From positions 4,070 to 68,069 of the forward strand of contig CAZWKU010000002.1 of NCBI GenBank assembly GCA_964634595.1: a stretch of DNA of 64,000 nucleotides, in the 5' to 3' direction. Below the pieces are notes generated by a model. That model was not told the DNA's origin. It saw only the letters and a list, made by a program, of their open reading frames with translations, and ran no database searches. Position numbers and translations under genes: made by a program. Within the stretch, counting starts at the first letter, position 1, and the number at the start of each line of letters is the position of its first letter. Origin of the DNA: an uncultured Candidatus Saccharibacteria bacterium (GTDB lineage Bacteria; Patescibacteriota; Minisyncoccia; Phycocordibacterales; Phycocordibacteraceae). Shown here in pieces: positions 1 to 64,000 of this stretch.

Positions 1-1164
1 GATACTCCTGAAGCTGTCGTGGCCGCACTTCGGGGTATTGTCGCGGCAGTAAAAGCGTTCATGGAGCGTTTCGCCTCGCCTGGTGACGATCTCCTTGCTG
101 AAGAAGAAAGGACGGTATATACGCTTGAACGCGAAAAGGCAGATCTTGCCGAAAAGGAGCAAGCCTTGAGTAAGAGCCATGAGCACGCAAGACTAGCGCT
201 CGGGAGGGCACGTGAGGCATTAACCGCTCACGATGAAGCAGGTCGCGAGATACGTCGTCGCATCCTAGGGCTTGCTGAAGAGAAGGCGCAGTCAGAGGTG
301 AGTGTAGTGCGCCATGAGGCGCACGAGCGCGAGCTCGCGCTCCTCGCAGACGAACTTGATGCGGCTAAGGCGGAGTCAGTGGCGCTTGCGGGTACGACGG
401 TTGTAGCGTATGCCGCCCTTTCTGAAATCTCTCACGAAGATCGTAGAAAGCAGGAGGAGCGTAAAAAAGCGCTCGAGCGACTCAAGATACGTCTTGAGGA
501 GGCTGGCGGGGGTGGAGAAGATATACGGCACGAGTATAAAGAGGTTAGCGAGCGAGAGCAGTTTCTTGCGCGCGAGCTTGATGATCTTGGTAAATCTGCG
601 GCAGGGCTTCGGGCACTGATCAACGATCTCGATGCTGAACTCGCCAAGAGTTTCGCTGAGGGTCTGGCAAAGGTTAACGCTGCGTTTGGCGAATTTTTTG
701 GCATTCTTTTTGGCGGGGGTGGCGCGCGCCTGGTGCTTGAGGAGGCGGCAGACTCTAGTGAGGATAGTGAACTTGAAGAAGAGAGAGACTTACCTCAGAT
801 GCCTCAAAAGCCTGGCATCGAGATTGCCGTTACGATACCGAAGAAGCGGCTCCAATCGCTCATGCAGCTTTCAGGCGGAGAGCGTGCGCTGACCTCCATT
901 GCGCTTATCTTTGCAATGAGTCAAGTTAACCCACCACCCTTTTTGATACTTGACGAAACCGACGCTGCGCTCGATGAAGCTAACAGTCGTCGCTACGGAG
1001 ACATGATCGAAAATCTCTCGAAGAAGTCGCAGCTCATTGTGATAACTCACAACCGCGAGACCATGAGCCGGGCCTCGGTGCTTTACGGTGTCACCATGGG
1101 CGGCGACGGCATCTCCAAACTCCTCTCAGTCAAATTTGACGAGGCAGTCGCGGTCGCGAAATAG
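1..1164 (+). CDS. smc: Chromosome segregation protein SMC, C-terminal part (gene begins upstream of window)
   Basis: Open frame from nt 1. Coiled-coil E/K/R-rich region, ABC signature LSGGERALTSIALIFAM, Walker B ILDETDAALD and D-loop. Confidence 0.85.
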   Translation, partial: DTPEAVVAALRGIVAAVKAFMERFASPGDDLLAEEERTVYTLEREKADLAEKEQALSKSHEHARLALGRAREALTAHDEAGREIRRRILGLAEEKAQSEVSVVRHEAHERELALLADELDAAKAESVALAGTTVVAYAALSEISHEDRRKQEERKKALERLKIRLEEAGGGGEDIRHEYKEVSEREQFLARELDDLGKSAAGLRALINDLDAELAKSFAEGLAKVNAAFGEFFGILFGGGGARLVLEEAADSSEDSELEEERDLPQMPQKPGIEIAVTIPKKRLQSLMQLSGGERALTSIALIFAMSQVNPPPFLILDETDAALDEANSRRYGDMIENLSKKSQLIVITHNRETMSRASVLYGVTMGGDGISKLLSVKFDEAVAVAK

Positions 1165-1193
1165 CCGCGGTGGTGGTGGTACAATGAGCCGTC

Positions 1194-2405
1194 ATGGCGG
1201 CGTTTGAATATTTCAAACACAATGTGGGCAAGGCGGCAGAGCTTTTGCGCATACCTCACCCAGAGCTTGAAGCATTTTTAGAACCAGATCGGGTGCTAAA
1301 GGCTGATCTCACCATCCCGCTTGATGCAGGGGGCACGGCGACCTTTCAGGCATATCGTGTGCAGTTTAACAATGCGCGTGGGCCCTACAAAGGCGGTATA
1401 CGCTTTCATCCTGAGGCTGACGAAGACGAGGTTGAGGCGCTTGCTGCGATGATGGCGATCAAATGTGCAGTCGTTGATATCCCGATGGGCGGCGGCAAAG
1501 GAGGAGTGAGGGTTGACCCGAAAAAACTTTCGAAACAAGAGCTTCATGAGGTTGCACGTGCGTTCGTGCGGGCGTTTGCTTCGCACTTAGGGCCGGACAA
1601 AGATGTCCCCGCGCCTGATGTGTACACTAACCCAGAAATAATGGCCGTGATGCTCGATGAGTATGAAAAAATCGTGGGGCACCGTGCCCCAGCAATGATC
1701 ACGGGCAAGCCACTTGAGAAGGGTGGCATCGTAGGGCGCGATACTGCGACGGCAGATGGTGCTCTGTTTGTGCTCGAAGCTCTGCTCGGCGATCAGCACC
1801 GCTCCCTTCGCTCCCTGCGCGCCGCGATACAGGGGGCAGGGAATGCAGGTGCGCAAGCGGCACGTCTCCTTTCTGAGCGCGAAGCGAAGGTGGTCGCGAT
1901 AGCCGACAGTCACGGCACAATTTCAAATCAAGCGGGCCTTGATGTAGAGGCGGTGCTTCAAGCAAAAGAGGAGAAGGGCTCAGTACAGAATGCTCTCGGT
2001 GGCGAACAGAGTAGTCCCGAGGACGTGCTTTTTTCTGACTGCGATATTCTTGTCCCTGCCGCTCTTGAAGAACAGATACATAGAGAAAATGTCGAAAAAG
2101 TAACGGCTGACATTGTTCTTGAAATTGCAAATGGCCCCACGACACCTGAAGCTGACGAGATCCTTGCAAAACGTGGTGTTGCGGTAGTGCCAGATGTGCT
2201 TGCAAACGCGGGCGGCGTCACGGTCTCATATTTCGAATGGCTTCAAAACCGTTCGAGCGAGGAGTGGGGTAGGGCACGAGTTACCGAGCGCCTTGCCTCA
2301 ACCATGCATGATGCATATCGCGATGTTGCCGACTTCGCGCTTGATCGTGGCATCACGTTACGCGAAGCCGCCTACGCTCTGGCCCTACATCGAATCCTTG
2401 GGTAG
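1194..2405 (+). CDS. gdhA: Glu/Leu/Phe/Val-type (glutamate) dehydrogenase
   Basis: KGGIRFHP, catalytic-Lys region PMGGGKGG, Rossmann GAGNAGAQAA. Confidence 0.85.
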   Translation: MAAFEYFKHNVGKAAELLRIPHPELEAFLEPDRVLKADLTIPLDAGGTATFQAYRVQFNNARGPYKGGIRFHPEADEDEVEALAAMMAIKCAVVDIPMGGGKGGVRVDPKKLSKQELHEVARAFVRAFASHLGPDKDVPAPDVYTNPEIMAVMLDEYEKIVGHRAPAMITGKPLEKGGIVGRDTATADGALFVLEALLGDQHRSLRSLRAAIQGAGNAGAQAARLLSEREAKVVAIADSHGTISNQAGLDVEAVLQAKEEKGSVQNALGGEQSSPEDVLFSDCDILVPAALEEQIHRENVEKVTADIVLEIANGPTTPEADEILAKRGVAVVPDVLANAGGVTVSYFEWLQNRSSEEWGRARVTERLASTMHDAYRDVADFALDRGITLREAAYALALHRILG

Positions 2406-2434
2406 TAATCGTCTTTTCCTTACCCCATTTTGCA

Positions 2435-2453
2435 CTATCCACTATCTCAAACG
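2435..2453. promoter_or_regulatory. Operator-like motif copy 1 (CTATCCACTATCTCAAACG), 35 bp upstream of membrane-protein gene
   Basis: 26-bp block TTGCACTATCCACTATCTnnAACGAC nearly identical to the copy at 3031-3056. Inverted partner arm degenerate here. Confidence 0.4.
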
Positions 2454-2488
2454 ACAGCATTCTTTCTAGGTCGTGGTAAAATAAACTT

Positions 2489-2905
2489 ATGTGGCTACCG
2501 ATGAAATTTGGAGGGATTCTGCTTGTCGTCAATATAATTATCGGTCTGTTAGGTACGCGAATACCACTCATCAACGATGATCTACTTTTCCTCACATTCC
2601 CTACGGTATGGGCTTTCTTTGGTGGCGTTACCATTAGCTCAGTATTACTGTTCGTAATTGCTACTCTCATTCTATATTTCATCGCTGGATTAATTCTAGC
2701 GATCATAAGTAAAGTTTTAGAGAAATTCTTGCCATCCACAGCAGCTATGGTTATTGCCTTGCTCCTGCCGGTTCTACTTGTTGGATGGTATGGATACTCT
2801 GAATACCAAAAGACAAAGGCGTATCTCGAACAAAACACTTCTCAAGAGGCCCAACAGCAGCTTCCCGATGGAGTAGCCCCGATCATCATCCAGGAGTCCA
2901 ATTGA
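2489..2905 (+). CDS. Integral membrane protein, hypothetical (3-4 TM helices), AT-richer than neighbours
   Basis: ORF with hydrophobic helices, preceded by operator-like motif. Confidence 0.5.
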   Translation: MWLPMKFGGILLVVNIIIGLLGTRIPLINDDLLFLTFPTVWAFFGGVTISSVLLFVIATLILYFIAGLILAIISKVLEKFLPSTAAMVIALLLPVLLVGWYGYSEYQKTKAYLEQNTSQEAQQQLPDGVAPIIIQESN

Positions 2906-3038
2906 CTTTGCTTCACTAGGTGCAGTGCTTTGTGTAAGTTTGTATGAAGCAGGGAAAGATGATTGAGTCTTATATCCGTCTTTATTTTCCCTTACTCCAA
3001 GTTTTCTTGGAAGGTATCACCGATCTCCAGTTCTTGCA

Positions 3039-3086
3039 CTATCCACTATCTACAACGACCGTACACGGTAGTGGATGATAGGATAG
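3039..3086. promoter_or_regulatory. Operator-like palindrome copy 2 (CTATCCACTA-N19-TAGTGGATgATAG) immediately upstream of the PaaX-like gene
   Basis: Inverted repeat ending 5 bp before ATG 3091. Candidate autoregulatory site. Confidence 0.45.
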
Positions 3087-3090
3087 GAGC

Positions 3091-3666
3091 ATGGGGAAGC
3101 AAGAAGAATTCGTACGCGAACGAGCCAAGCGTAACGCACTCAAAAACGCTCTTCTTCTTACACTCGCGGTCACGGGTCTGGTACTCATGGGAGTTCGACT
3201 CCCACCAAAAATCTTTACCTTCGGATTCTGGAGAGACGATGCTCGATTTCGATACCGTACCCGCACAACACTTTCAAGATTGGTACGGCAGGGGTTAGTA
3301 ACTTTTGTTGAAGATGGGGACAAAAGATATGCCAGACTCACTAAGAGAGGTGAAGCCTATATTGTATTTGAAAAGGCGAAACTAGAGCTACAAAAGAAAC
3401 GCAAGTGGGATAAGCGGTGGCGTATGGTGATATTTGATGTTCCAGAGCGTAGAAAGCAGATGCGTAATCGCTTACGCAGAGACATGGTGGAACTCGGCTT
3501 TCTTCGTCTGCAAGACAGCGTGTGGGTGCACCCGTATGATTGTGAAGATCTTATGGCACTGGTGAAAACACGCTGTGGCGTTGGCGCGCACGCACTCTAC
3601 GTCATTGCTGAAACGATAGAGCACGACCGCTCACTACGAGAGCATTTTCGCCTACCGATGACATAA
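3091..3666 (+). CDS. PaaX-like transcriptional regulator (N-terminal TM helix, winged helix, PaaX_C/Cas2-fold C-terminal domain)
   Basis: wHTH-like TLSRLVRQGLVTFVEDGDKRYARLTKRGEAY; C-terminal RWRMVIFDVPERRKQMRNRLRRDMVELGFLRLQDSVWVHP. Confidence 0.55.
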   Translation: MGKQEEFVRERAKRNALKNALLLTLAVTGLVLMGVRLPPKIFTFGFWRDDARFRYRTRTTLSRLVRQGLVTFVEDGDKRYARLTKRGEAYIVFEKAKLELQKKRKWDKRWRMVIFDVPERRKQMRNRLRRDMVELGFLRLQDSVWVHPYDCEDLMALVKTRCGVGAHALYVIAETIEHDRSLREHFRLPMT

Positions 3667-3672
3667 CCACAG

Positions 3673-3712
3673 CTATCCACTATCTCAAACGGTCGCACAA
3701 ATTAGTGGATAC
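3673..3712. promoter_or_regulatory. Operator-like palindrome copy 3 (CTATCCACTATCTCAAACG-N12-TAGTGGATA)
   Basis: Same half-sites as copy 2, located just after the PaaX-like stop. Confidence 0.4.
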
Positions 3713-3824
3713 GTCGGGTTTGTGATTTGGGATGGTGTTCCTGAGCCACTGAATCATTACGGCGATTTTGACGTAAATTATTTCGTGATATGATATCTTT
3801 TCGGGTTACAAATGGAGGATTGAA

Positions 3825-4112
3825 ATGCGCCGTAGTTTGTTCTGGAGCTCTGTTGTTGTCTGTGCAATCCCAACTGTAGCAGTAGCTGATATTGTGAAGG
3901 GTTTAACGTACCGTATTGGTTTGGGAAGCCAGCTGACCACCAAGACGAGATATCTTCTCCCCAAACCTATTGCTCCCGTTTTCGGAGATTGGATTGAGGC
4001 GATCATATGCAAAGCCAACACAAACTCTTTTATCTTCCGTGTGGTTCGGCACTCTGAGGCCAGATTTAGGTTTCTCCCGTCAACTTTTGAGTCGGGAAAG
4101 GAGACTCAATGA
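3825..4112 (+). CDS. Small hypothetical protein with N-terminal signal-peptide-like segment
   Basis: GGAGG 7 nt upstream of ATG; hydrophobic N-terminus; followed by terminator. Confidence 0.35.
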   Translation: MRRSLFWSSVVVCAIPTVAVADIVKGLTYRIGLGSQLTTKTRYLLPKPIAPVFGDWIEAIICKANTNSFIFRVVRHSEARFRFLPSTFESGKETQ

Positions 4113-4212
4113 CCCTTGTTGACGGTAATGGTGTCACATACAAAATCACAGGTGATAAGTTCTATTCTGGTTGTGGGCTTGATGTAATAGTAGAATGATC
4201 TGTCTCCCGCTA

Positions 4213-4249
4213 GACGCCACAAGATAAAACTTGCGGCGTCGCTTTTTTC
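4213..4249 (+). terminator. Rho-independent terminator (GACGCCACAAG...CTTGCGGCGTC then TTTTTT)
   Basis: GC stem-loop plus T-run seen in sequence. Confidence 0.45.
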
Positions 4250-4282
4250 AGAGAGACGAATTCAACTGCTTACGCAGACTTC

Positions 4283-6232
4283 TCAGTTCTGTACCAGTGC
4301 AAAGTCAAGTTCTTTTTCGGGGATGCGGGCGGCGATTAACTTTACGCGGATGGGGTCGCCAAGTTGGTACGAGGTTTTGGTGCGACGGCCGATAAGGCGG
4401 TAGTGTTTCTCGTCGTATTCAAAATAATCGTCGCCAATGCCAGCGATGCGAATCATGCCGTCGGCATGCGTCTCGGCGAGCTCTACGTAGAGCCCGCGTT
4501 CGTTAACGCCTGAAATAACCGCATCAAACTCCTCACCTATCCTGCCAGAGAGAAATTCGACCTGCTTCATTTTTACCGAGTCTCGCTCTGCTTCAGCTGC
4601 GCCCACCTCGCGTTCTGAGGCGTGTATTGCGAGTGCTTCGAACTCCTGCATCTCCTGCTCAGTTATCGGGGTCCCGCCCGCATGTGCTTTTACGAGGCGG
4701 TGGATTACGACGTCAGGGTAGCGACGGATAGGAGAGGTGAAGGTGGTATAAAAATCAAACGCGAGCCCAAAGTGACCGATATTTTTTGTTGTGTAGACGG
4801 CCTTTGCCATTGAGCGAAGCGCCGCTGTTTTTATTAGGTACTCTTCAGGTTTGCCCTTGGTTGCGGCCATGAGGCGGTTAAGCTCTGCACCGGTAACTCG
4901 CCCGGCATGCGTTTTGAGTTCGTAGCCGAGGACGCGCAAAAACTGGGCAAGATTCTCGATGCGGTCGGCATCTGGCGCATCATGGACACGATATAGCGAT
5001 GCAAAATGCGGCCCCCCGTTATTGGTGAGCTTTGCCAGGTGTTCGGCAACCGATTGGTTTGCGAGGAGCATGAAGTCTTCAATCAAGAGGTTGGTGTCCC
5101 TACGCTCTCTGAGGTGCACCGCGATCGGCTTACCCTCGGCATTGAGCTCGACTTTCACTTCGACCGTGTCAAACTCGATTGTCCCCTTGGCGACGCGCCG
5201 TACGCGCATCTTTTGTGCCAGTGTGCGTAGTATCGCAAGCTCTTCGTGCATAGTGCCGGTACCGGCATCGAGCACTCCCTGCGCCTCTTCGTAGGTAAAA
5301 CGTTTGGCCGAGTGGATGATGGTTTCGCCAAACCATGTACGGAGCACACGACCTTCGATATCGAGGGTGAACACAGCCGATACTGAGAGACGGTCTTCAT
5401 TAGGCACCAGCGAACAGAGATTGTTTGAGAGCACTTCGGGGAGCATGGGGATGGTGCGGTCGACAAGGTAGACCGAAGTTGCGCGCTCACGGCCCTCGCG
5501 ATCAAAAGCTGTCCCCGGTTGTACGAAAAAAGAGACATCGGCAATGTGCACACCTACCTCAATGTTCCCATCTTCGAGTTTTTGTACCGAGAGTGCGTCG
5601 TCAAAGTCTTTTGCGTCAAAGGGGTCGATGGTGCAGGTGGGTACTTTTCTAAAATCACGTCGTGTACCGCGTACTGTTTCTTGTTGAATCATCCTCTTGC
5701 CATCTATCTCGAGTTTCTCAGCTTCGCTTGTTACCTCGGGCGGGAAGGTGGGGCTAAAGCCCTGTCCGAGCGCGAGAGCGCGCATTTCGGTCTCGTGTAC
5801 CCCTGCGGGGCCGATAACTTCTTCAATGGTACCCAGCGGGTACTCTTTATCGGGGGCCCATGCACCGAGCCGTGCGAGTACTTTGTACCCAAGCGGAGCC
5901 TCGCCTCGGTCGAGGATCACCAAGGGCACGTACATCTTTTTATAATCGGGAGTGAGAAGCGTGAGGCCGTCGGCTTCAATAAGAGTCCCGACAAAGGTCT
6001 CGCGGGCGCGTGAGATTACTTCAACGACCTTGCCCGCCTCGCGTGGGGGCATCTTACCCGTAGGGTCGCGATAGAGTCCTTCCGGGGCTACCTTAACTAT
6101 ATCGCCGTGGAGGGCGTGCCCGGCCCACTCGGCAGGTATCAGGAGATCCTCACTTTCAGTATCGACACTGAAAAATCCCACGCCCTTACGGGTCATGGTA
6201 ATAGGTCCCTCGTATACCCTTGCTTCAGCCAT
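4283..6232 (-). CDS. rnr: Ribonuclease R / exoribonuclease II family (VacB)
   Basis: 649 aa, RNB catalytic domain motifs, C-terminal S1-like region. Confidence 0.85.
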   Translation of the reverse strand: MAEARVYEGPITMTRKGVGFFSVDTESEDLLIPAEWAGHALHGDIVKVAPEGLYRDPTGKMPPREAGKVVEVISRARETFVGTLIEADGLTLLTPDYKKMYVPLVILDRGEAPLGYKVLARLGAWAPDKEYPLGTIEEVIGPAGVHETEMRALALGQGFSPTFPPEVTSEAEKLEIDGKRMIQQETVRGTRRDFRKVPTCTIDPFDAKDFDDALSVQKLEDGNIEVGVHIADVSFFVQPGTAFDREGRERATSVYLVDRTIPMLPEVLSNNLCSLVPNEDRLSVSAVFTLDIEGRVLRTWFGETIIHSAKRFTYEEAQGVLDAGTGTMHEELAILRTLAQKMRVRRVAKGTIEFDTVEVKVELNAEGKPIAVHLRERRDTNLLIEDFMLLANQSVAEHLAKLTNNGGPHFASLYRVHDAPDADRIENLAQFLRVLGYELKTHAGRVTGAELNRLMAATKGKPEEYLIKTAALRSMAKAVYTTKNIGHFGLAFDFYTTFTSPIRRYPDVVIHRLVKAHAGGTPITEQEMQEFEALAIHASEREVGAAEAERDSVKMKQVEFLSGRIGEEFDAVISGVNERGLYVELAETHADGMIRIAGIGDDYFEYDEKHYRLIGRRTKTSYQLGDPIRVKLIAARIPEKELDFALVQN

Positions 6233-6282
6233 TTTTTGCTACTCTAGCAATATATAGCCCTTTCTGCTATAGTACCCCCCAC

Positions 6283-6651
6283 ATGTTGATGATTCGATTT
6301 CAGCGCATTGGCCGCACCAACGACCCGGCCTTTCGCATTGTTGTCCTTGAAAAAGAGCGTGCCGCCAAGAGTGGGCGTATCCTTGAGCAGTTGGGTACGT
6401 ATAACCCACGCACCAAGACAACGACGCTTCATGAAGCCGAGGTGAAGCATTGGATAAGCAAGGGTGCACAGCCGACCCCTTCGATGCATAACTTTCTAAT
6501 CACCAAGGGTGTAATTACCGGAAAGAAGATTAACGTCCTCCCTAAAAAGACTATTTCTAAACAGGAGCAAGAAGCAGTGCCAGCTGCTGACACACCGACA
6601 GCGCCTGCTGAAGTTGTAGCGACACCTGTTGAAACAGTGGCAGTCTCATAA
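6283..6651 (+). CDS. rpsP: 30S ribosomal protein S16 with C-terminal extension
   Basis: MLMIRFQRIGRTNDPAFRIVV...LGTYNPR. Start moved to ATG 6283 (divergent from rnr). Confidence 0.85.
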   Translation: MLMIRFQRIGRTNDPAFRIVVLEKERAAKSGRILEQLGTYNPRTKTTTLHEAEVKHWISKGAQPTPSMHNFLITKGVITGKKINVLPKKTISKQEQEAVPAADTPTAPAEVVATPVETVAVS

Positions 6652-6655
6652 CACC

Positions 6656-6961
6656 ATGGATGCTGACCACGCATTTTTGGATTTTGTGGTGAAAGCGGTC
6701 GTCACTAATACTGATGCAGTCGAGATTGTGCGTACGGTAGACGAGATGGGAGTCCTGCTCACGCTTACGGTTCACCCTGACGATATGGGCAAGATCATCG
6801 GCAAGAACGGCAAGACTGCCGAGTCACTGCGCACTCTCCTACGGGTCGTCGGGATGAAGCACAACGCCCGCGTTAATTTGAAGATTAATGAGCCCGCAGG
6901 TGGCAAACGTGCACTCGAAACCAAGACGGTCGATGAGGTTGTTGAGGGCATAAACGCTTAA
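6656..6961 (+). CDS. KH-domain RNA-binding protein (YlqC/UPF0109-like)
   Basis: GKIIGKNGKTAESLRTLL KH motif; standard position between rpsP and trmD. Start at ATG 6656 after rpsP stop. Confidence 0.75.
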   Translation: MDADHAFLDFVVKAVVTNTDAVEIVRTVDEMGVLLTLTVHPDDMGKIIGKNGKTAESLRTLLRVVGMKHNARVNLKINEPAGGKRALETKTVDEVVEGINA

Positions 6962-7608
6962 TGCGTTTTCATCTCGTTACTCTGTTTGCAGAAGCATGTG
7001 ACGCATATTTGAGTGCGTCGATTTTGGCGCGCGCGCGAAAAGAAAAAAAGATCGCTGTTTCGTACGTGAACCCCCGTGATTTTGTTGACAACAAATGGGG
7101 CAAAGTAGATGAGCGCCCCTATGGCGGCGGTCCGGGGATGGTGGTGATGGCATTGCCCATTGTGAAGGCGGTAGAGAAGGCACTCAAAAAAGCTAAGAAA
7201 CCTGTTGTGGTCTGGTTTAGCCCGGGCGCAAAGCAGTTCACCAACAAAGAGGCTGATGCGCTCGCAAAATACAGCGATGTGGTGCTTGTGTGCGGGCGTT
7301 ATGAGGGTATCGATGAGCGTGCAAAGAAGATCATCAAGACCCTCGCACCCGTAAAAGAGTTTGCGGTAGGCGAGGCCGTTTACACTGGCGGTGAGGTACC
7401 GGCCATGGCAATTGTTGATGCGGTGTCGCGCCGCCTCCCAGGAGTGCTCGGCAAAGACGCGTCAGTCGAAGAGCGTCGCACCGCGGCCTCGCAGGTGTAC
7501 ACGCGCCCAGACACAATAAGTTGGAAAGGGAAGTCGTATAAGGTCCCGGCTGTCCTCAAAACCGGCCACCATGCCAACATTGATGGGTATCGCCTCAAGA
7601 AGCGGTGA
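6961..7608 (+). CDS. trmD: tRNA (guanine37-N1)-methyltransferase
   Basis: TrmD motifs, PYGGGPGMV SAM-binding loop; start overlaps KH stop (TAATG). Confidence 0.9.
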   Translation: MRFHLVTLFAEACDAYLSASILARARKEKKIAVSYVNPRDFVDNKWGKVDERPYGGGPGMVVMALPIVKAVEKALKKAKKPVVVWFSPGAKQFTNKEADALAKYSDVVLVCGRYEGIDERAKKIIKTLAPVKEFAVGEAVYTGGEVPAMAIVDAVSRRLPGVLGKDASVEERRTAASQVYTRPDTISWKGKSYKVPAVLKTGHHANIDGYRLKKR

Positions 7609-7645
7609 CACACCCTCGCTTTGTCCCCAGGAGGCTGGGAGGGAG

Positions 7646-7675
7646 TTGACGGCGGGAGGGGTGGCGCGGTATGCT
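7646..7675 (+). promoter_or_regulatory. Candidate sigma70-type promoter upstream of rpoB (TTGACG-N18-TATGCT)
   Basis: Hexamers seen in sequence; no other support. Confidence 0.2.
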
Positions 7676-7826
7676 AGGGGTACCAGAAAATGAGTGAGTT
7701 AAGGTGTCTGGCGGGCACTGATTTGAATACAGGATTGTTTGGTAAGCGCAAAGGCGTTCTTCGCTGTGCGTTTATGTGCATTTGTTAACAAGCGTTTGAT
7801 TATCACCCCCGTAATCCCTACGCCGC

Positions 7827-10800
7827 ATGCAAAAAAAGCCGCTCCCCCAAAAGACCTTTGGCGCATACCAGGCGCCGCGCGTACCCTTTCCCGACCTTGT
7901 GGGGCACCAGAGCTCGTCATTTGATTGGCTCCTTAAAGATGGTCTCAAGGAGCTTTTTAAGGAGTTTTCGCCTATTGGTGATTACTCAAACAAAAAGTTT
8001 GAGCTCAAGTTTGAAGATTTTGAGATAGGAGAGGCGAAGTACGATGAGGATTATGCGCGGGAGAATATGCGCACCTACGAGGCCCCTCTTAAAGTTAGCG
8101 TAACCCTCCGCAACAAGACTCTCGGCACCGAGAAGTCGCAGGAGATTTTCCTCGCTGACCTCCCGATGATGACCCCCCATGGCTCGTTTATCGTTTCGGG
8201 TGTTGAGCGTGTGATAGTGCCGCAACTCGCCCGCTCGTTCGGGGCGTTTTTTGTGTCAGAGCTTATTCGCGGCAAACCGTTTTTTGGTGCGAAAATTATC
8301 CCCTCGCGCGGCGTATGGATCGAAATTGACTCAGAGGCAGATGGTGCAATCTTCGTCAAAATTGACCGCAAGCGCAAATTCCCGGTTACCCAGCTCCTCA
8401 CGGTATTTGGCGCAGGACTCGGCGAGAAGATTGCCGAAAAATTTGCTGATGACCCTGAAGCGCTGGCGGCTATAAAGGCTACCCTGGTACATGACACTGC
8501 TACTTCGGTTGAAGAGGCGTATATCGAGATACACCGCCGCATGCGCGATGGTGATCTTGCCACACCCGAGAACGCTAAGAACTTCGTGCAAGCGCTATTT
8601 GGTGCCGAGCGCTATGACCTCTCTAAGGTTGGGCGCCATCGTCTCAATGCGCGCTTTGATCTCCCGATAACCGAGAAGCAACTTGAGAAGCGTACGCTCT
8701 CACTCGCAGACTTCACACGTATTGTCGCCGAGATCGCGCGTCTTAACAGTGATCCCGCCGCTCGCCCCGACGACATTGACCACCTAGGTTTTCGGCGCGT
8801 ACGTTTCGTTGGTGAATTGCTCCAGTCACGCATGCGGGTTGGTATGTCGCGCATGAAGCGCAATGTCCAAGATCGCATGTCTACTATTGAGAGCGATACG
8901 ACGCTCCCAGCGGCACTCCTCAACCCGCGCCCCTTCTTTGCGGCTGTTCGTGAGTTCTTCACCGCAAACCAGCTCTCGCAGTTTATGGATCAGCAGAACA
9001 TTCTCGCCGAGCTTGAGCACATGCGTACGCTCTCGGCGCTTGGCCCTGGTGGACTTACCCGTGAGCGCGCGGGTTTTGAAGTGCGTGACGTGCACTCTTC
9101 TCACTACGGTCGCCTCTGCCCCATACACACCCCTGAAGGACAGAACATCGGGCTTATCTTGAGGCTCTCCACGCACGGGACAACTAACGATTACGGGGTG
9201 ATTGAGACGCCGTATGTCCGCGTAAAAAATGGCAAGGTGACTGAAGAGGTCATTTCAATTAACGCGCTTGATGAAGAGCGTGAGACTATCGCTCATGGTG
9301 CTACCAAGATTGATGAGAACGGCCGTATTGCAGAGGCAGTGCTTGAGGCTCGTCGCAAGGGCGAGACAGTTATTGTCCCGCGCGAAGAGATCACCTTGAT
9401 CGATGCTTCTACCTACCAAATGTTTTCAATTGCGACCTCGATGATCCCCTTTGTTGATCATGACGACGCTAACCGCGCGCTCATGGGTTCGAACATGCAA
9501 AAACAGGCGACACCAGTACTCCTTCCTGAAGCTCCACTCGTTGCTACGGGCATAGAGACACATGCGGCAAAAAATACGGGGCGTCTCGTACTCGCTCTTG
9601 AAGCGGGGGAGGTTTCGTATGTAGATGCTCGCCGTATCGTAGTAACTAATCGAGAAGGGAAGAAAAAAGAGTATCGCCTCCAGGGGCTCACTCAAACCAA
9701 CCAAAATTCGGCGTTCTGTCAGCGCCCCTCTGTCCTCCTTGGGGATAAGGTAAAGAAGGGAGATGTGCTCGCCGATGCCTCTTCAAGTGCACATGGTCAA
9801 ATGGCATTGGGACAAAACGTCCGAGTAGCGTTTATGAGTTGGAGCGGTGCTAACTACGAAGACGCTATTATCATTTCAGAGCGTCTTGTTGAGGACGCCA
9901 AGTTTACTACTATTCACATTGAAGATTTTGAGTGTGTGGTTCGTGACACCAAGCTTGGCGCTGAAGTGACCACTCACGACATCCCGAACGTGGGTGAGCT
10001 CCGCCTCAAGAACCTCGATGAAGAGGGAGTAATTCGTATTGGCGCCGAGGTGCGCCCTGGCGACATTTTGGTCGGCAAGGTCACCCCTAAGGGCGAAACC
10101 CAGCTCACTCCTGAAGAGCGGCTCCTGCGCTCAATCTTCGGGGATAAGGCGAAAGATGTGAAAGATACCTCGCTCCGTATGGAGGGTGGTAAGCGCGGCC
10201 GCGTCATTGGCGTGCGCGTCTTCTCTCGTGAAAAGGGTGATCAGCTTGAGAGCGGCATTATTAAAAAGATCGTGGTGGTAGTCGCTCAGGTGCGTAATGT
10301 CTCGGTCGGTGACAAACTCGCTGGCCGTCACGGTAACAAGGGCGTTATATCGCGCGTCTTGCCGGTTGAGGATATGCCCTACGACAAAGACGGCAATCCC
10401 GTCGACATTATCCTTACGCCGCTTGGGGTCCCTTCGCGTATGAACCTGGGACAAATCATGGAGATGCATCTCGGGCTCGCGGCAAATGCGCTTGGATACC
10501 AGGCTGTGGTGCCGCCCTTTTCAGGTGCCACGGCTGAAGAGATTCGCTCTGAGCTCGCGGCGGCAGGTTTTGACCGCTCGGGCAAGATGACCCTCTATGA
10601 TGGCCGTACGGGTGAAGCATTCTCTCAGAAAATTGCGGTTGGCTATATGTACGTCTTGAAGCTGCATCACATGGTGGAGGACAAGATCCACATGCGCTCC
10701 ATCGGGCCCTACTCGCTTATTACCCAGCAGCCGCTTGGTGGCAAGGCACAAAATGGTGGTCAACGTTTTGGCGAAATGGAAGTGTGGGCGCTTCTTGGCT

Positions 10801-11003
10801 ATGGCTCTGCGTACACACTCCGCGAGATGCTTACCATTAAATCAGACGATATTACGGGTCGCTCGGCGGCATTTGACGCCATCGTGAAGGGTGAGCCTAT
10901 TGCCCACACCGGTACCCCGGCCTCTTTCTCTGTTCTCACCAACCAAATACGCGGTCTTGCGCTTGATGTGGAGCCGAAGGATCTCCCGCCTGAAGCCGAA
11001 TAA
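7827..11003 (+). CDS. rpoB: DNA-directed RNA polymerase subunit beta
   Basis: 1058 aa; conserved RpoB blocks (GRHGNKGV, NMQRQ region). Confidence 0.95.
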   Translation: MQKKPLPQKTFGAYQAPRVPFPDLVGHQSSSFDWLLKDGLKELFKEFSPIGDYSNKKFELKFEDFEIGEAKYDEDYARENMRTYEAPLKVSVTLRNKTLGTEKSQEIFLADLPMMTPHGSFIVSGVERVIVPQLARSFGAFFVSELIRGKPFFGAKIIPSRGVWIEIDSEADGAIFVKIDRKRKFPVTQLLTVFGAGLGEKIAEKFADDPEALAAIKATLVHDTATSVEEAYIEIHRRMRDGDLATPENAKNFVQALFGAERYDLSKVGRHRLNARFDLPITEKQLEKRTLSLADFTRIVAEIARLNSDPAARPDDIDHLGFRRVRFVGELLQSRMRVGMSRMKRNVQDRMSTIESDTTLPAALLNPRPFFAAVREFFTANQLSQFMDQQNILAELEHMRTLSALGPGGLTRERAGFEVRDVHSSHYGRLCPIHTPEGQNIGLILRLSTHGTTNDYGVIETPYVRVKNGKVTEEVISINALDEERETIAHGATKIDENGRIAEAVLEARRKGETVIVPREEITLIDASTYQMFSIATSMIPFVDHDDANRALMGSNMQKQATPVLLPEAPLVATGIETHAAKNTGRLVLALEAGEVSYVDARRIVVTNREGKKKEYRLQGLTQTNQNSAFCQRPSVLLGDKVKKGDVLADASSSAHGQMALGQNVRVAFMSWSGANYEDAIIISERLVEDAKFTTIHIEDFECVVRDTKLGAEVTTHDIPNVGELRLKNLDEEGVIRIGAEVRPGDILVGKVTPKGETQLTPEERLLRSIFGDKAKDVKDTSLRMEGGKRGRVIGVRVFSREKGDQLESGIIKKIVVVVAQVRNVSVGDKLAGRHGNKGVISRVLPVEDMPYDKDGNPVDIILTPLGVPSRMNLGQIMEMHLGLAANALGYQAVVPPFSGATAEEIRSELAAAGFDRSGKMTLYDGRTGEAFSQKIAVGYMYVLKLHHMVEDKIHMRSIGPYSLITQQPLGGKAQNGGQRFGEMEVWALLGYGSAYTLREMLTIKSDDITGRSAAFDAIVKGEPIAHTGTPASFSVLTNQIRGLALDVEPKDLPPEAE

Positions 11004-11031
11004 CTTTTATTAATCCTACTCTCTACTCACT

Positions 11032-14000
11032 ATGGCTTTCACCCCCCGCCGCCCGCATGCACCTCGCGACACCTGGAATGCGCTTGGCCTGAAGCTCGCT
11101 TCGCCTGAGCGTATCCTTGAATGGTCGCATGGTGAGATAACGAAGCCTGAGACTATCAACTACCGCACCCAGCGGTCAGAGAAGCATGGCCTCTTCGATG
11201 AGAAGATTTTTGGGCCTGAAAAGGATTACGAGTGCTACTGCGGTAAGTACAAGGGTATCCGTTACAAAGGCATTGTCTGTGATAAGTGCGGCGTTGAGAT
11301 AACACGCTCTATCGTGCGCCGTGAACGCATGGGCCACATTGAGCTTTGTACTCCGGTCGCGCATATCTGGTTCTTGCGTTCGGTGCCTTCGCGAATGGCG
11401 CTTTTGCTCGGTGCCTCGGCCGCCGAAATAGAGAAGGTTGTCTACTTCGCGGGCTATATTGTCACGAAGGTAAATGAAGACGGCAAGAAGCGGCTCCTCT
11501 CAGAACTTGAGAGCGAATATAAATCAAAATATAAGTCAACCCACGACGACAAAGAGCGCGATGCGCTTAAAGAGAAGATGTCGCTCGCTAAGGCAGAGAT
11601 CGACGGCATTTTGATTGGGCGCGTTCTTGACGAGCTTGAGTACCACCGCTTTTCGGTGAAGTATGGCGGCCTCTTTGAGGCTGAAATCGGTGCTGAGTCG
11701 ATTTACAAAATATTCCGCTCAATTGACCTTACTGACCTTGAGAAAACTCTCCTCGCGAAATATCAAAAGGCGGGTGCGGCAGAGCGCGAAAAGCTTGCAA
11801 AACGCCTCTCGCTTATCTCGGGCATGATCGCGGCGGGGATACGGCCGGAGTGGATGTTCCTCACGCGCATACCGGTTATCCCCCCAGCGCTTCGCCCCAT
11901 GGTGGCGCTTGAGGGTGGTCGCCATGCAACGTCAGACGTCAATGATCTGTATCGTCGGGTGATTAATCGCAACAACCGTTTAAAGAAGCTTCTCGACATT
12001 CATGCACCTGAGGTAATTCTCCGCAACGAGAAGCGCATCCTTCAAGAAGCCGTTGACGCTCTTCTCGACAACTCTATTCGCAAAGGGGGTGCGTCTGCGG
12101 GCGCGCTCACGCCAGCACAGCGCCGGCCACTCAAGAGCCTCGCTGATTATCTCAAGGGCAAGCAAGGGTACTTTCGTCAGAACCTGCTCGGTAAGCGTGT
12201 CGACTACTCGGGCCGTTCGGTTATTGTCGTTGGCCCTGATCTCGAACTCGATGAGTGTGGTCTCCCCAAGCATATGGCGCTTGAACTCTTTAGGCCCTTC
12301 GTTATTGCAGGGCTCCTTTCGCGCGAACTTGCTTTTAACATTCGTGGCGCTGGTCGTTTAATTGAAGATGGTGTCGCTGAAGTGTGGGAAATACTCGAAG
12401 AGGCGATTAAAGGCAAATACGTGCTCCTTAACCGTGCACCTACTCTGCACCGCCAAGGTATCCAAGCATTTCGCCCGCGCCTTATTGAGGGCGATGCGAT
12501 ACAACTTCACCCCTTGGTCTGTAACGCGTTTAACGCCGATTTTGATGGCGACCAAATGGCAGTGCACGTCCCCCTCTCTGAAGAGGCGCAGTGGGAAGCG
12601 GCAAACGTGATGAGTGCCAATAAAAATATACTGAAGCCTGGTTCGGGCGAAATGATAGTGCTCACGGGGAAGCCTCTGGATATCGTACTAGGCGTGTACT
12701 GGCTTACTCGCGGTATTGCGGGCGCGAAGGGAGAGGGTCAGCACTTCAACTCACCGAATGCGGCGATTCTGGCGCACGAGTACGACGCGATTGATCTGCG
12801 TGCTTCAATCAATGTGATACCAACATCTGAGAAGGCAAAATATGCCCACTTTGAGGGCAGGGCGTTTGAAACGACGGTCGGCCGACTCCTCTTTAACACC
12901 GTGCTCCCGTCAGACTACCCCTATGTGAACGATGCGATTACCAAGAAAGTGCTATCAAAAATTGTGAATGAGTGCGGTATACGCTACGGGCTTGATCGCG
13001 TCCCTGAAATTGTGAATAAGGTGAAGCGCTTCGGCTTTGAATACGCGACACGTTCAGGTGTTTCGTGGTCGCTCGACGACATTATCGTGCCCGCGGGCAA
13101 GACCCAGATAGTTGAGGGCGCACGCGAAAAGGTGGCACGTATCGACAGCGACTTCAGAAACGGTCTCCTCTCTGAAGATGAGAAGCGTCGTATGGTTATT
13201 GAAATATGGCAGGGTGCGAAACAAGATATTGAAAAATTGGTGGCTGAGACACTTGATCCTATGGGCTCGGTGGCTGACATGGTTACCTCGGGTGCTCGTG
13301 GTTCGATGGGGCAGGTGACCCAGATGGCGGGTATGAAAGGGCTTATCCAAAACACGCAAGGCGAGACTATCGAGGTACCCATTATCTCTTCGTTTAGCGA
13401 AGGCTTGAACCCGATTGAGTACTTCATGTCGACGCACGGCGCGCGCAAAGGTCTTACTGACACTGCGCTTGGTACTGCAAAGGCGGGGTATCTCACGCGC
13501 CGACTCTTTGACGTTGCGCAAGACTCGATAATCACTGAAGAAGATTGCAAGACCAAACGTGGAGTAGCGATACGCCGCGTGTCAGCCTCGGGCATCAAAA
13601 TTGACTATGCTGAGACTATTGCAGGCCGCGTGCTGGCTGAAGACGCAAAGGATGCTGCGGGTGAAGTGCTGTTTAAGCGTGGGCACTATCTTGCCCCAGA
13701 AGATGCGAGAAAAATTGCTGCATCCTCGGCTGAGATGGTCATGGTTCGTGGTGCGATGGGTTGCGAGACGCGCTTTGGTGTCTGTCAAAAATGCTATGGT
13801 GTCGACCTCACGACCAAAAAAATGGTAGACCTTGGTGAGGCAGTGGGCACGGTTGCCGCACAGGCTATTGGTGAGCCGGGTACCCAGCTCACTATGCGTA
13901 CCTTCCATGCTGGTGGCGTTGCTTCAGTTGGTGGCGACATCACGCAAGGCCTCCCGCGCGTGGAGGAGGTGTTTGAAAAACGATCTCCCCAAAACCCCGC

Positions 14001-14763
14001 AGTTATCTCGAAGACAGACGGCATTGTGAGCGAAATTAAAGAGCTTGGTCGCGAGAAGGTGCTTGTGGTTGCGCCTGCCGCCGGTACGGGTAAGAAGGAT
14101 GGCTCTGCTTATGAATACTTGGCGCCATATCCGCGCATGGCCTTGGTGAAAGCGGGCGACGAGGTGAAGAAGGGCCAGATTTTAACCGACGGCTCAGCAG
14201 ACCTCGATCAGCTCTTCGAGTACGCAGGGCGCGAGCCAGTACAGGAGTATATTATCGCTGAAGCCTCGAAGATCTACGAGCTCCAGGGCGCACCGGTCTC
14301 TCGTAAGCACCTTGAGGTGATCGTGAAGCAGATGTTCTCACGAGTTAAGGTGACAGACTCAGGCGACACAGACTACTCGGTCGGCGACGTGATTGAAGAT
14401 TGGGAGTACGCTCAGGCACTCAAAGACTCTGAAGCGGCAGGCAAGATGCCCCCTAAGGCTGAAGACATTGTGCTCGGTATTAAAGAGAGCGCGCTCTCAC
14501 GCCGCTCCTTCCTCTCTGCGGCGTCATTCGAGCAGACTACAAAGATACTTATCACGGCCTCTCTGAAAGGCTCGATTGATCGCTTGCGCGGCCTCAAGGA
14601 GAACGTGATCTTGGGTCGCCTTATCCCTGCGGGTACTGGCTTTGCGGGTAGTGAAAAGTACGCCGCTATCAAAAAGCTTCAGGCCTCTCGCCCAGTGCCT
14701 GTGCGCGAAGATCGCTCGGTACCGTTTGCCAGCAAGCCCTCTTTCGGCAAAACCGTCCGCTAA
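11032..14763 (+). CDS. rpoC: DNA-directed RNA polymerase subunit beta'
   Basis: 1243 aa; Zn-finger CxxC...CxxC, NADFDGD catalytic motif. Confidence 0.95.
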
Positions 14764-14814
14764 AGTAGCGATAATAAAAAAGTGAACGCCGCCTCTTTCG
14801 GGGCGGCGTTTGCG
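14763..14814 (+). terminator. rpoC terminator (GCCGCCTCTTTCGGGGCGGC) lying inside a 52-bp direct repeat, copy 1
   Basis: Hairpin; 50/52 identical to 15717-15768. Confidence 0.6.
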
Positions 14815-15462
14815 TTACGATTTGGTTTCGGTTGCAATCAAGTGTTTTTGGTCTGGAGTAAGTTTGGGGAGCTGATTTGCCGTTTGGTATATATCCCAGA
14901 GTGGCTCCCAATCGGCCCGAAAGACTTCGAGGATGATTTCGTCTACATATTTACCATCATGAAACAATTGCTCTTTGTGTCTCCCGCAAATGCGATACCC
15001 ACATTTGATCAAGTGGCCGAGGCTTTGCGCATTCCATCCCTTAACGACAGAGGTTAGTTTGCGTAGCCCGAGTACCATAATGGCGTGGTATTGCAGGAGC
15101 AATTTCGCTTCAGTGCCATAGCCGCGCGCTTGGCTATGATCAGCACCGAGTACAGAGCCGGTCTTTGCTCGTCCGTCTGGCCACGTAATACCGTGAATAC
15201 CGGTGTGGCCGATATACCGACAGCCTTCACTCCCTTCAGTTTTGGTGTGCTCTAACACGGCGAACACCTCATCTTTGCCTTTAGATGTACTGTGGCTGCG
15301 CACCCAGTCTTGCCAGTTTTGTGGCGTGTAGGGTGGGCGCTGTAGTGTACCCTCTATGCCAATTCGTTTGTTCGGCCATGGCAGGTACTCTGCGCCGTAC
15401 TCTTCTTGCACGATCCCAAGCGATACGTGTACGAGGCCCTTGTAGGCAATAATGTGCTGCAT
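14815..15462 (-). CDS. GNAT family N-acetyltransferase
   Basis: GNAT acetyl-CoA motif region QARGYGTEAKLLLQYHAIMVLGLRKL. Confidence 0.7.
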   Translation of the reverse strand: MQHIIAYKGLVHVSLGIVQEEYGAEYLPWPNKRIGIEGTLQRPPYTPQNWQDWVRSHSTSKGKDEVFAVLEHTKTEGSEGCRYIGHTGIHGITWPDGRAKTGSVLGADHSQARGYGTEAKLLLQYHAIMVLGLRKLTSVVKGWNAQSLGHLIKCGYRICGRHKEQLFHDGKYVDEIILEVFRADWEPLWDIYQTANQLPKLTPDQKHLIATETKS

Positions 15463-15716
15463 TTCGAACTCCTTTCAAAGATCATGCTCTCTCAAAAATC
15501 GAAAACCTCGGCTTTCGCAGAGCCGAGGTCTTTCTTGGGTGTGGAGTGTTTACGAAGAAAAATCGCGGCTATGCATAAGCGTGCGCAAAAGCGCCAAGAG
15601 AGATGCTCTTGGTGCACACCGGCTGCATATCGCAATACCAATTCATAAAATGGACCCTACTTTACTATGATTAAGTTGTCAACCCACTGTAAGGACGGTC
15701 CTTACGGTGTAGTAAA

Positions 15717-15768
15717 AGTAGTGATAATGAAAAAGTGAACGCCGCCTCTTTCGGGGCGGCGTTTGCGC
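15717..15768 (+). repeat. 52-bp direct repeat copy 2 (duplicate of rpoC terminator region)
   Basis: AAGTAGTGATAATGAAAAAGTGAACGCCGCCTCTTTCGGGGCGGCGTTTGCG versus copy 1, 2 mismatches. Confidence 0.6.
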
Positions 15769-15936
15769 GTGCAAGATGTTTTACCTATCCTCCTCTACAA
15801 AGGCTCCCATCATAGCGGTAGCGAGCACCACGGTTGTAGGTCGTGGGGACCATGACCTATATAATATTATACACCTCTGCCAATCTCTTGTCAATACCCC
15901 CTGCAAGGGGGTGGAGAAACAGGGTAAAGTGAGGGC

Positions 15937-17640
15937 ATGGCGCAGGATACGGTACAAGAGGTAAAACGAAAGCTCTCAATACAAGATGTGGTAGCCCCCT
16001 TCATGAAGCTCCGGAAGGCGGGCCGCTCCTTGGTTGGGCTCTGCCCCTTTCATAAGGAGAAAACAGGCTCATTTCATGTTTCTCTAGAGCGGGGGAGTTA
16101 CCACTGCTTTGGGTGCGGCGAAGGTGGCGACGCATTTTCGTTTATTCAAAAAGTTGAGGGCGTTGACTTTAAGGGCGCGCTCAAAATACTTGCTGAAAAA
16201 GCTGGTGTCCCACTTGAGTACGAGAGCTTTGCTCGTGGTAAGGAGGTGCGCGAGAAAGTAGACAGGCTCCGTGAGGCGATGGCGCGCGCTGTTGAGTTTT
16301 ATGTCGCCCGACTAGAGGCGAGTAGTGCGCTAGGCTATGCGACCGGGCGAGGCCTCACCCCAGAGACCATACAGAGCTGGCAACTGGGCTACGCACCTGA
16401 TGATTGGCGTATGGTGCTTGAACACCTGCGCAAGGCTGGTTTCTCGACTGAAGAGATGCTTGCGGCAGGGCTTATCAAAGAGGCTGATGGCAAGCAAGGT
16501 ACCTACTATGACCGCTTTCGTAATCGGCTTATGTTCCCGATACGCGACACCGCAGGGCGAATGGTAGCGTTTACTGGGCGCATCTTGCCCGGTGAGCCGA
16601 GTGCGGGAGTCGAGCCGGCTAAATATCTTAATAGCCCAGAGACCGAGCTGTACCATAAGTCAGAAGTGCTTTTTGGCCTTGATCGGGCAAAAGATGCGAT
16701 ACGTACGCGCGGCTTTGCACTCTTGGTTGAAGGGCAAATGGATCTCTTGCATACGCACCAGGCCGGGTTTGAAAATACCGTGGCGCTCTCGGGCACAGCT
16801 TTTACCGCTGACCATGCGCGGCTTTTGAAGCGTTTTAGTGACAATCTTATGCTCTGTCTCGATGCTGATCATGCAGGACTCACTGCGACGCACAAGTCTG
16901 CTCTCGTAGCACTCACGAGCGGCATGCGGGTAAAGGCAGTACGGTTGCCTTCGGGTAAAGACCCGGCTGACGCTATAGGTGAAGATAAAGAGAAGTTCAA
17001 GCGAAGTGTGGTAGAGGCGCTCCCGATAGTTGAATTTTTTCTCACGGTCTTAGGCGAGCGCGAGCGTGACCAGCACCGCTTGGTGCTTGCTGCCGAGCGT
17101 ATCGTCCTCCCACTGCTTGCGGCTATTGCAAGCCCCCTCGAGCAATCGCATTTTATGCACATTACCGCGCGCGCCCTTGATCTTACCCCTGAAGCTGTGG
17201 CAAAGGCACTCCAACAGCGGGAGAGGCGTGCGGTAGTACCGCCTGGTGAGGCGGTGCACGAGAAAGAAGCAGCAAGCCCAAAACGATCTGCGCGTGAAGC
17301 GAGGGGTGAAATGATCGCGGCACTCGCGCGCGCCTATCCCGACACCCCACTTGCGAGCCGTATCAAAACAGAGTACGCTCGTATTACCGAAGCCCCTTTA
17401 CCGGAGACGGTGCCTGACGCGGCAGTTTTTGCTGTTGAGGCACACTATGGCGAGAGCCCCTCTCCTGAAGCGGCTGACGAATTGCTTACCGCCTTTGAAG
17501 CGGCTTTTGTCCGCGAGGCGTATCAAGCGGCGATAGCCGACCTCCGCCGTGCAGAACGGAGCGCAGATACAGAGCGTATTAGGGTCGCACACCAGGCGAC
17601 CACGATACTTTCAAAACGACTTGCTACTCTTACTCAATAA
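15937..17640 (+). CDS. dnaG: DNA primase
   Basis: CHC2 zinc finger [14 protein letters not shown]...HCFGCG; TOPRIM region. Confidence 0.9.
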
Positions 17641-17648
17641 TCTTTTGC

Positions 17649-18863
17649 ATGGCTAAAAAAAAGACAAAAAAAGCGAAGCATGTGCAACGCAAGTCTACCG
17701 CGCTCAAGCGGGGGCGTACTGCGCTCAGCCGAGTAAAGCGCGCACAGGTGAAACGGGTGGTGAAGATAGCGGCAACGGGCGCAAAGGCGCGCGCCGCTGT
17801 CGCACGCGAGACCTCAGCCGATCAACTGATTGCAAAAGGCAAGGAGCGTGGCTACGTCACCTATAACGAGATCCTCAAAGTTTTTCCTCATGTTGAAGAG
17901 GACGTGCACTTTCTCGAGTCTTTATATGAGCGTTTCTCGACTGCAGGAGTTGATGTGCTTGAGGGTGGGATGCTTGAAGACACCACCGACGAGTACCTTG
18001 CCACCAAAAATATCAAAGACCGCCAGTCAACTACCTATGATTCGATACAGATATATCTTCGCGAGATTGGCCAGTACCCTCTTCTGACGGGCGCTGAAGA
18101 GCGTGAGCTCGCAAAGCGCATTGAGAAGGGTGACAACGAGGCTCGTAATATCCTTGCCCGCAGCAACCTGCGCCTTGTGGTGTCAATTGCAAAAAAGTAC
18201 GTAGGTCGTTCGCCCGACCTCACCCTCCTTGACCTTATTCAAGAAGGGAATCTTGGCCTCTTTCGTGCCGTAGATAAGTTTGATTGGAATAAGGGTTTCA
18301 AATTTTCTACCTATGCGACGTGGTGGATACGCCAAGCTATTACGCGCGCGCTTGCTGACCAGTCGCGCACTATACGTATCCCGGTTCACATGGTTGAGAC
18401 TATTGCCAAATACAAGCAGGTCTCGCGCCGCCTCGCACAGGCGCTTGGTCGCGACCCACAACCTGAAGAGATAGCGGTTGAGATGGGAGTTGAACCCGAG
18501 AAGATTTACCAGATCGAGAAGATCAACCAAGACACACTCTCATTAGAGAACCCGGTTGGCTCAGATGATGATGAAAAGAGCACACTCGGAGACTTTATTG
18601 CCGATGATAAGATACCCTCGCCCGTGCAGGAGTCTTCAGAGCGTATCCTCTCTGAACAGGTCCGCGGCATTTTAAACGATCTTTCGCCCAAGGAGCGCAA
18701 GATTCTTGAGATGCGGCACGGGCTCCTTGACGGGATCTATCACACGCTTGAAGAGGTGGGTAAAGAGTTTGGCGTCACACGCGAGCGCATCCGCCAAATC
18801 GAGGCGAAGGCGCTTGAAAAGATACGCACCCACGACAAGGCGCGTCATTTGAAAAGCTATTAA
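17649..18863 (+). CDS. rpoD: RNA polymerase sigma-70 factor (primary sigma)
   Basis: Regions 1.2-4.2 present; dnaG-rpoD synteny. Confidence 0.9.
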
Positions 18864-18885
18864 AAACAAATAGGATACACATCGT

Positions 18886-19296
18886 ATGTCTGCACAGGGT
18901 AATTTTGTCACAGTGCTTGGGTGCATGGATGGTCGCTGTCAGGCAAAGACGGTCATTTTTGCTAAAAAGCTTTTCAAGGCGCAACACGTCGATACGATTA
19001 CCGAGCCGGGTATGGACAAGGTCTTGGCGGGTGGCGCGCACGCGGTCGCCGATAAAGAGTTTCTCCCCCATCTTCGAAAATGGATCAAGCGCAAAGCTCT
19101 GATTTCTGCAAAGGGTCATGGCTCTAAACACGTGCTCATAACGGGGCACATGAGCTGTGCGGGCAACCCCGTCTCGTATGAAGAGCATATTGCGCACCTT
19201 ACTGCCGCAAAAAAGTCTGTAGGGAAGTGGAAGCTTTTTGAGAAGATCCACGTTGCTGTGTTCGATGAAAAGTGGATGTTGAAAGCGCTGATGTAA
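18886..19296 (+). CDS. Small protein with beta-carbonic-anhydrase-like metal-binding motifs (CxDxR...HxxC), function uncertain
   Basis: GCMDGRCQ and ITGHMSCAGN. Confidence 0.4.
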   Translation: MSAQGNFVTVLGCMDGRCQAKTVIFAKKLFKAQHVDTITEPGMDKVLAGGAHAVADKEFLPHLRKWIKRKALISAKGHGSKHVLITGHMSCAGNPVSYEEHIAHLTAAKKSVGKWKLFEKIHVAVFDEKWMLKALM

Positions 19297-19300
19297 GAAA

Positions 19301-19340
19301 ACAGCCGCCCTCTCTAAGGGCGGCTGTAACGGTTTTTGTA
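19301..19340. terminator. Bidirectional terminator between convergent genes (ACAGCCGCCC...GGGCGGCTGT)
   Basis: GC hairpin with flanking T/A runs. Confidence 0.5.
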
Positions 19341-19349
19341 GTACGAGGG

Positions 19350-19952
19350 TCAGGCAGCTGAGAGAAGATTTCTTGCGGTCTGCGGATATGCTGACCACGA
19401 GCCCCGGTTCAAATGATAGGTCGCGTAGGGAACTGTTTTGTCAGAATCGTATACATGGAACCACACCCTCAAATCAGGTACGTCGAGATCTTTTGTCGCG
19501 TTACGAATGCGATCTTTCGCGGTAAAGAGCAATGCGCATTCGTTATGGATTGAAAGTCTGTGTAGCCGAGCCATACCGCAGGGGGCATGAGCGTAGAGAA
19601 TGACTGCTTTTGGCTGTTTCAACTGTATCGCGCCGACGAGATTTTCGAGTAAGACAGCATCATCGTGGCGTCGACTCCCGTCTTCACGCCTAAGCAAGGG
19701 AGATTCATTGGGGATAAGAAGTGCTCCGCCATTGAGTGAAAGCGGATGATGCAACTGCTCATCTTTGTGTCCGCAGATTTGTGTGTGGTATGTGAAGAGA
19801 TCGCCAAAATGGTGACCGTCAGCGCACGGGATAAAGATAGTGCCGGAGCGCATATTTTCGAGCAGAGCAGTATTAATCTCTTGAAATACTCCTGCGTCTC
19901 GCAAATCTTTGATTTCGGTGCGTTCATCGTGAGAAAGAACAATCTTCACCAT
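19350..19952 (-). CDS. Hypothetical protein, paralog-like of 18886..19296 (CxDGH...HxxCG motifs)
   Basis: IPCADGHHF and YAHAPCGMA with spacing similar to the neighbour. Confidence 0.4.
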   Translation of the reverse strand: MVKIVLSHDERTEIKDLRDAGVFQEINTALLENMRSGTIFIPCADGHHFGDLFTYHTQICGHKDEQLHHPLSLNGGALLIPNESPLLRREDGSRRHDDAVLLENLVGAIQLKQPKAVILYAHAPCGMARLHRLSIHNECALLFTAKDRIRNATKDLDVPDLRVWFHVYDSDKTVPYATYHLNRGSWSAYPQTARNLLSAA

Positions 19953-20011
19953 GGAGCTTCTCCTGTCATGGCGGTTGAGACTATGATTAAATATACCATT
20001 TTTCTTAACGT

Positions 20012-20911
20012 TTGCCTAGTGGGTACGCAGGGGTTCGCGGCATATATACTCTCTGCATGGCACGGCGCAAAAAAGTGAGTAAACTCCCCATAGCATATTG
20101 GAGCCACTCCTCGCTGATGGCATTTTTGCGCAACCCGCTTACCTGGTACAAACGGTACGTGAAAAAAATATATGACACGCCGTCAAACCCCTCGAGTATT
20201 GTTGGGAGGGCGGGGCACCTCGCGCTCCAGCACTTTTATCAAGGGGTCGATAAAGACACTGCAATACAGCTCGGGCTTGAGTACGTGCGAGGCGTGCCTG
20301 ACTTTGAGCTTAATTTCGGGAGAGCGAAGACGCGCACTGCGCGCCGAGCGAAGCGCGCGGGTATGGAGCGAGAGTACCTCCAGGCGATCGGCTACTATCT
20401 TGCGAAGCCTCCCAAGCACCAGGTGCTTGGGGTAGAGGTGATGGGTGTAGCAACGGTTAAAGGGCTCCCGCTACCCGTAAAGGCTATCTCAGACCTGGTG
20501 GTCGAGTCGCGGGTCGCGGCGGGCGCGGTTGATATTGTTGACCATAAATTTGTGGATACGTTTTCAAAAGGTGGTAAGGACAAGTCGCTGTTTGTCCTCC
20601 AGGCAATTTTTAATTTTTATACGGTTGGCGCGCTCTATGGTAAACCAGTGCACCGCTTTATTGTGTATGAATGTAAAAAATCAAAAAATAGTGATGGTCA
20701 CGCTCAGCTTCGTCGCTATGTGATCCATTACGCAGAGGTGAGAGAAGAGTTCGCTCTCTTTCATCGCCTCATCAACGACGCGACTGCTGATTTGGCACAG
20801 CGAACCATCTTTTTGCCCAACCCGTCAGATATGTTCGAAGGGGAGCACTCCTTTGATCTCTATCGTCTCGAGCTCATTAACACCGCAGATTCTGACCCGT
20901 CTAACGAATAG
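20012..20911 (+). CDS. PD-(D/E)XK nuclease superfamily protein (RecB/Cas4-like core)
   Basis: ISDLVVE...VDIVDHKF (D-E-K core) and downstream QAIFNFY (QxxxY). Confidence 0.55.
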   Translation: MPSGYAGVRGIYTLCMARRKKVSKLPIAYWSHSSLMAFLRNPLTWYKRYVKKIYDTPSNPSSIVGRAGHLALQHFYQGVDKDTAIQLGLEYVRGVPDFELNFGRAKTRTARRAKRAGMEREYLQAIGYYLAKPPKHQVLGVEVMGVATVKGLPLPVKAISDLVVESRVAAGAVDIVDHKFVDTFSKGGKDKSLFVLQAIFNFYTVGALYGKPVHRFIVYECKKSKNSDGHAQLRRYVIHYAEVREEFALFHRLINDATADLAQRTIFLPNPSDMFEGEHSFDLYRLELINTADSDPSNE

Positions 20912-21587
20912 CCTCAAGTGCGCTGTCTATCACGTCGCGCAAATCAGCATACCCCCACGCACCGGGGAGCACGACTGAATCTGCGCCCCGCACGAGCATA
21001 AGTGTGTGGGGGGTGCCTATGGCGCCGCTTTGCATCACCTCGGCTCGTTCTCGGTCGATCTTTGCGTCAATGCCGTTTGTGGCGGCAGATCGTACACAGG
21101 CAAGCACCTCTACGGAGTTGGCTCCTGCCTTTTGAGCAAGCTCACCATGCTTGGTCGGCGCCACAGGTTGATCGTGGTAGAGGAGGTCGGTAAACGCGAG
21201 GTAGGAAGTAGTGCCCGCAACTCTCGCGACGCACTCAGCCGCCCGGGCGTGCTGTTTCGCATTCTCACTGCGCTCAGTAATAGGGAAATTTCTGTACATA
21301 ATCGCTACGGTGCCCTGTACTCCATAGGTCTCTCCTACGCGACGGAGCGTCAGCGCAAAGTCTCTACAGTGCGAGCATTCAAAGTCGGTGTAGTTTATTA
21401 AAATCACGGGTGCGCTTGGGTTGCCAAGGACAGTATCTTGCGGCATAAGAGGTGAGATGGCCGCTATAGTCGCTGCAGGTTCACCCTGGGTAGGCAGGGC
21501 TGTTTCTCGGATACTCACCCACAGGGCAATGGCGAGTATCCCGCCCCCGGCAATGATGGCAAGGGGGATAATAAGAGAGTTTTTCAT
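20901..21587 (-). CDS. Membrane-anchored DsbA-like thiol:disulfide oxidoreductase
   Basis: N-terminal TM helix; thioredoxin-fold CxxC (FECSHCRDF). Confidence 0.7.
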   Translation of the reverse strand: MKNSLIIPLAIIAGGGILAIALWVSIRETALPTQGEPAATIAAISPLMPQDTVLGNPSAPVILINYTDFECSHCRDFALTLRRVGETYGVQGTVAIMYRNFPITERSENAKQHARAAECVARVAGTTSYLAFTDLLYHDQPVAPTKHGELAQKAGANSVEVLACVRSAATNGIDAKIDRERAEVMQSGAIGTPHTLMLVRGADSVVLPGAWGYADLRDVIDSALEAIR

Positions 21588-22168
21588 AGCGACAGCGTGT
21601 AGGTAAGTGCGGGGGCGGCAGCGCGCGAGCTCCAGGCGCTGGTGTCGAGCTTCATATCACGGACTTCGCGCAGGTCGCGGTATTTAAAAAGTCCGTTCTT
21701 GAGCGCGTAGTCATAAAGCTCTTTGGTAAGGCGGACATCGGCGATACAGTACTCGCGCACCTTTCCTACATCGCCCTTTCTCCACCATTCTTGGGCCTTA
21801 AGTCCGTCACCGGTCTTCCCGACGCCAAGCGTCGCTTGCGCTATCGAATCAAGACGCAGGCGTCGCCCAAGGGTGCGATACACCTCGCTTAAGAGATCGA
21901 GAGAGGGTATTTTGCTTAGGTCGCCCGGGTAGTAACGGTTTAAGAGCGGGATATCAAACGTATCTGAATTGTAGCCTATTAAGAGGTCAGCTTTTTCTAG
22001 GAGCGCCCAGAGTTTCGGGAGCTCCTCTTTCGCATACGATTGGTAGGTGTCGGTTAATGAGTCATATGCGGCGACTACGGTTATATCTTGTGCATCAATA
22101 TCGATACGGCCGCGTACCCCCACTCCGTCTTGAGAGATACACTCCACATCAAATACGACATACCGCAT
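21584..22168 (-). CDS. DEDDy-type 3'-5' exonuclease (RNase H-like fold)
   Basis: FDVE, GYNSDTFDIP, YCIADV motifs. Confidence 0.6.
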   Translation of the reverse strand: MRYVVFDVECISQDGVGVRGRIDIDAQDITVVAAYDSLTDTYQSYAKEELPKLWALLEKADLLIGYNSDTFDIPLLNRYYPGDLSKIPSLDLLSEVYRTLGRRLRLDSIAQATLGVGKTGDGLKAQEWWRKGDVGKVREYCIADVRLTKELYDYALKNGLFKYRDLREVRDMKLDTSAWSSRAAAPALTYTLSL

Positions 22169-22175
22169 AGCAAGA

Positions 22176-23429
22176 TTAGGCGGTGCGGATATACTGAGCG
22201 ATATCAGCGCTTGAAAGTGGGCGTTCGGTGCCCGAGGAGAGCTGTTTTACCCGCAGTATGTGAGTTCGACTCTCCTCCTCACCTACGGCCGCAAAATACG
22301 GTATCCCGCGCTTCACAGCCTCTTTAATTTGCTCGCCGAGCGATCGTTTTGATAAATTAAGAAAAACGCGAACACCTTCGTTGCGTAGCGCATCAGCGAC
22401 TTTTTGTGCCCGTGGGAGATCTTCTTCAGTGGGGGTGCCAAGAAAGAGCTCAGGTGCGCTAGCGCTCTTTGGTAGTAGATCATGCACAGTGAGAAAGTCA
22501 GAGAGCGTCACGTCGCCCATACCAAAGCCCACGGCCGGTATCGGGTCACCCCCAAAGAGCGCGACCAGGCCATCGTAGCGGCCGCCCCCAAACAGGGCAC
22601 GCGGATTTTCAGAGCTCGTATCAAATATCTCGAAGACGACACCGGTGTAATACTCAAAGCCACGCACGATTGTACCATCAAAGACAATGTTCGATACGCC
22701 TCGCGCCTTGCACGCGGTGATAAGTGCAGTGAGCTCTTCTTTTTCTTTACTAATGCGCTCATCATTGGTTTCAATGAGGTGCATCGGGTCAGTGGATGCA
22801 ATAGCCGCAAGGCTGGTTTTGAACTCTTCTATTGGCATTTTCGAGCTTCTATCAAGAAGGCGCATGTAGGCTTGCCGCGCTTCAGCGCTCATCCCTGTGG
22901 CTTGGCAGGCGGCCTCGAGCAGGGTGCGTGAGCTAACACGAATTACAAAATCCTGATCTTTTGCACCAAAGGCTGTAAGGAGTGCATGTGCGATAGTAAT
23001 GACCTCAGTATCTGCAGGCACACCCTTCACCCCGAGCAGGTCAACATTGAGTTGGTAGTGCTCACGGAGCCGCCCCCGTTGCGGCCGTTCGTAGCGAAAG
23101 ACGTTAGGGAGCGAGAACCAGCGGAGGGGGAGTGCGAATTCACGGCGTTTGCCGGCGACCATGCGCGCAAGCGTGGGTGTCATCTCGGGCCGGAGCGTGA
23201 CGCGGCGCCCGCCACGATCTTCAAATGTATAGGTTTGCTCGCGAACTATCTCGTCATTTCCCTTGCTCTCGTACAGTTCGGAGCGTTCAAGCGGGGAGGC
23301 GTTGTACTCTTCATAGCCATAGCGCGCGAGGGTGTTGCGCAGTACAGAGAATATCGCCTGCAAGGTCGCCCACTCTTGTGGGTAGAAATCCCGCACACCT
23401 TTATATGCATCGGTTGAGATCTCGCTCAT
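22176..23429 (-). CDS. hisS: Histidine--tRNA ligase
   Basis: Class II aaRS motifs; anticodon-binding C-terminal domain. Confidence 0.9.
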   Translation of the reverse strand: MSEISTDAYKGVRDFYPQEWATLQAIFSVLRNTLARYGYEEYNASPLERSELYESKGNDEIVREQTYTFEDRGGRRVTLRPEMTPTLARMVAGKRREFALPLRWFSLPNVFRYERPQRGRLREHYQLNVDLLGVKGVPADTEVITIAHALLTAFGAKDQDFVIRVSSRTLLEAACQATGMSAEARQAYMRLLDRSSKMPIEEFKTSLAAIASTDPMHLIETNDERISKEKEELTALITACKARGVSNIVFDGTIVRGFEYYTGVVFEIFDTSSENPRALFGGGRYDGLVALFGGDPIPAVGFGMGDVTLSDFLTVHDLLPKSASAPELFLGTPTEEDLPRAQKVADALRNEGVRVFLNLSKRSLGEQIKEAVKRGIPYFAAVGEEESRTHILRVKQLSSGTERPLSSADIAQYIRTA

Positions 23430-23447
23430 TGCACCAGTGTAGCAAAC

Positions 23448-23981
23448 TCAAGCCTCGTGTGCGGCAGGATTATTGGGTACGTACTTGAGGATGGTGTCGC
23501 GCAGGCTCCCTGGGTGTGGTATCCCGCGCATCTTAAATCGCTCAGTGGTGCCCGCACTCTGTACGTGGATATCGCCAATATCAAAGAGCGAGACCAGGAT
23601 ACCCTCGGTGGCGACGGTGACATCTTGCACCCGATTTAAAAGGAGGCTCGAGACTTGGCGGCGAAAGAAACCTTTTTGATTAATATCGACAATACGCATG
23701 TTCGTAAGGATCCACGCATCTAGATAGTAGTCAGTGAAGCGATTAAAGGCACCTATCCATACCAGGAGCCACCATGCACCAAGAAAAAGGCGCGCTTCAG
23801 AGCCAGTGAAATCAAGAGCGGAGAAGGGTTTGAGAACCTCATACATGCCGAAAAGGTTGGGGAGCGCGAGTGGGAGGAGCACCAATATAGCGAAGGGTAA
23901 GAGTTGGAGCGCAAAAATGAACCAGTGCTTGCGGACCTCCTGTAAGACTCTTTCGCCGGCCTCAAGTTCAAATTCTTTCAT
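23448..23981 (-). CDS. Bacterial PH-domain (bPH_2/YdbS-like) membrane protein
   Basis: Two N-terminal TM helices followed by a PH-like domain. Confidence 0.55.
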   Translation of the reverse strand: MKEFELEAGERVLQEVRKHWFIFALQLLPFAILVLLPLALPNLFGMYEVLKPFSALDFTGSEARLFLGAWWLLVWIGAFNRFTDYYLDAWILTNMRIVDINQKGFFRRQVSSLLLNRVQDVTVATEGILVSLFDIGDIHVQSAGTTERFKMRGIPHPGSLRDTILKYVPNNPAAHEA

Positions 23982-24232
23982 GGGAGGTTGGTGGGGAGGC
24001 CGGTCACGGCGTAGCCAATCAGTATGAGCGAGATAACGACATGTGTGGCGAGCACGGGCAGTGCGACTAAGGATCCGTGGCTATAGCGTAGCCAGTGGTA
24101 CGTAACGACGGCAGTGTAGAGCAACCAAAGTACGACAATGCCAATGAGGGCACCCGTGACCAATTCTAATGAGGAGATGTGGAGACCAAAACTCGCGAGT
24201 ATTTCAAGCGGGTTTTTCACGGGACTGCTCAT
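23978..24232 (-). CDS. Small membrane protein, hypothetical
   Basis: Two hydrophobic helices; start overlaps neighbour stop. Confidence 0.35.
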   Translation of the reverse strand: MSSPVKNPLEILASFGLHISSLELVTGALIGIVVLWLLYTAVVTYHWLRYSHGSLVALPVLATHVVISLILIGYAVTGLPTNLP

Positions 24233-24954
24233 TAAGGGTAGGATACCACAATGAGACGGGGGCGCTCGTACTGGTCGTTATGAATCTCCGCAGTAAAACC
24301 TTGCTCCGTAAAAAGCTCACGCGCCGCTGTTGCGTGCAGGCTGTCGCACTCTATCCAAGCATTGCCCCCAGGGGCGAGATGTCGGGAAAGCCGATTGGCA
24401 ATACGCTGAATAACTGCGAGCCCGTCTGCACCCGCACGAAGTGCCAAGGCGGGTTCAAAATCTCTGACACTCGCATCGAGTACACGACTCTCTGGTATAT
24501 AGGGAGGGTTTGCCGCAATCACAGCAAATTGCATGTCAGTAAACGGCGAGAAAAGGTTGCCGATTCTGACGTTTGCGCGCGCTTCGTCTAGATTATTCTC
24601 GCGAATATTTTTCAAAATAGTCGTCTCGTGGGCGGGGTCAATTTCTCCAAAATATACCCTGGTATTCGGGCAGTGTTTAAGGATAGCGCACCCTATCGCC
24701 CCACTCCCCGCGCATAAGTCGAGTATCTTGAGCGGCGCATCAGGCGAAAGGGGCGTTTGTGAAGAAATAGTCTGGCCGACCGAAGGGAGGAGCCCCGAGG
24801 ACTTTTCTGCAACAAATGCCCCTGGCGCCAGCGCCGTAACGAGCTCCTCAGCCCACCACTCTGTCTCAGGGCGGGGGATAAGGGGCCTCGAATCAAGCCA
24901 TATCGTAAGGCCTAAAAATGGCACCCACCCTTCTCGATATGCCTCGGGCTCCAT
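24232..24954 (-). CDS. prmC: Release factor glutamine N5-methyltransferase (HemK/PrmC)
   Basis: SAM motif LDLCAGSGAIG and NPPY catalytic motif. Confidence 0.8.
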   Translation of the reverse strand: MEPEAYREGWVPFLGLTIWLDSRPLIPRPETEWWAEELVTALAPGAFVAEKSSGLLPSVGQTISSQTPLSPDAPLKILDLCAGSGAIGCAILKHCPNTRVYFGEIDPAHETTILKNIRENNLDEARANVRIGNLFSPFTDMQFAVIAANPPYIPESRVLDASVRDFEPALALRAGADGLAVIQRIANRLSRHLAPGGNAWIECDSLHATAARELFTEQGFTAEIHNDQYERPRLIVVSYP

Positions 24955-25017
24955 GTTGTGGAGGCATCATAACAAAAACACTCCTTCAAGGGGAGCGTTT
25001 TTGTTTAGGGGAGAGGA

Positions 25018-25400
25018 TTAATAGCCGCCGCGGCCATAGCCGCCACCGCCACCGTATCCGCCACCACCGCCATAGCCACCGCCACCGCGGTCGCCGTATC
25101 CGCCACCACCGTTTTCACGGCGAGGAGGTCGATCGCCCTGTGGGCGAGCAAAGGGACCGAGAGCGTGCGCCCATCGAGCTCCTTGCCATCCCAACGGTCT
25201 ATTGCCGCTTGAGCCTCTTCAGCAGAGCCCATCTCGACAAAGCCAAAACCGCGTGAGCGGCCAGTCATGCGATCGCTGATAATGCTCGCTGACACGACAT
25301 TACCGGCCTCCGAAAAGGCCTTCTTGAGGTCGTCTTCAGTCGAGCGGTAGGGAATACCGCCCACGTAGAGCTTGTTCCCCTGTACGCTTGCTTGATCCAT
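25018..25400 (-). CDS. RRM-type RNA-binding protein with Gly-rich (GGYGG) tail; apparent -1/+2 frameshift near 25150
   Basis: RNP1 RGFGFVEM and RNP2 LYVGGI. Gly-rich tail QGDRPPRRENGGGGYGDRGGGGYGGGGGY...RGGY ends at TAA 25018-25020 but is in another frame, shifted at CCC/TTT homopolymers. Confidence 0.6.
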
Positions 25401-25686
25401 CTTGTGAACTTAACCGGGTAAGCTCGCCGATACTGAACGCTGTAGGCCCTTTTGGAGCTTGAGCTCACTTATATGCGAGTAGCCTTAATATGCCAGAAAG
25501 TGGCAATAAACACAAGGTTGTCGTTATCCCCATTATAACTATGGGATCGGGGTACCCGAAAAGATGGGGAAGGCAAGAGCGATGGTCGCAAATATCATTA
25601 CCAGTGCGATGGCAATGGCGAACGCCTTCTGTAGACCTTTTTTCATACGTTTCGAATAGTACCATGCCCACTACAATAACAACCAG

Positions 25687-27393
25687 TTAGGGATCAGTAC
25701 GGGTGATCATGTCGCGCTTAATGTCGTCAAAGGTGCCACCGACTTTTTTGCCTGGGTTAAAGATAGCTAAGGGGTCGAATATCTTTTTTGTTTTTACAAA
25801 AAGCTCTGCCATCTGGGGGCCAAAAAGTTTTTCGAGATAGGGAGTGCGGATAATGCCGTCATTGTGCTCACCTGTGGTTGAGCCACCATAGGAGATAACC
25901 AGGTCATATACCTGCGGAGCAAGATCAAGTACTACCTGTCGTACCTCGGGCTTTGCGAGATCCATGAGGGGGATAATATGAAAATTGCCGTTACCGATAT
26001 GCCCGGCGATGGTGTAGATGAAGTGTTCGCGATAGCGCGCCAGGAGCGCGTCAAGTCTCGGTAAGAAGTCGCTGTAGCAGTGGGGTGGCACCACAAAATC
26101 GTCAATAAATGGCGAGGCATACATGCCGTGGAGGTTTTTACGAAGGAGGCGAAAGCTCTCTCGGCGCACTATCCAGAATTTTTCACTCTCCATCTCGTTT
26201 TTTTCGACCTTGGTAGTGAGCTTAAGGTCTGCGAGGATACGCTCTGCCTCGTGTGCCTTGCGGCTCGCCTCCTCACTCGTGGCTTCGGCAAACTCTGCCA
26301 TGAGGATAAGGCGCGGCACCCCGCCCGTGAGCACCAGCTCTGCTTCGGGGATAAATGAGATCCCGAGACGTGCCGCTTTTACCCAGCCCATTTGTGCAAG
26401 CATCTCGGGCAAAAAGCGTACCGCAAGTTTGAATGTCTGGTCGTCGTAGCTCTCAAACGATTCAGGGTGCAGGGGGAGGATGCGCCGCACCACATCGGGG
26501 AGCACGGCAAGCTCGTGTAAAAAGACCACCAGCATCGCCCGATGCTCTTTGGGCCGTACTAAGGAGAGCTTGGCGCGGCTCCAGAGCGCGAGCGTCCCCT
26601 GCGATCCGCAGATAAGCTTTGCCAGGTTAAAACCGTGCTCGCCGGCAATACTCCAGAGCGCGTACCCGGCTGAATTTTTTGAGACCTTGGGGCGTTTGGC
26701 GTTTATGAGTGCTGTGTTTTCGCGAATAAGCGCGTGCATGCCCCGATAGATCTCACCCTCAAGCCCCTTCATGAGCTTTTTTTCATCAAGCTCTTGCGGT
26801 GTCAGAGCTTTAAACGTAGTAACTGTACCGTCGGAGAGTACCACCTCAAGCTCCTCGACATAGCGCTCGGTTTTGCCGTACTCAAGTGTGCGCTCGCCTC
26901 CTGAATTATTTGCCACTATCCCACCCATTGCGGCTATTTCACGCGAGGCAGGATATGAGGGGAGGAGCAACCCCTTTTTGAGCGTCTCTTTTTCGAAATC
27001 GCGATAATACACGCCTGGCTCGGTGACAGCGTATGCGCCCATTGAAGGATCAGCTACTTCGATGACACGGTTCATATGCTCGGTAAACGATGCTACGACT
27101 GAGGTGGTCAGGGGCCCACCGGACATATCGGTGCCCGCGGCGCGCGCGGTGAGTGAGACGTCCTCGCCGACCTCTTTTGCGGCTTTGATGTCTTGCACCA
27201 GTGCAGAGAGCTCGGCAGTATTTTTTGGATAGGCTACCAAAGAGGGTGTGCGAGTAAAGATAGAGGTATCACGCGCAAGCTTTGCACGTACTGCCGCATC
27301 TTCGCTCACCTCACCTTTGTACTGCAAAAAACGCATACCTATAGTATACTCGTGACACTGTATGAAAGAGTATCTTGGGGTAGGGATAATCAT
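25687..27393 (-). CDS. FAD-linked oxidase (GlcD / D-lactate dehydrogenase family)
   Basis: FAD-binding PCMH domain plus C-terminal FAD-oxidase domain. Confidence 0.8.
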   Translation of the reverse strand: MIIPTPRYSFIQCHEYTIGMRFLQYKGEVSEDAAVRAKLARDTSIFTRTPSLVAYPKNTAELSALVQDIKAAKEVGEDVSLTARAAGTDMSGGPLTTSVVASFTEHMNRVIEVADPSMGAYAVTEPGVYYRDFEKETLKKGLLLPSYPASREIAAMGGIVANNSGGERTLEYGKTERYVEELEVVLSDGTVTTFKALTPQELDEKKLMKGLEGEIYRGMHALIRENTALINAKRPKVSKNSAGYALWSIAGEHGFNLAKLICGSQGTLALWSRAKLSLVRPKEHRAMLVVFLHELAVLPDVVRRILPLHPESFESYDDQTFKLAVRFLPEMLAQMGWVKAARLGISFIPEAELVLTGGVPRLILMAEFAEATSEEASRKAHEAERILADLKLTTKVEKNEMESEKFWIVRRESFRLLRKNLHGMYASPFIDDFVVPPHCYSDFLPRLDALLARYREHFIYTIAGHIGNGNFHIIPLMDLAKPEVRQVVLDLAPQVYDLVISYGGSTTGEHNDGIIRTPYLEKLFGPQMAELFVKTKKIFDPLAIFNPGKKVGGTFDDIKRDMITRTDP

Positions 27394-27850
27394 GGTGCTT
27401 CTTGCGGCAATAGTGGGGGGTGCGGTGCTCCTTATGACGCAAGCAGAGCGGCGCTATGAGAACATGTCGAGTCGTGAAATGGCGTCCCTTTGTATCACAC
27501 ATGCAAATCTCGCACTCCATATTCACCCACATCTCACCATCAAAATTAATGGTGTTGCGGAGGCGATACAGGCAAATATCGGTATTACCCCCGAATGTAT
27601 GCGCACACTCCATACACATGACCCCGACGGCAAGATACACATTGAGGGGCCGGTTGCGAAAGAATTTACCCTAGGGGATTTCTTTTTTGTGTGGGATAAG
27701 CCCTTCAGCAAGGACGAGATACTGGGCTACAAAGCCGATGCGACACACGCGGTCAGTATGACCGTCAATGGTACACCCGTTGATACCTTTGAGAATACGA
27801 TTTTGAAAGATCTCGACGCTATCGTGATCTCTTACGATAAGAAACCATAG
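27362..27850 (+). CDS. Hypothetical membrane-anchored protein
   Basis: N-terminal TM helix; no recognisable domain. Confidence 0.4.
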   Translation: MKEYLGVGIIMVLLAAIVGGAVLLMTQAERRYENMSSREMASLCITHANLALHIHPHLTIKINGVAEAIQANIGITPECMRTLHTHDPDGKIHIEGPVAKEFTLGDFFFVWDKPFSKDEILGYKADATHAVSMTVNGTPVDTFENTILKDLDAIVISYDKKP

Positions 27851-27875
27851 GCAGGGTGCGGGGCTTCACCGTACA

Positions 27876-28556
27876 ATGAGGGGTATGCATACTAAGCTCG
27901 CGGTAATGCTTGCTTGCGTGGTAATGGGAGTCGTTGCCGTGCTATGGCTCTGGCCTTTTGCTGAGAGCGGGGGAGAGGTAAGTAAAGCACCTGGGCCAGT
28001 GCCGACCGTCGTGCTCCCTAAGAGCAAGATAGGCTTTCGCTATGACACTGTGCTCTATCTGTTTGCTAAGGCGGGTGAGTCTCTTGCGAGCGACAGCGTG
28101 ATACCGCCCTGTGACGAAAGCTTTGAGTACTGTATCTACCGCACCAGCGAAGGATATGCAGGGACCAATTTTTCGACGGCGGGCCTGCGTATAACTCAGC
28201 GCACCGACCTCACCGAAGAGGAGGCGTGTACCGGTACCGAACCCGCGGGGTATAGCGGGCTTGCGGTAAAGCGGCGAGGCGGTGAAGGGTATAGTGTCTC
28301 GGTATTTGGGCCGCGTACCGGCGCCGCGGCTGGTCAGCGCAGTTTTAGTGCCGTCTACCGCTTGTTTACGAAGGGTTACTGCTATGAATTCGAGGCCCGA
28401 GTAGCAGAATCGCAATTTGAAAATTATCCGGCAGGTACCATAGAGCGTTTTACTTCGGCTGAAAGAGAGATCGTATATAGTGGGCTGGTTGATATTTTAA
28501 CGACCACCTCACGCGAAGGCTCCTCAGTGCCCATTGTGTACCCGTCACTTGATTAG
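27876..28556 (+). CDS. Hypothetical secreted/membrane-anchored protein
   Basis: Signal-anchor-like N-terminus. Confidence 0.4.
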   Translation: MRGMHTKLAVMLACVVMGVVAVLWLWPFAESGGEVSKAPGPVPTVVLPKSKIGFRYDTVLYLFAKAGESLASDSVIPPCDESFEYCIYRTSEGYAGTNFSTAGLRITQRTDLTEEEACTGTEPAGYSGLAVKRRGGEGYSVSVFGPRTGAAAGQRSFSAVYRLFTKGYCYEFEARVAESQFENYPAGTIERFTSAEREIVYSGLVDILTTTSREGSSVPIVYPSLD

Positions 28557-28567
28557 GAGTAATAACA

Positions 28568-28599
28568 CAACCCCGCGTCGCGCGGGGTTGTGTGTTTTG
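28568..28599. terminator. Bidirectional terminator (CAACCCCGCG...CGCGGGGTTG)
   Basis: Perfect GC hairpin between convergent genes. Confidence 0.5.
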
Positions 28600-28615
28600 A
28601 AGACTCTGCCCGTGG

Positions 28616-29041
28616 TTAGCGACGCTTGAAGTGGTTGGTGAAGTGGAAGCACGAGTACGCAAGGTATGCGGTAATAGCGATGCCGATCCAGGAGATCCAA
28701 TTAGGCACCATAAAGTCGCCAAGCCACAAATGTGTGCCAAAGGCCAGCTGGGCAAGGTGCCCTATCGCCATGAGGAGGAAGATGAACCCTGCAATGATAA
28801 GCAGAGTCTTTTCTGAAGGCGATTGTATAGGGAGCTTCATGTTCCATGCGAAGTGGATCAAGATAAGGAGGAGTGCAATATCAAAAACGAGTATCATAGG
28901 CACCATGTCGTCGGTCCATCTGACCCCGAGCAAGGTCATCGGGAGTAGGCCGGCGGCTGAATACCAGACGGTGGTGATAATATCTGCGACCACGAGGCCG
29001 ACGCCTATCTTGGCTATCTCGCGGAGTGTTGCATGGCTCAT
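28616..29041 (-). CDS. Integral membrane protein, hypothetical
   Basis: 4 predicted TM helices. Confidence 0.45.
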   Translation of the reverse strand: MSHATLREIAKIGVGLVVADIITTVWYSAAGLLPMTLLGVRWTDDMVPMILVFDIALLLILIHFAWNMKLPIQSPSEKTLLIIAGFIFLLMAIGHLAQLAFGTHLWLGDFMVPNWISWIGIAITAYLAYSCFHFTNHFKRR

Positions 29042-29158
29042 AGGTAAATAAAGAGCATAGGTTAATGGATAAAAGGCGCGGACAACGCCAATACTCTCTA
29101 GTATCGCATCACCACCCTTGCTTTTTGCAGAAAACAGTACCCCCCTGTGAATAACCTT

Positions 29159-29905
29159 TTATATTGCAATGAGAGATGCAATGAAAAAAGCAGTCTCATT
29201 CGGATCTTTCACCGCATGGGTTTTAATGGGTGTAGTACGTGCGGGTGCGTCGTTGCCACCGGGCTCAAGCTCGTCACCGACATAGAGCATCTCTGCGACA
29301 GAGAGTGCGAGGTGCTCGGCGAGTCGCCGAATACCAAAAGCCTTATCAACTCCCTTTTTGGTGATGTCGATAGAGGTTGAGCCACCCATGCCAACAGAAT
29401 ATGTAGGGAGGCGTAATGAAAGCTCTTTTTGCAGTGCTTGCCGCTTGGTTTTGTCAGGATCCCACGCTTGCTTTTTATCGAGGGGGGCGAGTTGCCCAAG
29501 CGCAGAGAGCGTTACCTCGCTCCCACGGTCTTCGATACGCTCGCCATAGGCGGGTTTAGAAAAGTCAATAACGCCTGTCTCTTTTGAAACTGCAAGAATC
29601 GCGGCTTTAATCTCTGCTACCTCTTCGGGCGTGAGACGCTCCTCGTATACCTGGCTCCACGAGCCGCCTCGCCACTCATAAAGCGCGGCGCCTGAAGTGG
29701 GGAGTAGGTAGAGGCTCGCAAGCTTCGCGTTTGGGGGGAGTGTGTCAACCACTTGTTTTAGAAATTGCGGCAGTGCGCCCCCCGAGATAACTGCAACTTT
29801 AGTACGTAAAAGCAATTTTGCCACCAACTCAGCCATCTGGGGCGTGAGAGCCTGCTTGCTTTCAGCAAGCGTTTGGTCTAAGTCAAACATAATCACGGGC
29901 GGCAT
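29159..29905 (-). CDS. Phosphomannomutase, HAD-type (eukaryotic PMM/Sec53-like)
   Basis: FDLDQTL HAD motif I; C-terminal YVGDELEPGGNDAP (compare eukaryotic PMM GDKTMPGGNDHEI). Confidence 0.65.
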   Translation of the reverse strand: MPPVIMFDLDQTLAESKQALTPQMAELVAKLLLRTKVAVISGGALPQFLKQVVDTLPPNAKLASLYLLPTSGAALYEWRGGSWSQVYEERLTPEEVAEIKAAILAVSKETGVIDFSKPAYGERIEDRGSEVTLSALGQLAPLDKKQAWDPDKTKRQALQKELSLRLPTYSVGMGGSTSIDITKKGVDKAFGIRRLAEHLALSVAEMLYVGDELEPGGNDAPARTTPIKTHAVKDPNETAFFIASLIAI

Positions 29906-29912
29906 GTGTTTA

Positions 29913-30158
29913 TTATAGCCCTTCGATTTTCTGATTGTAGCGGTTTTCGAGTTGCTGTTTGGCTCCTCGTGCAGAGTCTATAGCCTCAAGCTGACCCGGT
30001 ATGCTTGTGGGCGCAACAAGGGTATCTATAAGTGCAGGAGCAACGATTTTTGGTGTAAACAAGTCGCTTCGCCAGGCAAAAAGCCCAATAAGCGCTAGCG
30101 ATAGAATGAGAGCCAATAGCCCCACAAACCCACGCCTATACTGCAATTTCATACACAC
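29913..30158 (-). CDS. Small membrane protein, hypothetical
   Basis: One TM helix. Confidence 0.3.
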   Translation of the reverse strand: MCMKLQYRRGFVGLLALILSLALIGLFAWRSDLFTPKIVAPALIDTLVAPTSIPGQLEAIDSARGAKQQLENRYNQKIEGL

Positions 30159-30181
30159 AACTCTAGCATGTGCATTGCTCT

Positions 30182-30646
30182 CTATTTACCGGAGTTCTTT
30201 TTGATGTGTGCAATAAACGGAGAGGCAAGGAGTTGTTTCCAGGGGAAGAAAAGTGGTTTTGGGAGAGATGCGAAATCACGCCAATCTAGATCGATATATT
30301 TATTAGGCTCGGTGATGTGTGGAGTGCCGCTCTTATATTCAGAGAGCATCCACACCGTAAGATAGTGTTTGCCGTCTCTTCTAAAGAAATCGTTTGTTAT
30401 AGCGCCAAAGCGAATATTTTTTATGTGTACTCCCGTTTCTTCTTTTGCTTCACGGGCCGCCGTCTGTGCAGGAGACTCACCAAACTCCTGATGCCCACCA
30501 GGAACAGACCATGTACCAGAACCGTGTGCGCCTTTGCGTTTGCCCATTAAAAATCTACTGTCTCTAAAAATAAAAATGCCAACCCCGACCCGTACCTGTG
30601 GTTTTGCCACCTCCTTTTTCTTCTTCATGCGCCCCCATAATACCAC
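30182..30646 (-). CDS. NUDIX hydrolase
   Basis: Nudix box GGHQEFGESPAQTAAREAKEETG. Confidence 0.8.
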   Translation of the reverse strand: MVLWGRMKKKKEVAKPQVRVGVGIFIFRDSRFLMGKRKGAHGSGTWSVPGGHQEFGESPAQTAAREAKEETGVHIKNIRFGAITNDFFRRDGKHYLTVWMLSEYKSGTPHITEPNKYIDLDWRDFASLPKPLFFPWKQLLASPFIAHIKKNSGK

Positions 30647-30649
30647 ATC

Positions 30650-32575
30650 TTATGAAAGGGCGGAGAGGATGCGGGAGATAGAGCCCGAGGCGACACCGAG
30701 GACCTTGTCACCGCCACCGTAGTAGAGATAGAGCGTATCGCCGCGGACGATTTGCCCACACGCAAAGACGACATTGCCCACCTCGCCGCCTTTTTCGTAA
30801 TCGGTTTCGGGCTCAAAAATGGGGTCAGCGGTACGCGCCAACACAACGATGCCGGCGGCGTCAAGAAGGGCAGCGCCGAGGCGGTAGCGGCTCCGATGCG
30901 AGACGCCATGATAGATAAGGAGCCACGCGTGGTGCCCGGGGGAGAGGCTCACTTTTATTGGTGGCCCCGCAATGCCGACTTTGAGTGCGTCCCACATGCC
31001 CTCGCGCGGGCCCATGATCTCGATACAGCGCGAGACAGGTTTTTTGAAGGTGAGGTCAGGTAAAAGGTCGGCGCAGATACGCCCGGAGACCCGATGATAG
31101 AGGAGGTATTGCCCGCGGTATGCCTCGCCAAGGAGCCCCACATCTTTATCGTCAACCTGGTCTGGCGTCACGTGCACCGGCATGCTCCACTTGTCGAACT
31201 TGCGCGCCAAAAAGTCTTTAACGCTAATTGAGGTGATAGCGCCGCGCGGCGCCTTAACAGCATCGAAGGCGGTGTAGGTCATGTAGAGCATGTCGTCTAT
31301 CTGCACGATGCGCGGGTCTTCACAGCCTGAATTACCGCTTGCTTGTTTTGTCTCAAAGGTAGCGCGCGGCACGTAGCAGGGCTCAGGGAGGCGTTCATCT
31401 ATGTGAATACCATCTTTTGATAGTGCAAGACCAATGGTCGAGGTGTGATCGCTCCCCATCGCGCGGTAGAGGATATGGGCGGTACCGTCAATATCGAGCG
31501 CGGCGGCATTAAAGGTGGCGACACTTTCAAAGCCGCTACCTTGGGGTGTGAGGATAGGGTTTTGCGGAGCTCGCACGAGTGCGGGTGCCTTGCCCTTGGC
31601 GTCGAGAGTTTCGACCAGATCTGAAAGCTTCAGCTGTGCTTTTGCACAAATGGTGTCTGCGGCACCGTAGAAGAGGTCAAGGGTGCCGTCGCCGTTGTCG
31701 GTTGCTCCCGTGGGAAATACGATGTCAGGCACGAGCCCGTAGCGCTCATAGATCTCTTCAGGGACAAGAAAAGGGTAGGTGCGTCCTAGCACAATTGATG
31801 GATCATGGAGATCAAGAAGAGCGGCCTCAATACCGAACACACGCGGCCCGCCGCCAAAATAATTGACGATGTAGGAGTAGAAAATAAGCCAACCGCGCTC
31901 AGTCTTAATGGGAGGTGCTCCGGCCTCGATGTGGTCTCTGTCGCTGCGGCGGAGCTTCAAAATATGACTTTGCCAGTCGGCGTACCAGCGGGTCCAAAAG
32001 TCAGCCGACCAAAAATCTTCGATCTTGTCTGCCAGTGCGAGGCACATCTCTCCGGGTGGCCGATCAGTGTGTACGGTGAGTATGGCGGCATATTTAGTAC
32101 TCTTGTCGGCGAGCACCACTTTTTCAGGGAAGAGGGTAAAGGCCTTTGCATTGAAGGGGGTTACGAGGTGTCGCTCATCGAAATGTTCGCCATCTTTTGA
32201 TACAGCAACGCCGACTTTGATGTTGTCGGGGCCAAAAGGGTAGCCACCAAGCGCAGTATAGGTGACGTAGGTGGTGCCCTCGATGATAGTTGCGCGCGGG
32301 TCTTCACAGCCAAAGGCCTCCCAGACCTCTTGCGGGGCGATAACTTGCTGGCGCGTATGAAAATGGATACCGTCTTCAGAAAAAGCCGTGCCGATGGTTG
32401 ATTGACCTGCGTAGGGTGAGACAAGTGCCGCTGGGTTTGCAAGTGCCCGGTAGTACATACGCACACCATCTTTGACTCGTACCACACTTGGGTTAAAGGT
32501 GCCTAAAGACTCCCACGGGTGCTCACGCCTCGGTGAAAGGATGGGGTTGTGACTTGATCGTCGTGCGACAAACAT
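30650..32575 (-). CDS. Tandem two-domain GH130-family protein (beta-mannoside phosphorylase/glycosidase-like, DUF377)
   Basis: Two ~320-aa halves each with N-terminal NPIL(S/T)P...FNP...YRA motifs. Confidence 0.7.
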   Translation of the reverse strand: MFVARRSSHNPILSPRREHPWESLGTFNPSVVRVKDGVRMYYRALANPAALVSPYAGQSTIGTAFSEDGIHFHTRQQVIAPQEVWEAFGCEDPRATIIEGTTYVTYTALGGYPFGPDNIKVGVAVSKDGEHFDERHLVTPFNAKAFTLFPEKVVLADKSTKYAAILTVHTDRPPGEMCLALADKIEDFWSADFWTRWYADWQSHILKLRRSDRDHIEAGAPPIKTERGWLIFYSYIVNYFGGGPRVFGIEAALLDLHDPSIVLGRTYPFLVPEEIYERYGLVPDIVFPTGATDNGDGTLDLFYGAADTICAKAQLKLSDLVETLDAKGKAPALVRAPQNPILTPQGSGFESVATFNAAALDIDGTAHILYRAMGSDHTSTIGLALSKDGIHIDERLPEPCYVPRATFETKQASGNSGCEDPRIVQIDDMLYMTYTAFDAVKAPRGAITSISVKDFLARKFDKWSMPVHVTPDQVDDKDVGLLGEAYRGQYLLYHRVSGRICADLLPDLTFKKPVSRCIEIMGPREGMWDALKVGIAGPPIKVSLSPGHHAWLLIYHGVSHRSRYRLGAALLDAAGIVVLARTADPIFEPETDYEKGGEVGNVVFACGQIVRGDTLYLYYGGGDKVLGVASGSISRILSALS

Positions 32576-32587
32576 AAGCTAATTCTA

Positions 32588-33742
32588 TCAGGTCGCCTCT
32601 ATCTGTTCGGGGTAAAGCGCAGCTGCCGCACCCTGCTCGAGAGCCTGGAGAAAACGCTCGAGGTGAGCAGTGGCGACACAGACTACCTTGTCGGCGCCAC
32701 CGTAGTAGAGGTAGATATGTCCATCCTGAATAGTCGCACCGCACGCGTACACCACACCGGGCTTGCCTATGTTTTCATATTCAAAATCAGGTTCGAGGAC
32801 AGGTGTTTGTCCGCGGGCGACAATGTGGGTGGGGTCGTTAAGGTCAAGGAGCATGGCGCCTATTTTGTAGCGCGAGTCGCCTGGTGAGTGCGCATGGTAA
32901 AAAAGGAGCCAGCCTCGGTCAGTTCGCAAGGGTGGGGGGCCCGCACTGCGTACGTGGTCGTGCCACGCTATAAGCTTGTCCTTGCTTTGTTGCGGGTCAG
33001 GGCTCTCGAAGCCCCGCTCGCGGAGCAGGCGAAGGTCATCAGTGTACTCAATGCGTACTCGGTCATCAGACTCTCCAATAATGCTGTGGAGCACGGCAAA
33101 TTTGCCGCGTATCTTTTCGGGAAAGAGGACCCAATTTTTATCCCTGCTCCCGTGAGAAAGTACGGTGGGGCCATCCCATTTGTAGAAACGTTTCTTCACA
33201 AAGTCTTCGGTGGAGAGGGAGATGTAGCCTACGCGAAGTGTCCAATGTTCAAACATATTGAAGGTGACATAGACCGTATCCTCAATGGTAACCATACGCG
33301 GGTCTTCGCAACCGCCCCAACTACCGCCTGAAGGGTAGAGAACGGGCGAATATCGTTGCATGTTCCGTGGTACTGCGCCAAGTCCATTTGCGACATAGAC
33401 AGGGTAGGGGAGGCGCTCGTCAAAACGAAGGCCATCTTGGGAGGATGCGTAGCCGAGGCGCGAGACGCCGTCGGCGCCTATGGCCCGATATACGAGGTGG
33501 GTGCGACCGCCGATGATGGCGGCGGCCGGGTTAAGTACAGCCTCGGCCTGCCATAGGTGTTTGTCAGGCCGCAGTATTGGATTAAGAAGTGGGCGAGAAA
33601 AGCCGAACCCAAGCCGCGCCACACGCTTGATCGCGGCTACAACTGCTTCGCGGAAGGGGCGCGAGAAAGCCGCGCCGAGCACGCACCCTATGACAAATAG
33701 AGAGATAAGGAGCGCGAACCAGTAGACAAGCAGAAGTGTCAT
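32588..33742 (-). CDS. GH130-family protein with N-terminal transmembrane anchor
   Basis: TM helix then LNPILRPD...AVLNPAA...VYRAIG GH130 signature. Confidence 0.7.
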   Translation of the reverse strand: MTLLLVYWFALLISLFVIGCVLGAAFSRPFREAVVAAIKRVARLGFGFSRPLLNPILRPDKHLWQAEAVLNPAAAIIGGRTHLVYRAIGADGVSRLGYASSQDGLRFDERLPYPVYVANGLGAVPRNMQRYSPVLYPSGGSWGGCEDPRMVTIEDTVYVTFNMFEHWTLRVGYISLSTEDFVKKRFYKWDGPTVLSHGSRDKNWVLFPEKIRGKFAVLHSIIGESDDRVRIEYTDDLRLLRERGFESPDPQQSKDKLIAWHDHVRSAGPPPLRTDRGWLLFYHAHSPGDSRYKIGAMLLDLNDPTHIVARGQTPVLEPDFEYENIGKPGVVYACGATIQDGHIYLYYGGADKVVCVATAHLERFLQALEQGAAAALYPEQIEAT

Positions 33743-34101
33743 TAGGGAGAAGATCGCCCAAAGTCATCTGCAACGCGCACGATGTCGCCCTCGTCAAAGG
33801 TGCCAAGCACGAGCTCGAGTACTGCGATGCCATTTTCGCCCCCAGCAAGTCGGTGCTCGGTGCCAATGGGGATCTCAAACTCGTCGCCCACATGAGCCTG
33901 GTGATCAATGCTCCCAATAGTAACCGTACCGTCGCCCTCAATAACGCGCCAAAACTCTGCGCGTGCGTGGTGATACTGCAAAGAGAGGCGTTTCTCAGGC
34001 GCAACTCGTAGTATCTTTACGGTGACTGGCTCAGCAAGCGTGAAGCGTTCAAACGAGCCCCAGGGACGATCCTCGCGGTCGCGGTTATTGAGGAGTGCCA
34101 T
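33742..34101 (-). CDS. Cupin-domain protein (type II phosphomannose isomerase C-terminal cupin-like)
   Basis: RPWGSFERF...LSLQYHHARAEFWRVIEGDG...GTEHRLAGGENG...DIVRVADDFGR. Confidence 0.65.
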   Translation of the reverse strand: MALLNNRDREDRPWGSFERFTLAEPVTVKILRVAPEKRLSLQYHHARAEFWRVIEGDGTVTIGSIDHQAHVGDEFEIPIGTEHRLAGGENGIAVLELVLGTFDEGDIVRVADDFGRSSP

Positions 34102-34120
34102 CCCCTAACGATACCATTTA

Positions 34121-34888
34121 TTAGATAAAGAAAAGGTAAAAAACCACAGCGAGGAGGATACGGTAGACGCCAAAGGCGGTAAAAGAGTGCCAGCGTACAT
34201 AAGAAAGTAACCAGCGCACTGAGGCAAGCGCGACAACAAAAGAGGATACAAAACCAACAAGGATAAGTATCCACTCGCCGTTGGAAAAGGCAAAACCCTC
34301 ACTAACAAGGTCAAGCCCTGAGGCGGCGAGGAGGGTGGGGACTGCTAGCAGAAAGGAGAACTCAACTATAGAAGTGCGCGAGTAACCAAGCGCAAGCCCG
34401 CCAATAACCGTGGCGGCGCTTCGCGAGACGCCCGGGATAATCGCAATTGCTTGAAAGAGACCGATGATAAGCGCATCGCGTGAGGACATGGGCTTTTCGA
34501 CAAGCTCTTCTTCAGGATGCTTCGCGTGAAAGTACTCGAAAATGATCAGGGCTATGCCCCCGCCAACAAGGGCAACAAGCACAATAAACACGTCGCCGAG
34601 CAAGTACTCTCGTGCAAAAGGATATAGTGCAAAACCCACGATACCGGTTGGGATAAAGGCGAGTGCGATTTTTTTAAGCTTCTCTACATCAAGAAACGAT
34701 CGCCAATAGAGCGCAACGACGGCGAGGATAGCTCCTAGCTGTACAACGATATCAAAGCTCTTTGAAAACTCGGTGACCGCGTTGCCAAGCGCGGCATTCG
34801 TAAGGATAAGGTGGCCGGTCGAAGATATGGGCAAAAACTCCGTCGCCCCCTCGACTATCCCGAGGAGTATTGCATCAAACCAAGTCAT
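34121..34888 (-). CDS. uppP: Undecaprenyl-diphosphatase
   Basis: GIVEGATEFLPISSTGHLIL motif; 8-TM BacA/UppP architecture. Confidence 0.85.
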   Translation of the reverse strand: MTWFDAILLGIVEGATEFLPISSTGHLILTNAALGNAVTEFSKSFDIVVQLGAILAVVALYWRSFLDVEKLKKIALAFIPTGIVGFALYPFAREYLLGDVFIVLVALVGGGIALIIFEYFHAKHPEEELVEKPMSSRDALIIGLFQAIAIIPGVSRSAATVIGGLALGYSRTSIVEFSFLLAVPTLLAASGLDLVSEGFAFSNGEWILILVGFVSSFVVALASVRWLLSYVRWHSFTAFGVYRILLAVVFYLFFI

Positions 34889-34990
34889 ATTTAGAGTGTA
34901 GCACGCCCCCGCCAGACCACTTGACAGAGAGTTGTCAATGTGCTATCATATAAAAAGCGAGGTAGTTACTAGCTATTTCGTCATCTAATT

Positions 34991-35533
34991 ATGTCTACAT
35001 TCGTACTCGGAGGCCTTATGGCCTTTTTTATCTTCACCGGCACCGCCGGGCACGCTACCGCACCCGACTTGCCGAGCTTCACTGCCGCGGTAACGGCCTA
35101 TAATGCCGTGCCCGAGCAGACTGACAGCGACCCGTTCACTACTGCTTCAGGAGCCTTCTCTAACCCAGAGATTGTTGCCGCACGCTCGCGTGACCTCGCT
35201 GATACACTACCCTTTGGTACCGTTATCGCTATCGAGACCGCACCGCGCTCAGATAGCTGTGGGATGTCGCTCATGGAGCGCTCTATCGGGTATCGCGTTA
35301 TCGCAGATACCATGAACCCTCGCATCACTAACACCGTTGACCTTCTCATCGCTACCGATGATATGGTGCAGGTGGGTGACAAGAGGGTGAATGCGGCCCG
35401 CGCGCTTGGGGTGTGTGAGGAGGTGACGATTCGTATCGTGGGTAAAATTGATATGACGAAACCCTCAAAAATCCCCAAAAGCCAAATGGAGCTTATTGCG
35501 CTCTTTGGCACCTCAGCCCTCGCCATCAAATAA
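34991..35533 (+). CDS. 3D-domain (RlpA/MltA-like double-psi beta-barrel) secreted protein
   Basis: Signal peptide; conserved Asp pattern IADTMNPRITNTVDLLI. Confidence 0.55.
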   Translation: MSTFVLGGLMAFFIFTGTAGHATAPDLPSFTAAVTAYNAVPEQTDSDPFTTASGAFSNPEIVAARSRDLADTLPFGTVIAIETAPRSDSCGMSLMERSIGYRVIADTMNPRITNTVDLLIATDDMVQVGDKRVNAARALGVCEEVTIRIVGKIDMTKPSKIPKSQMELIALFGTSALAIK

Positions 35534-35554
35534 AATATATTGTGATGCTCAGGT

Positions 35555-35597
35555 CAACCGCCGCTCTCCCGCAAGGAGAGCGGCGGTTGCGTTTGTG
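35555..35597 (+). terminator. Rho-independent terminator (CAACCGCCGCTCTCC...GGAGAGCGGCGGTTG)
   Basis: 15-bp perfect stem, T-rich tail. Confidence 0.55.
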
Positions 35598-35614
35598 CTA
35601 CGCTTGAGAGAAGT

Positions 35615-36205
35615 ATGGAGTCTCTTACCTTACTCATCATTGAATACCGTTACTGGTTTCTTATCCCGCTCACATTTCTTGAAGGGCCTATTGTTGCGCT
35701 TCTTGCGGGTACTCTCGCTGCCGCACACTATTTTGATATATACCTCCTTGCACTCATTTTCATTATACGAGAAGTGGTGATGGACGGAGTGTATTACGCG
35801 CTTGGATATTACGGCGGTAAGATTGTCTGGGTGCAAAAAATGCTACACAGAGCAGGCATTCACGAAGACCATTTGGACGATATACGGCTATTGTGGGAAC
35901 GGTACCCTTTTCGAACCATGTTCGTAGGTAAAATCTCATATGGTATTGCGCTGGTATTTATACTTTGCGCCGGCTTCATACGCATGAATCTGTGGAGATT
36001 TTATGGGTATGGGATGGTTGTGGCAGTGATCCAATACGGTGTCTTATTGGCGATTGGCTATGGATACGGAAACGCATTTAGTGGAGATTTGATACACATG
36101 TTCGAACAGGCGCACTACCTCATAGCGCTCATTACGCTCATAGGTGTTATCTATTATGTGCTCGCAAAGCGTGCCAAGAGAAAGTTGTTTGAAGTGTCTG
36201 GTTAG
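35615..36205 (+). CDS. Membrane protein, possibly DedA/VTT family
   Basis: 5-6 TM helices; weak DedA-like pattern. Confidence 0.45.
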   Translation: MESLTLLIIEYRYWFLIPLTFLEGPIVALLAGTLAAAHYFDIYLLALIFIIREVVMDGVYYALGYYGGKIVWVQKMLHRAGIHEDHLDDIRLLWERYPFRTMFVGKISYGIALVFILCAGFIRMNLWRFYGYGMVVAVIQYGVLLAIGYGYGNAFSGDLIHMFEQAHYLIALITLIGVIYYVLAKRAKRKLFEVSG

Positions 36206-36948
36206 AGTCGCTTCAGCTTGCGCAGTTGATACATTTGGCGGATAGACCCGAGCACGCCCGCTATGTGGATAATGTTGGTAACCATTTTTATATCGTGTCG
36301 CACGCCACGCCATAATCCATGCTTAGCTTGTTTCGCGGGGTTCTCAACATTTGGCCACGCCACCGAAGCAATTCGCAGTTTTGCCTTGATGACGAGCGAG
36401 TTGATATACACTTCAATACCAAAACCAGGGAGCGATCGAATCGTCTGTAAATTGTGTGCCAGGAGCTTTCTTGGGACCACGCGCTCTCCAGAGAGATAGT
36501 CAATACCAATAAGTTTTAGAGCTCGGTTGATACCGATGGCGCGCCAGAACCCTCGTGCATTGATTCGGAAACTGATACTCATATCTGCATCTCCAGAAAG
36601 GACGGGAGCAAGCAGTGCCGAGATATTTTCCTCCGTAAGACCGTAGAGGTCAGCATCGAGAAAACAAAGCAAATCACCCGAAGATTTTTCAATACCTTGT
36701 GCCAGTGCATAACTTTTACCCCTATTTTTGGGCAGCGTGATAAGCGTAATAGGGAAACGTGCCGCGACAGCACTCGTATCGTCAGTGGATCCATCGTCAA
36801 CTACGATAACCTCCGCTATATCGGGTCGTCCGACCACTAGGGGGATAATAGTACCGATGCGTGGAGCCTCATTGTACGCGGGGATAATCACGGAGACTCG
36901 ATGTATCATAGACGTACTAAGTATGCTATAGAGATTCACCACTATCAA
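36202..36948 (-). CDS. Family-2 glycosyltransferase (dolichyl/polyprenyl-phosphate mannose/glucose synthase-like)
   Basis: VSVIIPAYNEAPRI, VDDGSTDDT, DADL motifs. Confidence 0.8.
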   Translation of the reverse strand: MIVVNLYSILSTSMIHRVSVIIPAYNEAPRIGTIIPLVVGRPDIAEVIVVDDGSTDDTSAVAARFPITLITLPKNRGKSYALAQGIEKSSGDLLCFLDADLYGLTEENISALLAPVLSGDADMSISFRINARGFWRAIGINRALKLIGIDYLSGERVVPRKLLAHNLQTIRSLPGFGIEVYINSLVIKAKLRIASVAWPNVENPAKQAKHGLWRGVRHDIKMVTNIIHIAGVLGSIRQMYQLRKLKRL

Positions 36949-37027
36949 CAGGGGGGGCTACACCGAGGCTATAAATCATTCATAATAGAGAGGTTCGTTT
37001 ACCTAACTAATCTTTTACTCAATCTAT

Positions 37028-37276
37028 ATGAAAGGGATGCACATGATTGCCTTTATCCTCACTATTGTCGGCGGCCTTAATTGGGGTCTGGTTGGCGTAG
37101 GTGGGTTTATGGGGCAGGAGCTTAATCTCGTCAACATGTTGCTTGGTGCATGGCCGCAGGTAGAATGGTTGGTCTATATCTTGGTTGGCCTCTCGGCACT
37201 CTGGCTTGCCGTTATGCACAAAAGTGATTGCCGTATGTGCTCGGGCGGAGGAATGGCTGGCGGCATGCCGATGTAA
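37028..37276 (+). CDS. DUF378-family small membrane protein
   Basis: IAFILTIVGGLNWGLVG typical DUF378 start; Cys/Met/Gly-rich tail. Confidence 0.55.
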   Translation: MKGMHMIAFILTIVGGLNWGLVGVGGFMGQELNLVNMLLGAWPQVEWLVYILVGLSALWLAVMHKSDCRMCSGGGMAGGMPM

Positions 37277-37293
37277 CCCAACCTGGGGAGAAC

Positions 37294-37322
37294 AAAAGCG
37301 CCCTCGTAGGGCGCTTTTGCGT
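37294..37322 (+). terminator. Rho-independent terminator (AAAAGCGCCCTCGTAGGGCGCTTTTGC)
   Basis: Hairpin plus T-run. Confidence 0.5.
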
Positions 37323-37333
37323 ATACTTGGAGC

Positions 37334-37963
37334 ATGTTCGGTCTTACTCAGCACGAGCTCGCCCTGATCAAGAAACTTACTACTCCCATCAAGATTCAAG
37401 ATTTTTTAGACCAGTTGCCGTTTAATTTTGAAGAAAAGGGGGAGACGCACATGAGCCCTCGCCGCGTGCTTCGCACGCGGCGAGCACAGTGTATCGAGGG
37501 CGCGCTCTTGGCGGCTCTCGCGCTCGTCGTGCATGGCGAGAAGCCGCTCCTTATGGATTTTCGCGCGAGGAAAAACGACGATGACCATGTCGTTGCACTG
37601 TATCGTAAGAACGGCTACTGGGGGCTTATCTCAAAAACGAATCACGCCACGATTCGCTTTCGTGACCCCGTTTACAAAACGCTCCGAGAGCTCGCGCTCT
37701 CTTATTATCACGAGTGGTTCTTAAACACGACAGGAGAGAAAACGCTTGAGAGCTACTCAAACCCTCTCGACCTCTCAAAAATGAAACGCAACTGGGTCAC
37801 TGACGAGGCCGACCTTTGGTGGCTCGATAGAGAGCTCGATCGGCTACCACATCACTCGCTGGTACCGCCGAAAAACAGGCAATACCTACGTGATGCTGAC
37901 CCGATGGAGCTCAGGGCGGGCCGCCTTGTCGAATGGCACGCGAGGGGCAAGAAATCTCGCTAA
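37334..37963 (+). CDS. Hypothetical protein with conserved Cys...His...Asp pattern (possible papain/transglutaminase-like fold)
   Basis: RRAQCIEGALLAALAL ... DDDHVVALY ... ISKTNH. Confidence 0.4.
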   Translation: MFGLTQHELALIKKLTTPIKIQDFLDQLPFNFEEKGETHMSPRRVLRTRRAQCIEGALLAALALVVHGEKPLLMDFRARKNDDDHVVALYRKNGYWGLISKTNHATIRFRDPVYKTLRELALSYYHEWFLNTTGEKTLESYSNPLDLSKMKRNWVTDEADLWWLDRELDRLPHHSLVPPKNRQYLRDADPMELRAGRLVEWHARGKKSR

Positions 37964-38388
37964 AAGAGCTTGTTGCTGTGCCCGCGGTAGCGGGTGAAGA
38001 GGCGTAGCGCCGCAAGTAGGTAGATAACACCGACAATCATAAAGACTGTTGGGTCGGTGCTGATGCGCATGCCGATATTGATGTGAAATATGCCGTTGAA
38101 ACCCATATTAATGCCTGAAATAATACTCACCCAAAAAGCGGCGAGATCCCAATAGTCTTGGTGGCCAAAAAGTTTTTGATCAGCGCGAAGCCAGTGGTAG
38201 AGCAGGTATGCAGAGACAATACCCGAGACTATCCAAAAGACATAAAGTATATTTGCCCCTACATCAGCAAAAGCAGGGAAGAGGTAGATAAGGGGTGGCA
38301 CACCGCCCAAAAAGAGTGCGGCTGCGGCGATAAGGAGCCGTGCCTGCGACCAGTAAAATGCGTAGCGAACAAGTGTTGCGGGGCGCAT
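37960..38388 (-). CDS. Integral membrane protein, hypothetical
   Basis: 4 TM helices. Confidence 0.4.
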   Translation of the reverse strand: MRPATLVRYAFYWSQARLLIAAAALFLGGVPPLIYLFPAFADVGANILYVFWIVSGIVSAYLLYHWLRADQKLFGHQDYWDLAAFWVSIISGINMGFNGIFHINIGMRISTDPTVFMIVGVIYLLAALRLFTRYRGHSNKLF

Positions 38389-38439
38389 AGGTTAAAGGGC
38401 TAATGAGTAATTACGCAGTAAGTATACCAAGTGTGAGGC

Positions 38440-39027
38440 GTGGTACAGTGTGGTTATCCTATGCTCCCTCCCTCAATAGTGCTTGCCATCGCCATTCTTA
38501 CCGTGTTTTTAGCACTGGTCGTAGGTCTCAAATACGCGGTTCAAGATAATTTCACGCGCACCCGCATAGGCATGACCGCATTTTTTGTCTTTATTGTTGT
38601 CACACTCACCATTTCTTTTTGGGAGCATGCGCTCGTCACGCTCCCGTTTACCGTCCCCTCGGCAATTGTTGGTATCATCATAGGGTACGTGCTTGGGGTT
38701 CGGACCGAGCAACAAAAGCTCGCGATGCACGGGCTCGAGTATTACATGGACCACTTTGCCCACATTCACCTCTCTGATTTTATGCATCTCACGTGGTGGA
38801 GTTTTATCAACTTTTATTCGGTTATGGGTGCGCTCGCACTCATTAATCTCGTTGGCCTAACCAATGTGATCTTTGCAGGCTCAGAGTCCTTGACCGAGCT
38901 CCTTGCTATCTGCTCGTCTGTCTTCGGTGCCTTCTTAATAGGCAGTATCGTCCCCTACCTCCTCCACCTCTGGAGCATTCGCCTTGGTCGAAAACCTAGG
39001 TTGAGTGAAAAAATTAAGGGGTGGTGA
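38440..39027 (+). CDS. Integral membrane protein, hypothetical
   Basis: 5 TM helices. Confidence 0.4.
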   Translation: MVQCGYPMLPPSIVLAIAILTVFLALVVGLKYAVQDNFTRTRIGMTAFFVFIVVTLTISFWEHALVTLPFTVPSAIVGIIIGYVLGVRTEQQKLAMHGLEYYMDHFAHIHLSDFMHLTWWSFINFYSVMGALALINLVGLTNVIFAGSESLTELLAICSSVFGAFLIGSIVPYLLHLWSIRLGRKPRLSEKIKGW

Positions 39028-39727
39028 GGTAGAGGGTGAAAGCGAGGAGGATAATGAGGGAGAGGAGAAAGGTGTGCTTGGCGAATTTTTTAGTTTGAGG
39101 CGTGGGAGGTCGGGTAATGAAGGAGGGGATACCGGCCGCCGTATAATCGTCGTAGCAATAGATCGCGATCGCGATAAAGTGCCCTATTTGCCATACAAAA
39201 AGAAATGCAAACAGGGTGAGCGCGGTGAGATCAAGCGTATTTGCAACTGCGGTGTAGCCGACCACGGGCGGCATCGCCCCTGCCACGGCGCCCACAAAGA
39301 GCGCGTGGCGAGTGCGGCGCTTAAGGGGTGTATACGCGCCTACATAAACGAGGAGCCCAAAGAGCGCCATGAGTGTGGTGAGTAGGTTGGTACCTATACC
39401 GAGGGTGAGCGTGCCGAGTACGCCGAGTACGAGCGCAAAAGATTTTGCATTTTTAAGGGAGATCTCTCCCGTGACAAGTGGGCGATCTTTGGTGCGCGCC
39501 ATGCGCGCATCAATGTCGCGGTCGAGATAATTATTTGCGGCGCAGGCCGAGGCAATAATAAGCCCAAGCCCGATAGCCATGGCCACGAGGCGTACCCAAT
39601 CGACCGGTTCGCCCGATACGTAAAAAAAGCCGCCAAGCGCAACCAGCACATTGCCGTAGACAATACCGGGCTTTGCGAGCCGGTAGTATGCATTAATCAC
39701 GCTGGTTTTGAGGAGAAACGATGCCAT
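39014..39727 (-). CDS. cyoE: Protoheme IX farnesyltransferase (heme O synthase), UbiA family
   Basis: NNYLDRDIDARMARTKDRPLVTGEIS; last gene of cyo operon. Confidence 0.75.
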   Translation of the reverse strand: MASFLLKTSVINAYYRLAKPGIVYGNVLVALGGFFYVSGEPVDWVRLVAMAIGLGLIIASACAANNYLDRDIDARMARTKDRPLVTGEISLKNAKSFALVLGVLGTLTLGIGTNLLTTLMALFGLLVYVGAYTPLKRRTRHALFVGAVAGAMPPVVGYTAVANTLDLTALTLFAFLFVWQIGHFIAIAIYCYDDYTAAGIPSFITRPPTPQTKKFAKHTFLLSLIILLAFTLYLTTP

Positions 39728-40025
39728 CTTTAAATTTTTCTAGATCACCTTGGTGGTGCTCGAGGTGTCCCATGATCCAAAGCGTACCACCCACAAGAAT
39801 ACCCACAACAATAAGGGTGAAGGCAAAAAATGCAACCTCGAACTCCTGGCCCTTTTCGCGCCCCAGGTGGAGAAAGTAGATGAGCTGTACGCCAAGCTGG
39901 AGCAGAGCGAGTAATACCAAAAGTGTTTTTGCCAAGGTACCGCTTACGCCAAACACAATGATGAGCGCCGCAAGGAGCGTGAGGAGGAGTGAAAGGCTAA
40001 AGCCAATAAGGTAGCGCCGTATCAT
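39693..40025 (-). CDS. cyoD: Quinol oxidase subunit IV
   Basis: 3 TM helices; start set at ATG overlapping cyoC stop (ATGA). Confidence 0.65.
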   Translation of the reverse strand: MIRRYLIGFSLSLLLTLLAALIIVFGVSGTLAKTLLVLLALLQLGVQLIYFLHLGREKGQEFEVAFFAFTLIVVGILVGGTLWIMGHLEHHQGDLEKFKDGIVSPQNQRD

Positions 40026-40597
40026 ACAAAAGCAAAGAGATACACTATCGTGAAGAGGAATATCCAAATAAGGTCGAGGAAGTGCCAATAGAGCCCGAGA
40101 CAGGAGAGTTTACGCAGTGTGCCCTCAGTAAAGCCACGGAGCACAAGGTGCATACCTACCACGAACATCCAAAGGAGCCCCACGCTCACATGGAGCCCAT
40201 GCGTGCCCACCAGTGTGAAAAAGGCTGAGAGAAACGCATTGGTAGCAGGGCCGTGGCCCTCGGCTATCAGGTGCGCAAACTCTACAAGCTCAAGGGCAAC
40301 GAAACTGGCACCAAGAATAAAGGTAGCGGCAAGCGCAAGAAGAGCTAGGGTCTTTTTTGCATGCCCTGCTGCAATGAGTGCAAGCCCCATCAAAAAGCTC
40401 GAGGTGAGCAGGACAATGCTTTGGGTCAGTACAAACGAGAGTGAAAAGAGCTCTTTGCCGCCAGGGCCGCCAAAGGTCGCGCTCTCGAGTACGGCGTAGG
40501 TTGCGAAGAGGCCCGCGAAGAGAACAGCGTCGGTCATCAGATAGACCCAAAAGCCAAAGGTGACGGTACTGGTGTGGGGTGAGGGTGTGTGACTCAT
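40022..40597 (-). CDS. cyoC: Quinol oxidase subunit III
   Basis: Heme-copper oxidase subunit III fold, 5 TM helices. Confidence 0.85.
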
Positions 40598-42528
40598 ACG
40601 AGTTTTTCTTTGGGGAGGGTGTACTCGATCTCCTCATCAAACGAGCGTGCAATTAGTAGCACTACTGCCGCGAGTGTGCCCAGGGCCGCAAGCCACCAGA
40701 TATGCCAGATAATCCCGAACCCGGCGACAAAGCTCGCTCCCGCGATGTACAAGCCCACCGCAGTATTTTTGGGGAGCTCGATATCGACCAGTGTGCCTCG
40801 CGCCGCCACCTTTTCGACCTCGCCTTTTTTCTCCATCCAAAACGCATCGCGACCGTGTACTATCGGGGTCGCGGCAAAGTTGTAAAAAGGTGGCGGCGCG
40901 CTCGTTGCCCACTCGAGCGTGCGCCCGCCCCAGGGGTCGCCAGTAACCGCAAGCTCCTTTCGCTTCCAGATACTGTAGGCCACCTGCACTACCTGCAAAA
41001 AGACAGCAAGCGCAATGATGCCGACGCCGATAGCGGCCACTGTGAGCAGGGGGTGCCACCCGGTCGTCGGGTCGATGTGGTAGAGGCGGCGGGTCATGCC
41101 CATAAAGCCAAGGGCATAGAGCGGTAAGAAGGCGGTTACAAAGCCCGTCATCCAGCACCAAAAGGCCGCACGCCCGAGGCCTTCGTGGAGTGTGAAGCCT
41201 GCAAACTTGGGGAACCAGTACGAGATACCAGCAAAGACTCCAAACAAAACACCGCCGATTATCATGTTGTGAAAGTGCGCGACCAAAAAGAGTGAATTAT
41301 GGAGCTCGAAGTCTGCGCCTGGCACCGAGAGGAGCACACCGGTCATCCCGCCAATGGTGAAGCTCACAATAAAACCCATAAACCAGAGCATGGGGGTTGC
41401 GAAGCGTACGCGCCCGCGAAACATGGTAAAGAGCCAGTTAAAAACTTTCACCCCGGTAGGTATGGCTATAGTGGCGGTCATAATGCCGAAAAAGGCGTTC
41501 ACATTTGCTCCTGCTCCCATGGTAAAGAAGTGGTGCACCCACACCACAAACGAGAGCACCACGATTGCGAGCGTCGCGACCACCATCGACGTGTAGCCGA
41601 AAAGTTTTTTTTGTGAAAAGACCGGCACTATTTCTGAAAAAATACCGAACGCGGGGAGAACTAATATATACACCTCGGGGTGACCCCACGCCCAGATCAG
41701 GTTGACGTAGAGCATTGCGTTGCCGCCAAGATCAGTGGTGAAAAAATGCATGTCAAAAAGGCGGTCAAACGAGAGGAGGGCGAGAGTGACGGTAAGGATA
41801 GGGAAGGCGAAGAGCACTAGCGTCATCGAGCCAAGTGCTGTCCAGGTAAAGATCGGCATACGCATCAGGGTCATGCCCGGCGCGCGCATTTTAAGTATCG
41901 TGGCCACAAAATTAATCCCGCCGAGAAGCGAGCCGATACCCGCTATCTGCAGAGCCCAAATGTAGTAATCAACACCCACCCCGGGGCTATATTCAAGCCC
42001 TGAGAGCGGTGGGTAGGCGAGCCACCCGGTGGCCGCAAACTCGCCCACTACCAGGGAGAGGTTAATGAGCATGGCGCCTGCAGCCGTGAGCCAAAAGGAG
42101 AGCGAGTTTAAGAAGGGGTAGGCGACATCACGCGCACCTATCTGTAGGGGGACGATCAAATTTAAGAGCCCAAAGATAAAGGGCATTGCAACAAAAAAGA
42201 TCATGATCACGCCGTGGGCGCTAAATATCTGCGCGAAATGGTCAGGCGAGAGGTAGCCAAATTGGTCACCTACGGCAAGTACCTGCTGACCGCGCATCAA
42301 GAAGGCGTCCATAGCGCCGCGCGCAAACATCGCCGAGGCGAGGACGAGGTACATGATGCCGATTTTTTTGGCATCAAGCGAGGTAAGCCACTCGCGCCAT
42401 AGCCAGCCCCACTTCTTAAATAGGGTAATGAGGAGCAGGGCGCCGAGAACCCCACCCACAACCATGAGTTGGCCAAAGGTCTCGATAGGCCCGTGCACAA
42501 ACGCATCAATGGTGAGGCGACCAAACAT
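40594..42528 (-). CDS. cyoB: Heme-copper quinol oxidase subunit I
   Basis: 644 aa; [14 protein letters not shown] and conserved His ligands. Confidence 0.9.
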
Positions 42529-42530
42529 AG

Positions 42531-43406
42531 TTAATGTGACTGCATGACTCTCTCTTTTGGCCCGCTATAGCGCATAAGGAGATTATAAAAGAGGTTGGGC
42601 GCAACTGCCGCATAGCTCACCTCTCTACCGCCTGGCTGAGCGCGCAGTATTGCATACTCGCTCTGTGAGAGCGTGCCGCTCGTGCTTTTAACTCGCTCGA
42701 TAAAGAGCGCGTACTCCTCCTGAGTGAGTGCATACACAGGGAAGGCCATTTCGGCGAAACCCTGACCGCTGTAATTTGCAGAAGAGCCGCGATAGGTCCC
42801 AGGGGTGTCGGCGATAAGGTGGAGCATCGTCGCCATGCCCGTCATTGCGTATATCTGCCCGCCAAGCGCGGGTATCCAAAATGAGTTCATGGGCGCATCA
42901 GCAGTAATTGCAAATTCGATTTGTTGCCCAACAGGTATCGCAAGGTGATTTGCGATAGCGACGCCTTCACCAGGGTACACAAAGAGCCATTGCGAAGGGA
43001 GGGCGATCACCTGCACCTTGAGAGGATCGCCCCCTTTTTCGAGCGCACGCGAAGGGTCAAGCGCATGGGTGCTCGACCAAATCAAGGCACCTACCACAAG
43101 CACTATCTCAATAGGTATCGCCCACCACACCAGTTCGCCCAAAGGGCCGTGCTCCCATTCGGGCTCATAGCGTGCCCGTGTGTTGCTTGCTCGATACCAC
43201 CAAGCGACGAAGCCTGCAAGCGAGAAAACCGCCACTGCGGTGATGAGCATCAGATAGAAGACATTGGTGATAAGCGAAAGCTCTTCTTGCGCGATATGGC
43301 CCTGCGGGGCGAGGAGGGTAGCACCGTGCTCTTGCAAGACAAGTGCGATAACGCCAACAACCGCAATCATGCTAAAGAGCGCCACCCCGATGAGCGGAGA
43401 CTTCAT
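42531..43406 (-). CDS. cyoA: Quinol oxidase subunit II (no CuA Cys-x3-Cys-x3-His motif, so quinol-type)
   Basis: Two N-terminal TM helices plus cupredoxin-like domain lacking CuA cysteines. Confidence 0.8.
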
Positions 43407-43444
43407 TTCAGCCTAGTATAACAGTATTCAATAATAGTCAGCTC

Positions 43445-44161
43445 CTAAATACCCGAGACTCCAAAGAGATAGCCGATCAGGTAGGTGCTGGCCATAGCAA
43501 GTGCGCCTCCAGCGGCAACTCGGAGTGTCGCCTGCAGCCGCCCCGCGCCGCCTGCCCGTGCCCCGAGCCAGCCGGTCGCCATAAGAGCTAGCAGAGCCGC
43601 CACAAAGGTGGCAGGTATTTCGATTGCGGGCGGTGCGACCACGATCACCGCTATCGGTATCACCGCACCAGAAAAAAAAGAGAGTGCCGAGGCAAAGGCG
43701 GCTTGCGTGGGGCTCGCGAGTTTACCGGGGTCGAGTTTAAGTTCGGTCTCAACATGTGCGCTAAAGGCGTCGTTTGCAGTGAGCTCGCGAGCAACGGTAG
43801 CTGCCGTGAGGCGCGAGAGCCCCTTTGTCACATAGAGACCAACTAACTCCTCAAGTTCAGCCTCAGGCTCGGTATCAAGCTCGCGGCGCTCTTTTGCAAG
43901 GAGTGCCTGCTCGGTATCGCGCTCGGCCGCGACAGAGACATACTCACCTGCAGCCATCGAGAGAGCGCCCGCGATGGTGCCTGCTATGCCGGCGGTAAGT
44001 ATGGCGCGCGGGTCTGACGTAGCTCCGGCGACACCAACTACAAGTGCCGCGACCGAGACTATACCGTCATTTGCACCAAGTACGGCTGCACGAAGCCAGT
44101 TTATGCGTGAACTCAGGTTGGCAGTGTGTGGCTCTTCGTGTTCGGGTGTGTGTGGGAGCAT
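43445..44161 (-). CDS. VIT1/CCC1-family (DUF125) membrane transporter, putative Fe/Mn transporter
   Basis: GANDGIVSVAALVVG and MAAGEYVSV motifs. Confidence 0.75.
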   Translation of the reverse strand: MLPHTPEHEEPHTANLSSRINWLRAAVLGANDGIVSVAALVVGVAGATSDPRAILTAGIAGTIAGALSMAAGEYVSVAAERDTEQALLAKERRELDTEPEAELEELVGLYVTKGLSRLTAATVARELTANDAFSAHVETELKLDPGKLASPTQAAFASALSFFSGAVIPIAVIVVAPPAIEIPATFVAALLALMATGWLGARAGGAGRLQATLRVAAGGALAMASTYLIGYLFGVSGI

Positions 44162-44177
44162 GTAGTGTAAATAAACC

Positions 44178-44369
44178 TCAGATAAGGCGACTTATTTTGT
44201 TGCTGTCGAAAAAGAGTATGAGGGCACCTACGACAAGAGAGGCGATAAAACTCGAGAGCTCATGATTAGGGAAGAGGTAAAGATCAGATATACCCCAAAT
44301 GCCGCGCCACACGAGCACCGCACCTATGGTGAGCGCAAGGAGTCGTAACTTTTTCGATAGGCTACTCAT
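44178..44369 (-). CDS. Small membrane protein, hypothetical
   Basis: 2 TM helices. Confidence 0.3.
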   Translation of the reverse strand: MSSLSKKLRLLALTIGAVLVWRGIWGISDLYLFPNHELSSFIASLVVGALILFFDSNKISRLI

Positions 44370-44396
44370 GACCTTATTAAAGCATGCCTTTGAGGG

Positions 44397-44666
44397 TCAG
44401 CGGCGTGGTTGTAACGATTTGAGATACAAGGGGAGCCAGTCCATAAATTTTTTACGATGTGCATCAAGTGACCATAGGCCGTCATCTTTAAACTGCCCTA
44501 TGTAGCTTTGTTGATAGAGCGCAAGGAGCGAGCGGGATGCACGCGGAAATTCGGGCGGCAAGGCTTCATTATAGAGCTTGAGAAATGTACCGAGTGAGTG
44601 ACGCTCTTCGCTACGCACCTTATCGACATCAATAGGGCGTGGTTTCATCATTAAAGTATACCACAT
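44397..44666 (-). CDS. Hypothetical protein
   Basis: ORF only. Confidence 0.35.
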   Translation of the reverse strand: MWYTLMMKPRPIDVDKVRSEERHSLGTFLKLYNEALPPEFPRASRSLLALYQQSYIGQFKDDGLWSLDAHRKKFMDWLPLYLKSLQPRR

Positions 44667-44715
44667 TTACCATAGCAATGCTCTAGTACAAAAATTATTG
44701 CGTATACTGCATGCT

Positions 44716-45528
44716 ATGAAAAAGGTAGTGGTGTTGCAAAAAAGAGTAGGGGAGACACCGCTTGCTGCGCTTAGGGCGTGGCAAGCGGCACATCCTGAAG
44801 TTGCTAGCGCACCGGTGTCGTATGCCGGTCGGCTTGACCCAATGGCTTCAGGCAAGCTCCTGGTGCTTGTTGGTGACGAGTGTAAACGGCAAGCTGCATA
44901 CACGAAACTTGATAAGGAGTATGAAGTTGAGATATTGCTTGATGTGAGCAGTGATACAGGCGATGTTCTAGGTTTGCCGCACTATGCGAACACCGTTTCG
45001 CATCCGCAGGGGCGCGCGATTACCCGCGCGCTTGCCCAAGAGGTTGGCGTGCACGAATGCGCCTACCCCGTTTTTTCTTCAAAGACCGTCAAGGGTAAAC
45101 CACTCTTTATGTATGCGCTCGAAGGTTCACTTTCAATGATTACCGTGCCAACTCACGAAGAGCGAATCTACTCTATACAATTACTCTCGATACGCACCGA
45201 GGCCTCTGCCACTTTACGCGAACATATTCTTAAACTGCTTGAACTTGTGCCACGTACTAGCGAGCCTTCGAAAGAGCTGGGCGAAAATTTTCGTGTTGAG
45301 GTGATACGTCCACAGTGGGAAAAGCTGTTGGGCGATATGCTCCCGCGCGATTTTGTAATACTGAGAGTGAGGGTAGCGTGTGGCTCGGGTGCGTACATGC
45401 GCTCGCTCGCGAGTCGTATAGGAGAGTCTCTCGGCACCAAAGCCCTCGCACTCTCGATCAGCCGTACCACCATAGGGAGATACCTCCCGCTCCCGTTTAC
45501 CGCGGGGTTGTGGTTGTACAGCTGCTAA
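44716..45528 (+). CDS. truB: tRNA pseudouridine(55) synthase
   Basis: GRLDPMASGKLLVLVG catalytic Asp motif. Confidence 0.8.
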   Translation: MKKVVVLQKRVGETPLAALRAWQAAHPEVASAPVSYAGRLDPMASGKLLVLVGDECKRQAAYTKLDKEYEVEILLDVSSDTGDVLGLPHYANTVSHPQGRAITRALAQEVGVHECAYPVFSSKTVKGKPLFMYALEGSLSMITVPTHEERIYSIQLLSIRTEASATLREHILKLLELVPRTSEPSKELGENFRVEVIRPQWEKLLGDMLPRDFVILRVRVACGSGAYMRSLASRIGESLGTKALALSISRTTIGRYLPLPFTAGLWLYSC

Positions 45529-45767
45529 GTGACCGCTCTTAAAAAGAAAGCCTGCAAAGTAACGAAGTCCGACTTCGTTACTTTGTGCTCGGTAAACATT
45601 ATGCGCAGAACGAACGTTGCGGGATGAAATCTAGTACGGTAGGTTTTAAGTCGGACTAGCAATCACTGTGGGGCTGGCTTTTGCTATAGATGTGGAAGGA
45701 GTGAAAAATGAAGAATCTCCTTAGAACGGCGACTCCTGTCATGTGTCGCGTGAGCTTCCCCACACTA

Positions 45768-46181
45768 TCATTTTTTGCCTCTGAGTATGCAGTTGGGGCA
45801 TCGGCACCCTTTGGGTTTGATGTGGCGATCAAAATACTCTTTCCCATAGTCGTAGGTAAGCTCTTCTCCTGCTTTGATTGCGCGACGAGCAACAATGAAT
45901 ACTTTGCCTTCGGGGCCATCGGCTTCGCAGTTTGGCTTGCAGGAGTGGTTGATATAGCGTGCAATGTTCGTTTTTATATTTCCGTCAATTGTTTTCCCTT
46001 TTCCTACCTCAAACAAATATTTACCTTGGTCGCGGTCTGCCTCGGCTTCGCTTACTGGCCGGCCTCTATACTCAACAATACAGGCGCCTCTGTGTATAGC
46101 ATCAAAGGTATAGAGGCCAAGACCAGTGTTCGATCTCCGTACTTTGAGTGCGTAGGTACCAGCTATAAAGTGCTTCGACAT
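45768..46181 (-). CDS. SET-domain protein-lysine methyltransferase with post-SET Cys cluster
   Basis: NHSCKPNCEA, ELTYDY, CRCPNC. Confidence 0.8.
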   Translation of the reverse strand: MSKHFIAGTYALKVRRSNTGLGLYTFDAIHRGACIVEYRGRPVSEAEADRDQGKYLFEVGKGKTIDGNIKTNIARYINHSCKPNCEADGPEGKVFIVARRAIKAGEELTYDYGKEYFDRHIKPKGCRCPNCILRGKK

Positions 46182-46188
46182 AAAATAG

Positions 46189-47700
46189 TTATGCGCGCAA
46201 CTCCGCGATAAGGGTATCGAGATCTTTGTGGCGCTCTACCACCGTTTCGTGCTGGAGTACCCAAAAGAGTTTTTGTTTGAGTGCGTCGATGAACTCATGA
46301 TCGTGGGTGACGAGCAGCAAGGTGCTTTTAGAGGTATTACAGGCGTTTAAAAGAATCTCCCAGGTCACTTCATCGAGGTGGTTGGTTGGCTCGTCGAGAA
46401 TCAAAACATCGGGCTTGCCGCCAAATACGAGAGCAAAGCGAAGGCGCATGCGCTGTCCGCCCGAGAGGCTCCCGAGTGGGGTCTCCATGGTGTCAGTGTC
46501 GAACTTCATCGCCCCAAGCGCAGCACGTCCCGCTTCGTCGGTGAGTGAGATCTCGCTCGTGACTACTTCAAGAGGGGTGCGGGATCCGTCAAACTCTGTG
46601 TGCTGGTCGAAGTACGCAATTTTCAGTTTTTCAGCCCAGGTGATCGTACCTGTTTTGAGGGGGAGCTTGCCGAGGAGACATTTAAGAAAGGTTGACTTGC
46701 CTGAGCCATTGCGCCCCAAAAGTACGATGTGGCTCCCGGTACGCATTTCAAGATTTACGTTATGAAAGGCGCTCTTTTTGCTACCCCCATATGCAAACGA
46801 AGTATCAAGTATGCGGCACAAGAGTTTCCCAGAGTGGAGCGCCGAGTCGCTTTGGCGAAGCGATATTTTGGTGCGCGTATCTTCAGCGCGGCCCGACTCT
46901 TTGTGCTTCGCTTTGAGCCCCTCGAGCTCGGCTTTAAACTTATGGTACGTTGCGGTTTCTTTACCGCGAAATGCTTTTTGCCCCATAATAACCACGGCCT
47001 CGCGCAGCTGTTTGATTCGCTTCGTCTCGGTGTCAAAGGCTCGCTGCAGGCCCTCAATACGGCTCAAGCGGTGTTCTATATACTCGTCATACCCACCATG
47101 CGAAAGGTGCGCCTGACCCTGCGCGATCTCGATAACTTTTTCAGCAAGGGAGTCAATCATAAGCCGGTCGTGTGAGATGAAAAGGACGCCCCCGCGATAC
47201 TCTTGTAATAGCGCAATAAGCTCAAGTCGGCTCACAATATCGAGGTGGTTTTCGGGCTCATCAAGCAGAAGAAAGTCGGGTTGTACCGCGATGCCGCATG
47301 AAAGCGCAAGGATTTTTTGCTGACCGCCTGAAAGTAGGTGACACTCTTTGCTCGCGTGTTTTTCAAGGTTAAAACCGAGCTCTTTACCAAGCGCGTAGAC
47401 CCTTTTCGCAAGAGTCACACCGGCGTTTTGGGCGACATACTGAGCGACCGTGGTGCCAGTGTCACTTACTACAAATTCTTGCGGCACATACAAGGTGCGG
47501 ATATGGCCACTCTTTTCGATCGACCCCCTGTTTGGTTCGATAACCCCAGCAATTATTTTGAGCAGGGTAGACTTGCCTGAGCCGTTGTCGCCCACGATGC
47601 ACACTTTCTCATTCTCGGCGCATTTCAAGGTCACCGCCTCAAGGAGCGGTTTTTCAGTAAACGAGTGGCCGATGTTTTTAAGCGAAATCGTTTTTGCCAT
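46189..47700 (-). CDS. ABC-F family ATPase (two tandem ABC domains, no TMD)
   Basis: Walker A GDNGSGKST and GRNGSGKST; two LSGGQ signatures. Confidence 0.85.
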   Translation of the reverse strand: MAKTISLKNIGHSFTEKPLLEAVTLKCAENEKVCIVGDNGSGKSTLLKIIAGVIEPNRGSIEKSGHIRTLYVPQEFVVSDTGTTVAQYVAQNAGVTLAKRVYALGKELGFNLEKHASKECHLLSGGQQKILALSCGIAVQPDFLLLDEPENHLDIVSRLELIALLQEYRGGVLFISHDRLMIDSLAEKVIEIAQGQAHLSHGGYDEYIEHRLSRIEGLQRAFDTETKRIKQLREAVVIMGQKAFRGKETATYHKFKAELEGLKAKHKESGRAEDTRTKISLRQSDSALHSGKLLCRILDTSFAYGGSKKSAFHNVNLEMRTGSHIVLLGRNGSGKSTFLKCLLGKLPLKTGTITWAEKLKIAYFDQHTEFDGSRTPLEVVTSEISLTDEAGRAALGAMKFDTDTMETPLGSLSGGQRMRLRFALVFGGKPDVLILDEPTNHLDEVTWEILLNACNTSKSTLLLVTHDHEFIDALKQKLFWVLQHETVVERHKDLDTLIAELRA

Positions 47701-47801
47701 TTAGTATGAAGAGCCTAGCAAATAACACGTTCTTTTACTAACGAGCAGACCTTAGGTTCGAAGCTCCTGACGCGACTGTCCCCAGTGTCCCCACGGTCAC
47801 C

Positions 47802-47831
47802 TTGCATTTAGAGCATTTGCTCTAATATACT
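47802..47831 (+). promoter_or_regulatory. lexA promoter with candidate LexA operator: TTGCAT-[TTAGAGCATTTGCTCTAA]-TATACT
   Basis: Perfect palindrome TAGAGCA-N2-TGCTCTA (47809-47824) fills the -35/-10 spacer. -10 ends 6 nt before ATG 47838 (possible leaderless transcript). Confidence 0.45.
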
Positions 47832-47837
47832 GTGGTT

Positions 47838-48401
47838 ATGAAAGACGTTAAAGAAAAGATCGCCACCTTCTATCGCAAGCGCCGCCGTATGCCTTCGCAT
47901 ACCGAGGTGGCGAAGTTGCTTGGATATAAATCACGAGGTGCTACCGCATACGCTATCGAAAAACTAATTGACGCTGGGGTTATCTCTAAGGACAAGACGG
48001 GGCGCTTGCTCCCCGGAGAGATGCAACATGGTCTCAAGATGCTCGGCTTGATTGAGGCGGGGTTTCCCTCGCCCGCAGAAGAGGAGTTGCTCGATGTGAT
48101 GGATTTCGACGAGTATCTCACTCCAAACAAAGAGTCTAGTTACATCCTCAAGGTAAAAGGAGACTCCATGATTGAGGCGGGGATTAACGAGGGCGATATG
48201 GTTATCGTCGAGCGTCGCCAAGTATATAAACCAGGACAAATCGTTATCGCATCAATTGATGGAGAGTTCACTATGAAGTATCTGCGCAAGAAAGGGGGCG
48301 ACTATTATTTAGAGCCAGCCAATGCGAAATATAAGCCGATGTACCCCGAGAGAGATCTAAAGCTAGAGGCGGTAGTGACGGCGGTCGTGCGCAAATACTA
48401 G
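47838..48401 (+). CDS. lexA: LexA-type repressor (wHTH plus S24 peptidase)
   Basis: KVKGDSMIEAGI Ser nucleophile, catalytic Lys in MKYLRK. Confidence 0.8.
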   Translation: MKDVKEKIATFYRKRRRMPSHTEVAKLLGYKSRGATAYAIEKLIDAGVISKDKTGRLLPGEMQHGLKMLGLIEAGFPSPAEEELLDVMDFDEYLTPNKESSYILKVKGDSMIEAGINEGDMVIVERRQVYKPGQIVIASIDGEFTMKYLRKKGGDYYLEPANAKYKPMYPERDLKLEAVVTAVVRKY

Positions 48402-48402
48402 T

Positions 48403-49710
48403 ATGGCCTGGGGCTCTCTCCGCTCGTTCCCGCGCGCCATTTTGCACATTGATGGGGATGCGTTCTTCGCGGCATGCGAAGTTGCTAAGAACCCAAAACT
48501 ACGCGGGAGGCCTGTTATCACTGGCAAAGAGCGTGGCATTGTTTCTGCGGCTACCTATGAGGCAAAAGCGCTCGGTATCAAGCGGGGGATGACCTTGTCT
48601 GAGGTACAGAAGATCTGCCCTGAAGCCGTGATCCTCCCCTCTGACTACGAGACGTACAGCCTCTTCTCTGAGCGCATGTACGCCATTGTGAGGCGCTATA
48701 CACCCGACGTAGAGGAGTACAGTATTGACGAATGCTTTGCTGATTTAACAGGTCTGCGGCGGATGTTTCGCATGTCATACCCCCAGATAGCAGAGAAAAT
48801 AAAACAGCAACTAGACCGCGAGCTCGGGATGACATTTTCTATAGGAGTCTCAGCGACGAAGACCCTTGCCAAGATAGGTTCGAAATGGAAGAAGCCTTCG
48901 GGTCTGACGGTAATCCCCCTCAGAGACGCGCCGATTTATTTAAAGGGGATTAAGGTAGACGCCGTATGGGGTATTGGCCCACAGACCAGCGCTTTTCTCA
49001 ATAAACATGCTGTTAGAACCGCCTACGACTTTAGTAGCAAGAGCGAGGAGTGGGTGAAAAAGCATCTATCGAAACCCTTCTACGAAACATGGTTAGAACT
49101 GAACGGTTCAGTAGCAAACGAGTTGAACCTCACTGGTCGTGAGACCTATCAATCTATCAGTAAGACAAAAACATTTACCCCACCCTCGAGGGACCCTGTA
49201 TTTGTATATGCTCAGCTCTCAAAAAATGTAGAGAACGCCTGTAGTAAGGCACGGAGATGGAAGCTCTCGACCCCCACCGTTTTCTTTTTTCTCAAGACTC
49301 AAGACTTTCGTTATAGCGGATACGAAGTTAAGCTCCCGTTTCCGACCTCCAACCCTCTCGATATTCTGAAAGAGATCACTACCTATTTCTCTCGCGTGTT
49401 CAAAAAGAACACGGTATACCGAGCTACCGGGATAACGCTCATTAACCTGACTGAAGAGGGTACCGCACAGCTTGATCTGTTCGGGCTAGTCAAGAAGTCT
49501 GAGGCTGTTAAACGGGTGTTTGAGAGTACTGACAAGCTTGCTCAGCGTTATGGGAAGCACGTCGTCTTTCTTGGGTCTAGTTTTGATGCGATGACGCATG
49601 CGGCACACCTCGGCGCACGGGGGGAGGTGACTGCACGTGTTACGGCTTTATTTAAAGGTGAAACTAGTCGCCGACGATTGGCACTACCGATGCTGGGAGA
49701 AGTACGCTGA
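48403..49710 (+). CDS. Y-family DNA polymerase (DinB/UmuC-like)
   Basis: ILHIDGDAFFAACE, SIDECFADLTG motifs. Confidence 0.85.
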   Translation: MAWGSLRSFPRAILHIDGDAFFAACEVAKNPKLRGRPVITGKERGIVSAATYEAKALGIKRGMTLSEVQKICPEAVILPSDYETYSLFSERMYAIVRRYTPDVEEYSIDECFADLTGLRRMFRMSYPQIAEKIKQQLDRELGMTFSIGVSATKTLAKIGSKWKKPSGLTVIPLRDAPIYLKGIKVDAVWGIGPQTSAFLNKHAVRTAYDFSSKSEEWVKKHLSKPFYETWLELNGSVANELNLTGRETYQSISKTKTFTPPSRDPVFVYAQLSKNVENACSKARRWKLSTPTVFFFLKTQDFRYSGYEVKLPFPTSNPLDILKEITTYFSRVFKKNTVYRATGITLINLTEEGTAQLDLFGLVKKSEAVKRVFESTDKLAQRYGKHVVFLGSSFDAMTHAAHLGARGEVTARVTALFKGETSRRRLALPMLGEVR

Positions 49711-49742
49711 CAAAGTTTGGGAGGCAGAGCTGAAATAAAAAA

Positions 49743-49769
49743 GCCGCCGCGCACTGGGGCGCGGCGGCA
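49743..49769. terminator. GC hairpin terminator (GCCGCCGCGC...GCGCGGCGGC); T-run on the minus strand
   Basis: Hairpin preceded by AAATAAAAAA. Confidence 0.5.
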
Positions 49770-49779
49770 GGCAATGTGA

Positions 49780-50208
49780 TTACCATTTTCGAAAGATCCG
49801 CAGTATGTGCACCTGCTTGGCGACCTCTGCCAGTGTTTGCCTGCGGGTGATCCAGACTATAAACCCGAGGCACCCAAAACATCCCCAGAGGGCGTAGAGC
49901 GCGACGGTGTGGAGCAGTTCGCTCTTAGGCTCGGCCATATCGCTTATCGCCCACGCGACATTCATGACGATCCACATGAGGGCGCTCGTGTGAACAAGGA
50001 TCGGCACCCACGCGCGTTCAATGTAGTTGAACATGGTAAGCGCAAGGGTTATCGCGGTAATACCCGCGATGTAATTGCCGCTACGCCACTCGAGAAACCA
50101 CGTCGCATCGGTTAAAAGCCAAGAGATACCGCAAGCGAATTCGAGTCGCGCAAGCCGCTCTTCATGCACCGCACCATCCGCAATGAAACATGTGTATTTC
50201 TGAGACAT
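49780..50208 (-). CDS. Integral membrane protein, hypothetical
   Basis: 4 TM helices. Confidence 0.4.
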   Translation of the reverse strand: MSQKYTCFIADGAVHEERLARLEFACGISWLLTDATWFLEWRSGNYIAGITAITLALTMFNYIERAWVPILVHTSALMWIVMNVAWAISDMAEPKSELLHTVALYALWGCFGCLGFIVWITRRQTLAEVAKQVHILRIFRKW

Positions 50209-50496
50209 CTCTTTCTCCCCTCATATAGAGACTAGATGACCAAACACAGGATGACATTAGGCTATGATCGGAAGACTCTAAACATTATTGTATCACACTC
50301 CTGAAAGATGTCAGGCCTGCGGGATCGTCTGCACTGTTTGGCGGGGAAAACGGAGTGACAGGGTTTTAGGCGAATGGGCGATGCTATAGGGGGTAACGAC
50401 ATCATCGCGCTTCGCCCTAGCAGGCGCGCTGTGACCCTACTCGAACCGATTTTGGAGACACTATCTTCAAAAGGCTTCACGGTTGTCTTGCTTTCG

Positions 50497-50583
50497 GCCA
50501 GGAGGAAATGGGGACAGTCACGATTTAAGCTAAGCTGCCAGGAGGAAATGGGAGGAAATGGGGACAGTCACGATTTAAGCTAA
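50497..50583 (+). repeat. Tandem duplication (~40 bp unit) of the RAYT element left end (GCCAGGAGGAAATGGGGACAGTCACGATTTAAGCTAA x2)
   Basis: Direct comparison in sequence. Confidence 0.65.
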
Positions 50584-51315
50584 AATAACGTTGCATAATA
50601 TATTAATGCCCCGTCTTGCTCGCGTTGATGTCGGAAACGAAATATATCATGTCATTAATCGCGCGAATGGTCGCCTCAAGATCTTTGAATCATCACAGGA
50701 TTATCAACTCTTCGAACAGCTTCTTCTTGATGCTCAAGAACTAACCGACATGCGTATTCTCGCCTATGTCATTATGCCAAACCACTGGCACTTGTTGTTG
50801 TGGCCTATGCATGATGGCGATCTCGCACAATTCATGCATCGTCTCTCTAACACCCACACCAGGCGTATGCATACTGCTACCGGCACTATTGGGAATGGGC
50901 ACTTATACCAAGGTCGATACAAATCTTTTCTGGTTGATTCAAACAACTACCTTCTTACGATTATCAAATACATTGAACGCAATCCAGTGCGTGCCAGACT
51001 CTCCAATGCATGTGAAGAATGGCAATGGGGAAGTGCTTGGAGGCGGTCGCAGGGAACCTCAAAGCAAAAGAAACTTATACACCCCTCACCTGAACCGCTA
51101 CCACACCCGTACCTTAAGTGGATAAATACCGCCGAAAAGCCCAATGACCTCTCCATCATACGCGCCTCCGTTAACAAGAACATTCCTTTTGGCAGAGATT
51201 CGTGGGTTGACACAATGATATCCACCTATCACCTAGAGACAACGAAGCGTGGAGTGGGGCGGCCCAGAAAGAATCAGAACACACATTCATCAAAAGAATC
51301 GTGACTGTCCCCATT
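50558..51315 (+). mobile_element. RAYT/IS200-like (HuH Y1 transposase) element copy 1, 758 bp, 19-bp terminal inverted repeats AATGGGGACAGTCACGATT
   Basis: TIRs at 50558-50576 and 51297-51315; near-identical copy at 57578-58336. Confidence 0.75.
50591..51304 (+). CDS. REP-associated tyrosine transposase-like HuH (Y1) transposase
   Basis: HuH motif NHWHLLLW, catalytic Tyr region YQGRYKS, YIERNPVRARL. Confidence 0.8.
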   Translation: MHNILMPRLARVDVGNEIYHVINRANGRLKIFESSQDYQLFEQLLLDAQELTDMRILAYVIMPNHWHLLLWPMHDGDLAQFMHRLSNTHTRRMHTATGTIGNGHLYQGRYKSFLVDSNNYLLTIIKYIERNPVRARLSNACEEWQWGSAWRRSQGTSKQKKLIHPSPEPLPHPYLKWINTAEKPNDLSIIRASVNKNIPFGRDSWVDTMISTYHLETTKRGVGRPRKNQNTHSSKES

Positions 51316-51770
51316 TGTTCCCCCGTATTCGCCCTCCAACACCCGCATGGCTGAAGGCCAAGGGTGGGGGTGAAATAGCGCTGCTCCTGGACTGCACGGA
51401 TAGATGAGGTGCAAGTTCAGTCGGTAACCAGTCCACGGACGTCACAAACGCTCAACGAAAGGTGGATGGTAATTAATAAAAACGGTATTCCACCCTTCTT
51501 CATCGGCAAGTAATTTCTTTAACTCACCTTTGGCTTTATAAAGGACGTCGAGCATCTGTATGCCCTCATAGATTGCCACGTGTACCATACCATTATTATA
51601 CTAAAGTGCAAGCATTGCATCGCTGGCGACCTAATTTTCAAGAGGCGAAGCAACTATGAAAATGGAAGTACTCTTGGGGTGCTAGAGAGCGTTCTGAATC
51701 CTGAGCTTTTCGAAGGAGTACCTTTGTATAAAAGAAAGTCCGCCCATCTCCGTGAGGAAAAGGGCGGGAG

Positions 51771-51980
51771 TCATGGGTTTTTCAGGGGTGGGTCGCTACG
51801 TTTTCTCGCAAGTCGTTTTTTTATCCCGCTCAGTGTTTGGGTGCCGAATACTATGTCGATGCCGACAAAGAACAAGAGCCCAAGCCCGGGGGTCCCGGGG
51901 ACGATGCCCCCGATTGCCCCAATGATGATAGCAACGATGCCGATTGGCTTTCGGGCGATCCGCCACAGTCGAGCCCTCAC
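51771..51980 (-). CDS. DUF454/YbaN-like small inner-membrane protein
   Basis: RKPIGIVAIIIGAIGGIVPGTPGLGLLFFVGIDIVF. Confidence 0.5.
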   Translation of the reverse strand: MRARLWRIARKPIGIVAIIIGAIGGIVPGTPGLGLLFFVGIDIVFGTQTLSGIKKRLARKRSDPPLKNP

Positions 51981-52069
51981 GTAAAGACGCCGTTTTGCAT
52001 TTAGTTTCCTCCTGTTGCTCCGTGATCAATTATATATGGGAATGCATGAATGGTACCTGCGTAATACCT

Positions 52070-52226
52070 AACGCGCCTCCGTTAACAAGAACATTCCTTT
52101 TGGCAGAGATTCGTGGGTTGACACAATGATATCCACCTATCACCTAGAGACAACGAAGCGTGGAGTGGGGCGGCCCAGAAAGAATCAGAACACACATTCA
52201 TCAAAAGAATCGTGACTGTCCCCATT
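52070..52226 (+). mobile_element. Solo right-end fragment (157 bp) of the RAYT element including TIR
   Basis: Near-identical to 51160-51315, including 4 bp of flank (GTTC). Confidence 0.65.
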
Positions 52227-52636
52227 TGTTCATGGCACTCTTTGCTCGCGTTTTTCTCAAGATCAAAGCCGAGCTCTTTACCAAGAGCGTAGACCCTCTT
52301 CGCGAGAGTCACGCCAGCGTTTTGGGCGACATACTGAGCGACAGTGGTGTCGGTGCCACCTGTCACAAATTCTTGTGGCACATACAAGGTGCGGATATGG
52401 CCGCTTTTTTCTAGCGACCCACTGTTCGGTTCGATAACCCCAGCAATTATTTTGAGCAGGGTAGATTTGCCCGAACCATTATCGCCCACGATACATACTT
52501 TTTCGTTTTCAGCACATTTCAAAGTTACCGCCTCAAGGAGCGGTTTTTCAGTAAACGAGTGGCCGATGTTTTTTAATGAAATCGTTTTTGTCATTGAGTA
52601 TGAGGAGCCTAGCAAAAAACACGCTCTTTTACTATC
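52227..52636 (-). pseudogene. Diverged partial duplicate of the abcF 5' end (codes ~122 N-terminal aa) fused to the transposon end fragment
   Basis: ~88% nt identity to 47338-47748. MTKTISLKNIGHSFTEKPLLEAVTLKCAENEKVCIVGDNGSGKSTLLKIIAGVIEPN. Confidence 0.65.
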
Positions 52637-52689
52637 AGCTCTCAAAAAGAAAAGCCGCCCGAGAGCGGCTTTTCGTGTGTGGGCGGGAG

Positions 52690-52830
52690 TCACGGGTTTT
52701 TCGAGGGTGGGTCGTTTTGTTTTCTTGCAAATCGCTTCTTTATTGCGCTCATTGTTTGTGTGCCAAACACCATATCGATGCCAATTTGCATTTAGTTTCC
52801 TCCTGTTGCCCCGTGAGAATTACCTTTGTA
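52690..52830 (-). pseudogene. Internally deleted duplicate of the DUF454 gene region
   Basis: Homology to 51763-51800 and 51985-52030 with the coding middle missing. Confidence 0.4.
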
Positions 52831-53709
52831 CTCGTAGTTCTCGCTGATTTTCCACACACCCTTCTCTCTGAATGCTGGAATATTCTGTCGACGCGCGGCG
52901 TTCGTTATGGCCGATGCAGACTTGGCATGGCTTTTCGTGTACTCGGAAAGGCGAATGACTTTGTCGCCCTTGAGGTAAGCGATGCGTTTATGCAGTGACT
53001 CCATGAGGCCGAGGGAGATAGCTTTTTCTAACGTCTTGGTGTTTTTGTCGTCACGGTAGTCGCCAAACGATTTGTAGTATTCTTTTTTCTCACGGTCCCG
53101 AATAATAATCATCGGGAACCCCAGACGCTGAAGCTGGTAAGAAATAAGCACACGGCCAATACGACCGTTGCCATCGCAGAACGGGTGGGTAGTTTCAAAA
53201 TCTAAATGGAACTTGGCGATCTTGTCTAAAAAGTATGCAGACATATCACTCGTGTATTCGGTGATGGTTGCCTCAATCAGACGCTCAACTTGCTCCGGAG
53301 CCGGAGCGACATGCGTGCCAATACGAACGTATTCACCAGGGGCTCGGAAACGACCTGCAATCTTGTCGTCAATGCCGCCGATCAACATCTGATGTAAAAG
53401 CAGTATGAGCTCTCGGTTTACCTCAGTTTCTTTTGATTTGCCACGAATATATTCGATGACGCGAGCAAGATTTTTTGCCTCATACACCTCGCGCAGGGAA
53501 ACGTCTCGAGCGACCTCCATATCCAAAAGAATCTTCTCAGTCTCCTTGAGGGTAAGGGTGGAGTTCTCGATAGCGTTGGAGTTATAGACGCTCTCCGGCA
53601 CCTCGGCATCGTCGATCATGACCAAAAGCGCGTCCTTGCCTTTGCGAAGGACATCATATTCGGCCTTTAGAGTCTGAATGCGATTTTTGATTGGTTTGGT
53701 TGTAGCCAC
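52792..53709 (-). CDS. Fic/DOC family protein (AMPylator-type) with N-terminal SxxxEN inhibitory-like motif
   Basis: HPFCDGNGRIGR Fic motif; SNAIEN near N-terminus. Confidence 0.85.
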   Translation of the reverse strand: MATTKPIKNRIQTLKAEYDVLRKGKDALLVMIDDAEVPESVYNSNAIENSTLTLKETEKILLDMEVARDVSLREVYEAKNLARVIEYIRGKSKETEVNRELILLLHQMLIGGIDDKIAGRFRAPGEYVRIGTHVAPAPEQVERLIEATITEYTSDMSAYFLDKIAKFHLDFETTHPFCDGNGRIGRVLISYQLQRLGFPMIIIRDREKKEYYKSFGDYRDDKNTKTLEKAISLGLMESLHKRIAYLKGDKVIRLSEYTKSHAKSASAITNAARRQNIPAFREKGVWKISENYEYKGNSHGATGGN

Positions 53710-53889
53710 AGGTGTAAATAGTGCTTTTATAGAGACAGTATAGTCTATTTAGCTCTAAAAGTCAATCTTTAGTGAATAAGGACTAGAAACTACCACTTAT
53801 TCACTAGAATCAACCACCAAGCCCCGCAGGGGGCGGGGTATGGCGTGATGCATGGGCTTAGTGCCAGAGGGTGAGTTTGGGGAGGGTCA

Positions 53890-53942
53890 GTTCGAACCTG
53901 TGAGGTATAGAAAAAGGCCGTGTCCCAAATTGGAACACGGCC
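53890..53942. repeat. Partial member of intergenic repeat family (GTTCGAACCTGTG..TATAGAAAAAGG plus hairpin)
   Basis: Shares 3' half of the motif listed at 54306. Confidence 0.4.
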
Positions 53943-54305
53943 CGTGTTGTATCAGAGACTCGTTCAGTCTCCGCCCCCGCCGCCCCCTCCGGAGTCGCTG
54001 CCGCCCGAATCGTAGCTACCGGAGTCGCTCGGGGAACTGGGCTCATTGTGGTGAGAGCCACGTTCGTGCGAACCGCTGTGCGAAGGTTCGTTGCTCGAAA
54101 GAAGCTGCATCAGAATCATAGTGTTAAGAATACTGCCGTCATCGGAGCAATAGCTTCCGTTCGACTGTTGCACGTATGTACGACCCTGATGGACGACCTT
54201 TTGGGGTCGACTTTTTCTATTTCGATTCACAGAACACCTCTCTGTTTATGGGTGATTACCCCTGAATGAACAGGACGGCAGTATCTTAGCACGCCATACA
54301 CATAT

Positions 54306-54388
54306 TGTCAATATCTAGCCCCGCTGGGTAGAGAACGTTCGAACCTTTGTGTAAAAAGAAAACCGCCCAAACGGACGATCTTCCGTTA
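54306..54388. repeat. Intergenic repeat family member: GTCAATATCTAGCCCCGCTGGGTAGAGAACGTTCGAACCTTTGTGTAAAAAGAAAA plus hairpin
   Basis: Conserved block shared with 56501, 57169, 61251, 61741, 62631. Lies right after the yjjX stop. Confidence 0.6.
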
Positions 54389-54399
54389 GGCAGTCGGAT

Positions 54400-54930
54400 T
54401 TAATTATTCATGTAGTGCTCGAAATGAATGGGTCGCACCAAAGCGCACTGGAGGGCTTGCACCAAGAACTCTTCGCGCTTCAGCTTCCCGCCTGAGAGAT
54501 AGTGCATAGGGTCTTTCTCTCCGCCATAGCCGCGCTTTTTGATGATTTCGCCGAGCTCGCTCTTTTCTGCGAACGTCTGTTCGGCGATGTCCCGAGGAAT
54601 CGGAAACTCTGCCCCGAAGGCAACCGAACGGCCGCCGTTTGAGCCGAGCACTACGATGCACGCTTGATCAAACCACAGGCCGTTGCGCTGGACCAGGCCG
54701 CTCTCAATGCCGATGGCAGCACCAGCATTCTCGACGGCGTTCCAGGCTGCTTGGGCACGATTGCTTGCACCAAGCTCCATTTCTTCAACGCCAACGGGCT
54801 GGATGCTGACACCCGACTCGGATTTGTGGGCGATAATCTCGAAAGGGTATGTCATCAAACTCTTGCACACGCTCTCTACCGCACGAAGCTTCAGAGCGCT
54901 TTCGGTTCCGACAGCAATTCTCATGGTCAT
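54400..54930 (-). CDS. Non-canonical purine NTP phosphatase (YjjX/inosine-xanthosine triphosphatase family)
   Basis: MRIAVGTESALKLRAV N-terminus typical of YjjX. Start set at internal ATG. Confidence 0.65.
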   Translation of the reverse strand: MTMRIAVGTESALKLRAVESVCKSLMTYPFEIIAHKSESGVSIQPVGVEEMELGASNRAQAAWNAVENAGAAIGIESGLVQRNGLWFDQACIVVLGSNGGRSVAFGAEFPIPRDIAEQTFAEKSELGEIIKKRGYGGEKDPMHYLSGGKLKREEFLVQALQCALVRPIHFEHYMNN

Positions 54931-55030
54931 ATGATTCTCCGTTGGTTTATGCTCCATTTCTGGCGGTAGATTGTCATTATATCGCGTATTTGACAAGATG
55001 TCCCGCCTTTTTGCTATACTCTTCATAATC

Positions 55031-55507
55031 ATGAAAATCTATGTCCTTGGCAGCACCCATTTCAAAGTACGGATGGTCGAATGCAAAGAAGAACTTTGCG
55101 CTCTCGGCTACGACGGCTGGATACATCCTCACTATGAAGAGTTTGTGCGGGGCGGGCGGCAAGACCAGGTTGCTCGCTGGACGACAGGCGACCCAACGGA
55201 GCTTGCGAAGATAAAGCGAGAAAACAACTACCTCCACGACCACTATAAGCACATCCTCGCAAGCGATGCGATACTCGTTGTGAATGATGAGAAGAACGGC
55301 ATCAAAAACTACATCGGTGGCAACGTTCTCATGGAGATGGGACAAGCATACGTTAACCATAAGAAGATATTCCTCCTGAACGGCATACCCGAAGGCCTTT
55401 CCTATCTCTCTGAAATAGAGTCCATGGATCCGATCTGTTTGGATGGGAAACTCGGGAACATTAATTTAGGGCAGGGAAGTACACAACGTTCACAAGTTCA
55501 CCTCTAG
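55031..55507 (+). CDS. Nucleoside 2-deoxyribosyltransferase-like protein
   Basis: MKIYVLGS...GGNVLMEMGQA pattern. Start set at internal ATG. Confidence 0.45.
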   Translation: MKIYVLGSTHFKVRMVECKEELCALGYDGWIHPHYEEFVRGGRQDQVARWTTGDPTELAKIKRENNYLHDHYKHILASDAILVVNDEKNGIKNYIGGNVLMEMGQAYVNHKKIFLLNGIPEGLSYLSEIESMDPICLDGKLGNINLGQGSTQRSQVHL

Positions 55508-55607
55508 CTCCGCTCTCTAGAAAACGTTTCCTGTCCTGAGTCAGCGAAGGAGAACCTGCGTATAAAAAGAAAAAGCCCGGCGGTGAAGCAGGGCTTCTCC
55601 GTCGGGC

Positions 55608-55922
55608 TTATGTATTGCAGAGGGCTATCGCCGTCTTCAACCAAGCAAATTCGCATTGCGGGACCCCGGCATCCTCAATTGTCATTACTAGGTCTGCTAG
55701 ATTAAGTATGTCGAAATCCCCCGCACTCCCCTTAATCTGAAGCAACGCATCACAAGTTACTTTTTCAAGCTTTTCTATTGTTTCAAAACCCGCCTCAATA
55801 AGAAGAGCTGGTGTTGTCTCGTCTTCGAACTTGAGAGTATTCAGATGAGTTGATGCTGTGCTCACAGTTGTCTCCTTTAGAACTTTCAATACCAGTATGA
55901 CACCAGTGTTTGAGTCTGTCAA
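55608..55922 (-). CDS. Hypothetical protein (non-ATG start, weak)
   Basis: ORF only, TTG start, no clear RBS. Confidence 0.2.
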   Translation of the reverse strand: MTDSNTGVILVLKVLKETTVSTASTHLNTLKFEDETTPALLIEAGFETIEKLEKVTCDALLQIKGSAGDFDILNLADLVMTIEDAGVPQCEFAWLKTAIALCNT

Positions 55923-56009
55923 TACCTACATAATGGTTCTATAGCTTGGCACCACCCGCTAATACCAAAATAAATCGATAATCTGCGGTGTCCGTGTAAA
56001 CTACTTGGT

Positions 56010-56414
56010 ATGAAAAAGGACTTTCAGCGGTGGACGACGAAGAAAGAACAACTCAATGATACCGAGGGCACAGCCCTTTTCCACGAACGCGAGGTGTGGT
56101 GGTGTGCCCTCGGTGCGAATATTGGCTTTGAACAGGATGGCAGTAGTGAGCTGTTCACGCGCCCCGTCGTCGTACTCTCCAAGTTCAACCTTGATGCGTG
56201 CCTTGTCGTACCGCTAACCGCTAAGCCCAAGAAGGGCAAGTATTACTTCTCGGTGGGCAACGTCTCGGGGCGCGACGCGGTCGCGGTGCTCTCGCAAATC
56301 CGCTTTGTAGACCGTAAGCGGCTGGCTGTGAAGATCGCCACGATGGAACAAGAGACTTTTGATGCACTCACGAAGGTGGTCGTCAAAGCGTGCTTCCCGA
56401 ATCTTACCCCCTAA
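56010..56414 (+). CDS. MazF/PemK-like toxin-fold protein (putative type II toxin), no obvious antitoxin partner
   Basis: EVWWCALGANIGFEQDG...RPVVVLS...VPLT pattern resembling the PemK/MazF SH3-like barrel. Confidence 0.45.
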   Translation: MKKDFQRWTTKKEQLNDTEGTALFHEREVWWCALGANIGFEQDGSSELFTRPVVVLSKFNLDACLVVPLTAKPKKGKYYFSVGNVSGRDAVAVLSQIRFVDRKRLAVKIATMEQETFDALTKVVVKACFPNLTP

Positions 56415-56500
56415 ATGTTTTCTCCCCGCCTTTTACAGCGGGGAGCAGGCCGAAGCCGTTTGTTCAAGTATCATATCAGAGAGCGAGATGAAAAGTCAAT

Positions 56501-56548
56501 GGGGGTTTCGAACCTTTGTGTAAAAGAAAAGCCGTCCTCCAACGGCTT
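56501..56548. repeat. Intergenic repeat family member (GGTTTCGAACCTTTGTGTAAAAGAAAAG plus hairpin AGCCGT...ACGGCT)
   Basis: Follows the stop of minus-strand gene 56568..57107. Confidence 0.55.
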
Positions 56549-56567
56549 TTCATTAAAGAGCGAGACT

Positions 56568-57107
56568 TTAGTCCGGGATCAGTCCACTGCGCTTGGCTTC
56601 GCCAAACATGGCAATCAGGTCACCTTCATGCAATAAATCTCCCGTCTTCGTATCGGTCCATACAACCTGACCTGCAGTGGCTCCGGCCACTCGATCTGTC
56701 AAGGTGTGAACTGAAGGGTTCACTTGTCCTGTTCGGTCGAGGGCAACGAAACGAATAATATCTTGGCAAAAGGTTGAACTACCTAGTGCAAGAACCATTA
56801 CGTTTCCGGTTGAATCTCCTTTCTTTTTTCCTTTTGTCAGCGCCAAGAATGTCTCGGCGACGACATCGATCATCTCGATCGGCATACTGAAGATGTTTAT
56901 GCCTCCAGCCTCAATCATGTATTGTGGGCCTTCGGTGAACAAAGCACCCTCGAATTTCTTTGGTTTCGAGAGAAGCTGAATATTCTTCGCTTCCCAGGCC
57001 TTCAGAAAAACGGCGGCAAATGAAGCTGCAAGGACATTCGGTGGAACAACTCTTCCTTCCTGAAAGGGGCTGATACTTGCGGCAATTACTTGCCTAGACT
57101 GCTTGTT
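56568..57107 (-). CDS. Hypothetical protein
   Basis: ORF with internal ATG start; no recognisable domain. Confidence 0.4.
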   Translation of the reverse strand, partial: NKQSRQVIAASISPFQEGRVVPPNVLAASFAAVFLKAWEAKNIQLLSKPKKFEGALFTEGPQYMIEAGGINIFSMPIEMIDVVAETFLALTKGKKKGDSTGNVMVLALGSSTFCQDIIRFVALDRTGQVNPSVHTLTDRVAGATAGQVVWTDTKTGDLLHEGDLIAMFGEAKRSGLIPD

Positions 57108-57168
57108 CATTTGGGCTATTCCCTCATGTTTCCTGTAAATTATGGTAGCACGCATCTAAATATACGTC

Positions 57169-57249
57169 AATACCTAGCTCCGCTGGGTGGAGGATCTTCG
57201 AACTTGTTTGGTGTAAAGAAAAACACCGGGCCCTTTCGGATCCCGGTGG
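57169..57249. repeat. Intergenic repeat family member (AATACCTAGCTCCGCTGGGTGGAGGATCTTCGAACTTGTTTGGTGTAAAGAAAAA plus hairpin CCGGG...CCCGG)
   Basis: Downstream of a short minus-strand ORF (57286-57447, ~54 aa). Confidence 0.55.
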
Positions 57250-57482
57250 TTAAGGTGTTTAGCGATTTGCGCATCTTTCGAGTTCTTTGATCGCCCATTC
57301 GAGAGCGCTAAGAATAAATCCATCACCGGAAGCGGGGTGCGTCGGGCTTTCACTTTTATGCATCCGCTCAACATGCATTTCACAAGCTTTCTTCAGCCCT
57401 TCTAGAGAGTAAGAGCTTGTCATAGCAGGGTTCCTTCTACTAGTTGGTTCGACGATTACAATACTCTATTTGCTATAAATGT

Positions 57483-57553
57483 CAGCTCCGCGGGTAAGTA
57501 GGCTTGCCCGCTGTCGCCTCGTTCAAAAACAAAAAAGCCCGGCCGGCAGAATG
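57483..57553. repeat. Second repeat family (GCTCCGCGGGTAAGTAGGCTTGCCCGCTGTCGCCTCGTTCAAAAACAAAAAAGCCCG) copy 1, abutting RAYT copy 2 left end
   Basis: 58-bp block identical at 62548-62605. Confidence 0.55.
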
Positions 57554-57577
57554 CAGAATGGGGACAGCAGAATGCAG

Positions 57578-58336
57578 AATGGGGACAGTCACGATTTAAA
57601 TCAAAATAACGTTGCATAATATATTAATGCCCCGTCTTGCTCGCGTCGATGTCGGAAACGAAATATACCATGTCATTAATCGCGCGAATGGTCGCCTCAA
57701 AATCTTTGACTCGTCACAGGACTATCAGCTCTTCGAACAACTTCTTCTTGAGGCTCAAGAACTCACTGACATGCGTATTCTCGCCTATGTCATTATGCCA
57801 AATCACTGGCACTTGTTGTTGTGGCCTATGAATGATGGCGATCTCGCACAATTCATGCATCGTCTCTCTAACACCCACACCAGGCGTATGCATACTGCTA
57901 CCGGCACTATTGGGAATGGGCACTTATACCAAGGTCGATACAAATCTTTTCTGGTTGATTCAAACAACTACCTTCTTACGATTATCAAATACATTGAACG
58001 CAATCCAGTGCGTGCCAGACTCTCCAATGCATGTGAAGAATGGCAATGGGGAAGTGCTTGGAGGCGGTCGCAGGGAACCTCAAAGCAAAAGAAACTTATA
58101 CACCCCTCACCTGAACCGCTACCACACCCGTACCTTAAGTGGATAAATACCGCCGAAAAGCCCAATGACCTCTCCATCATACGCGCCTCCGTTAACAAGA
58201 ACATTCCTTTTGGCAGAGATTCGTGGGTTGACACAATGATATCCACCTATCACCTAGAGACAACGAAGCGTGGAGTCGGGCGGCCAAGAAAGAATCAGAA
58301 CACACATTCATCGAAAGAATCGTGACTGTCCCCATT
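57578..58336 (+). mobile_element. RAYT/IS200-like element copy 2 (759 bp) with 19-bp TIRs, tandem-duplicated left-end stub upstream (57549-57577)
   Basis: TIRs 57578-57596 and 58318-58336; ~99% identical to copy 1. Confidence 0.75.
57612..58325 (+). CDS. REP-associated tyrosine transposase-like HuH (Y1) transposase, copy 2
   Basis: 3 aa differences from copy 1 (E33D, D47E, H75N). Confidence 0.8.
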   Translation: MHNILMPRLARVDVGNEIYHVINRANGRLKIFDSSQDYQLFEQLLLEAQELTDMRILAYVIMPNHWHLLLWPMNDGDLAQFMHRLSNTHTRRMHTATGTIGNGHLYQGRYKSFLVDSNNYLLTIIKYIERNPVRARLSNACEEWQWGSAWRRSQGTSKQKKLIHPSPEPLPHPYLKWINTAEKPNDLSIIRASVNKNIPFGRDSWVDTMISTYHLETTKRGVGRPRKNQNTHSSKES

Positions 58337-58433
58337 TACTCACCTATCACCTAGAGACAACGAAGCGTGGAGTCGGGCGGCCAAGAAAGAATCAGAACAC
58401 ACATTCATCGAAAGAATCGTGACTGTCCCCATT
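58337..58433 (+). repeat. 97-bp tandem duplication of the element right end (second TIR at 58415-58433)
   Basis: 58240-58336 repeated exactly. Confidence 0.7.
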
Positions 58434-58883
58434 TACTTCATGCAGGAGCTTTTCCACTTCGTCGTTGGTGATTTTGTTCTTGGTGGCGAGTGCTTGCATT
58501 ATCTTGTCCCGCTTCTTGCGTTTGCGATCTTGGATTGCGACGCGGGCTTTGGTGAGCAAGTCGCGGATAGAGTGAGTTTGGGCGGTTGGTACAGGCACCG
58601 TCAAGGACGGCGGCAGGATCGGCTCAGCCTCAGGAGGCAACGGCTCATTTGGCGGTATTTGAGCCGTTTGGGTTGTGGATTGAGCGACCTGAGTTTCTTG
58701 ACGGTCATCCGTCTTAGAAACTGGAAGTGGTCCTTGTGACCCCGTTGCGGGTGTTTGAGGTGCTTCTGTGGGCGCGGGAGGAGTTTCAGGAGGCGTAACT
58801 GGCTCTGCGACAAGAGCGGGAGCTTCAACGGCAGGGCTCGGCGATTCTGGTGCTGGTTGCGGGGTGCTCTCTTCTGGGGGCAT
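58392..58883 (-). CDS. Proline-rich hypothetical protein whose last 14 codons and stop lie in the duplicated transposon end
   Basis: PxxP-rich N-terminus. C-terminal residues NGDSHDSFDECVF are the antisense of the IS right end. Confidence 0.35.
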   Translation of the reverse strand: MPPEESTPQPAPESPSPAVEAPALVAEPVTPPETPPAPTEAPQTPATGSQGPLPVSKTDDRQETQVAQSTTQTAQIPPNEPLPPEAEPILPPSLTVPVPTAQTHSIRDLLTKARVAIQDRKRKKRDKIMQALATKNKITNDEVEKLLHEVNGDSHDSFDECVF

Positions 58884-58924
58884 AGCTCAATTCTAACCCA
58901 TAGATGGGCTGTGCTTCAGGCGAA

Positions 58925-58956
58925 TAACTCAACCCGTTGGGTTATTCGCCTTGAGA
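58925..58956. repeat. Palindromic element GGCGAATAACTCAACCCGTTGGGTTATTCGCC upstream of grpB
   Basis: Perfect hairpin; related copy at 59584-59613. Confidence 0.5.
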
Positions 58957-59004
58957 GATTCTAGAGCATAAGGCCAGCCGTGGTTGTAGTGTTAAACTTT
59001 GCCT

Positions 59005-59538
59005 ATGAACGATGTCGGCTTAAAGCGAGGAACGGTGGAGCTTCGGGAACATAACCCGAAGTGGAAAGAGATTTTTGAAGAGGAGAAACAAATGCTTCTC
59101 GGACATTTCCCCGGCCAGATTCTCGAGGTCTCTCACGGCGGTAGTACTGCGATCCCTAAAATGCCGGCAAAACCTATTATCGACATGTTCGCAGTTGTCC
59201 CAGCATTGCGAGTGGCAGAAGATATGAGAAGCGAGTTAGAAAAGCTTGGCTATCACTATCGTGGTGAGGAGGGGGTGTCGGGAAGAATTTTGTATGCCAA
59301 GGGAGAAGAAGAAAAGCGAACGCATCATCTGCAGCTCGTTGAGCGCGAAGGGGACCAGTGGAAGAACCACCTTCTTATCAAGAACTATTATCTGCAACAT
59401 CCAGAAGTGGCGGAAGAATATGCATTACTTAAGCAGGAGCTGGCGGTAAAGTACCCGGAAAATCGTAGTGCTTATAGCAAAGGGAAAAACGAATTTGTGC
59501 AGGCTGTGATTGCGAAAGCGAAGACTAACGAAGTCTAA
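59005..59538 (+). CDS. GrpB-family (UPF0157) nucleotidyltransferase-fold protein
   Basis: GGSTAIPKMPAKPIIDM, HHLQLV motifs. Confidence 0.75.
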   Translation: MNDVGLKRGTVELREHNPKWKEIFEEEKQMLLGHFPGQILEVSHGGSTAIPKMPAKPIIDMFAVVPALRVAEDMRSELEKLGYHYRGEEGVSGRILYAKGEEEKRTHHLQLVEREGDQWKNHLLIKNYYLQHPEVAEEYALLKQELAVKYPENRSAYSKGKNEFVQAVIAKAKTNEV

Positions 59539-59583
59539 AAAGTATTCGAGAATTGAGGAAATACTAAACACTTCATCGCTTTG

Positions 59584-59613
59584 AGTGAATAACTCAACGG
59601 GTTGAGGTATTCG
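59584..59613. repeat. Palindromic element GAATAACTCAACGGGTTGAGGTATTC downstream of grpB
   Basis: Shares GAATAACTCAAC..GTTG with 58925-58956. Confidence 0.5.
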
Positions 59614-60022
59614 ATGTTTTGCCGAGGAATTCACGAATCATTCGAATATCGTCAAAATCTTTAGGACGGCCATATTCTTGTTTAAAATCCATCAAGCTTT
59701 CAAGAGTGATGAAGGGAATATTTTCTACTATTACTGCGTTCTTCAGTAACTCCTTTGCAGAAATACCGCCAGTTTTCCGACTTAGCTGTACATATAATTC
59801 AATATCTCCTTTCTTGAGCCATTCTTTGCCGGGGATTCCATGTTTAGTCCACGATCGGATTTCCCACCCTTCTTTTTTGCACTTTTCGAATAGTTTAGGC
59901 GTTACCACGATATCGAGATCGTTTGTCTTTCGAATGCCCATTGCAACCATGATTGCACTTCCTACAACGATATATTCGTTGGGCGGGAAATTCAATTCCT
60001 TTATTTCGGCAAAAATATCCAT
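59594..60022 (-). CDS. Minimal nucleotidyltransferase (Pol-beta superfamily NTase domain)
   Basis: VVGSAIMVAMGIRKTNDLDIVV (GS...DxD) motif; AT-rich. Confidence 0.5.
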   Translation of the reverse strand: MDIFAEIKELNFPPNEYIVVGSAIMVAMGIRKTNDLDIVVTPKLFEKCKKEGWEIRSWTKHGIPGKEWLKKGDIELYVQLSRKTGGISAKELLKNAVIVENIPFITLESLMDFKQEYGRPKDFDDIRMIREFLGKTSNTSTR

Positions 60023-60318
60023 TATTTTAGTGTGTAATAGACGGTTTTGCCGATATCGCCGTGCTGGGTGATCTTCCCCTCCTTTTCTAGCTCGTCCAAA
60101 TACCGCTCCGCTGTCGCGTTAGAAACTCCGGCTAGTTTTTCCACATCATTATTCTGAATTTTTCCGTGCTGCTGCACGAACGCGAGAAGCTTCTGCTTGT
60201 TCTCGGCTTTCTGTTCCATCTGCTTGGCGATAAATCCGGCATTCGTGTTTCGACGAGCGATGTACATCCCTAGTGCGATTCCGGCGAGAGCGACGAGGAT
60301 TAAGATAAGATAGTTCAT
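60022..60318 (-). CDS. Membrane-anchored winged-helix DNA-binding protein
   Basis: N-terminal TM helix; C-terminal HTH-like DVEKLAGVSNATAERYLDELEKEGKITQHG. Confidence 0.45.
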   Translation of the reverse strand: MNYLILILVALAGIALGMYIARRNTNAGFIAKQMEQKAENKQKLLAFVQQHGKIQNNDVEKLAGVSNATAERYLDELEKEGKITQHGDIGKTVYYTLK

Positions 60319-60321
60319 GTT

Positions 60322-60912
60322 TTAGTTTCGCTGGATGACAATACCACGATACGCAAAGAATTTCCTGAACTGAGCATAAGGTACAAAGACTCTTTCTTGT
60401 GAGCCGTTTGATTGAAAACCAGATGGGTTATTGATATAGAAACCTCGACTCCTGTCGTCATAACCGACGACCAAAATGAGATGCCCACCACGTTTCGGAG
60501 GATTACTTTCAGGATTTCGTATGTTTGGATGAACGGAAGCAATAACAAAATCGCCCCTACTTATTGCACCTTTGATTTCACAGAAAGAAAGTGCCGGAAT
60601 AGATTTCGCATTCAATCTGTACTCACTGCGGACGAAACTGCAAAACTCCGCATAGTAGAGTGGCGATATCTTCTTATCTTTTATCTTGAAGACTCCATAC
60701 TCTCCTGCCTTCTTTGCGAGCTTCACTAGTGGAATTGAAGCGTACTTTTTATCTCCGGCGGCGAGTATCATTTTAAAACACGCAATACCGCAGTCACTCC
60801 ATGTCCATCGCTCGTATTCGTCTTCATTATCAGCCCCCGACTGCACCCATAAGGGGTCTGTACTTAATGCAACCTCGCCGTGTATATATTTCTCTACTAG
60901 GTCGGCGGACAT
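60322..60912 (-). CDS. C39-like (Peptidase_C39_2) papain-fold cysteine peptidase
   Basis: Nucleophile SDCGIACFKMIL and His GGHLILVVGYDD. The 5' end of the longer ORF (to 60987) runs into an IS remnant; start placed at ATG 60912. Confidence 0.6.
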   Translation of the reverse strand: MSADLVEKYIHGEVALSTDPLWVQSGADNEDEYERWTWSDCGIACFKMILAAGDKKYASIPLVKLAKKAGEYGVFKIKDKKISPLYYAEFCSFVRSEYRLNAKSIPALSFCEIKGAISRGDFVIASVHPNIRNPESNPPKRGGHLILVVGYDDRSRGFYINNPSGFQSNGSQERVFVPYAQFRKFFAYRGIVIQRN

Positions 60913-60947
60913 GAACTGCGAATAGTATGGCGCTTCTACTGACGCAG

Positions 60948-61038
60948 AATGGGGACAGTCACGATTTAAATCAAAATAACGTTGCATAATATATCAGTGC
61001 CCCGTCTTGATCGCGTCGATGTCGGAAACGAAATATAT
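60948..61038 (+). mobile_element. Left-end remnant (~90 bp, with TIR) of a third RAYT element; rest deleted
   Basis: GCAGAATGGGGACAGTCACGATTTAAATCAAAATAACGTTGCATAATATAT...GTCGGAAACGAAATATAT then divergence. Confidence 0.6.
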
Positions 61039-61250
61039 ATCAAGGCTAGGGATGAACACGGTGGGACCGTGGGTACACATTTCTCTCACAAAATAAGTTC
61101 GTCGTCACTCACTTATTTCGCGAGCCGCCTCGCGCGACCCCTCGTGCTCTCGGGGTACCCCGCGCTCGCTTTCGAATCCTACACGAACTGCTCTTGCAGT
61201 TCTCCGCGGAGCACAGAAAAAGCGCCTTTCGGCGCCTCTTCTTTTTCTGT

Positions 61251-61340
61251 GCTCCGCTGGGTAGAAAATGTTCGAACCTTTGTATAAAAGAAAACCGCCT
61301 CGCCAGGAGAGCGACGAGGTCGGTCTCTTGAGCGAGGCGG
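61251..61340. repeat. Intergenic repeat family member (GCTCCGCTGGGTAGAAAATGTTCGAACCTTTGTATAAAAGAAAA plus long hairpin)
   Basis: Preceded by a nested hairpin 61208-61250 (GCACAGAAAAAGCGCCTTTCGGCGCCTCTTCTTTTTCTGTGC). Confidence 0.55.
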
Positions 61341-61343
61341 GCG

Positions 61344-61676
61344 CTAGTCTTCCTTCAGGTTGGCTATCGCTGCTGAAATTGCGGGCTCCAGTTCTCTGGG
61401 CGTATAGATTCTGAAACCCTCGGACATCCAAGCGGTGACACAATTGTTTTTGAAGTTTCCAGCAGCAATAACCGTTTGCATTTTGCTACTGGCGTAGAGG
61501 CCGCTGGCTTGTGCAAGGTCGAGATGACTAACGTGCCACCCAACGTAGAGAGTGTGTTTATTCCCCTCTCCCTTTGCGAGCAAGAATTTACCCAACCCAG
61601 CTCCTTTGCGAGCTTCTTTCCACACGACTTCAATTTCGAGGACTTTCATTTCGGTCTTTTTTGGTTTCCTCACCAC
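61344..61676 (-). CDS. Hypothetical protein
   Basis: ORF; probable start at internal ATG (MKVLEIEVVW). Confidence 0.35.
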   Translation of the reverse strand: MVRKPKKTEMKVLEIEVVWKEARKGAGLGKFLLAKGEGNKHTLYVGWHVSHLDLAQASGLYASSKMQTVIAAGNFKNNCVTAWMSEGFRIYTPRELEPAISAAIANLKED

Positions 61677-61740
61677 TTTGTTAGCGTCCTTGGCGCTGGT
61701 TGGAACATTCGTTATTATCTAAGCACAATATAGAAACGGT

Positions 61741-61828
61741 GTCAATACCTAGCTCCGCTGGGTAGAGAACGTTCGAACCTGTATATAAAAGAAAAACCGC
61801 CCGGAGCGCGGCGGAGACACTCCGGGCG
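61741..61828. repeat. Intergenic repeat family member (GTCAATACCTAGCTCCGCTGGGTAGAGAACGTTCGAACCTGTATATAAAAGAAAAA plus hairpin CGCCCGGAG...CTCCGGGCG)
   Basis: Best-preserved copy; follows the stop of 61839..62465. Confidence 0.6.
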
Positions 61829-61838
61829 CTTCAAGCGG

Positions 61839-62465
61839 TCAGTTCATCGAGCTACGTTGGGCGCTTTTCACTTTGCCCCATATTGAAGCGTGATAGAAAA
61901 GTTCTGCCACCTTCCCGCCTATGCGGAGCGGTTTACGGCTTGAATCCTGCAGACAATTCCAGTTATCGACTTTCGAAAGGAGAGGCTCACGTCGTCCTCC
62001 CTCCATCCACTTGAAGTTCCGGAGGATACTTGCCGCCTGGCTTTTGCTACGGCAGACCGCGAGGTGGAATGCGGAGTTCTCGTCGGCCCAGATGAGAATG
62101 CCTTCTCCTCTTGGGCCCGTAGGTAAGGGTCCCCAGAAACCTCCAAGCTCAGGTGGGGCAAACGCATCGACGCGGGCACCCGCACTCGTCATCGCCACAA
62201 GCATGTTGCCAAGACTGCTACCTGCATCCCCTAAGATTTCGACGACTTCGTCACTTGAAGTCGCGGGGAGTTCAGCAGAGACGCCCGTAAGCTCATCTCC
62301 ATGCTTCAAATTCTTTGTGGTGAGCAGGGATTGAATTTGCTCTTGAGACGAGCATACCCAGAGCCGGAGGTTGGGAGAACTGCCGCTTTCAGTACGGCCT
62401 TCGTCCCACTCGCAATGGGCCACCAAGGGTTGTTGCAAATGGGTCGGTCCAATGGTGAAGAACAC
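61839..62465 (-). CDS. Hypothetical protein
   Basis: ORF only. Confidence 0.35.
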   Translation of the reverse strand: MFFTIGPTHLQQPLVAHCEWDEGRTESGSSPNLRLWVCSSQEQIQSLLTTKNLKHGDELTGVSAELPATSSDEVVEILGDAGSSLGNMLVAMTSAGARVDAFAPPELGGFWGPLPTGPRGEGILIWADENSAFHLAVCRSKSQAASILRNFKWMEGGRREPLLSKVDNWNCLQDSSRKPLRIGGKVAELFYHASIWGKVKSAQRSSMN

Positions 62466-62547
62466 GGAACACCTCTTTGTTTTGAGTTCTATCGTGGACT
62501 ATAATACAAAAATACAAATTTGTCAGTTCGAACAAAATCTATTGCCC

Positions 62548-62620
62548 GGCTCCGCGGGTAAGTAGGCTTGCCCGCTGTCGCCTCGTTCAAAAACAAAAAA
62601 GCCCGATGAGGGCTCTTTTG
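62548..62620. repeat. Second repeat family copy 2, followed by terminator hairpin GCCCGATGAGGGC plus T-run
   Basis: Identical 58-bp block to 57483-57540. Confidence 0.55.
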
Positions 62621-62630
62621 TTTTATTCTC

Positions 62631-62701
62631 TCGGCTCCGCTGGGTAGAGAACGTTCGAACCTGTTTATAAAAAGAAAAGCCACCCAATAAGAGCGGGTGG
62701 C
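62631..62701. repeat. Intergenic repeat family member (GGCTCCGCTGGGTAGAGAACGTTCGAACCTGTTTATAAAAAGAAAA plus hairpin GCCACCC...GGGTGGC)
   Basis: Follows the stop of 62722..63273. Confidence 0.6.
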
Positions 62702-62721
62702 CCTTCAAGGGTGGCGGTAAT

Positions 62722-63273
62722 CTAAGTCATTGGTTTTCTGAGAATCGTTGAGCGTAGCTGCTGCCAGTGACTCTTGAGAAACTGCCAGAACTCGCGCCAG
62801 TCATTGCGAATCCCGCGAATAAATGATGGTTCCTGGAGCCGATATGTCGGCAGTGGGATAACCTCATGCGGGATGCCAAGCCAGTCTTGGTATACGCTCT
62901 TGTAGAGCGCAACGAAGTCTGCCGTGTTTGGACTCTCGATTGCTATTTTGACAACTCGCCGCCCGGGCGTATCGAGTGCTTCAGAAACGTTCGCTTTTGC
63001 TTCCCCGAGCGTGAACATCTTGAAATAGCTTTTACGATAGGCATCTTCAGGAAGACGAGGCAATGTGGTCACCCACATCTCATCCCGCAAGCTAATGACA
63101 TGTGCAGCGAGATGTTCTGTGGGTAGCGAATCATTCAACACTGACCACAAATCGAGTGTGCCGCAGGTTGAGCCGCAGATTCTAGACAAGCGCAAAATTT
63201 TCATAGAACTTCTCCTTTCGCTCTGCCGTGGCTTTACCACGGTCAGGCCATAGGCGCGCCAACATTGACGCAA
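62722..63273 (-). CDS. Hypothetical protein
   Basis: ORF only. Confidence 0.35.
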   Translation of the reverse strand: MRQCWRAYGLTVVKPRQSERRSSMKILRLSRICGSTCGTLDLWSVLNDSLPTEHLAAHVISLRDEMWVTTLPRLPEDAYRKSYFKMFTLGEAKANVSEALDTPGRRVVKIAIESPNTADFVALYKSVYQDWLGIPHEVIPLPTYRLQEPSFIRGIRNDWREFWQFLKSHWQQLRSTILRKPMT

Positions 63274-63592
63274 AATAAGTCTAGCATATTAAAATACTTT
63301 TGTCAATCTTTTGCTCCCCATTGCGGCCAAGTTCAGAATGGCAGATTGGGTACAGATTGAGCGCGACCTTCAATACAGTGGTCTCCTGTCATCGCCGTTC
63401 TTCGCAGATTTGACCTACGCATAAAGCGCATTTCATTGAGACAGGTTCAGAACTATTCGACTATGGTATGCTGGACACATGAACAAGATACCCCCGCAGG
63501 TTCTCTTCTTTTCAGGACAGATGCCACGTGAGGCAATCACTCAAACGAAAAAAGAAGGGCAACAAGCGGAACAATCAACAAAAGAAGTTCGG

Positions 63593-64000
63593 TTAGCTTA
63601 TACTGATAAGCACTTCGCCATCGGGGACCTTGCACTCGCGCACCTCTTGAATGACACCCTTGTCCTTCGCAAAAGTTAGCATTTTCGACTCACCCTTTTT
63701 GAACAAGCCCTCCATTTCCTCCTTGGTCATTTTCGTTTGCGAAGCAATGATGCCAGCTATCTTATCTTGGTCCGTGCTCAGTCGACTATCTATCTCCTGA
63801 ACTGCGGCCAAGTTCAACGTAGCCCCTTGCTGTAGGTTTACTCCGACCCCATGAAAGAGAAAGCTGCTGTTTTCAACGGCATACCTTTCTGCACCTGCAA
63901 CGAAAATAACAGTTGCGATTGAGTCGATGGAACCGATGTTGTGCATCACGGCCTTGACGGGCAAACTCTTGAGGAAGTTGTAGAGCGTGATGCCAGAGGA
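63593..64000 (-). CDS. ClpP-family (S14) serine peptidase, C-terminal part (N-terminus beyond window)
   Basis: IGSIDSIATVIFVAGA (Ser region, compare GQAASMGAFLLAAGA) and FLFHGVG (His region, compare IMIHQPLGG). Confidence 0.55.
   Translation of the reverse strand, partial: SSGITLYNFLKSLPVKAVMHNIGSIDSIATVIFVAGAERYAVENSSFLFHGVGVNLQQGATLNLAAVQEIDSRLSTDQDKIAGIIASQTKMTKEEMEGLFKKGESKMLTFAKDKGVIQEVRECKVPDGEVLISIS

Follow-up and report, generated by a model that had tools for sequence, protein, structure and literature searches.

With a probability of roughly 0.6, the locus contains an autonomous TIRtron, present as two copies and as two further broken ends. The element is an insertion element of ~767 bp whose sole gene encodes TIRYT, a RAYT-like Y1 HUH single-strand DNA transposase. 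Its identification as a TIRtron is very likely. A Y1 gene between inverted repeats is an already named kind of element and not a new one, TIRtron and TIRYT having been named in 2013 for a TIR-associated tyrosine transposase gene located between TIRs with the motif GGGGWSAS (Di Nocera et al., PMC3733652). New here are the conservation of the arms throughout the family, the covariation of their palindromic halves, the family-wide geometry of the stuttered ends, and a 97-bp duplication that is polymorphic between sibling samples. TIRYT (RAYT group 1, TnpA_Y1 subclass 2.1) forms the largest RAYT-like group; the literature on it, within the scope searched, is computational only, and movement or a cut site is shown in none of it.

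Organization of the locus

The 19-mer AATGGGGACAGTCACGATT occurs eight times in the window (the whole 64-kb stretch of DNA that was analysed), where 0.01 occurrences are expected and 0 of 100 shuffles reached eight. The sites, at 50507(+), 50557(+), 51297(-), 52208(-), 57578(+), 58318(-), 58415(-) and 60948(+), all lie between 50.5 and 61 kb, and every one of them is situated at the end of an element or of a broken element. All pieces described in the original prediction, i.e. the repeats, both copies, the solo ends and the duplicated ends, were found again; the left-end duplications, the copy 2 right-end duplicate (exact over 97 bp, as described) and the solo ends were present as claimed, but their spans had to be redrawn (Table 1). 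Perfect inverted arms of 19-20 nt bound both copies. The boundary of copy 1 was drawn from the pre-core nucleotides common to the solo right end and from the start positions of the stutter units; with the boundaries moved out past the arms, the copies measure ~767 bp rather than 758-759 bp.

Table 1. Features of the TIRtron locus (window positions)
Feature	Position	Strand	Remarks
TIRtron copy 1	50553..51320	+	from 7 nt 5' of GGGG (left) to 8 nt past CCCC (right)
Copy 1 left terminal arm, AATGGGGACAGTCACGATT	50557..50575	+	imperfect palindrome, core GGGGACAG
Copy 1 right terminal arm, AATGGGGACAGTCACGATT	51297..51315	-	exact match to the 19-mer
Copy 1 TIRYT gene, 232 aa	50606..51304	+	stop codon inside the right arm
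TIRtron copy 2	57574..58340	+	arms 57578-57596 (+) and 58318-58336 (-); CDS 57627-58325
Copy 1 left-end stutter	50497..50552	+	outer full arm and partial arm copy
Copy 2 left-end stutter	57546..57573	+	GCAGAAT, then GCAGAATGGGGACA, then GCAGAAT
Copy 2 right-end exact 97-nt tandem duplicate	58341..58437	+	copies 58244-58340
Solo right-end fragment, 161 nt	52071..52231	+	100% identical to 51160-51320
Solo left-end fragment	60944..61038	+	arm, promoter-like region, first 11 codons
Putative old, degenerate stuttered arm, GGGGACACTGGGGACAGTCGCG	47768..47800	-	low confidence

Copies 1 and 2 differ at 19 of 760 positions and are 97.5% identical, not ~99% as first stated. Sixteen of the 19 differences fall within the first 254 nt, nucleotides 255-699 being identical, and the differences in the coding sequence comprise 13 synonymous and 3 non-synonymous changes. 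The flanks of the copies are unrelated, and at each of the four ends the match between the copies stops no more than 7-8 nt from GGGG. The 7-nt pre-core is unlike in copies 1 and 2, which would not be expected of a sequence that merely moves along with the element. The copies share one orientation and are separated by 7 kb. Other duplicated segments in the region are an ABC-F paralogue (87%), a 102-nt pair (82%) and an exact 57-nt repeat.

The solo right end adjoins a truncated ABC-F paralogue and matches copy 1 also in the 5 nt beyond the 19-mer. The flanking GTTC, originally offered as a clue to the target site, is seen twice because this identity runs 5 nt past the 19-mer, and it was rejected as a target site since the solo right end is an exact copy of the end of copy 1. 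The solo left end resembles copy 2, the 7-nt pre-core GCAGAAT before GGGG being common to both. A target duplication of 2-3 nt was also rejected: the AAT/ATT beside the core covaries with the inner arm and is therefore part of the element. Scans of the window for tRNA genes and Rfam families detected no RNA gene, and a tRNA-targeting or RNA-guided element was rejected on this ground. The putative remnant at 47768-47800 is the only arm-like sequence in the window located away from the elements and their broken ends.

The transposase

The protein belongs to the Y1 HUH enzymes and, among these, to the RAYT-like class. Its reading frame starts with the ATG at 50606 in copy 1 and 57627 in copy 2; every homologue begins at MPRLARVD, and the ORF therefore has 232 aa instead of the 237 aa previously counted from an upstream TTG. 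Pfam Y1_Tnp is matched with an E-value of 3.5e-16 and 59.9 bits (cut-off 23). The HUH motif is H60-W-H62 (NHWH), and the catalytic tyrosine, Y122, lies in YIERNP, the class-2 form (Y---NP) of the Y motif; the HUH histidines and Y122 show no or almost no variation across 23 relatives, and Y122, N126 and E124/R125 are recorded as invariant. At the position of the W motif TIRYT carries YQ, within L-Y-Q-G-R-Y. The best PDB match by sequence is 4er8, the TnpA_REP of E. coli, and the AlphaFold2 model, with block-mean pLDDT values of mostly 70-83 in the core, retrieves 4er8_A as the top Foldseek match (E 2e-7), followed by the TnpA structures of ISDra2 and IS608. The earlier assignment to the IS200/RAYT-like HuH (Y1) transposases is borne out by these matches. 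The conserved C-terminal tail of ~95 aa, ending in GRPRK or GRPKK, is modelled with a pLDDT below 50; no HTH or other domain was found in it, Pfam (E<=0.01) giving Y1_Tnp alone and NCBIfam nothing beyond the Y1 core. An exact look-up of the copy 1 protein returned no record, and a literature search for RAYT together with Patescibacteria gave no relevant match.

With regard to class, the enzyme is RAYT-like but not a RAYT in the strict sense, its score of 72.1 bits against NCBIfam REP_Tyr_transpos (NF047646) lying below the cut-off of 80 and its arms having no GTAG tag. Most TIRYT proteins belong to subclass 2.1 of TnpA_Y1, corresponding to Bertels group 1 (Quentin, Siguier, Chandler and Fichant 2018, PMC6006769). 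The present protein agrees with this subclass in the form of its Y motif (YIERNP, compared with YIELNP or Y[IV]HLNP), in its length (232 aa; subclass median 238) and in its long C-terminal tail, but departs from it in NHWH, which replaces NHVH or NH[YF]H, in YQ, which replaces W[EQ] or FQ, and in that the HTH-like tail (Bac_DnaA_C, HTH_23 or HTH_28) was not detected in it by Pfam. Its HuH and W motifs are near variants of the signatures given for the subclass, without being identical to them. The Y1 HUH fold is also common to IS200/IS605, whose TnpA, however, has ~150 aa and the motifs Y---Q and DH[VI]H.

Terminal arms

The ends of the element are inverted copies of an imperfect palindrome of ~21 nt, AAATGGGG-WCAG-SCACNATTT, the core of which, GGGGACAG, fits the published TIRYT consensus GGGGWSAS. 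The cores of relatives are mostly GGGGACAG or GGGGTCAG, while the variants GGTGTCAG and GGGGATAA depart from the consensus. TIRs had originally been contrasted with the subterminal hairpins of classical IS200/IS605; they are indeed present, but the contrast does not hold in full, since the arms are themselves imperfect palindromes and thus stand in no conflict with hairpin recognition by HUH enzymes. Their interpretation as DDE-type TIRs was rejected, there being no DDE gene and the arms being palindromic.

The ends are conserved across the family, and the two halves of each arm covary. Columns 4 and 18 form the pairs UA (43), AU (16), CG (10) and GC (4); the covariation score of the arm halves is 0.200 compared with 0.122 +/- 0.009 for shuffles, none of 500 shuffles reaching 0.200, although the aligned arms are mutually related and such statistics overstate their independence. 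With slid partners the score is at most 0.107. The arms of relatives fold with -4.7 to -8.6 kcal/mol (z-scores -2.9 to -4.5); the window's own arms fold weakly alone, one with -1.5 kcal/mol and the other with -0.5 kcal/mol, the latter value being no improvement on shuffles. Judged from its sequence, each arm resembles a REP hairpin with covarying halves of an imperfect palindrome, and this locus and its relatives would accordingly make the 'TIRs' of TIRtrons REP-like hairpins; recognition of duplex DNA by a dimer could alternatively produce the same covariation. As in REPtrons, which are built around a RAYT (TnpA_REP) gene, inverted imperfect palindromes, their stems carrying a conserved mismatch, stand on either side of the gene, but the 5' GT[AG]G tag at the foot of the hairpin is missing: the arm foot reads AAAT/GGGG, and GTAG occurs in no arm. 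Subclass 2.1 has been reported to be without REP-like structures (PMC6006769), from which the clearly palindromic and covarying arms of the present family differ.

Relatives and mobility

The same inverted arms surround the gene in ~65 of 75 related Patescibacteria loci, and the TIRs therefore belong to the element; they are not part of an unrelated host repeat, nor does the protein group with non-transposase HuH families, the two outcomes that would have spoken against the original prediction. The arms of these loci are found 32-60 nt upstream and 9-60 nt downstream of the gene; the left core is located 31-55 nt before the ATG in most loci and the right core 9-60 nt after the stop codon, in two subtypes. 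A RAYT-like Y1 gene between inverted repeats at an approximately fixed distance from the CDS, with a core fitting GGGGWSAS, is the arrangement described for TIRtrons; unlike those, the present family has Patescibacteria as hosts. Relatives with full-length homology and 29-32% identity are found on proteobacterial plasmids of Pseudomonas and Iodobacter as TIR-flanked 'transposase' genes, with flanking arms that have GGGGACAG or GGGGTCAG cores, and one P. aeruginosa plasmid has three places matching the protein.

The family comprises 340 clusters at 50% identity (E<=1e-30) and >2,000 close homologues, is spread over hundreds of Patescibacteria genomes, and is represented by several diverged copies per assembly. 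Many homologues were assembled on contigs of 0.8-2 kb, the outcome to be expected when repeats collapse. Metagenomes frequently contain solo ends and MITE-like arm doublets; clusters of ends from different subfamilies are present as well, and of the AAT-prefixed arm sites in metagenomes whose inner flank is at least 1 kb long, ~70% have no gene. The family shows a multi-copy, IS-like behaviour with solo-end and MITE-like derivatives. Solo palindromes and doublets are also known from the REPtron/RAYT system, where the doublets find their counterpart in REPINs; in that system, the palindrome is scattered between genes in many copies while its gene is single and does not move as a unit. The duplication of gene and ends as a unit and the confinement of the window's eight exact arms to elements and broken ends differ from this, whereas the many metagenome arm sites without a gene come closer to it. 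In the TIRYT/subclass 2.1 group near-identical duplicates occur occasionally (PMC3733652, PMC6006769).

It is probable that the element is mobile as a unit. The opposing explanation is that of a domesticated, immobile RAYT-like gene in a REPtron-like setting, its copies and fragments having arisen by segmental duplication and rearrangement in a variable region. It could draw on the other duplicated segments listed above, on the common orientation and 7-kb spacing of the copies, on the usually low copy number and purifying selection of RAYT-class genes, and on the failure to find an empty site in sibling samples. Such an origin is nevertheless unlikely: at four of four ends the copies cease to match no more than 7-8 nt from the arms and the flanks are unrelated, homologues occur in hundreds of Patescibacteria genomes, in many cases on very short contigs and with several diverged copies per assembly, and solo ends, MITE-like doublets, mixed-subfamily end clusters and the threefold match on the P. 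aeruginosa plasmid exist. Empty-site alleles were sought via the exact neighbour proteins of both copies, and this search returned only filled sites with the same stutters. Abutted RE-LE circle junctions were found in none of the related loci searched, the sole relevant match, two ends lying 40 nt from each other in L165, not being counted as such.

Stuttered ends

The stuttering of the ends, considered unusual in the original prediction, is the norm in this family and not an oddity of one locus. Partial arm copies lie outside 55 of 141 ends (39%), compared with 1 of 357 random control anchors. They are found at both ends and only outside the complete arm, which is the innermost one in nearly all cases. 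At the left end of copy 1, a full arm with 11 inner nt at 50501-50533 is repeated at 50551-50583; the outer copy is followed by GCT and then by the partial copy GCCAGGAGGAAATGG (50537-50551). Neither PMC3733652 nor PMC6006769 mentions such arrays, which are here a feature of the whole family.

Among 61 clean tandem duplications, with periods of 6 to 97 nt, the start of the unit peaks 7 nt 5' of GGGG (-7 in 21 cases, -6 in 9, -5 in 7 and -8 in 6), the units of copy 1 beginning at -9 and -13 instead. The 97-nt unit of copy 2, read on the arm's own strand, begins AGTAAAT/GGGG, i.e. at -7. The odds that the stutters are made by the transposase are about even. Ordinary replication slippage or template switching at the terminal hairpins, with no role for the transposase, is a doubtful but serious competitor: the arms are palindromic, the unit ends are non-uniformly distributed, clustering in the stem's G-run and immediately past the loop, positions at which pausing of a polymerase is equally conceivable, and many pre-cores begin with G or GG and could pair with the G-run. 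Slippage requires annealing, however, and the junction microhomology (0 nt in 29, 1 nt in 21, 2 nt in 7 and 3 nt in 3 of the 61 duplications; none at the clean 97-nt duplication) is by rough estimate at chance level, which therefore counts against it. Moreover, the unit starts fall within a window of ~3 nt while the unit ends are spread over 100 nt, and the units of a single array differ in length, unlike those of an expanding minisatellite.

Alternatively, the partial copies might be functional, as additional iteron-like sites to which the transposase or its C-terminal tail binds, in the way that Tn7 and Mu have several binding sites at their ends and that iterons lie beside rolling-circle origins. 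Their position next to a hairpin by an HUH gene, at both ends in mirror orientation and recurrently across the family, would suit this explanation, which is quite improbable given that only 39% of ends have a partial copy and that 27 of 63 loci are free of them on both sides, that number, length and spacing are irregular with many units cut to a few nucleotides, that the proteobacterial relatives have no partial copies, and that one duplication is polymorphic between sibling samples. This last is the 97-bp duplication at the right end of copy 2, which two sibling samples lack at this site; its junction (CCCCATTTACT joined to CACCTATCACC; in the unduplicated form CCCCATTTACT joined to TCATGCAGG) is also present in L081. 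The duplication could have been collapsed in the sibling contigs by short-read assembly. That repeats and stutters altogether are assembly artefacts of a repeated element in short-read metagenomes, as the breaking of contigs at these elements and the variation of the 97-bp duplication between assemblies might suggest, is very improbable: identical left-end stutters occur in independent assemblies of three or four samples, that of copy 2 being present in the sibling-sample contigs L204 and L205, and the same architecture appears in the assemblies of many projects, judged from the styles of contig names.

Proposed mechanism

With the transposase as their maker, the stutter arrays may tentatively be read as scars left in vivo when the HUH enzyme nicks each end on its own strand, at a fixed position ~7 nt 5' of GGGG, and the nicked DNA is extended and rejoined. 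In single-stranded DNA, an arm would form a hairpin resembling that of REP, with a G.A mismatch that is conserved. This hairpin would be bound by the transposase, which would nick the same strand ~7 nt 5' of GGGG, ~3 nt outside the hairpin foot, and become linked to the 5' phosphate. After the nick, the 3'-OH of the flank would be extended over a variable distance, or a second cut made, and the extended 3' end would be rejoined to the tyrosine-linked 5' end at -7, with the stutters as by-products. The outcome would be a tandem copy that always starts at the nick, has a variable end and always lies outside a complete arm. For TnpA_REP, binding of REP with a requirement for the stem mismatch and cleavage of flanking sites through a 5'-phosphotyrosine have been described, and amplification of BIMEs by nick, primer extension, second cleavage and strand transfer has been proposed (Ton-Hoang et al. 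2012), a model of local amplification which fits the stutters. The arms being inverted, either strand could display one of them as a 'REP' and the other as an 'inverted REP', the manner in which E. coli TnpA_REP handles BIMEs, so that excision and pasting as single-stranded DNA could use either strand.

IS200/IS605 elements are likewise small, carry a single gene and hairpin-forming ends, and make no target duplication; the chemistry is here, too, likely to be single-strand 'peel and paste'. The ends of IS200/IS605 are, however, two different subterminal hairpins on one strand in the same orientation, without TIRs, whereas those of the present element are inverted copies of one palindrome. The termini of parvoviruses such as AAV are inverted, hairpin-forming repeats. 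There the HUH protein Rep cuts at a constant position next to the hairpin, the strand nicked at one terminus being the opposite of that nicked at the other, after which the 3'-OH is extended. This parallel is one of analogy only, the protein family being unrelated (Rep has a helicase domain) and part of a viral replicon, and hairpin-primed replication not being shown here.

The stutter geometry predicts a specific cleavage site and strand. Should the arrays be scars of the HUH enzyme, the TIRYT enzymes of Patescibacteria would be active as nucleases, and TIRtrons would undergo symmetric processing of their two strands, a mode closer to parvoviral terminal resolution or to the way in which TnpA_REP amplifies BIMEs than to the peel-and-paste of IS200/IS605, which uses one strand. 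The position and polarity of cleavage by the TIRYT class could then be read from genome sequence alone. The IS-like TIRtron family is very common in Patescibacteria, and its elements break metagenome assemblies of these reduced genomes. Solo ends place promoter-like sequences beside host genes. A strict sigma-70 scan of the left end flagged no promoter; by eye and by comparison with relatives only, a -10-like TGCATAAT is seen 9 nt before the ATG.

The two copies and their broken ends

In the window, the 19-mer AATGGGGACAGTCACGATT is present in eight copies, where chance would give 0.01, and all of them lie inside 50.5–61 kb (Table). The original prediction, largely right on this locus, is borne out in that this inverted repeat, here called the arm, bounds both elements at both ends, and in that tandemly duplicated ends (extra partial or complete copies outside the complete arm, here called stutter) and solo end fragments are all found. 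Two closely similar copies do exist, but the ~99% identity ascribed to them does not hold, as 19 of 760 positions differ. Sixteen of these lie within the first 254 nt and nt 255–699 are identical, a mosaic pattern suggestive of recombination between the copies. The differences in the coding sequence comprise 13 synonymous and 3 non-synonymous ones, which argues that purifying selection was kept on both transposase genes. The solo right end is a perfect match to 51160–51320, and the solo left end is similar to copy 2; this copy behaviour is evident in the window itself.

Positions of arms, end derivatives and neighbouring repeats (window coordinates unless a fetched locus, L, is named)
Feature	Position or locus	Remark
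Copy 1 arms	50557–50575 (+) and 51297–51315 (−)	19-mer match
Copy 2 arms	57578–57596 (+) and 58318–58336 (−)	19-mer match
Extra left arm ahead of copy 1	50507	19-mer match
Duplicated right arm behind copy 2	58415	19-mer match
Solo right end arm	52208	19-mer match
Solo left end arm	60948	19-mer match
Solo right end	52071–52231	
Solo left end	60944–61038	
GTG[G/T]T[A/C]TAAT block	L036-type ends; 50587–50597 and 51264–51274	
MITE- or REPIN-like doublets	L113/L147 (about 4240–4285), L195, L121 (738–816), L174, L085	two inverted arms 14–120 nt apart
Clusters of ends from different arm subfamilies	L091, L109, L125, L183	
ABC-F-type gene fragment	52233–52693	
Stretch of the gene at 47.3 kb compared with this fragment	47339–47700	
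102-nt pair	51762–51863 and 52681–52782	82% identity
Arm-like sequence	47768–47800 (−)	
57-nt exact repeat	57485–57541 and 62549–62605	
Intergenic module GCTCCGCTGGGTAGAGAACGTTCGAACC..AAAAGAAAACCGCCC	54282–54371, 57141–57230, 61251–61304, 61716–61805, 62634–62687; also 51715, 55549, 56507, 53878	
Periodic repeats	25025–25123	

The ABC-F-type ATPase gene fragment, which shares 87% identity with the gene at 47.3 kb, is cut off exactly at its border with the solo right end, suggesting a deletion or rearrangement associated with the element; the 102-nt pair is found near this fragment. Upstream of the intact ABC-F gene, a degenerate, apparently stuttered, intergenic arm-like sequence (GGGGACACTGGGGACAGTCGCG) may be an older remnant. 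The copy of the 57-nt repeat at 62.6 kb continues into a terminator-like hairpin (AAAAAGCCC-gatga-GGGCTCTTTT); in the copy at 57.5 kb, the match ends in the hairpin loop, 4 nt (GCCG) ahead of the copy 2 left-end stutter, so that copy 2 or a rearrangement may have landed in the loop.

The transposase and its classification

Read from the ATG used by every homologue, the transposase has 232 residues, not the 237 originally given. It matches Pfam Y1_Tnp and scores slightly under the cut-off of the NCBIfam REP-associated tyrosine transposase (72.1 versus 80). The HUH triad H60-W-H62 and Tyr122, located within KYIERNPVRA, are conserved in 23 relatives, as is the C-terminal tail of ~95 residues ending in GRPKK. 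E. coli TnpA_REP (4er8) is the closest solved structure by sequence, and Foldseek with the AlphaFold2 model, confident in the core only, ranked 4er8_A at the top and the ISDra2 and IS608 transposases next. The enzyme is thus a RAYT-like Y1 transposase with an HUH motif, as had been proposed. More than 2,000 close homologues share 63–73% identity, many of them on contigs of 0.8–2 kb, and the few that are named bear labels of Parcubacteria-group or Patescibacteria lineages. The family is a large one, with 340 clusters (50% identity) at E ≤ 1e-30 and 9,254 at E ≤ 1e-10.

RAYT-like genes between inverted repeats have been termed TIRtrons, and their proteins TIRYT, with the common TIR motif GGGGWSAS (Di Nocera et al., 2013; PMC3733652). 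Twenty of 26 TIRYT proteins fall into TnpA_Y1 subclass 2.1 (Bertels group 1), which is characterized by a median of 238 aa, a Y motif YIELNP or Y[IV]HLNP and a C-terminal tail, and for which no REP-like structure was reported (Quentin, Siguier, Chandler and Fichant, 2018; PMC6006769). Group 1 has the largest share of near-identical duplicates among true RAYT groups (Bertels et al., 2017). The element of the window resembles this subclass in its GGGGACAG motif, YIERNP and length of 232 aa; however, its HUH triad reads NHWH, YQ stands in place of the W motif, and no HTH was found by Pfam in the tail. Judged by its sequence, the element is a TIRtron, i.e. of a known kind, so that its TIRs are not novel. 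In the literature searched, TIRYT was mentioned in only two works, and no description was found of the extent of the Patescibacteria clade or its IS-like behaviour, of palindromic, covarying GGGGWSAS arms, of a family-wide stutter with a defined join point, or of a polymorphic stutter such as that in the window.

Ends of related elements

The 80 related loci fetched came from species-representative genomes, almost all of which carry Patescibacteria labels; 75 of the loci had enough flank. An inverted repeat brackets the gene in about 65 of the 75, starting 32–60 nt upstream of the start codon and extending at the right end 9–60 nt beyond the stop codon, with the consensus AATGGGG[A/T]CAG[C/G]CACCATT and variants such as AAAGGTGTCAGGTACCTTT. 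Distant relatives on plasmids of Pseudomonas aeruginosa and Iodobacter (29–32% identity) also have inverted repeats, with GGGGACAG or GGGGTCAG cores. Since most of the related loci and also these distant relatives carry them, the repeats belong to the element and not to a larger host repeat, in agreement with the original view. On the P. aeruginosa plasmid NZ_CP116719.1 (24 kb), three places match the transposase protein; the one copy examined has 32-nt inverted ends (AAAGGGGACAGATTTATTTTCCCTACTCTAAT), the inner part of its left end is repeated upstream in degenerate form, and no stutter of the Patescibacteria type was found at it.

A second conserved block, GTG[G/T]T[A/C]TAAT, which resembles an extended −10 element, lies 20–30 nt inside the arm at both ends. 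At the left end it is situated ~9 nt ahead of the ATG, suggesting that the transposase mRNA is leaderless or near-leaderless. In one right-end subtype, including that of the window, the block faces inward, antisense to the 3′ end of the gene.

Arms as probable hairpins

Alignment of 103 distinct arms demonstrated that the two halves pair at seven positions, outer AAATGGGG with inner CCACCATTT, the conserved ends thus being palindromic. Column pair 4/18 is U-A in 43 arms, A-U in 16, C-G in 10 and G-C in 4, and at column pair 7/15 most arms have a G.A mismatch, with U-A or G-C instead in two subfamilies; an imperfect stem is also required for binding by E. coli TnpA_REP (Ton-Hoang et al.). The covariation score was 0.200 versus 0.122 ± 0.009 for shuffles (0 of 500 reached 0.200) and at most 0.107 for slid partners. 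As single-stranded DNA, the relatives' arms fold well (−4.7 to −8.6 kcal/mol) and the window's own arms weakly (−1.5 and −0.5 kcal/mol). Recognition of a palindromic site in duplex DNA by a dimer would lead to the same covariation. From the pairing pattern, the 'TIRs' look like inverted copies of a REP-like hairpin, which would remove their apparent clash with HUH biology.

Stutter and its possible origin

In many relatives, 1 to 10 partial copies, each consisting of a few flanking nucleotides and the outer half of the arm, are found outside the complete arm, mirrored between the two ends; with few exceptions, no copy lies further inward than the complete arm. A stutter copy of at least 9 nt is present at 55 of 141 ends versus 1 of 357 random anchors, and at least one end is stuttered in 36 of 63 loci, so that the phenomenon, originally considered unusual, is family-wide. 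In 61 clean innermost tandem duplications, numbered 5′ from GGGG, unit starts peak at −7 (21), followed by −6 (9), −5 (7) and −8 (6), with periods of 6–97 nt. Of the junctions, 29 have no microhomology, 21 have 1 nt, 7 have 2 nt and 3 have 3 nt, which by a rough estimate is about chance level.

The window conforms to this pattern. The full left end of copy 2 is preceded by GCAGAAT, GCAGAATGGGGACA and a second GCAGAAT, and its 97-nt right-end unit begins AGTAAAT-GGGG with zero junction microhomology; copy 1 is less regular, its units beginning at −9 and −13. Solo ends and sister copies have exactly 7–8 nt in common beyond GGGG and none further out, an independent line pointing to the same break point as the unit starts. 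In contigs of two sibling samples, the site and the left-end stutter of copy 2 are unchanged and the 97-bp right-end duplication is missing; the duplication junction is present in a third sample. Subject to a possible collapse of the 97-bp repeat by short-read assembly in the sibling contigs, this comparison indicates that stutter formation in the window is recent. The copy 1 left-end stutter is identical in three other assemblies, which speaks against an assembly artefact.

Neither a transposition intermediate nor an empty site was found in the sequences examined, so that both mobility and the nick site are inferred. The arm would fold on single-stranded DNA, where the transposase would bind it and nick the same strand ~7 nt 5′ of GGGG, and would thereby be joined to the 5′ phosphate. 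With inverted arms, each strand would present its two ends differently, one as a 'REP' and one as an 'inverted REP'; as TnpA_REP binds REP and cuts around inverted REP (Ton-Hoang et al.), either strand could be excised and pasted. The 3′-OH of the flank, after variable extension or a second cut, would then be rejoined to the tyrosine-linked 5′ end, giving the stutter as in the amplification model of Ton-Hoang et al. (Figure 7B). Under such nicking, extension and rejoining, units are predicted to start at a fixed 5′ point, to end at a variable 3′ point, to lie beyond the complete arm and to require no microhomology; all four are seen. Hairpin-induced slippage, the main rival, accounts for the clustering of unit ends in stem and loop but leaves the fixed unit starts and the chance-level microhomology unexplained.

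Derivatives without the gene

A metagenome scan for GGGGACAGTCACGATT returned 120 stretches, many with AAT and stutters in front. Of 40 AAT-prefixed sites with an inner flank of 1 kb or more, about 29 lack the Y1 gene, these gene-less sites being solo ends, MITE-like doublets and clusters of ends from different arm subfamilies. Some doublets have mirror-image stutters on both sides. In the clusters, ends of subfamilies GGGGACAGTCAC, GGGGATAAGTAC, GGTGTCAGGTACC and GGGGTCAGCCACC lie within tens of nucleotides of each other, and family members may favour insertion beside existing ends. The mixture of full elements, doublets and singlets is like the picture known for RAYT, REPIN and REP. At one locus (L168, match on the minus strand at 2148), a long, unrelated host ORF follows 46 nt downstream of a solo left end that has the promoter-like block; solo ends of this sort might serve as portable promoters.

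Other repeats in the window

A stretch of 11 kb holds 5–7 copies of the intergenic module. Three of them contain, on the minus strand, TTGACA/TTGACG, 17 nt and then TAAGAT/TTAGAT/TACCAT, and from these motifs the module looks like a promoter behind a conserved upstream block and a terminator-like GGGCGGTTTTCTTTTT. The block bears a loose resemblance to a tRNA D-arm; ARAGORN found no tRNA genes in the window. The overlapping 9–18-nt periodic repeats of CCGCCACCG-type sequence probably represent a minus-strand coding region with a Gly-rich repeat.

Follow-up and report, generated by a model that had tools for sequence, protein, structure and literature searches.

The gene island near 51.7-62.7 kb of the window, the 64,000-nucleotide stretch of DNA analysed here, is probably a cassette array anchored at a tRNA-Asn gene, with a short conserved core acting as a putative att-type site for an unlinked recombinase. 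This reading draws on the anatomy of the units, the likeness of the core to the tRNA-Asn 3' end, the anchoring and common orientation of the arrays, their restriction to a single locus and the occurrence of one cassette family in different neighbourhoods.

Repeat family and unit anatomy in the window

Five full and three to four partial copies of one repeat span 51.7-62.7 kb of the window, all in the same orientation (Table 1). An earlier note on this DNA had described a 31-nt block, and the family is real: with up to three mismatches, the block has three matches in the window compared to none in 100 shuffles, and a repeat search recovers the family independently (D5-D8, D13). An nhmmer profile, built from the window copies and then run on the window (matches reported on the plus strand), gives E values of 1e-17 to 1e-20 for full copies and detects no copy in positions 1-51000 and none on the opposite strand of the 64-kb window. 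The half copy placed by the note on the minus strand at 55917 turned out to be just TGTCAATACCTAC on the plus strand. It belongs to the promoter of gene 55608-55870, as its -35 region, and does not represent an inverted member of the family. Overlooked were the copy at 55503-55574, the 100% identical pair 57485-57541 and 62549-62605, the likeness to the tRNA-Asn 3' end and the anchoring of this type of array at tRNA-Asn genes in Patescibacteria as a whole.

Read on the minus strand, a unit consists of a promoter, one or two genes, a terminator and the core. All eight hairpins beside the copies have folding energies between -16.5 and -31.4 kcal/mol (z from -2.9 to -7.2), each with a different sequence, and all eight are followed by a U-run on the minus strand and are therefore intrinsic terminators. 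A minus-strand ORF stop lies just before each of them, in agreement with the earlier placement of the repeats directly after gene stops. The proposed spacer order of terminator, block and promoter holds for the terminator in 8/8 cases, and a sigma-70-type promoter often follows the block; the -35-like hexamer in which the block was thought to end (TATTGACA) is found in just three of the five full copies. The note's picture of small, mutually unrelated genes in a cassette-like succession is supported, and across arrays the cargo is very diverse.

Table 1. Positions of repeats, terminators, promoter-like sites and cassette genes in the window
Feature	Position	Strand	Evidence and context
Full copy	62621..62681	-	nhmmer E 4e-19; core HMM 44.5 bits; minus-strand order T-run, ATAAACAGG, core TTCGAACGTTCTCTACCCAGCGGAGC
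Full copy	61736..61798	-	nhmmer E 2e-20; exact match to the earlier block; TAGGTA next on minus strand, then -35 hexamer TTGACA
Full copy	61241..61296	-	nhmmer E 7e-18; followed by a bidirectional hairpin in place of a promoter; 94% identity to the solo copy of metagenome locus L001
Full copy, variant TTCGAAGATCCTCCACCCAGCGGAGC	57160..57222	-	nhmmer E 6e-17; multi-genome core HMM 44.6 bits; followed by a promoter
Full copy	54302..54364	-	nhmmer E 6.5e-20; followed by promoter TTGACA-17-TAAGAT with TG extension (promoter scan 54311-54283)
Partial copy	56507..56533	-	nhmmer E 2e-5; read from sequence; terminator-proximal part retained, most of core lost by internal deletion; -35 hexamer TTGACT directly after
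Degenerate copy between convergent genes	55503..55574	-	nhmmer E 3e-4; repeat families D6, D13
Degenerate/partial copy, TTTTTCTATACCTCACAGGTTCGAAC then diverged	53890..53915	-	nhmmer E 3.5e-3; core HMM 4e-3; D8 alignment
Doubtful copy	51709-51737	-	nhmmer E 0.06
Diverged block variant X, ...TTCTGAACTTGGCCGCAATGGGGAGC on minus strand	63313..63369	-	By-eye comparison with L039, ~80% identity across 56 nt with what comes after the homologous cassette; no nhmmer match; immediately upstream of the 160-aa gene's promoter
Variant-2 repeat	57485..57541	-	D20; 100% identical to 62549..62605; relatives in L020; T-run, then GAACGAGGCGACAGCGGGCAAGCCTACTTACCCGCGGAGC, ending as the resident-type tRNA-Asn 3' end; -35 hexamer CTGACA abuts its end
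Variant-2 repeat, second copy	62549..62605	-	D20; between block 62621-62681 and the 208-aa cassette's promoter
Inverted tRNA-Asn-3'-like fragment: TTCGAATCCTAC, 19-nt insert, CTCCGCGGAGC	61171..61212	+	Read from sequence; opposes block 61241-61296, palindromic hairpin between
Terminator, 160-aa gene	62674..62706	-	-20.9 kcal/mol, z -4.4, U-run; terminator scan
Terminator, 208-aa gene	61794..61832	-	-26.7 kcal/mol, z -4.2; homologous to the same cassette's terminators in L005, L035 (alignments)
Terminator, 110-aa gene	61295..61340	-	-31.4 kcal/mol, z -6.2
Terminator, 54-aa gene	57224..57248	-	-17.8 kcal/mol, z -2.9
Terminator, gene 56568-57110	56526..56551	-	-16.5 kcal/mol, z -4.3
Terminator, gene 55608-55870	55573..55609	-	-23.1 kcal/mol, z -5.4
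Terminator, NTPase_I-T gene	54361..54395	-	-19.2 kcal/mol, z -3.7
Terminator, 88-aa gene	53915..53943	-	-23.4 kcal/mol, z -7.2; terminator scan
Promoter-like site, 160-aa cassette	63278..63306	-	TTGACA-17-TAGACT with TG; promoter scan; promoter and 5' UTR conserved in L039
Promoter-like site, 208-aa cassette	62498..62526	-	CTGACA-17-TATAGT; promoter scan; conserved in L005, L009, L033
Promoter-like site, 110-aa cassette	61717..61745	-	TTGACA-17-TTAGAT, TG-extended; read from sequence by analogy with 54283-54311, below the scan's rule
Promoter-like site, gene 56568-57110	57142..57170	-	TTGACG-17-TACCAT with TG; promoter scan
Promoter-like site, 88-aa gene	54283..54311	-	TTGACA-17-TAAGAT with TG; promoter scan
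Cassette gene, 160 aa, no Pfam family	62722..63204	-	70%-identical homologue in L039
Cassette gene, 208 aa, no Pfam family	61839..62465	-	Homologues core-flanked in four different neighbourhoods
Cassette gene, 110 aa, no Pfam family	61344..61676	-	
Cassette gene, 54 aa	57259..57423	-	
Cassette gene, ~180 aa, no Pfam family	56568..57110	-	
Cassette gene, NTPase_I-T (YjjX-like) family	54400..54924	-	Pfam PF01931, E 1.6e-29
Cassette gene, 88 aa, no Pfam family	53964..54230	-	

In addition to the main family, a variant-2 repeat is present, of which TACCCGCGGAGC occurs twice in the window versus 0 expected.

The core and its tRNA-Asn anchor

On the minus strand, the core reads GGTTCGAAC(G/A)T(T/C)CTC(T/C)ACCCAGCGGAGC and is about 26-28 nt long. 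All 23 bases of the tRNA-Asn 3' end, from the T-loop to the acceptor end, are present in it, together with five inserted bases. The consensus GGTTCGAACATCCTCCACCCAGCGGAGC matches tRNA-Asn positions 51-73 at 23/23 bases with three small gaps, and the alignment score is 32 versus 11.3 +/- 2.2 for shuffles, none of 2000 reaching it; the control alignments to tRNA-Glu and tRNA-Ala are not significant. Nearly all positions of the 26-nt core are conserved at about 70-99%, one falling to about 40-50%, even in 22 copies that miss the search pattern. Conservation is lost sharply right after GGAGC, and neither the hairpins nor the promoter spacers are related to one another. The fold of the core is not significant (z -0.9 to +1.4). 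Cores keep CCAGCGGAGC irrespective of the acceptor sequence of the resident tRNA-Asn, indicating a mobile family and not local duplications of the tRNA.

A long, conserved, non-palindromic sequence could also bind a protein, and the core lies in the untranscribed gap from terminator to promoter, with the promoter 0-10 nt away in many units. As a regulatory or insulating site (operator, roadblock), it would travel with accessory genes, and its tRNA-Asn likeness would be incidental. This explanation is improbable, however, since the spacing between core and -35 ranges from 0 to over 10 nt and a promoter is missing behind many cores, both in convergent-gene contexts (L001, 55503 in the window) and at the ends of arrays, where terminators follow. 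It also leaves the position downstream of tRNA-Asn, the co-orientation and the complete tRNA match unexplained.

Across 185,579 species genomes, the strict core pattern occurs at 22 loci, of which 21 lie in MAGs of the ultra-small Patescibacteria. These loci are usually arrays of up to eight units of about 0.3-1.5 kb each, with up to 7-8 units per 8 kb in a single orientation (L016, L025, L031). With this pattern, one cluster is found per contig, even for contigs of 380-623 kb. A genome-wide spread of the repeats is not observed, and the cassette idea, for which the earlier note had named uniform spread as refuting, is left standing.

The same note had given equal weight to a REP/BIME-type origin, in which the RAYT (Y1 HUH) transposases of the island would have spread the repeats. 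RAYT-type Y1_Tnp genes are indeed located at 50591-51304 and 57612-58325 of the window and one in L007, GTAG is part of the core on the plus strand, and a RAYT-type motif, TGTCCCCATTTA, is found at the end of the L028 duplication. However, the inverted repeat that flanks the RAYT genes is another one, GGGGACAGTCACGAT, present in 8 copies. The block is not palindromic, its core has no significant fold and the adjacent hairpins all differ. Y1_Tnp is not among the recurrent array families (ORFs of at least 160 aa only) and was not seen in most arrays, and cores are limited to one locus per genome, at one place per near-genome-size contig. Such an origin is now very doubtful.

In 15 loci of other genomes, the copies have a tRNA-Asn(GTT) gene upstream of them: seven intact genes, seven with a group I intron, and L039, which was reached independently via a cargo protein, the other 14 being found via DNA patterns. 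In these 14 loci, all core matches are downstream of the tRNA-Asn gene and co-oriented, with none upstream and none inverted; L039 has just two cores, both degenerate and recognised by eye. Core scores do not fall off significantly the farther a core lies from the tRNA (permutation p 0.11). A cassette promoter comes directly after the intact tRNA-Asn in L001, L017, L023 and L024, and in more than 10 genomes the first cassette sits precisely at the 3' end of the tRNA. Arrays close, after their last core, with a terminator of A-run, hairpin and T-run that resembles those behind tRNA-Asn genes with no cassette abutting them (L020, L022, L028). The tRNA-Asn gene of the present genome is absent from the window. 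No published description was found of such a gene-collecting array beside tRNA-Asn.

Cassette mobility and a proposed insertion route

Cassettes for the 208-aa protein in other loci share 59-68% amino acid identity with the window copy. The homology begins with the -35 hexamer that immediately follows GGAGC, spans promoter, gene and terminator, and stops at the next core, and the neighbours differ among the window, L005, L007/9 and L033. The 160-aa cassette has the same homology boundaries in comparison with L039, where the homologue is part of a two-cassette array directly downstream of tRNA-Asn. In L039, variant X lies on the downstream side of the 158-aa cassette, but in the window upstream of the homologue; this counts against the preferred reading, as either half of a core may be the one that travels with a cassette. 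Taken together, comparison between genomes suggests that the cassettes are mobile. At the strain level, the cassette variation in close relatives that the earlier note had proposed as a test was not seen: L003 and L004 do not differ from the window, nor do L007-L010 differ from one another.

The associated recombinase that the note had also called for was not found: no tyrosine or serine recombinase was detected among about 50 window ORFs scanned, no recurrent recombinase family in 136 ORFs (at least 160 aa) from 24 loci, no recombinase among the 10 largest array ORFs, and no integrase within 10 kb of the L039 tRNA-Asn. In the tRNA-anchored reading, the enzyme would act in trans and be encoded neither in nor next to the array. 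The island would be the distal part of an array starting, in related genomes, at the tRNA-Asn(GTT) 3' end, and the tRNA-Asn gene of this genome is expected beyond base 64000 on the minus strand. A circular cassette with one core would recombine with the tRNA-Asn 3' end or with another core, and the crossover may lie in or beside the common (C)GGAGC end. A crossover there would keep the tRNA intact, place the cassette promoter directly after it and leave the core beside the old tRNA flank. Successive insertions would stack cassettes in one orientation, with terminator and promoter insulating each as its own expression unit.

The uninterrupted runs common to core and tRNA-Asn are only 5-8 nt, which is too short for RecA-type recombination and points to a site-specific enzyme. 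Alternatively, the core could be a portable homology patch, and its conservation would follow from the more successful spread of cassettes with good cores; cassettes would then be taken up as DNA and inserted, replaced or deleted via RecA-type recombination between cores of 26-45 bp. In line with this, no recombinase is linked to any array, competence genes are present in these bacteria, a ComEC-type gene adjoins the L005 array, core variants around one cassette family are interchangeable, and in L028 a direct repeat extends 105 nt beyond the tRNA end, as for Campbell-type integration via longer homology. This alternative is nevertheless unlikely, as such short runs cannot explain first cassettes lying exactly at the tRNA 3' end in so many genomes. 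In addition, the sharp end of conservation at GGAGC fits protein recognition better than homology alone, and the cores are near-identical across distant lineages despite differing tRNA-Asn acceptor stems.

The integron-like layout without attC sites that the earlier note had recognised is supported. A true integron-type array, here a CALIN (an attC cluster without an integron integrase) with unusual attC sites, would have cassettes of about 0.3-1.5 kb and a variable hairpin adjoining conserved sequence, as observed, and the core variant of the window contains AAC abutting GTT. However, this is extremely unlikely, as there are no R''/R' inverted cores around the hairpin, no inverse core beyond it and no significant fold of the core. 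Compared with integrons, the arrays differ in having a tRNA anchor instead of attI, promoters carried by the cassettes and no IntI-like gene anywhere examined, and resemble them in the array of cassettes in the same orientation.

Repeat copies, terminators and promoters in the window

The repeat family described in the earlier note is real: with up to three mismatches, its block gave three matches, against none in shuffled sequences, and a repeat search recovered the family. A profile of the copies found full, partial, degenerate and doubtful members (see the table), with no copy in the first 51 kb of the window and none on the opposite strand. The half copy that had been placed on the minus strand at 55917 proved to be just TGTCAATACCTAC on the plus strand, which is the -35 region of a promoter. 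All eight adjoining hairpins are stable (-16.5 to -31.4 kcal/mol, z -2.9 to -7.2), lie just past the stop of a minus-strand ORF and are followed by a U-run on the minus strand, and the reading of these variable GC hairpins as ordinary intrinsic terminators holds. The eight hairpins all differ in sequence, and nothing is conserved on their gene side. The strongest promoter-like sites of the region are on the minus strand too. Read on that strand, a spacer consists of the stop codon, the variable hairpin, TTTTCTTTTATACAAAGG, TTCGAAC(G/A)T(T/C)CTC(T/C)ACCCAGCGGAGC, and then a promoter or another hairpin. Only the core is common to the copies, while hairpins and promoter spacers are unrelated between them; a MITE or mobile promoter-terminator element was rejected for this reason and because no TIRs were seen.

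Positions of repeat copies and other features in the window
Feature	Position	Strand	Basis or remark
Full core copies	54302-54364, 57160-57222, 61241-61296, 61736-61798, 62621-62681	plus-strand matches	profile of copies, E 1e-17 to 1e-20
Partial core copies	56507-56533, 53890-53915		profile of copies
Degenerate core copy	55503-55574		profile of copies; absent from the list in the earlier note
Doubtful core copy	51709-51737		profile of copies
Promoter-like sites directly past a copy	54311, 57170, 57485, 56499	minus	promoter scan
Promoter-like sites after variant repeat	62526, 63306	minus	promoter scan
Promoter-like sites without adjoining copy	53765, 55922		up to ~120 nt past degenerate copy, or no copy ahead
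Second repeat	57485-57541 = 62549-62605		
Inverted tRNA-Asn-3'-like fragment	61171-61212		
Near-perfect palindrome, 52 nt	61206-61257		
Diverged core X	63313-63369		
5' UTR of 160-aa family	63205-63283	minus	
RAYT-type Y1_Tnp genes	50591-51304, 57612-58325		remnant 60944-61037
GGGGACAGTCACGAT, eight copies	50510, 50560, 51298, 52209, 57581, 58319, 58416, 60951		inverted, bracketing RAYT copies
Segmental duplications	51160-51320 = 52071-52231 = 58181-58341; 52233-52532 vs 47339-47638		beside RAYT copies
ABC-F ATPase gene fragment	52082-52693		87% identical to part of gene 46189-47700
PemK/MazF-like toxin gene	56010-56414	plus	
Promoter-like site antisense to toxin gene	56470-56499	minus	strong
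PaaX_M protein gene	3091-3666		in low-GC patch 2435-3710 (0.47)
CTATCCACTATCT... repeats	2435, 3039, 3673		flanking the PaaX_M gene
COX2-like gene	42531-43406		Pfam COX2
644-aa ORF adjoining COX2-like gene	40594-42528		possibly COX1
Repeat GCCACCGCC/ATAGCC	25024-25123		short period

When the core is read on the minus strand, its consensus matches all 23 of the tRNA-Asn positions from 51 to 73 (T-loop to the base after the discriminator), with five extra bases in the core spread over three small gaps. This alignment scores 32, against 11.3 +/- 2.2 for shuffled cores (0/2000 shuffles), and the controls with tRNA-Glu and tRNA-Ala were not significant. The idea that the block is the 5' half of a plus-strand tRNA-like gene, based on a likeness to the D-arm, was dropped in view of the 23/23 match. 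Among 57 core copies, nearly every one of the 26 nucleotides is conserved at about 70-99%, with one position at about 40-50%, and this holds even in the 22 copies that lie outside the search pattern. A T-run and ATACAAA(C)AGG ahead of the core are moderately conserved, and conservation collapses directly after GGAGC. CCAGCGGAGC is kept in the cores whatever the acceptor stem of the resident tRNA-Asn (CTCCGGAGC, CGTCGGAGC, CGGGGGAGC and others), which makes the core a separate family rather than a local tRNA duplication. The main repeat is thus a diverged, phylum-wide variant of the tRNA end, not an exact copy of it. The fold of the block is not significant (z -0.9 to +1.4). With Rfam 15, the whole window gave no match at gathering score, and the region of 51-63.5 kb, searched with E up to 10, gave chance-level matches only (E at least 0.48), with no tRNA, ribozyme or intron match for the block. 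A PBS-like primer site and a Xer/dif-like site (11-6-11) were rejected as identities of the block because the arms are not inverted repeats.

An origin from REP/BIME elements and RAYT transposases, which the earlier note had held to be equally possible, was rejected. The block is not a palindrome, the core is unstructured, and the family is confined to a single locus: it is absent from 1-51 kb of the window, and contigs of 380-623 kb carry a single cluster each with the strict core pattern. The RAYT genes, moreover, are flanked not by the block but by their own inverted repeat, GGGGACAGTCACGAT. Two nearly identical genes and a remnant are present, and this distinct REP family interrupts the array from 57.5 to 61.2 kb. 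The segmental duplications beside the RAYT copies, one of which is a fragment of an ABC-F ATPase gene, point to a recent rearrangement of the distal part of the island.

Additional tRNA-like pieces lie among the copies. The second repeat ends in TACCCGCGGAGC, the 3' end of the tRNA-Asn type found in the compared loci L001 and L023, and abuts a -35 hexamer; in locus L020, related sequences end in the resident tRNA's own 3' end. An inverted tRNA-Asn-3'-like fragment is separated from the core copy 61241-61296 by a palindrome. The diverged core X lies ahead of the cassette for a 160-aa protein in the window and behind the homologue of this cassette in a Paceibacterota contig (L039). These pieces fit a locus with many past recombination events at tRNA-Asn-like sites. 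The near-perfect palindrome (GCGGAGCACAGAAAAAG...CTTTTTCTGTGCTCCGC) joins the inverted fragment to the core copy, and similar layouts of core, hairpin and inverted acceptor end are seen in L012, L024 and L027. In L028 (5443-7900), the tRNA-Asn and the second core share an identical 105-nt flank that ends in TGTCCCCATTTA, a RAYT-type motif; between the flanks is a fragment resembling, by eye, the C terminus of an IS30-type transposase, together with a second tRNA-like gene (6698-6771, Rfam tRNA 47.9 bits).

Several other features of the window were noted. No antitoxin ORF adjoins the PemK/MazF-like toxin gene. A deleted block copy has left a strong promoter-like site that is directed, in antisense, into the 3' end of this gene, and the antitoxin could conceivably be an antisense RNA. 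A low-GC patch holds a gene for a PaaX_M protein (Cas2-like domain) between three CTATCCACTATCT... repeats. The COX2-like gene and the adjoining 644-aa ORF are unusual for the group, the rest of the genome being Patescibacteria-like, with small rpoB and rpoC. The GCCACCGCC/ATAGCC repeat lies just 5' of the minus-strand ORF 24232-24954, and overlaps the adjoining end of the plus-strand ORF 24533-25021; translated from the minus strand, it would give a stretch rich in Gly and Tyr.

Distribution of the arrays and anchoring at tRNA-Asn

A degenerate core pattern was found at 22 loci among 185,579 species genomes. Of these loci, 21 are in Patescibacteria MAGs (Paceibacterota, Nomurabacteria, Kaiserbacteria, Parcubacteria and bins labelled 'Saccharibacteria'), and the remaining one is a 2.6-kb contig in a cyanobacterial bin. 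A window-specific pattern had no match in the species genomes, which indicates that the genome of the species itself is absent from the GTDB representatives, and one match in metagenomes, L001. Viral contigs matched neither pattern and gave no sign of a phage attP. Profile searches found one to eight core copies per 8-kb locus, with long arrays of a single orientation in L016 (7), L025 (8) and L031 (7), and units of about 0.3-1.5 kb with one or two ORFs. The window TruB and the gene beside it have syntenic counterparts, at 55-56% identity, in a Nomurabacteria MAG (L013), where a core abuts the TruB stop, and homologues of the window cassette proteins carry the NCBI labels Paceibacterota or Pacebacteria. 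On these sequence relationships, the window organism is placed in the group that carries the arrays.

In L001, a tRNA-Asn(GTT) gene precedes the block by about 750 nt and has the same orientation. An intact tRNA-Asn was found with ARAGORN in seven loci, and in seven further loci both halves of the gene were found with a tRNA-Asn profile, with a group I intron between them (Rfam, 58-80 bits). In 14 of 14 loci, every core match is downstream of the tRNA-Asn and co-oriented with it; none is upstream and none inverted. A fifteenth case, the 279-kb Paceibacterota contig L039, was found through protein homology, independently of the DNA pattern. Here, tRNA-Asn is directly followed by two cassettes, the second of which holds a 70%-identical homologue of the window 160-aa protein, and then by the backbone genes S30AE, fmt and def. 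ARAGORN found no tRNA in positions 1-64000 of the window; two contigs of the same strain (L003 and L004) run 355 nt and 315 nt past its end and both stop in a RAYT repeat, and the part of L004 past the window end holds no tRNA-Asn by the tRNA-Asn profile. From the orientation of the copies, the tRNA-Asn that belongs to this array is predicted on the minus strand past base 64000, with the array running from there towards TruB.

The group I introns (RF00028) split tRNA-Asn(GTT) in the anticodon loop in L011, L012, L018, L019, L020, L021 and L031 (for example, L021 882-1529 and L031 7012-7639). A conserved HNH-like ORF of about 120 aa, without Pfam match, lies inside the intervening sequence in L021 and L031 and just beside tRNA-Asn in L012, which contains an intron, and in L017, where the tRNA is intact. 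As a recurrent small ORF beside tRNA-Asn, this protein was considered as the recombinase and rejected, being tied to the group I intron instead.

Cassette boundaries and the probable mode of insertion

The boundaries of the units can be read from cassettes shared between genomes. The cassette for a 208-aa protein (gene 61839..62465, minus strand; family members 59-68% identical in amino acids to the window copy) shows DNA homology between the window, L005 and L009 that starts at the -35 hexamer immediately after GGAGC, spans promoter, RBS, gene and terminator, and stops in the next core. This cassette has different, unrelated neighbours in the window, L005, L007/9 and L033/34, and cores flank it in all four settings. 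In L035, the core is absent on the terminator side and a different tRNA-like 3' end lies upstream, at the contig start; in L036-38, homologues occur without any cores. For the 160-aa cassette (gene 62722..63204, minus strand), homology with L039 is bounded just after GGAGC and just before TTCGAAC. A second case of one cassette in different arrays, that of NTPase_I-T, was discarded, the window and L027 proteins being only 27% identical. Across loci, the cargo is highly diverse and seldom shared, and includes NTPase_I-T, methyltransferases, NUDIX, UDG, MsrA, MatE, ice-binding proteins, a histidine kinase and many family-less ORFs. The available contigs of the same species were all identical to each other, and core quality shows no more than a downward trend with distance from the tRNA (p 0.11), so mobility is inferred from the comparison between genomes.

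The 5' UTR of the 160-aa family (also L039 9930-10000 and L041 1250-1324) is more conserved than the protein, with about 95% DNA identity by eye between the window and L039 against 70% amino acid identity. Its hairpin changes from CCGTGG/CCACGG to CCCAG/CTGGG in a distant homologue, which is a compensatory change, and Rfam gave no match for it. A cis-regulatory RNA is a possible identity of this 5' UTR.

At the head of the arrays, an intact tRNA-Asn is directly followed by a cassette promoter in L001, L017, L023 and L024. At the other end, the last core is followed by an A-run, a hairpin and a T-run terminator, resembling the terminators that follow tRNA-Asn genes without an abutting cassette (L020, L022, L028). 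These junctions agree with a site-specific insertion right at the 3' terminus of the tRNA: crossing over within or beside (C)GGAGC would give the observed junctions and leave the tRNA intact. The T-loop was rejected as the crossover site, as a crossover there would break the tRNA and all tRNAs seen are intact. That the core is purely regulatory or an insulator is very improbable, since this leaves cores without promoters, the variable spacing and the tRNA anchoring unexplained.

The longest uninterrupted runs common to tRNA and core are 5-8 nt, which is too short for RecA, and a site-specific recombinase is therefore favoured. Units inside arrays may well be shuffled when cores recombine homologously after DNA uptake; as the explanation of the arrays, homologous recombination is unlikely, as it cannot place the first cassettes at the tRNA end. 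Insertion is rather likely to be driven by a site-specific recombinase that recognises the tRNA-like core. Pfam searches gave no Phage_integrase match in about 50 window ORFs, only cargo and no recombinase in the 10 largest array ORFs, and no recurrent recombinase in 136 pooled ORFs of at least 160 aa from 24 loci; none was found within 10 kb on either side of the L039 tRNA-Asn. The only enzyme of this kind among window and locus ORFs was the RAYT Y1_Tnp. As no recombinase is linked to the arrays, the putative enzyme would have to act in trans and would be encoded away from them. Patescibacteria, at least the Paceibacteria-type lineages, could have their own integron-like gene-capture platform, for which the chances seem a little below even: integrase-less single-gene cassettes with promoter and terminator, stacked at the tRNA-Asn 3' end via a phylum-wide conserved tRNA-mimicking site of about 28 bp and a putative recombinase encoded elsewhere.

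Relation to known systems

The tRNA-Asn gene is a classic integration hotspot. tRNA genes as seeds of islands, and partial-tRNA repeats between tandem insertions, are already known, for example, from tycheposons (bioRxiv 10.1101/2020.12.28.424599). In the literature, no description was found of integrase-less cassettes of one or two genes with promoter and terminator, stacked at tRNA-Asn and delimited by a phylum-wide tRNA-end variant, in Patescibacteria, and by term counts a 2025 survey of genomic islands in this group makes no mention of tRNAs, integrases or cassettes. There is a substantial chance that the array is a distinct gene-capture system with a putative, so far unrecognised recombinase. 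Much of bacterial diversity belongs to the ultra-small Patescibacteria, whose gene gain is poorly understood. If the proposal is true, the arrays would be a main means for these tiny genomes to take up and reshuffle accessory genes; a single hypervariable tRNA-Asn locus of plug-in units, each with promoter, gene, terminator and site, would explain where much of the flexible gene pool sits and why MAG assemblies may end at this locus. With its 26 nt, the core offers a simple tag by which accessory genes can be collected from metagenomes, and it points to a putative recombinase with a tRNA-like target.

REPs are conserved palindromes with a 5' GTAG, dispersed over the genome and bracketing their own RAYT. 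The present repeats share with REP/BIME elements that they are short, intergenic and near terminators, with RAYT genes in the island, but here the conserved part is unstructured, the hairpins are variable, the locus is single and the RAYTs have another REP. The pdif modules of Acinetobacter plasmids are bounded by 28-bp XerC/XerD sites in alternating orientation, with the recombinase encoded elsewhere. They are likewise small gene modules without their own recombinase between short conserved sites; here, however, the sites are tRNA-like direct repeats, chromosomal and tRNA-anchored, and the core's two 11-nt arms do not form an inverted repeat.

In the asn-tRNA islands of Enterobacteria (HPI, ICEKp1 and relatives; PMC4891358), the tRNA-Asn 3' end is an integration hotspot where direct repeats are left. 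Site and tRNA-end direct repeats are thus similar to those of the present arrays. The enterobacterial islands are large, each with its own P4-type integrase and exact tRNA repeats of 17-20 bp, whereas here arrays of integrase-less single-gene cassettes are found.

Tycheposons of Prochlorococcus are tRNA-seeded islands in which direct repeats of partial tRNA 3' ends separate the units, newcomers push older units deeper, and degenerate remnants are scattered through the island (bioRxiv 10.1101/2020.12.28.424599). The arrays described here are similarly co-oriented downstream of tRNA-Asn with degenerate copies distal; they begin at the tRNA gene (15 related loci), and their units are separated by tRNA-3'-like direct repeats. 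Unlike tycheposons, the units are only about 0.3-1.5 kb, with one or two genes and without integrase, replication or excision genes; each has its own promoter and terminator, and no recombinase was found nearby. The repeat is also a distinct phylum-conserved consensus with five extra bases and not a copy of the resident tRNA end; resident-type tRNA-Asn 3' ends are also present.

Integrons, including superintegrons with species-specific attC and CALINs, carry small unrelated co-oriented genes, each followed by a recombination site, at a fixed anchor. The attC site is an imperfect palindrome whose R''(RYYYAAC) and R'(GTTRRRY) cores pair in the folded strand, and the IntI gene and attI stand at the array head, absent only in CALINs. 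Integron cassettes are mostly promoterless, co-oriented and about 0.5-1 kb long, and their expression from a common Pc promoter depends on array position. The present arrays resemble this arrangement in their small unrelated co-oriented genes, the site-like repeat after each, the one fixed anchor and the similar unit size. They differ in that the repeat has no attC-like imperfect palindrome, R''/R' cores or significant fold, the anchor is the tRNA-Asn 3' end instead of attI, and no IntI was found; integron membership is rejected on these grounds. The cassettes also carry promoter-like sites and terminators, so that they would be independent of a common Pc, and the array would be a case from nature of insulated cassettes that provide for their own expression, unlike those of integrons. 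As a working analogy, with a fixed anchor, stacked cassettes and a cassette-borne site, the integron remains a good one.
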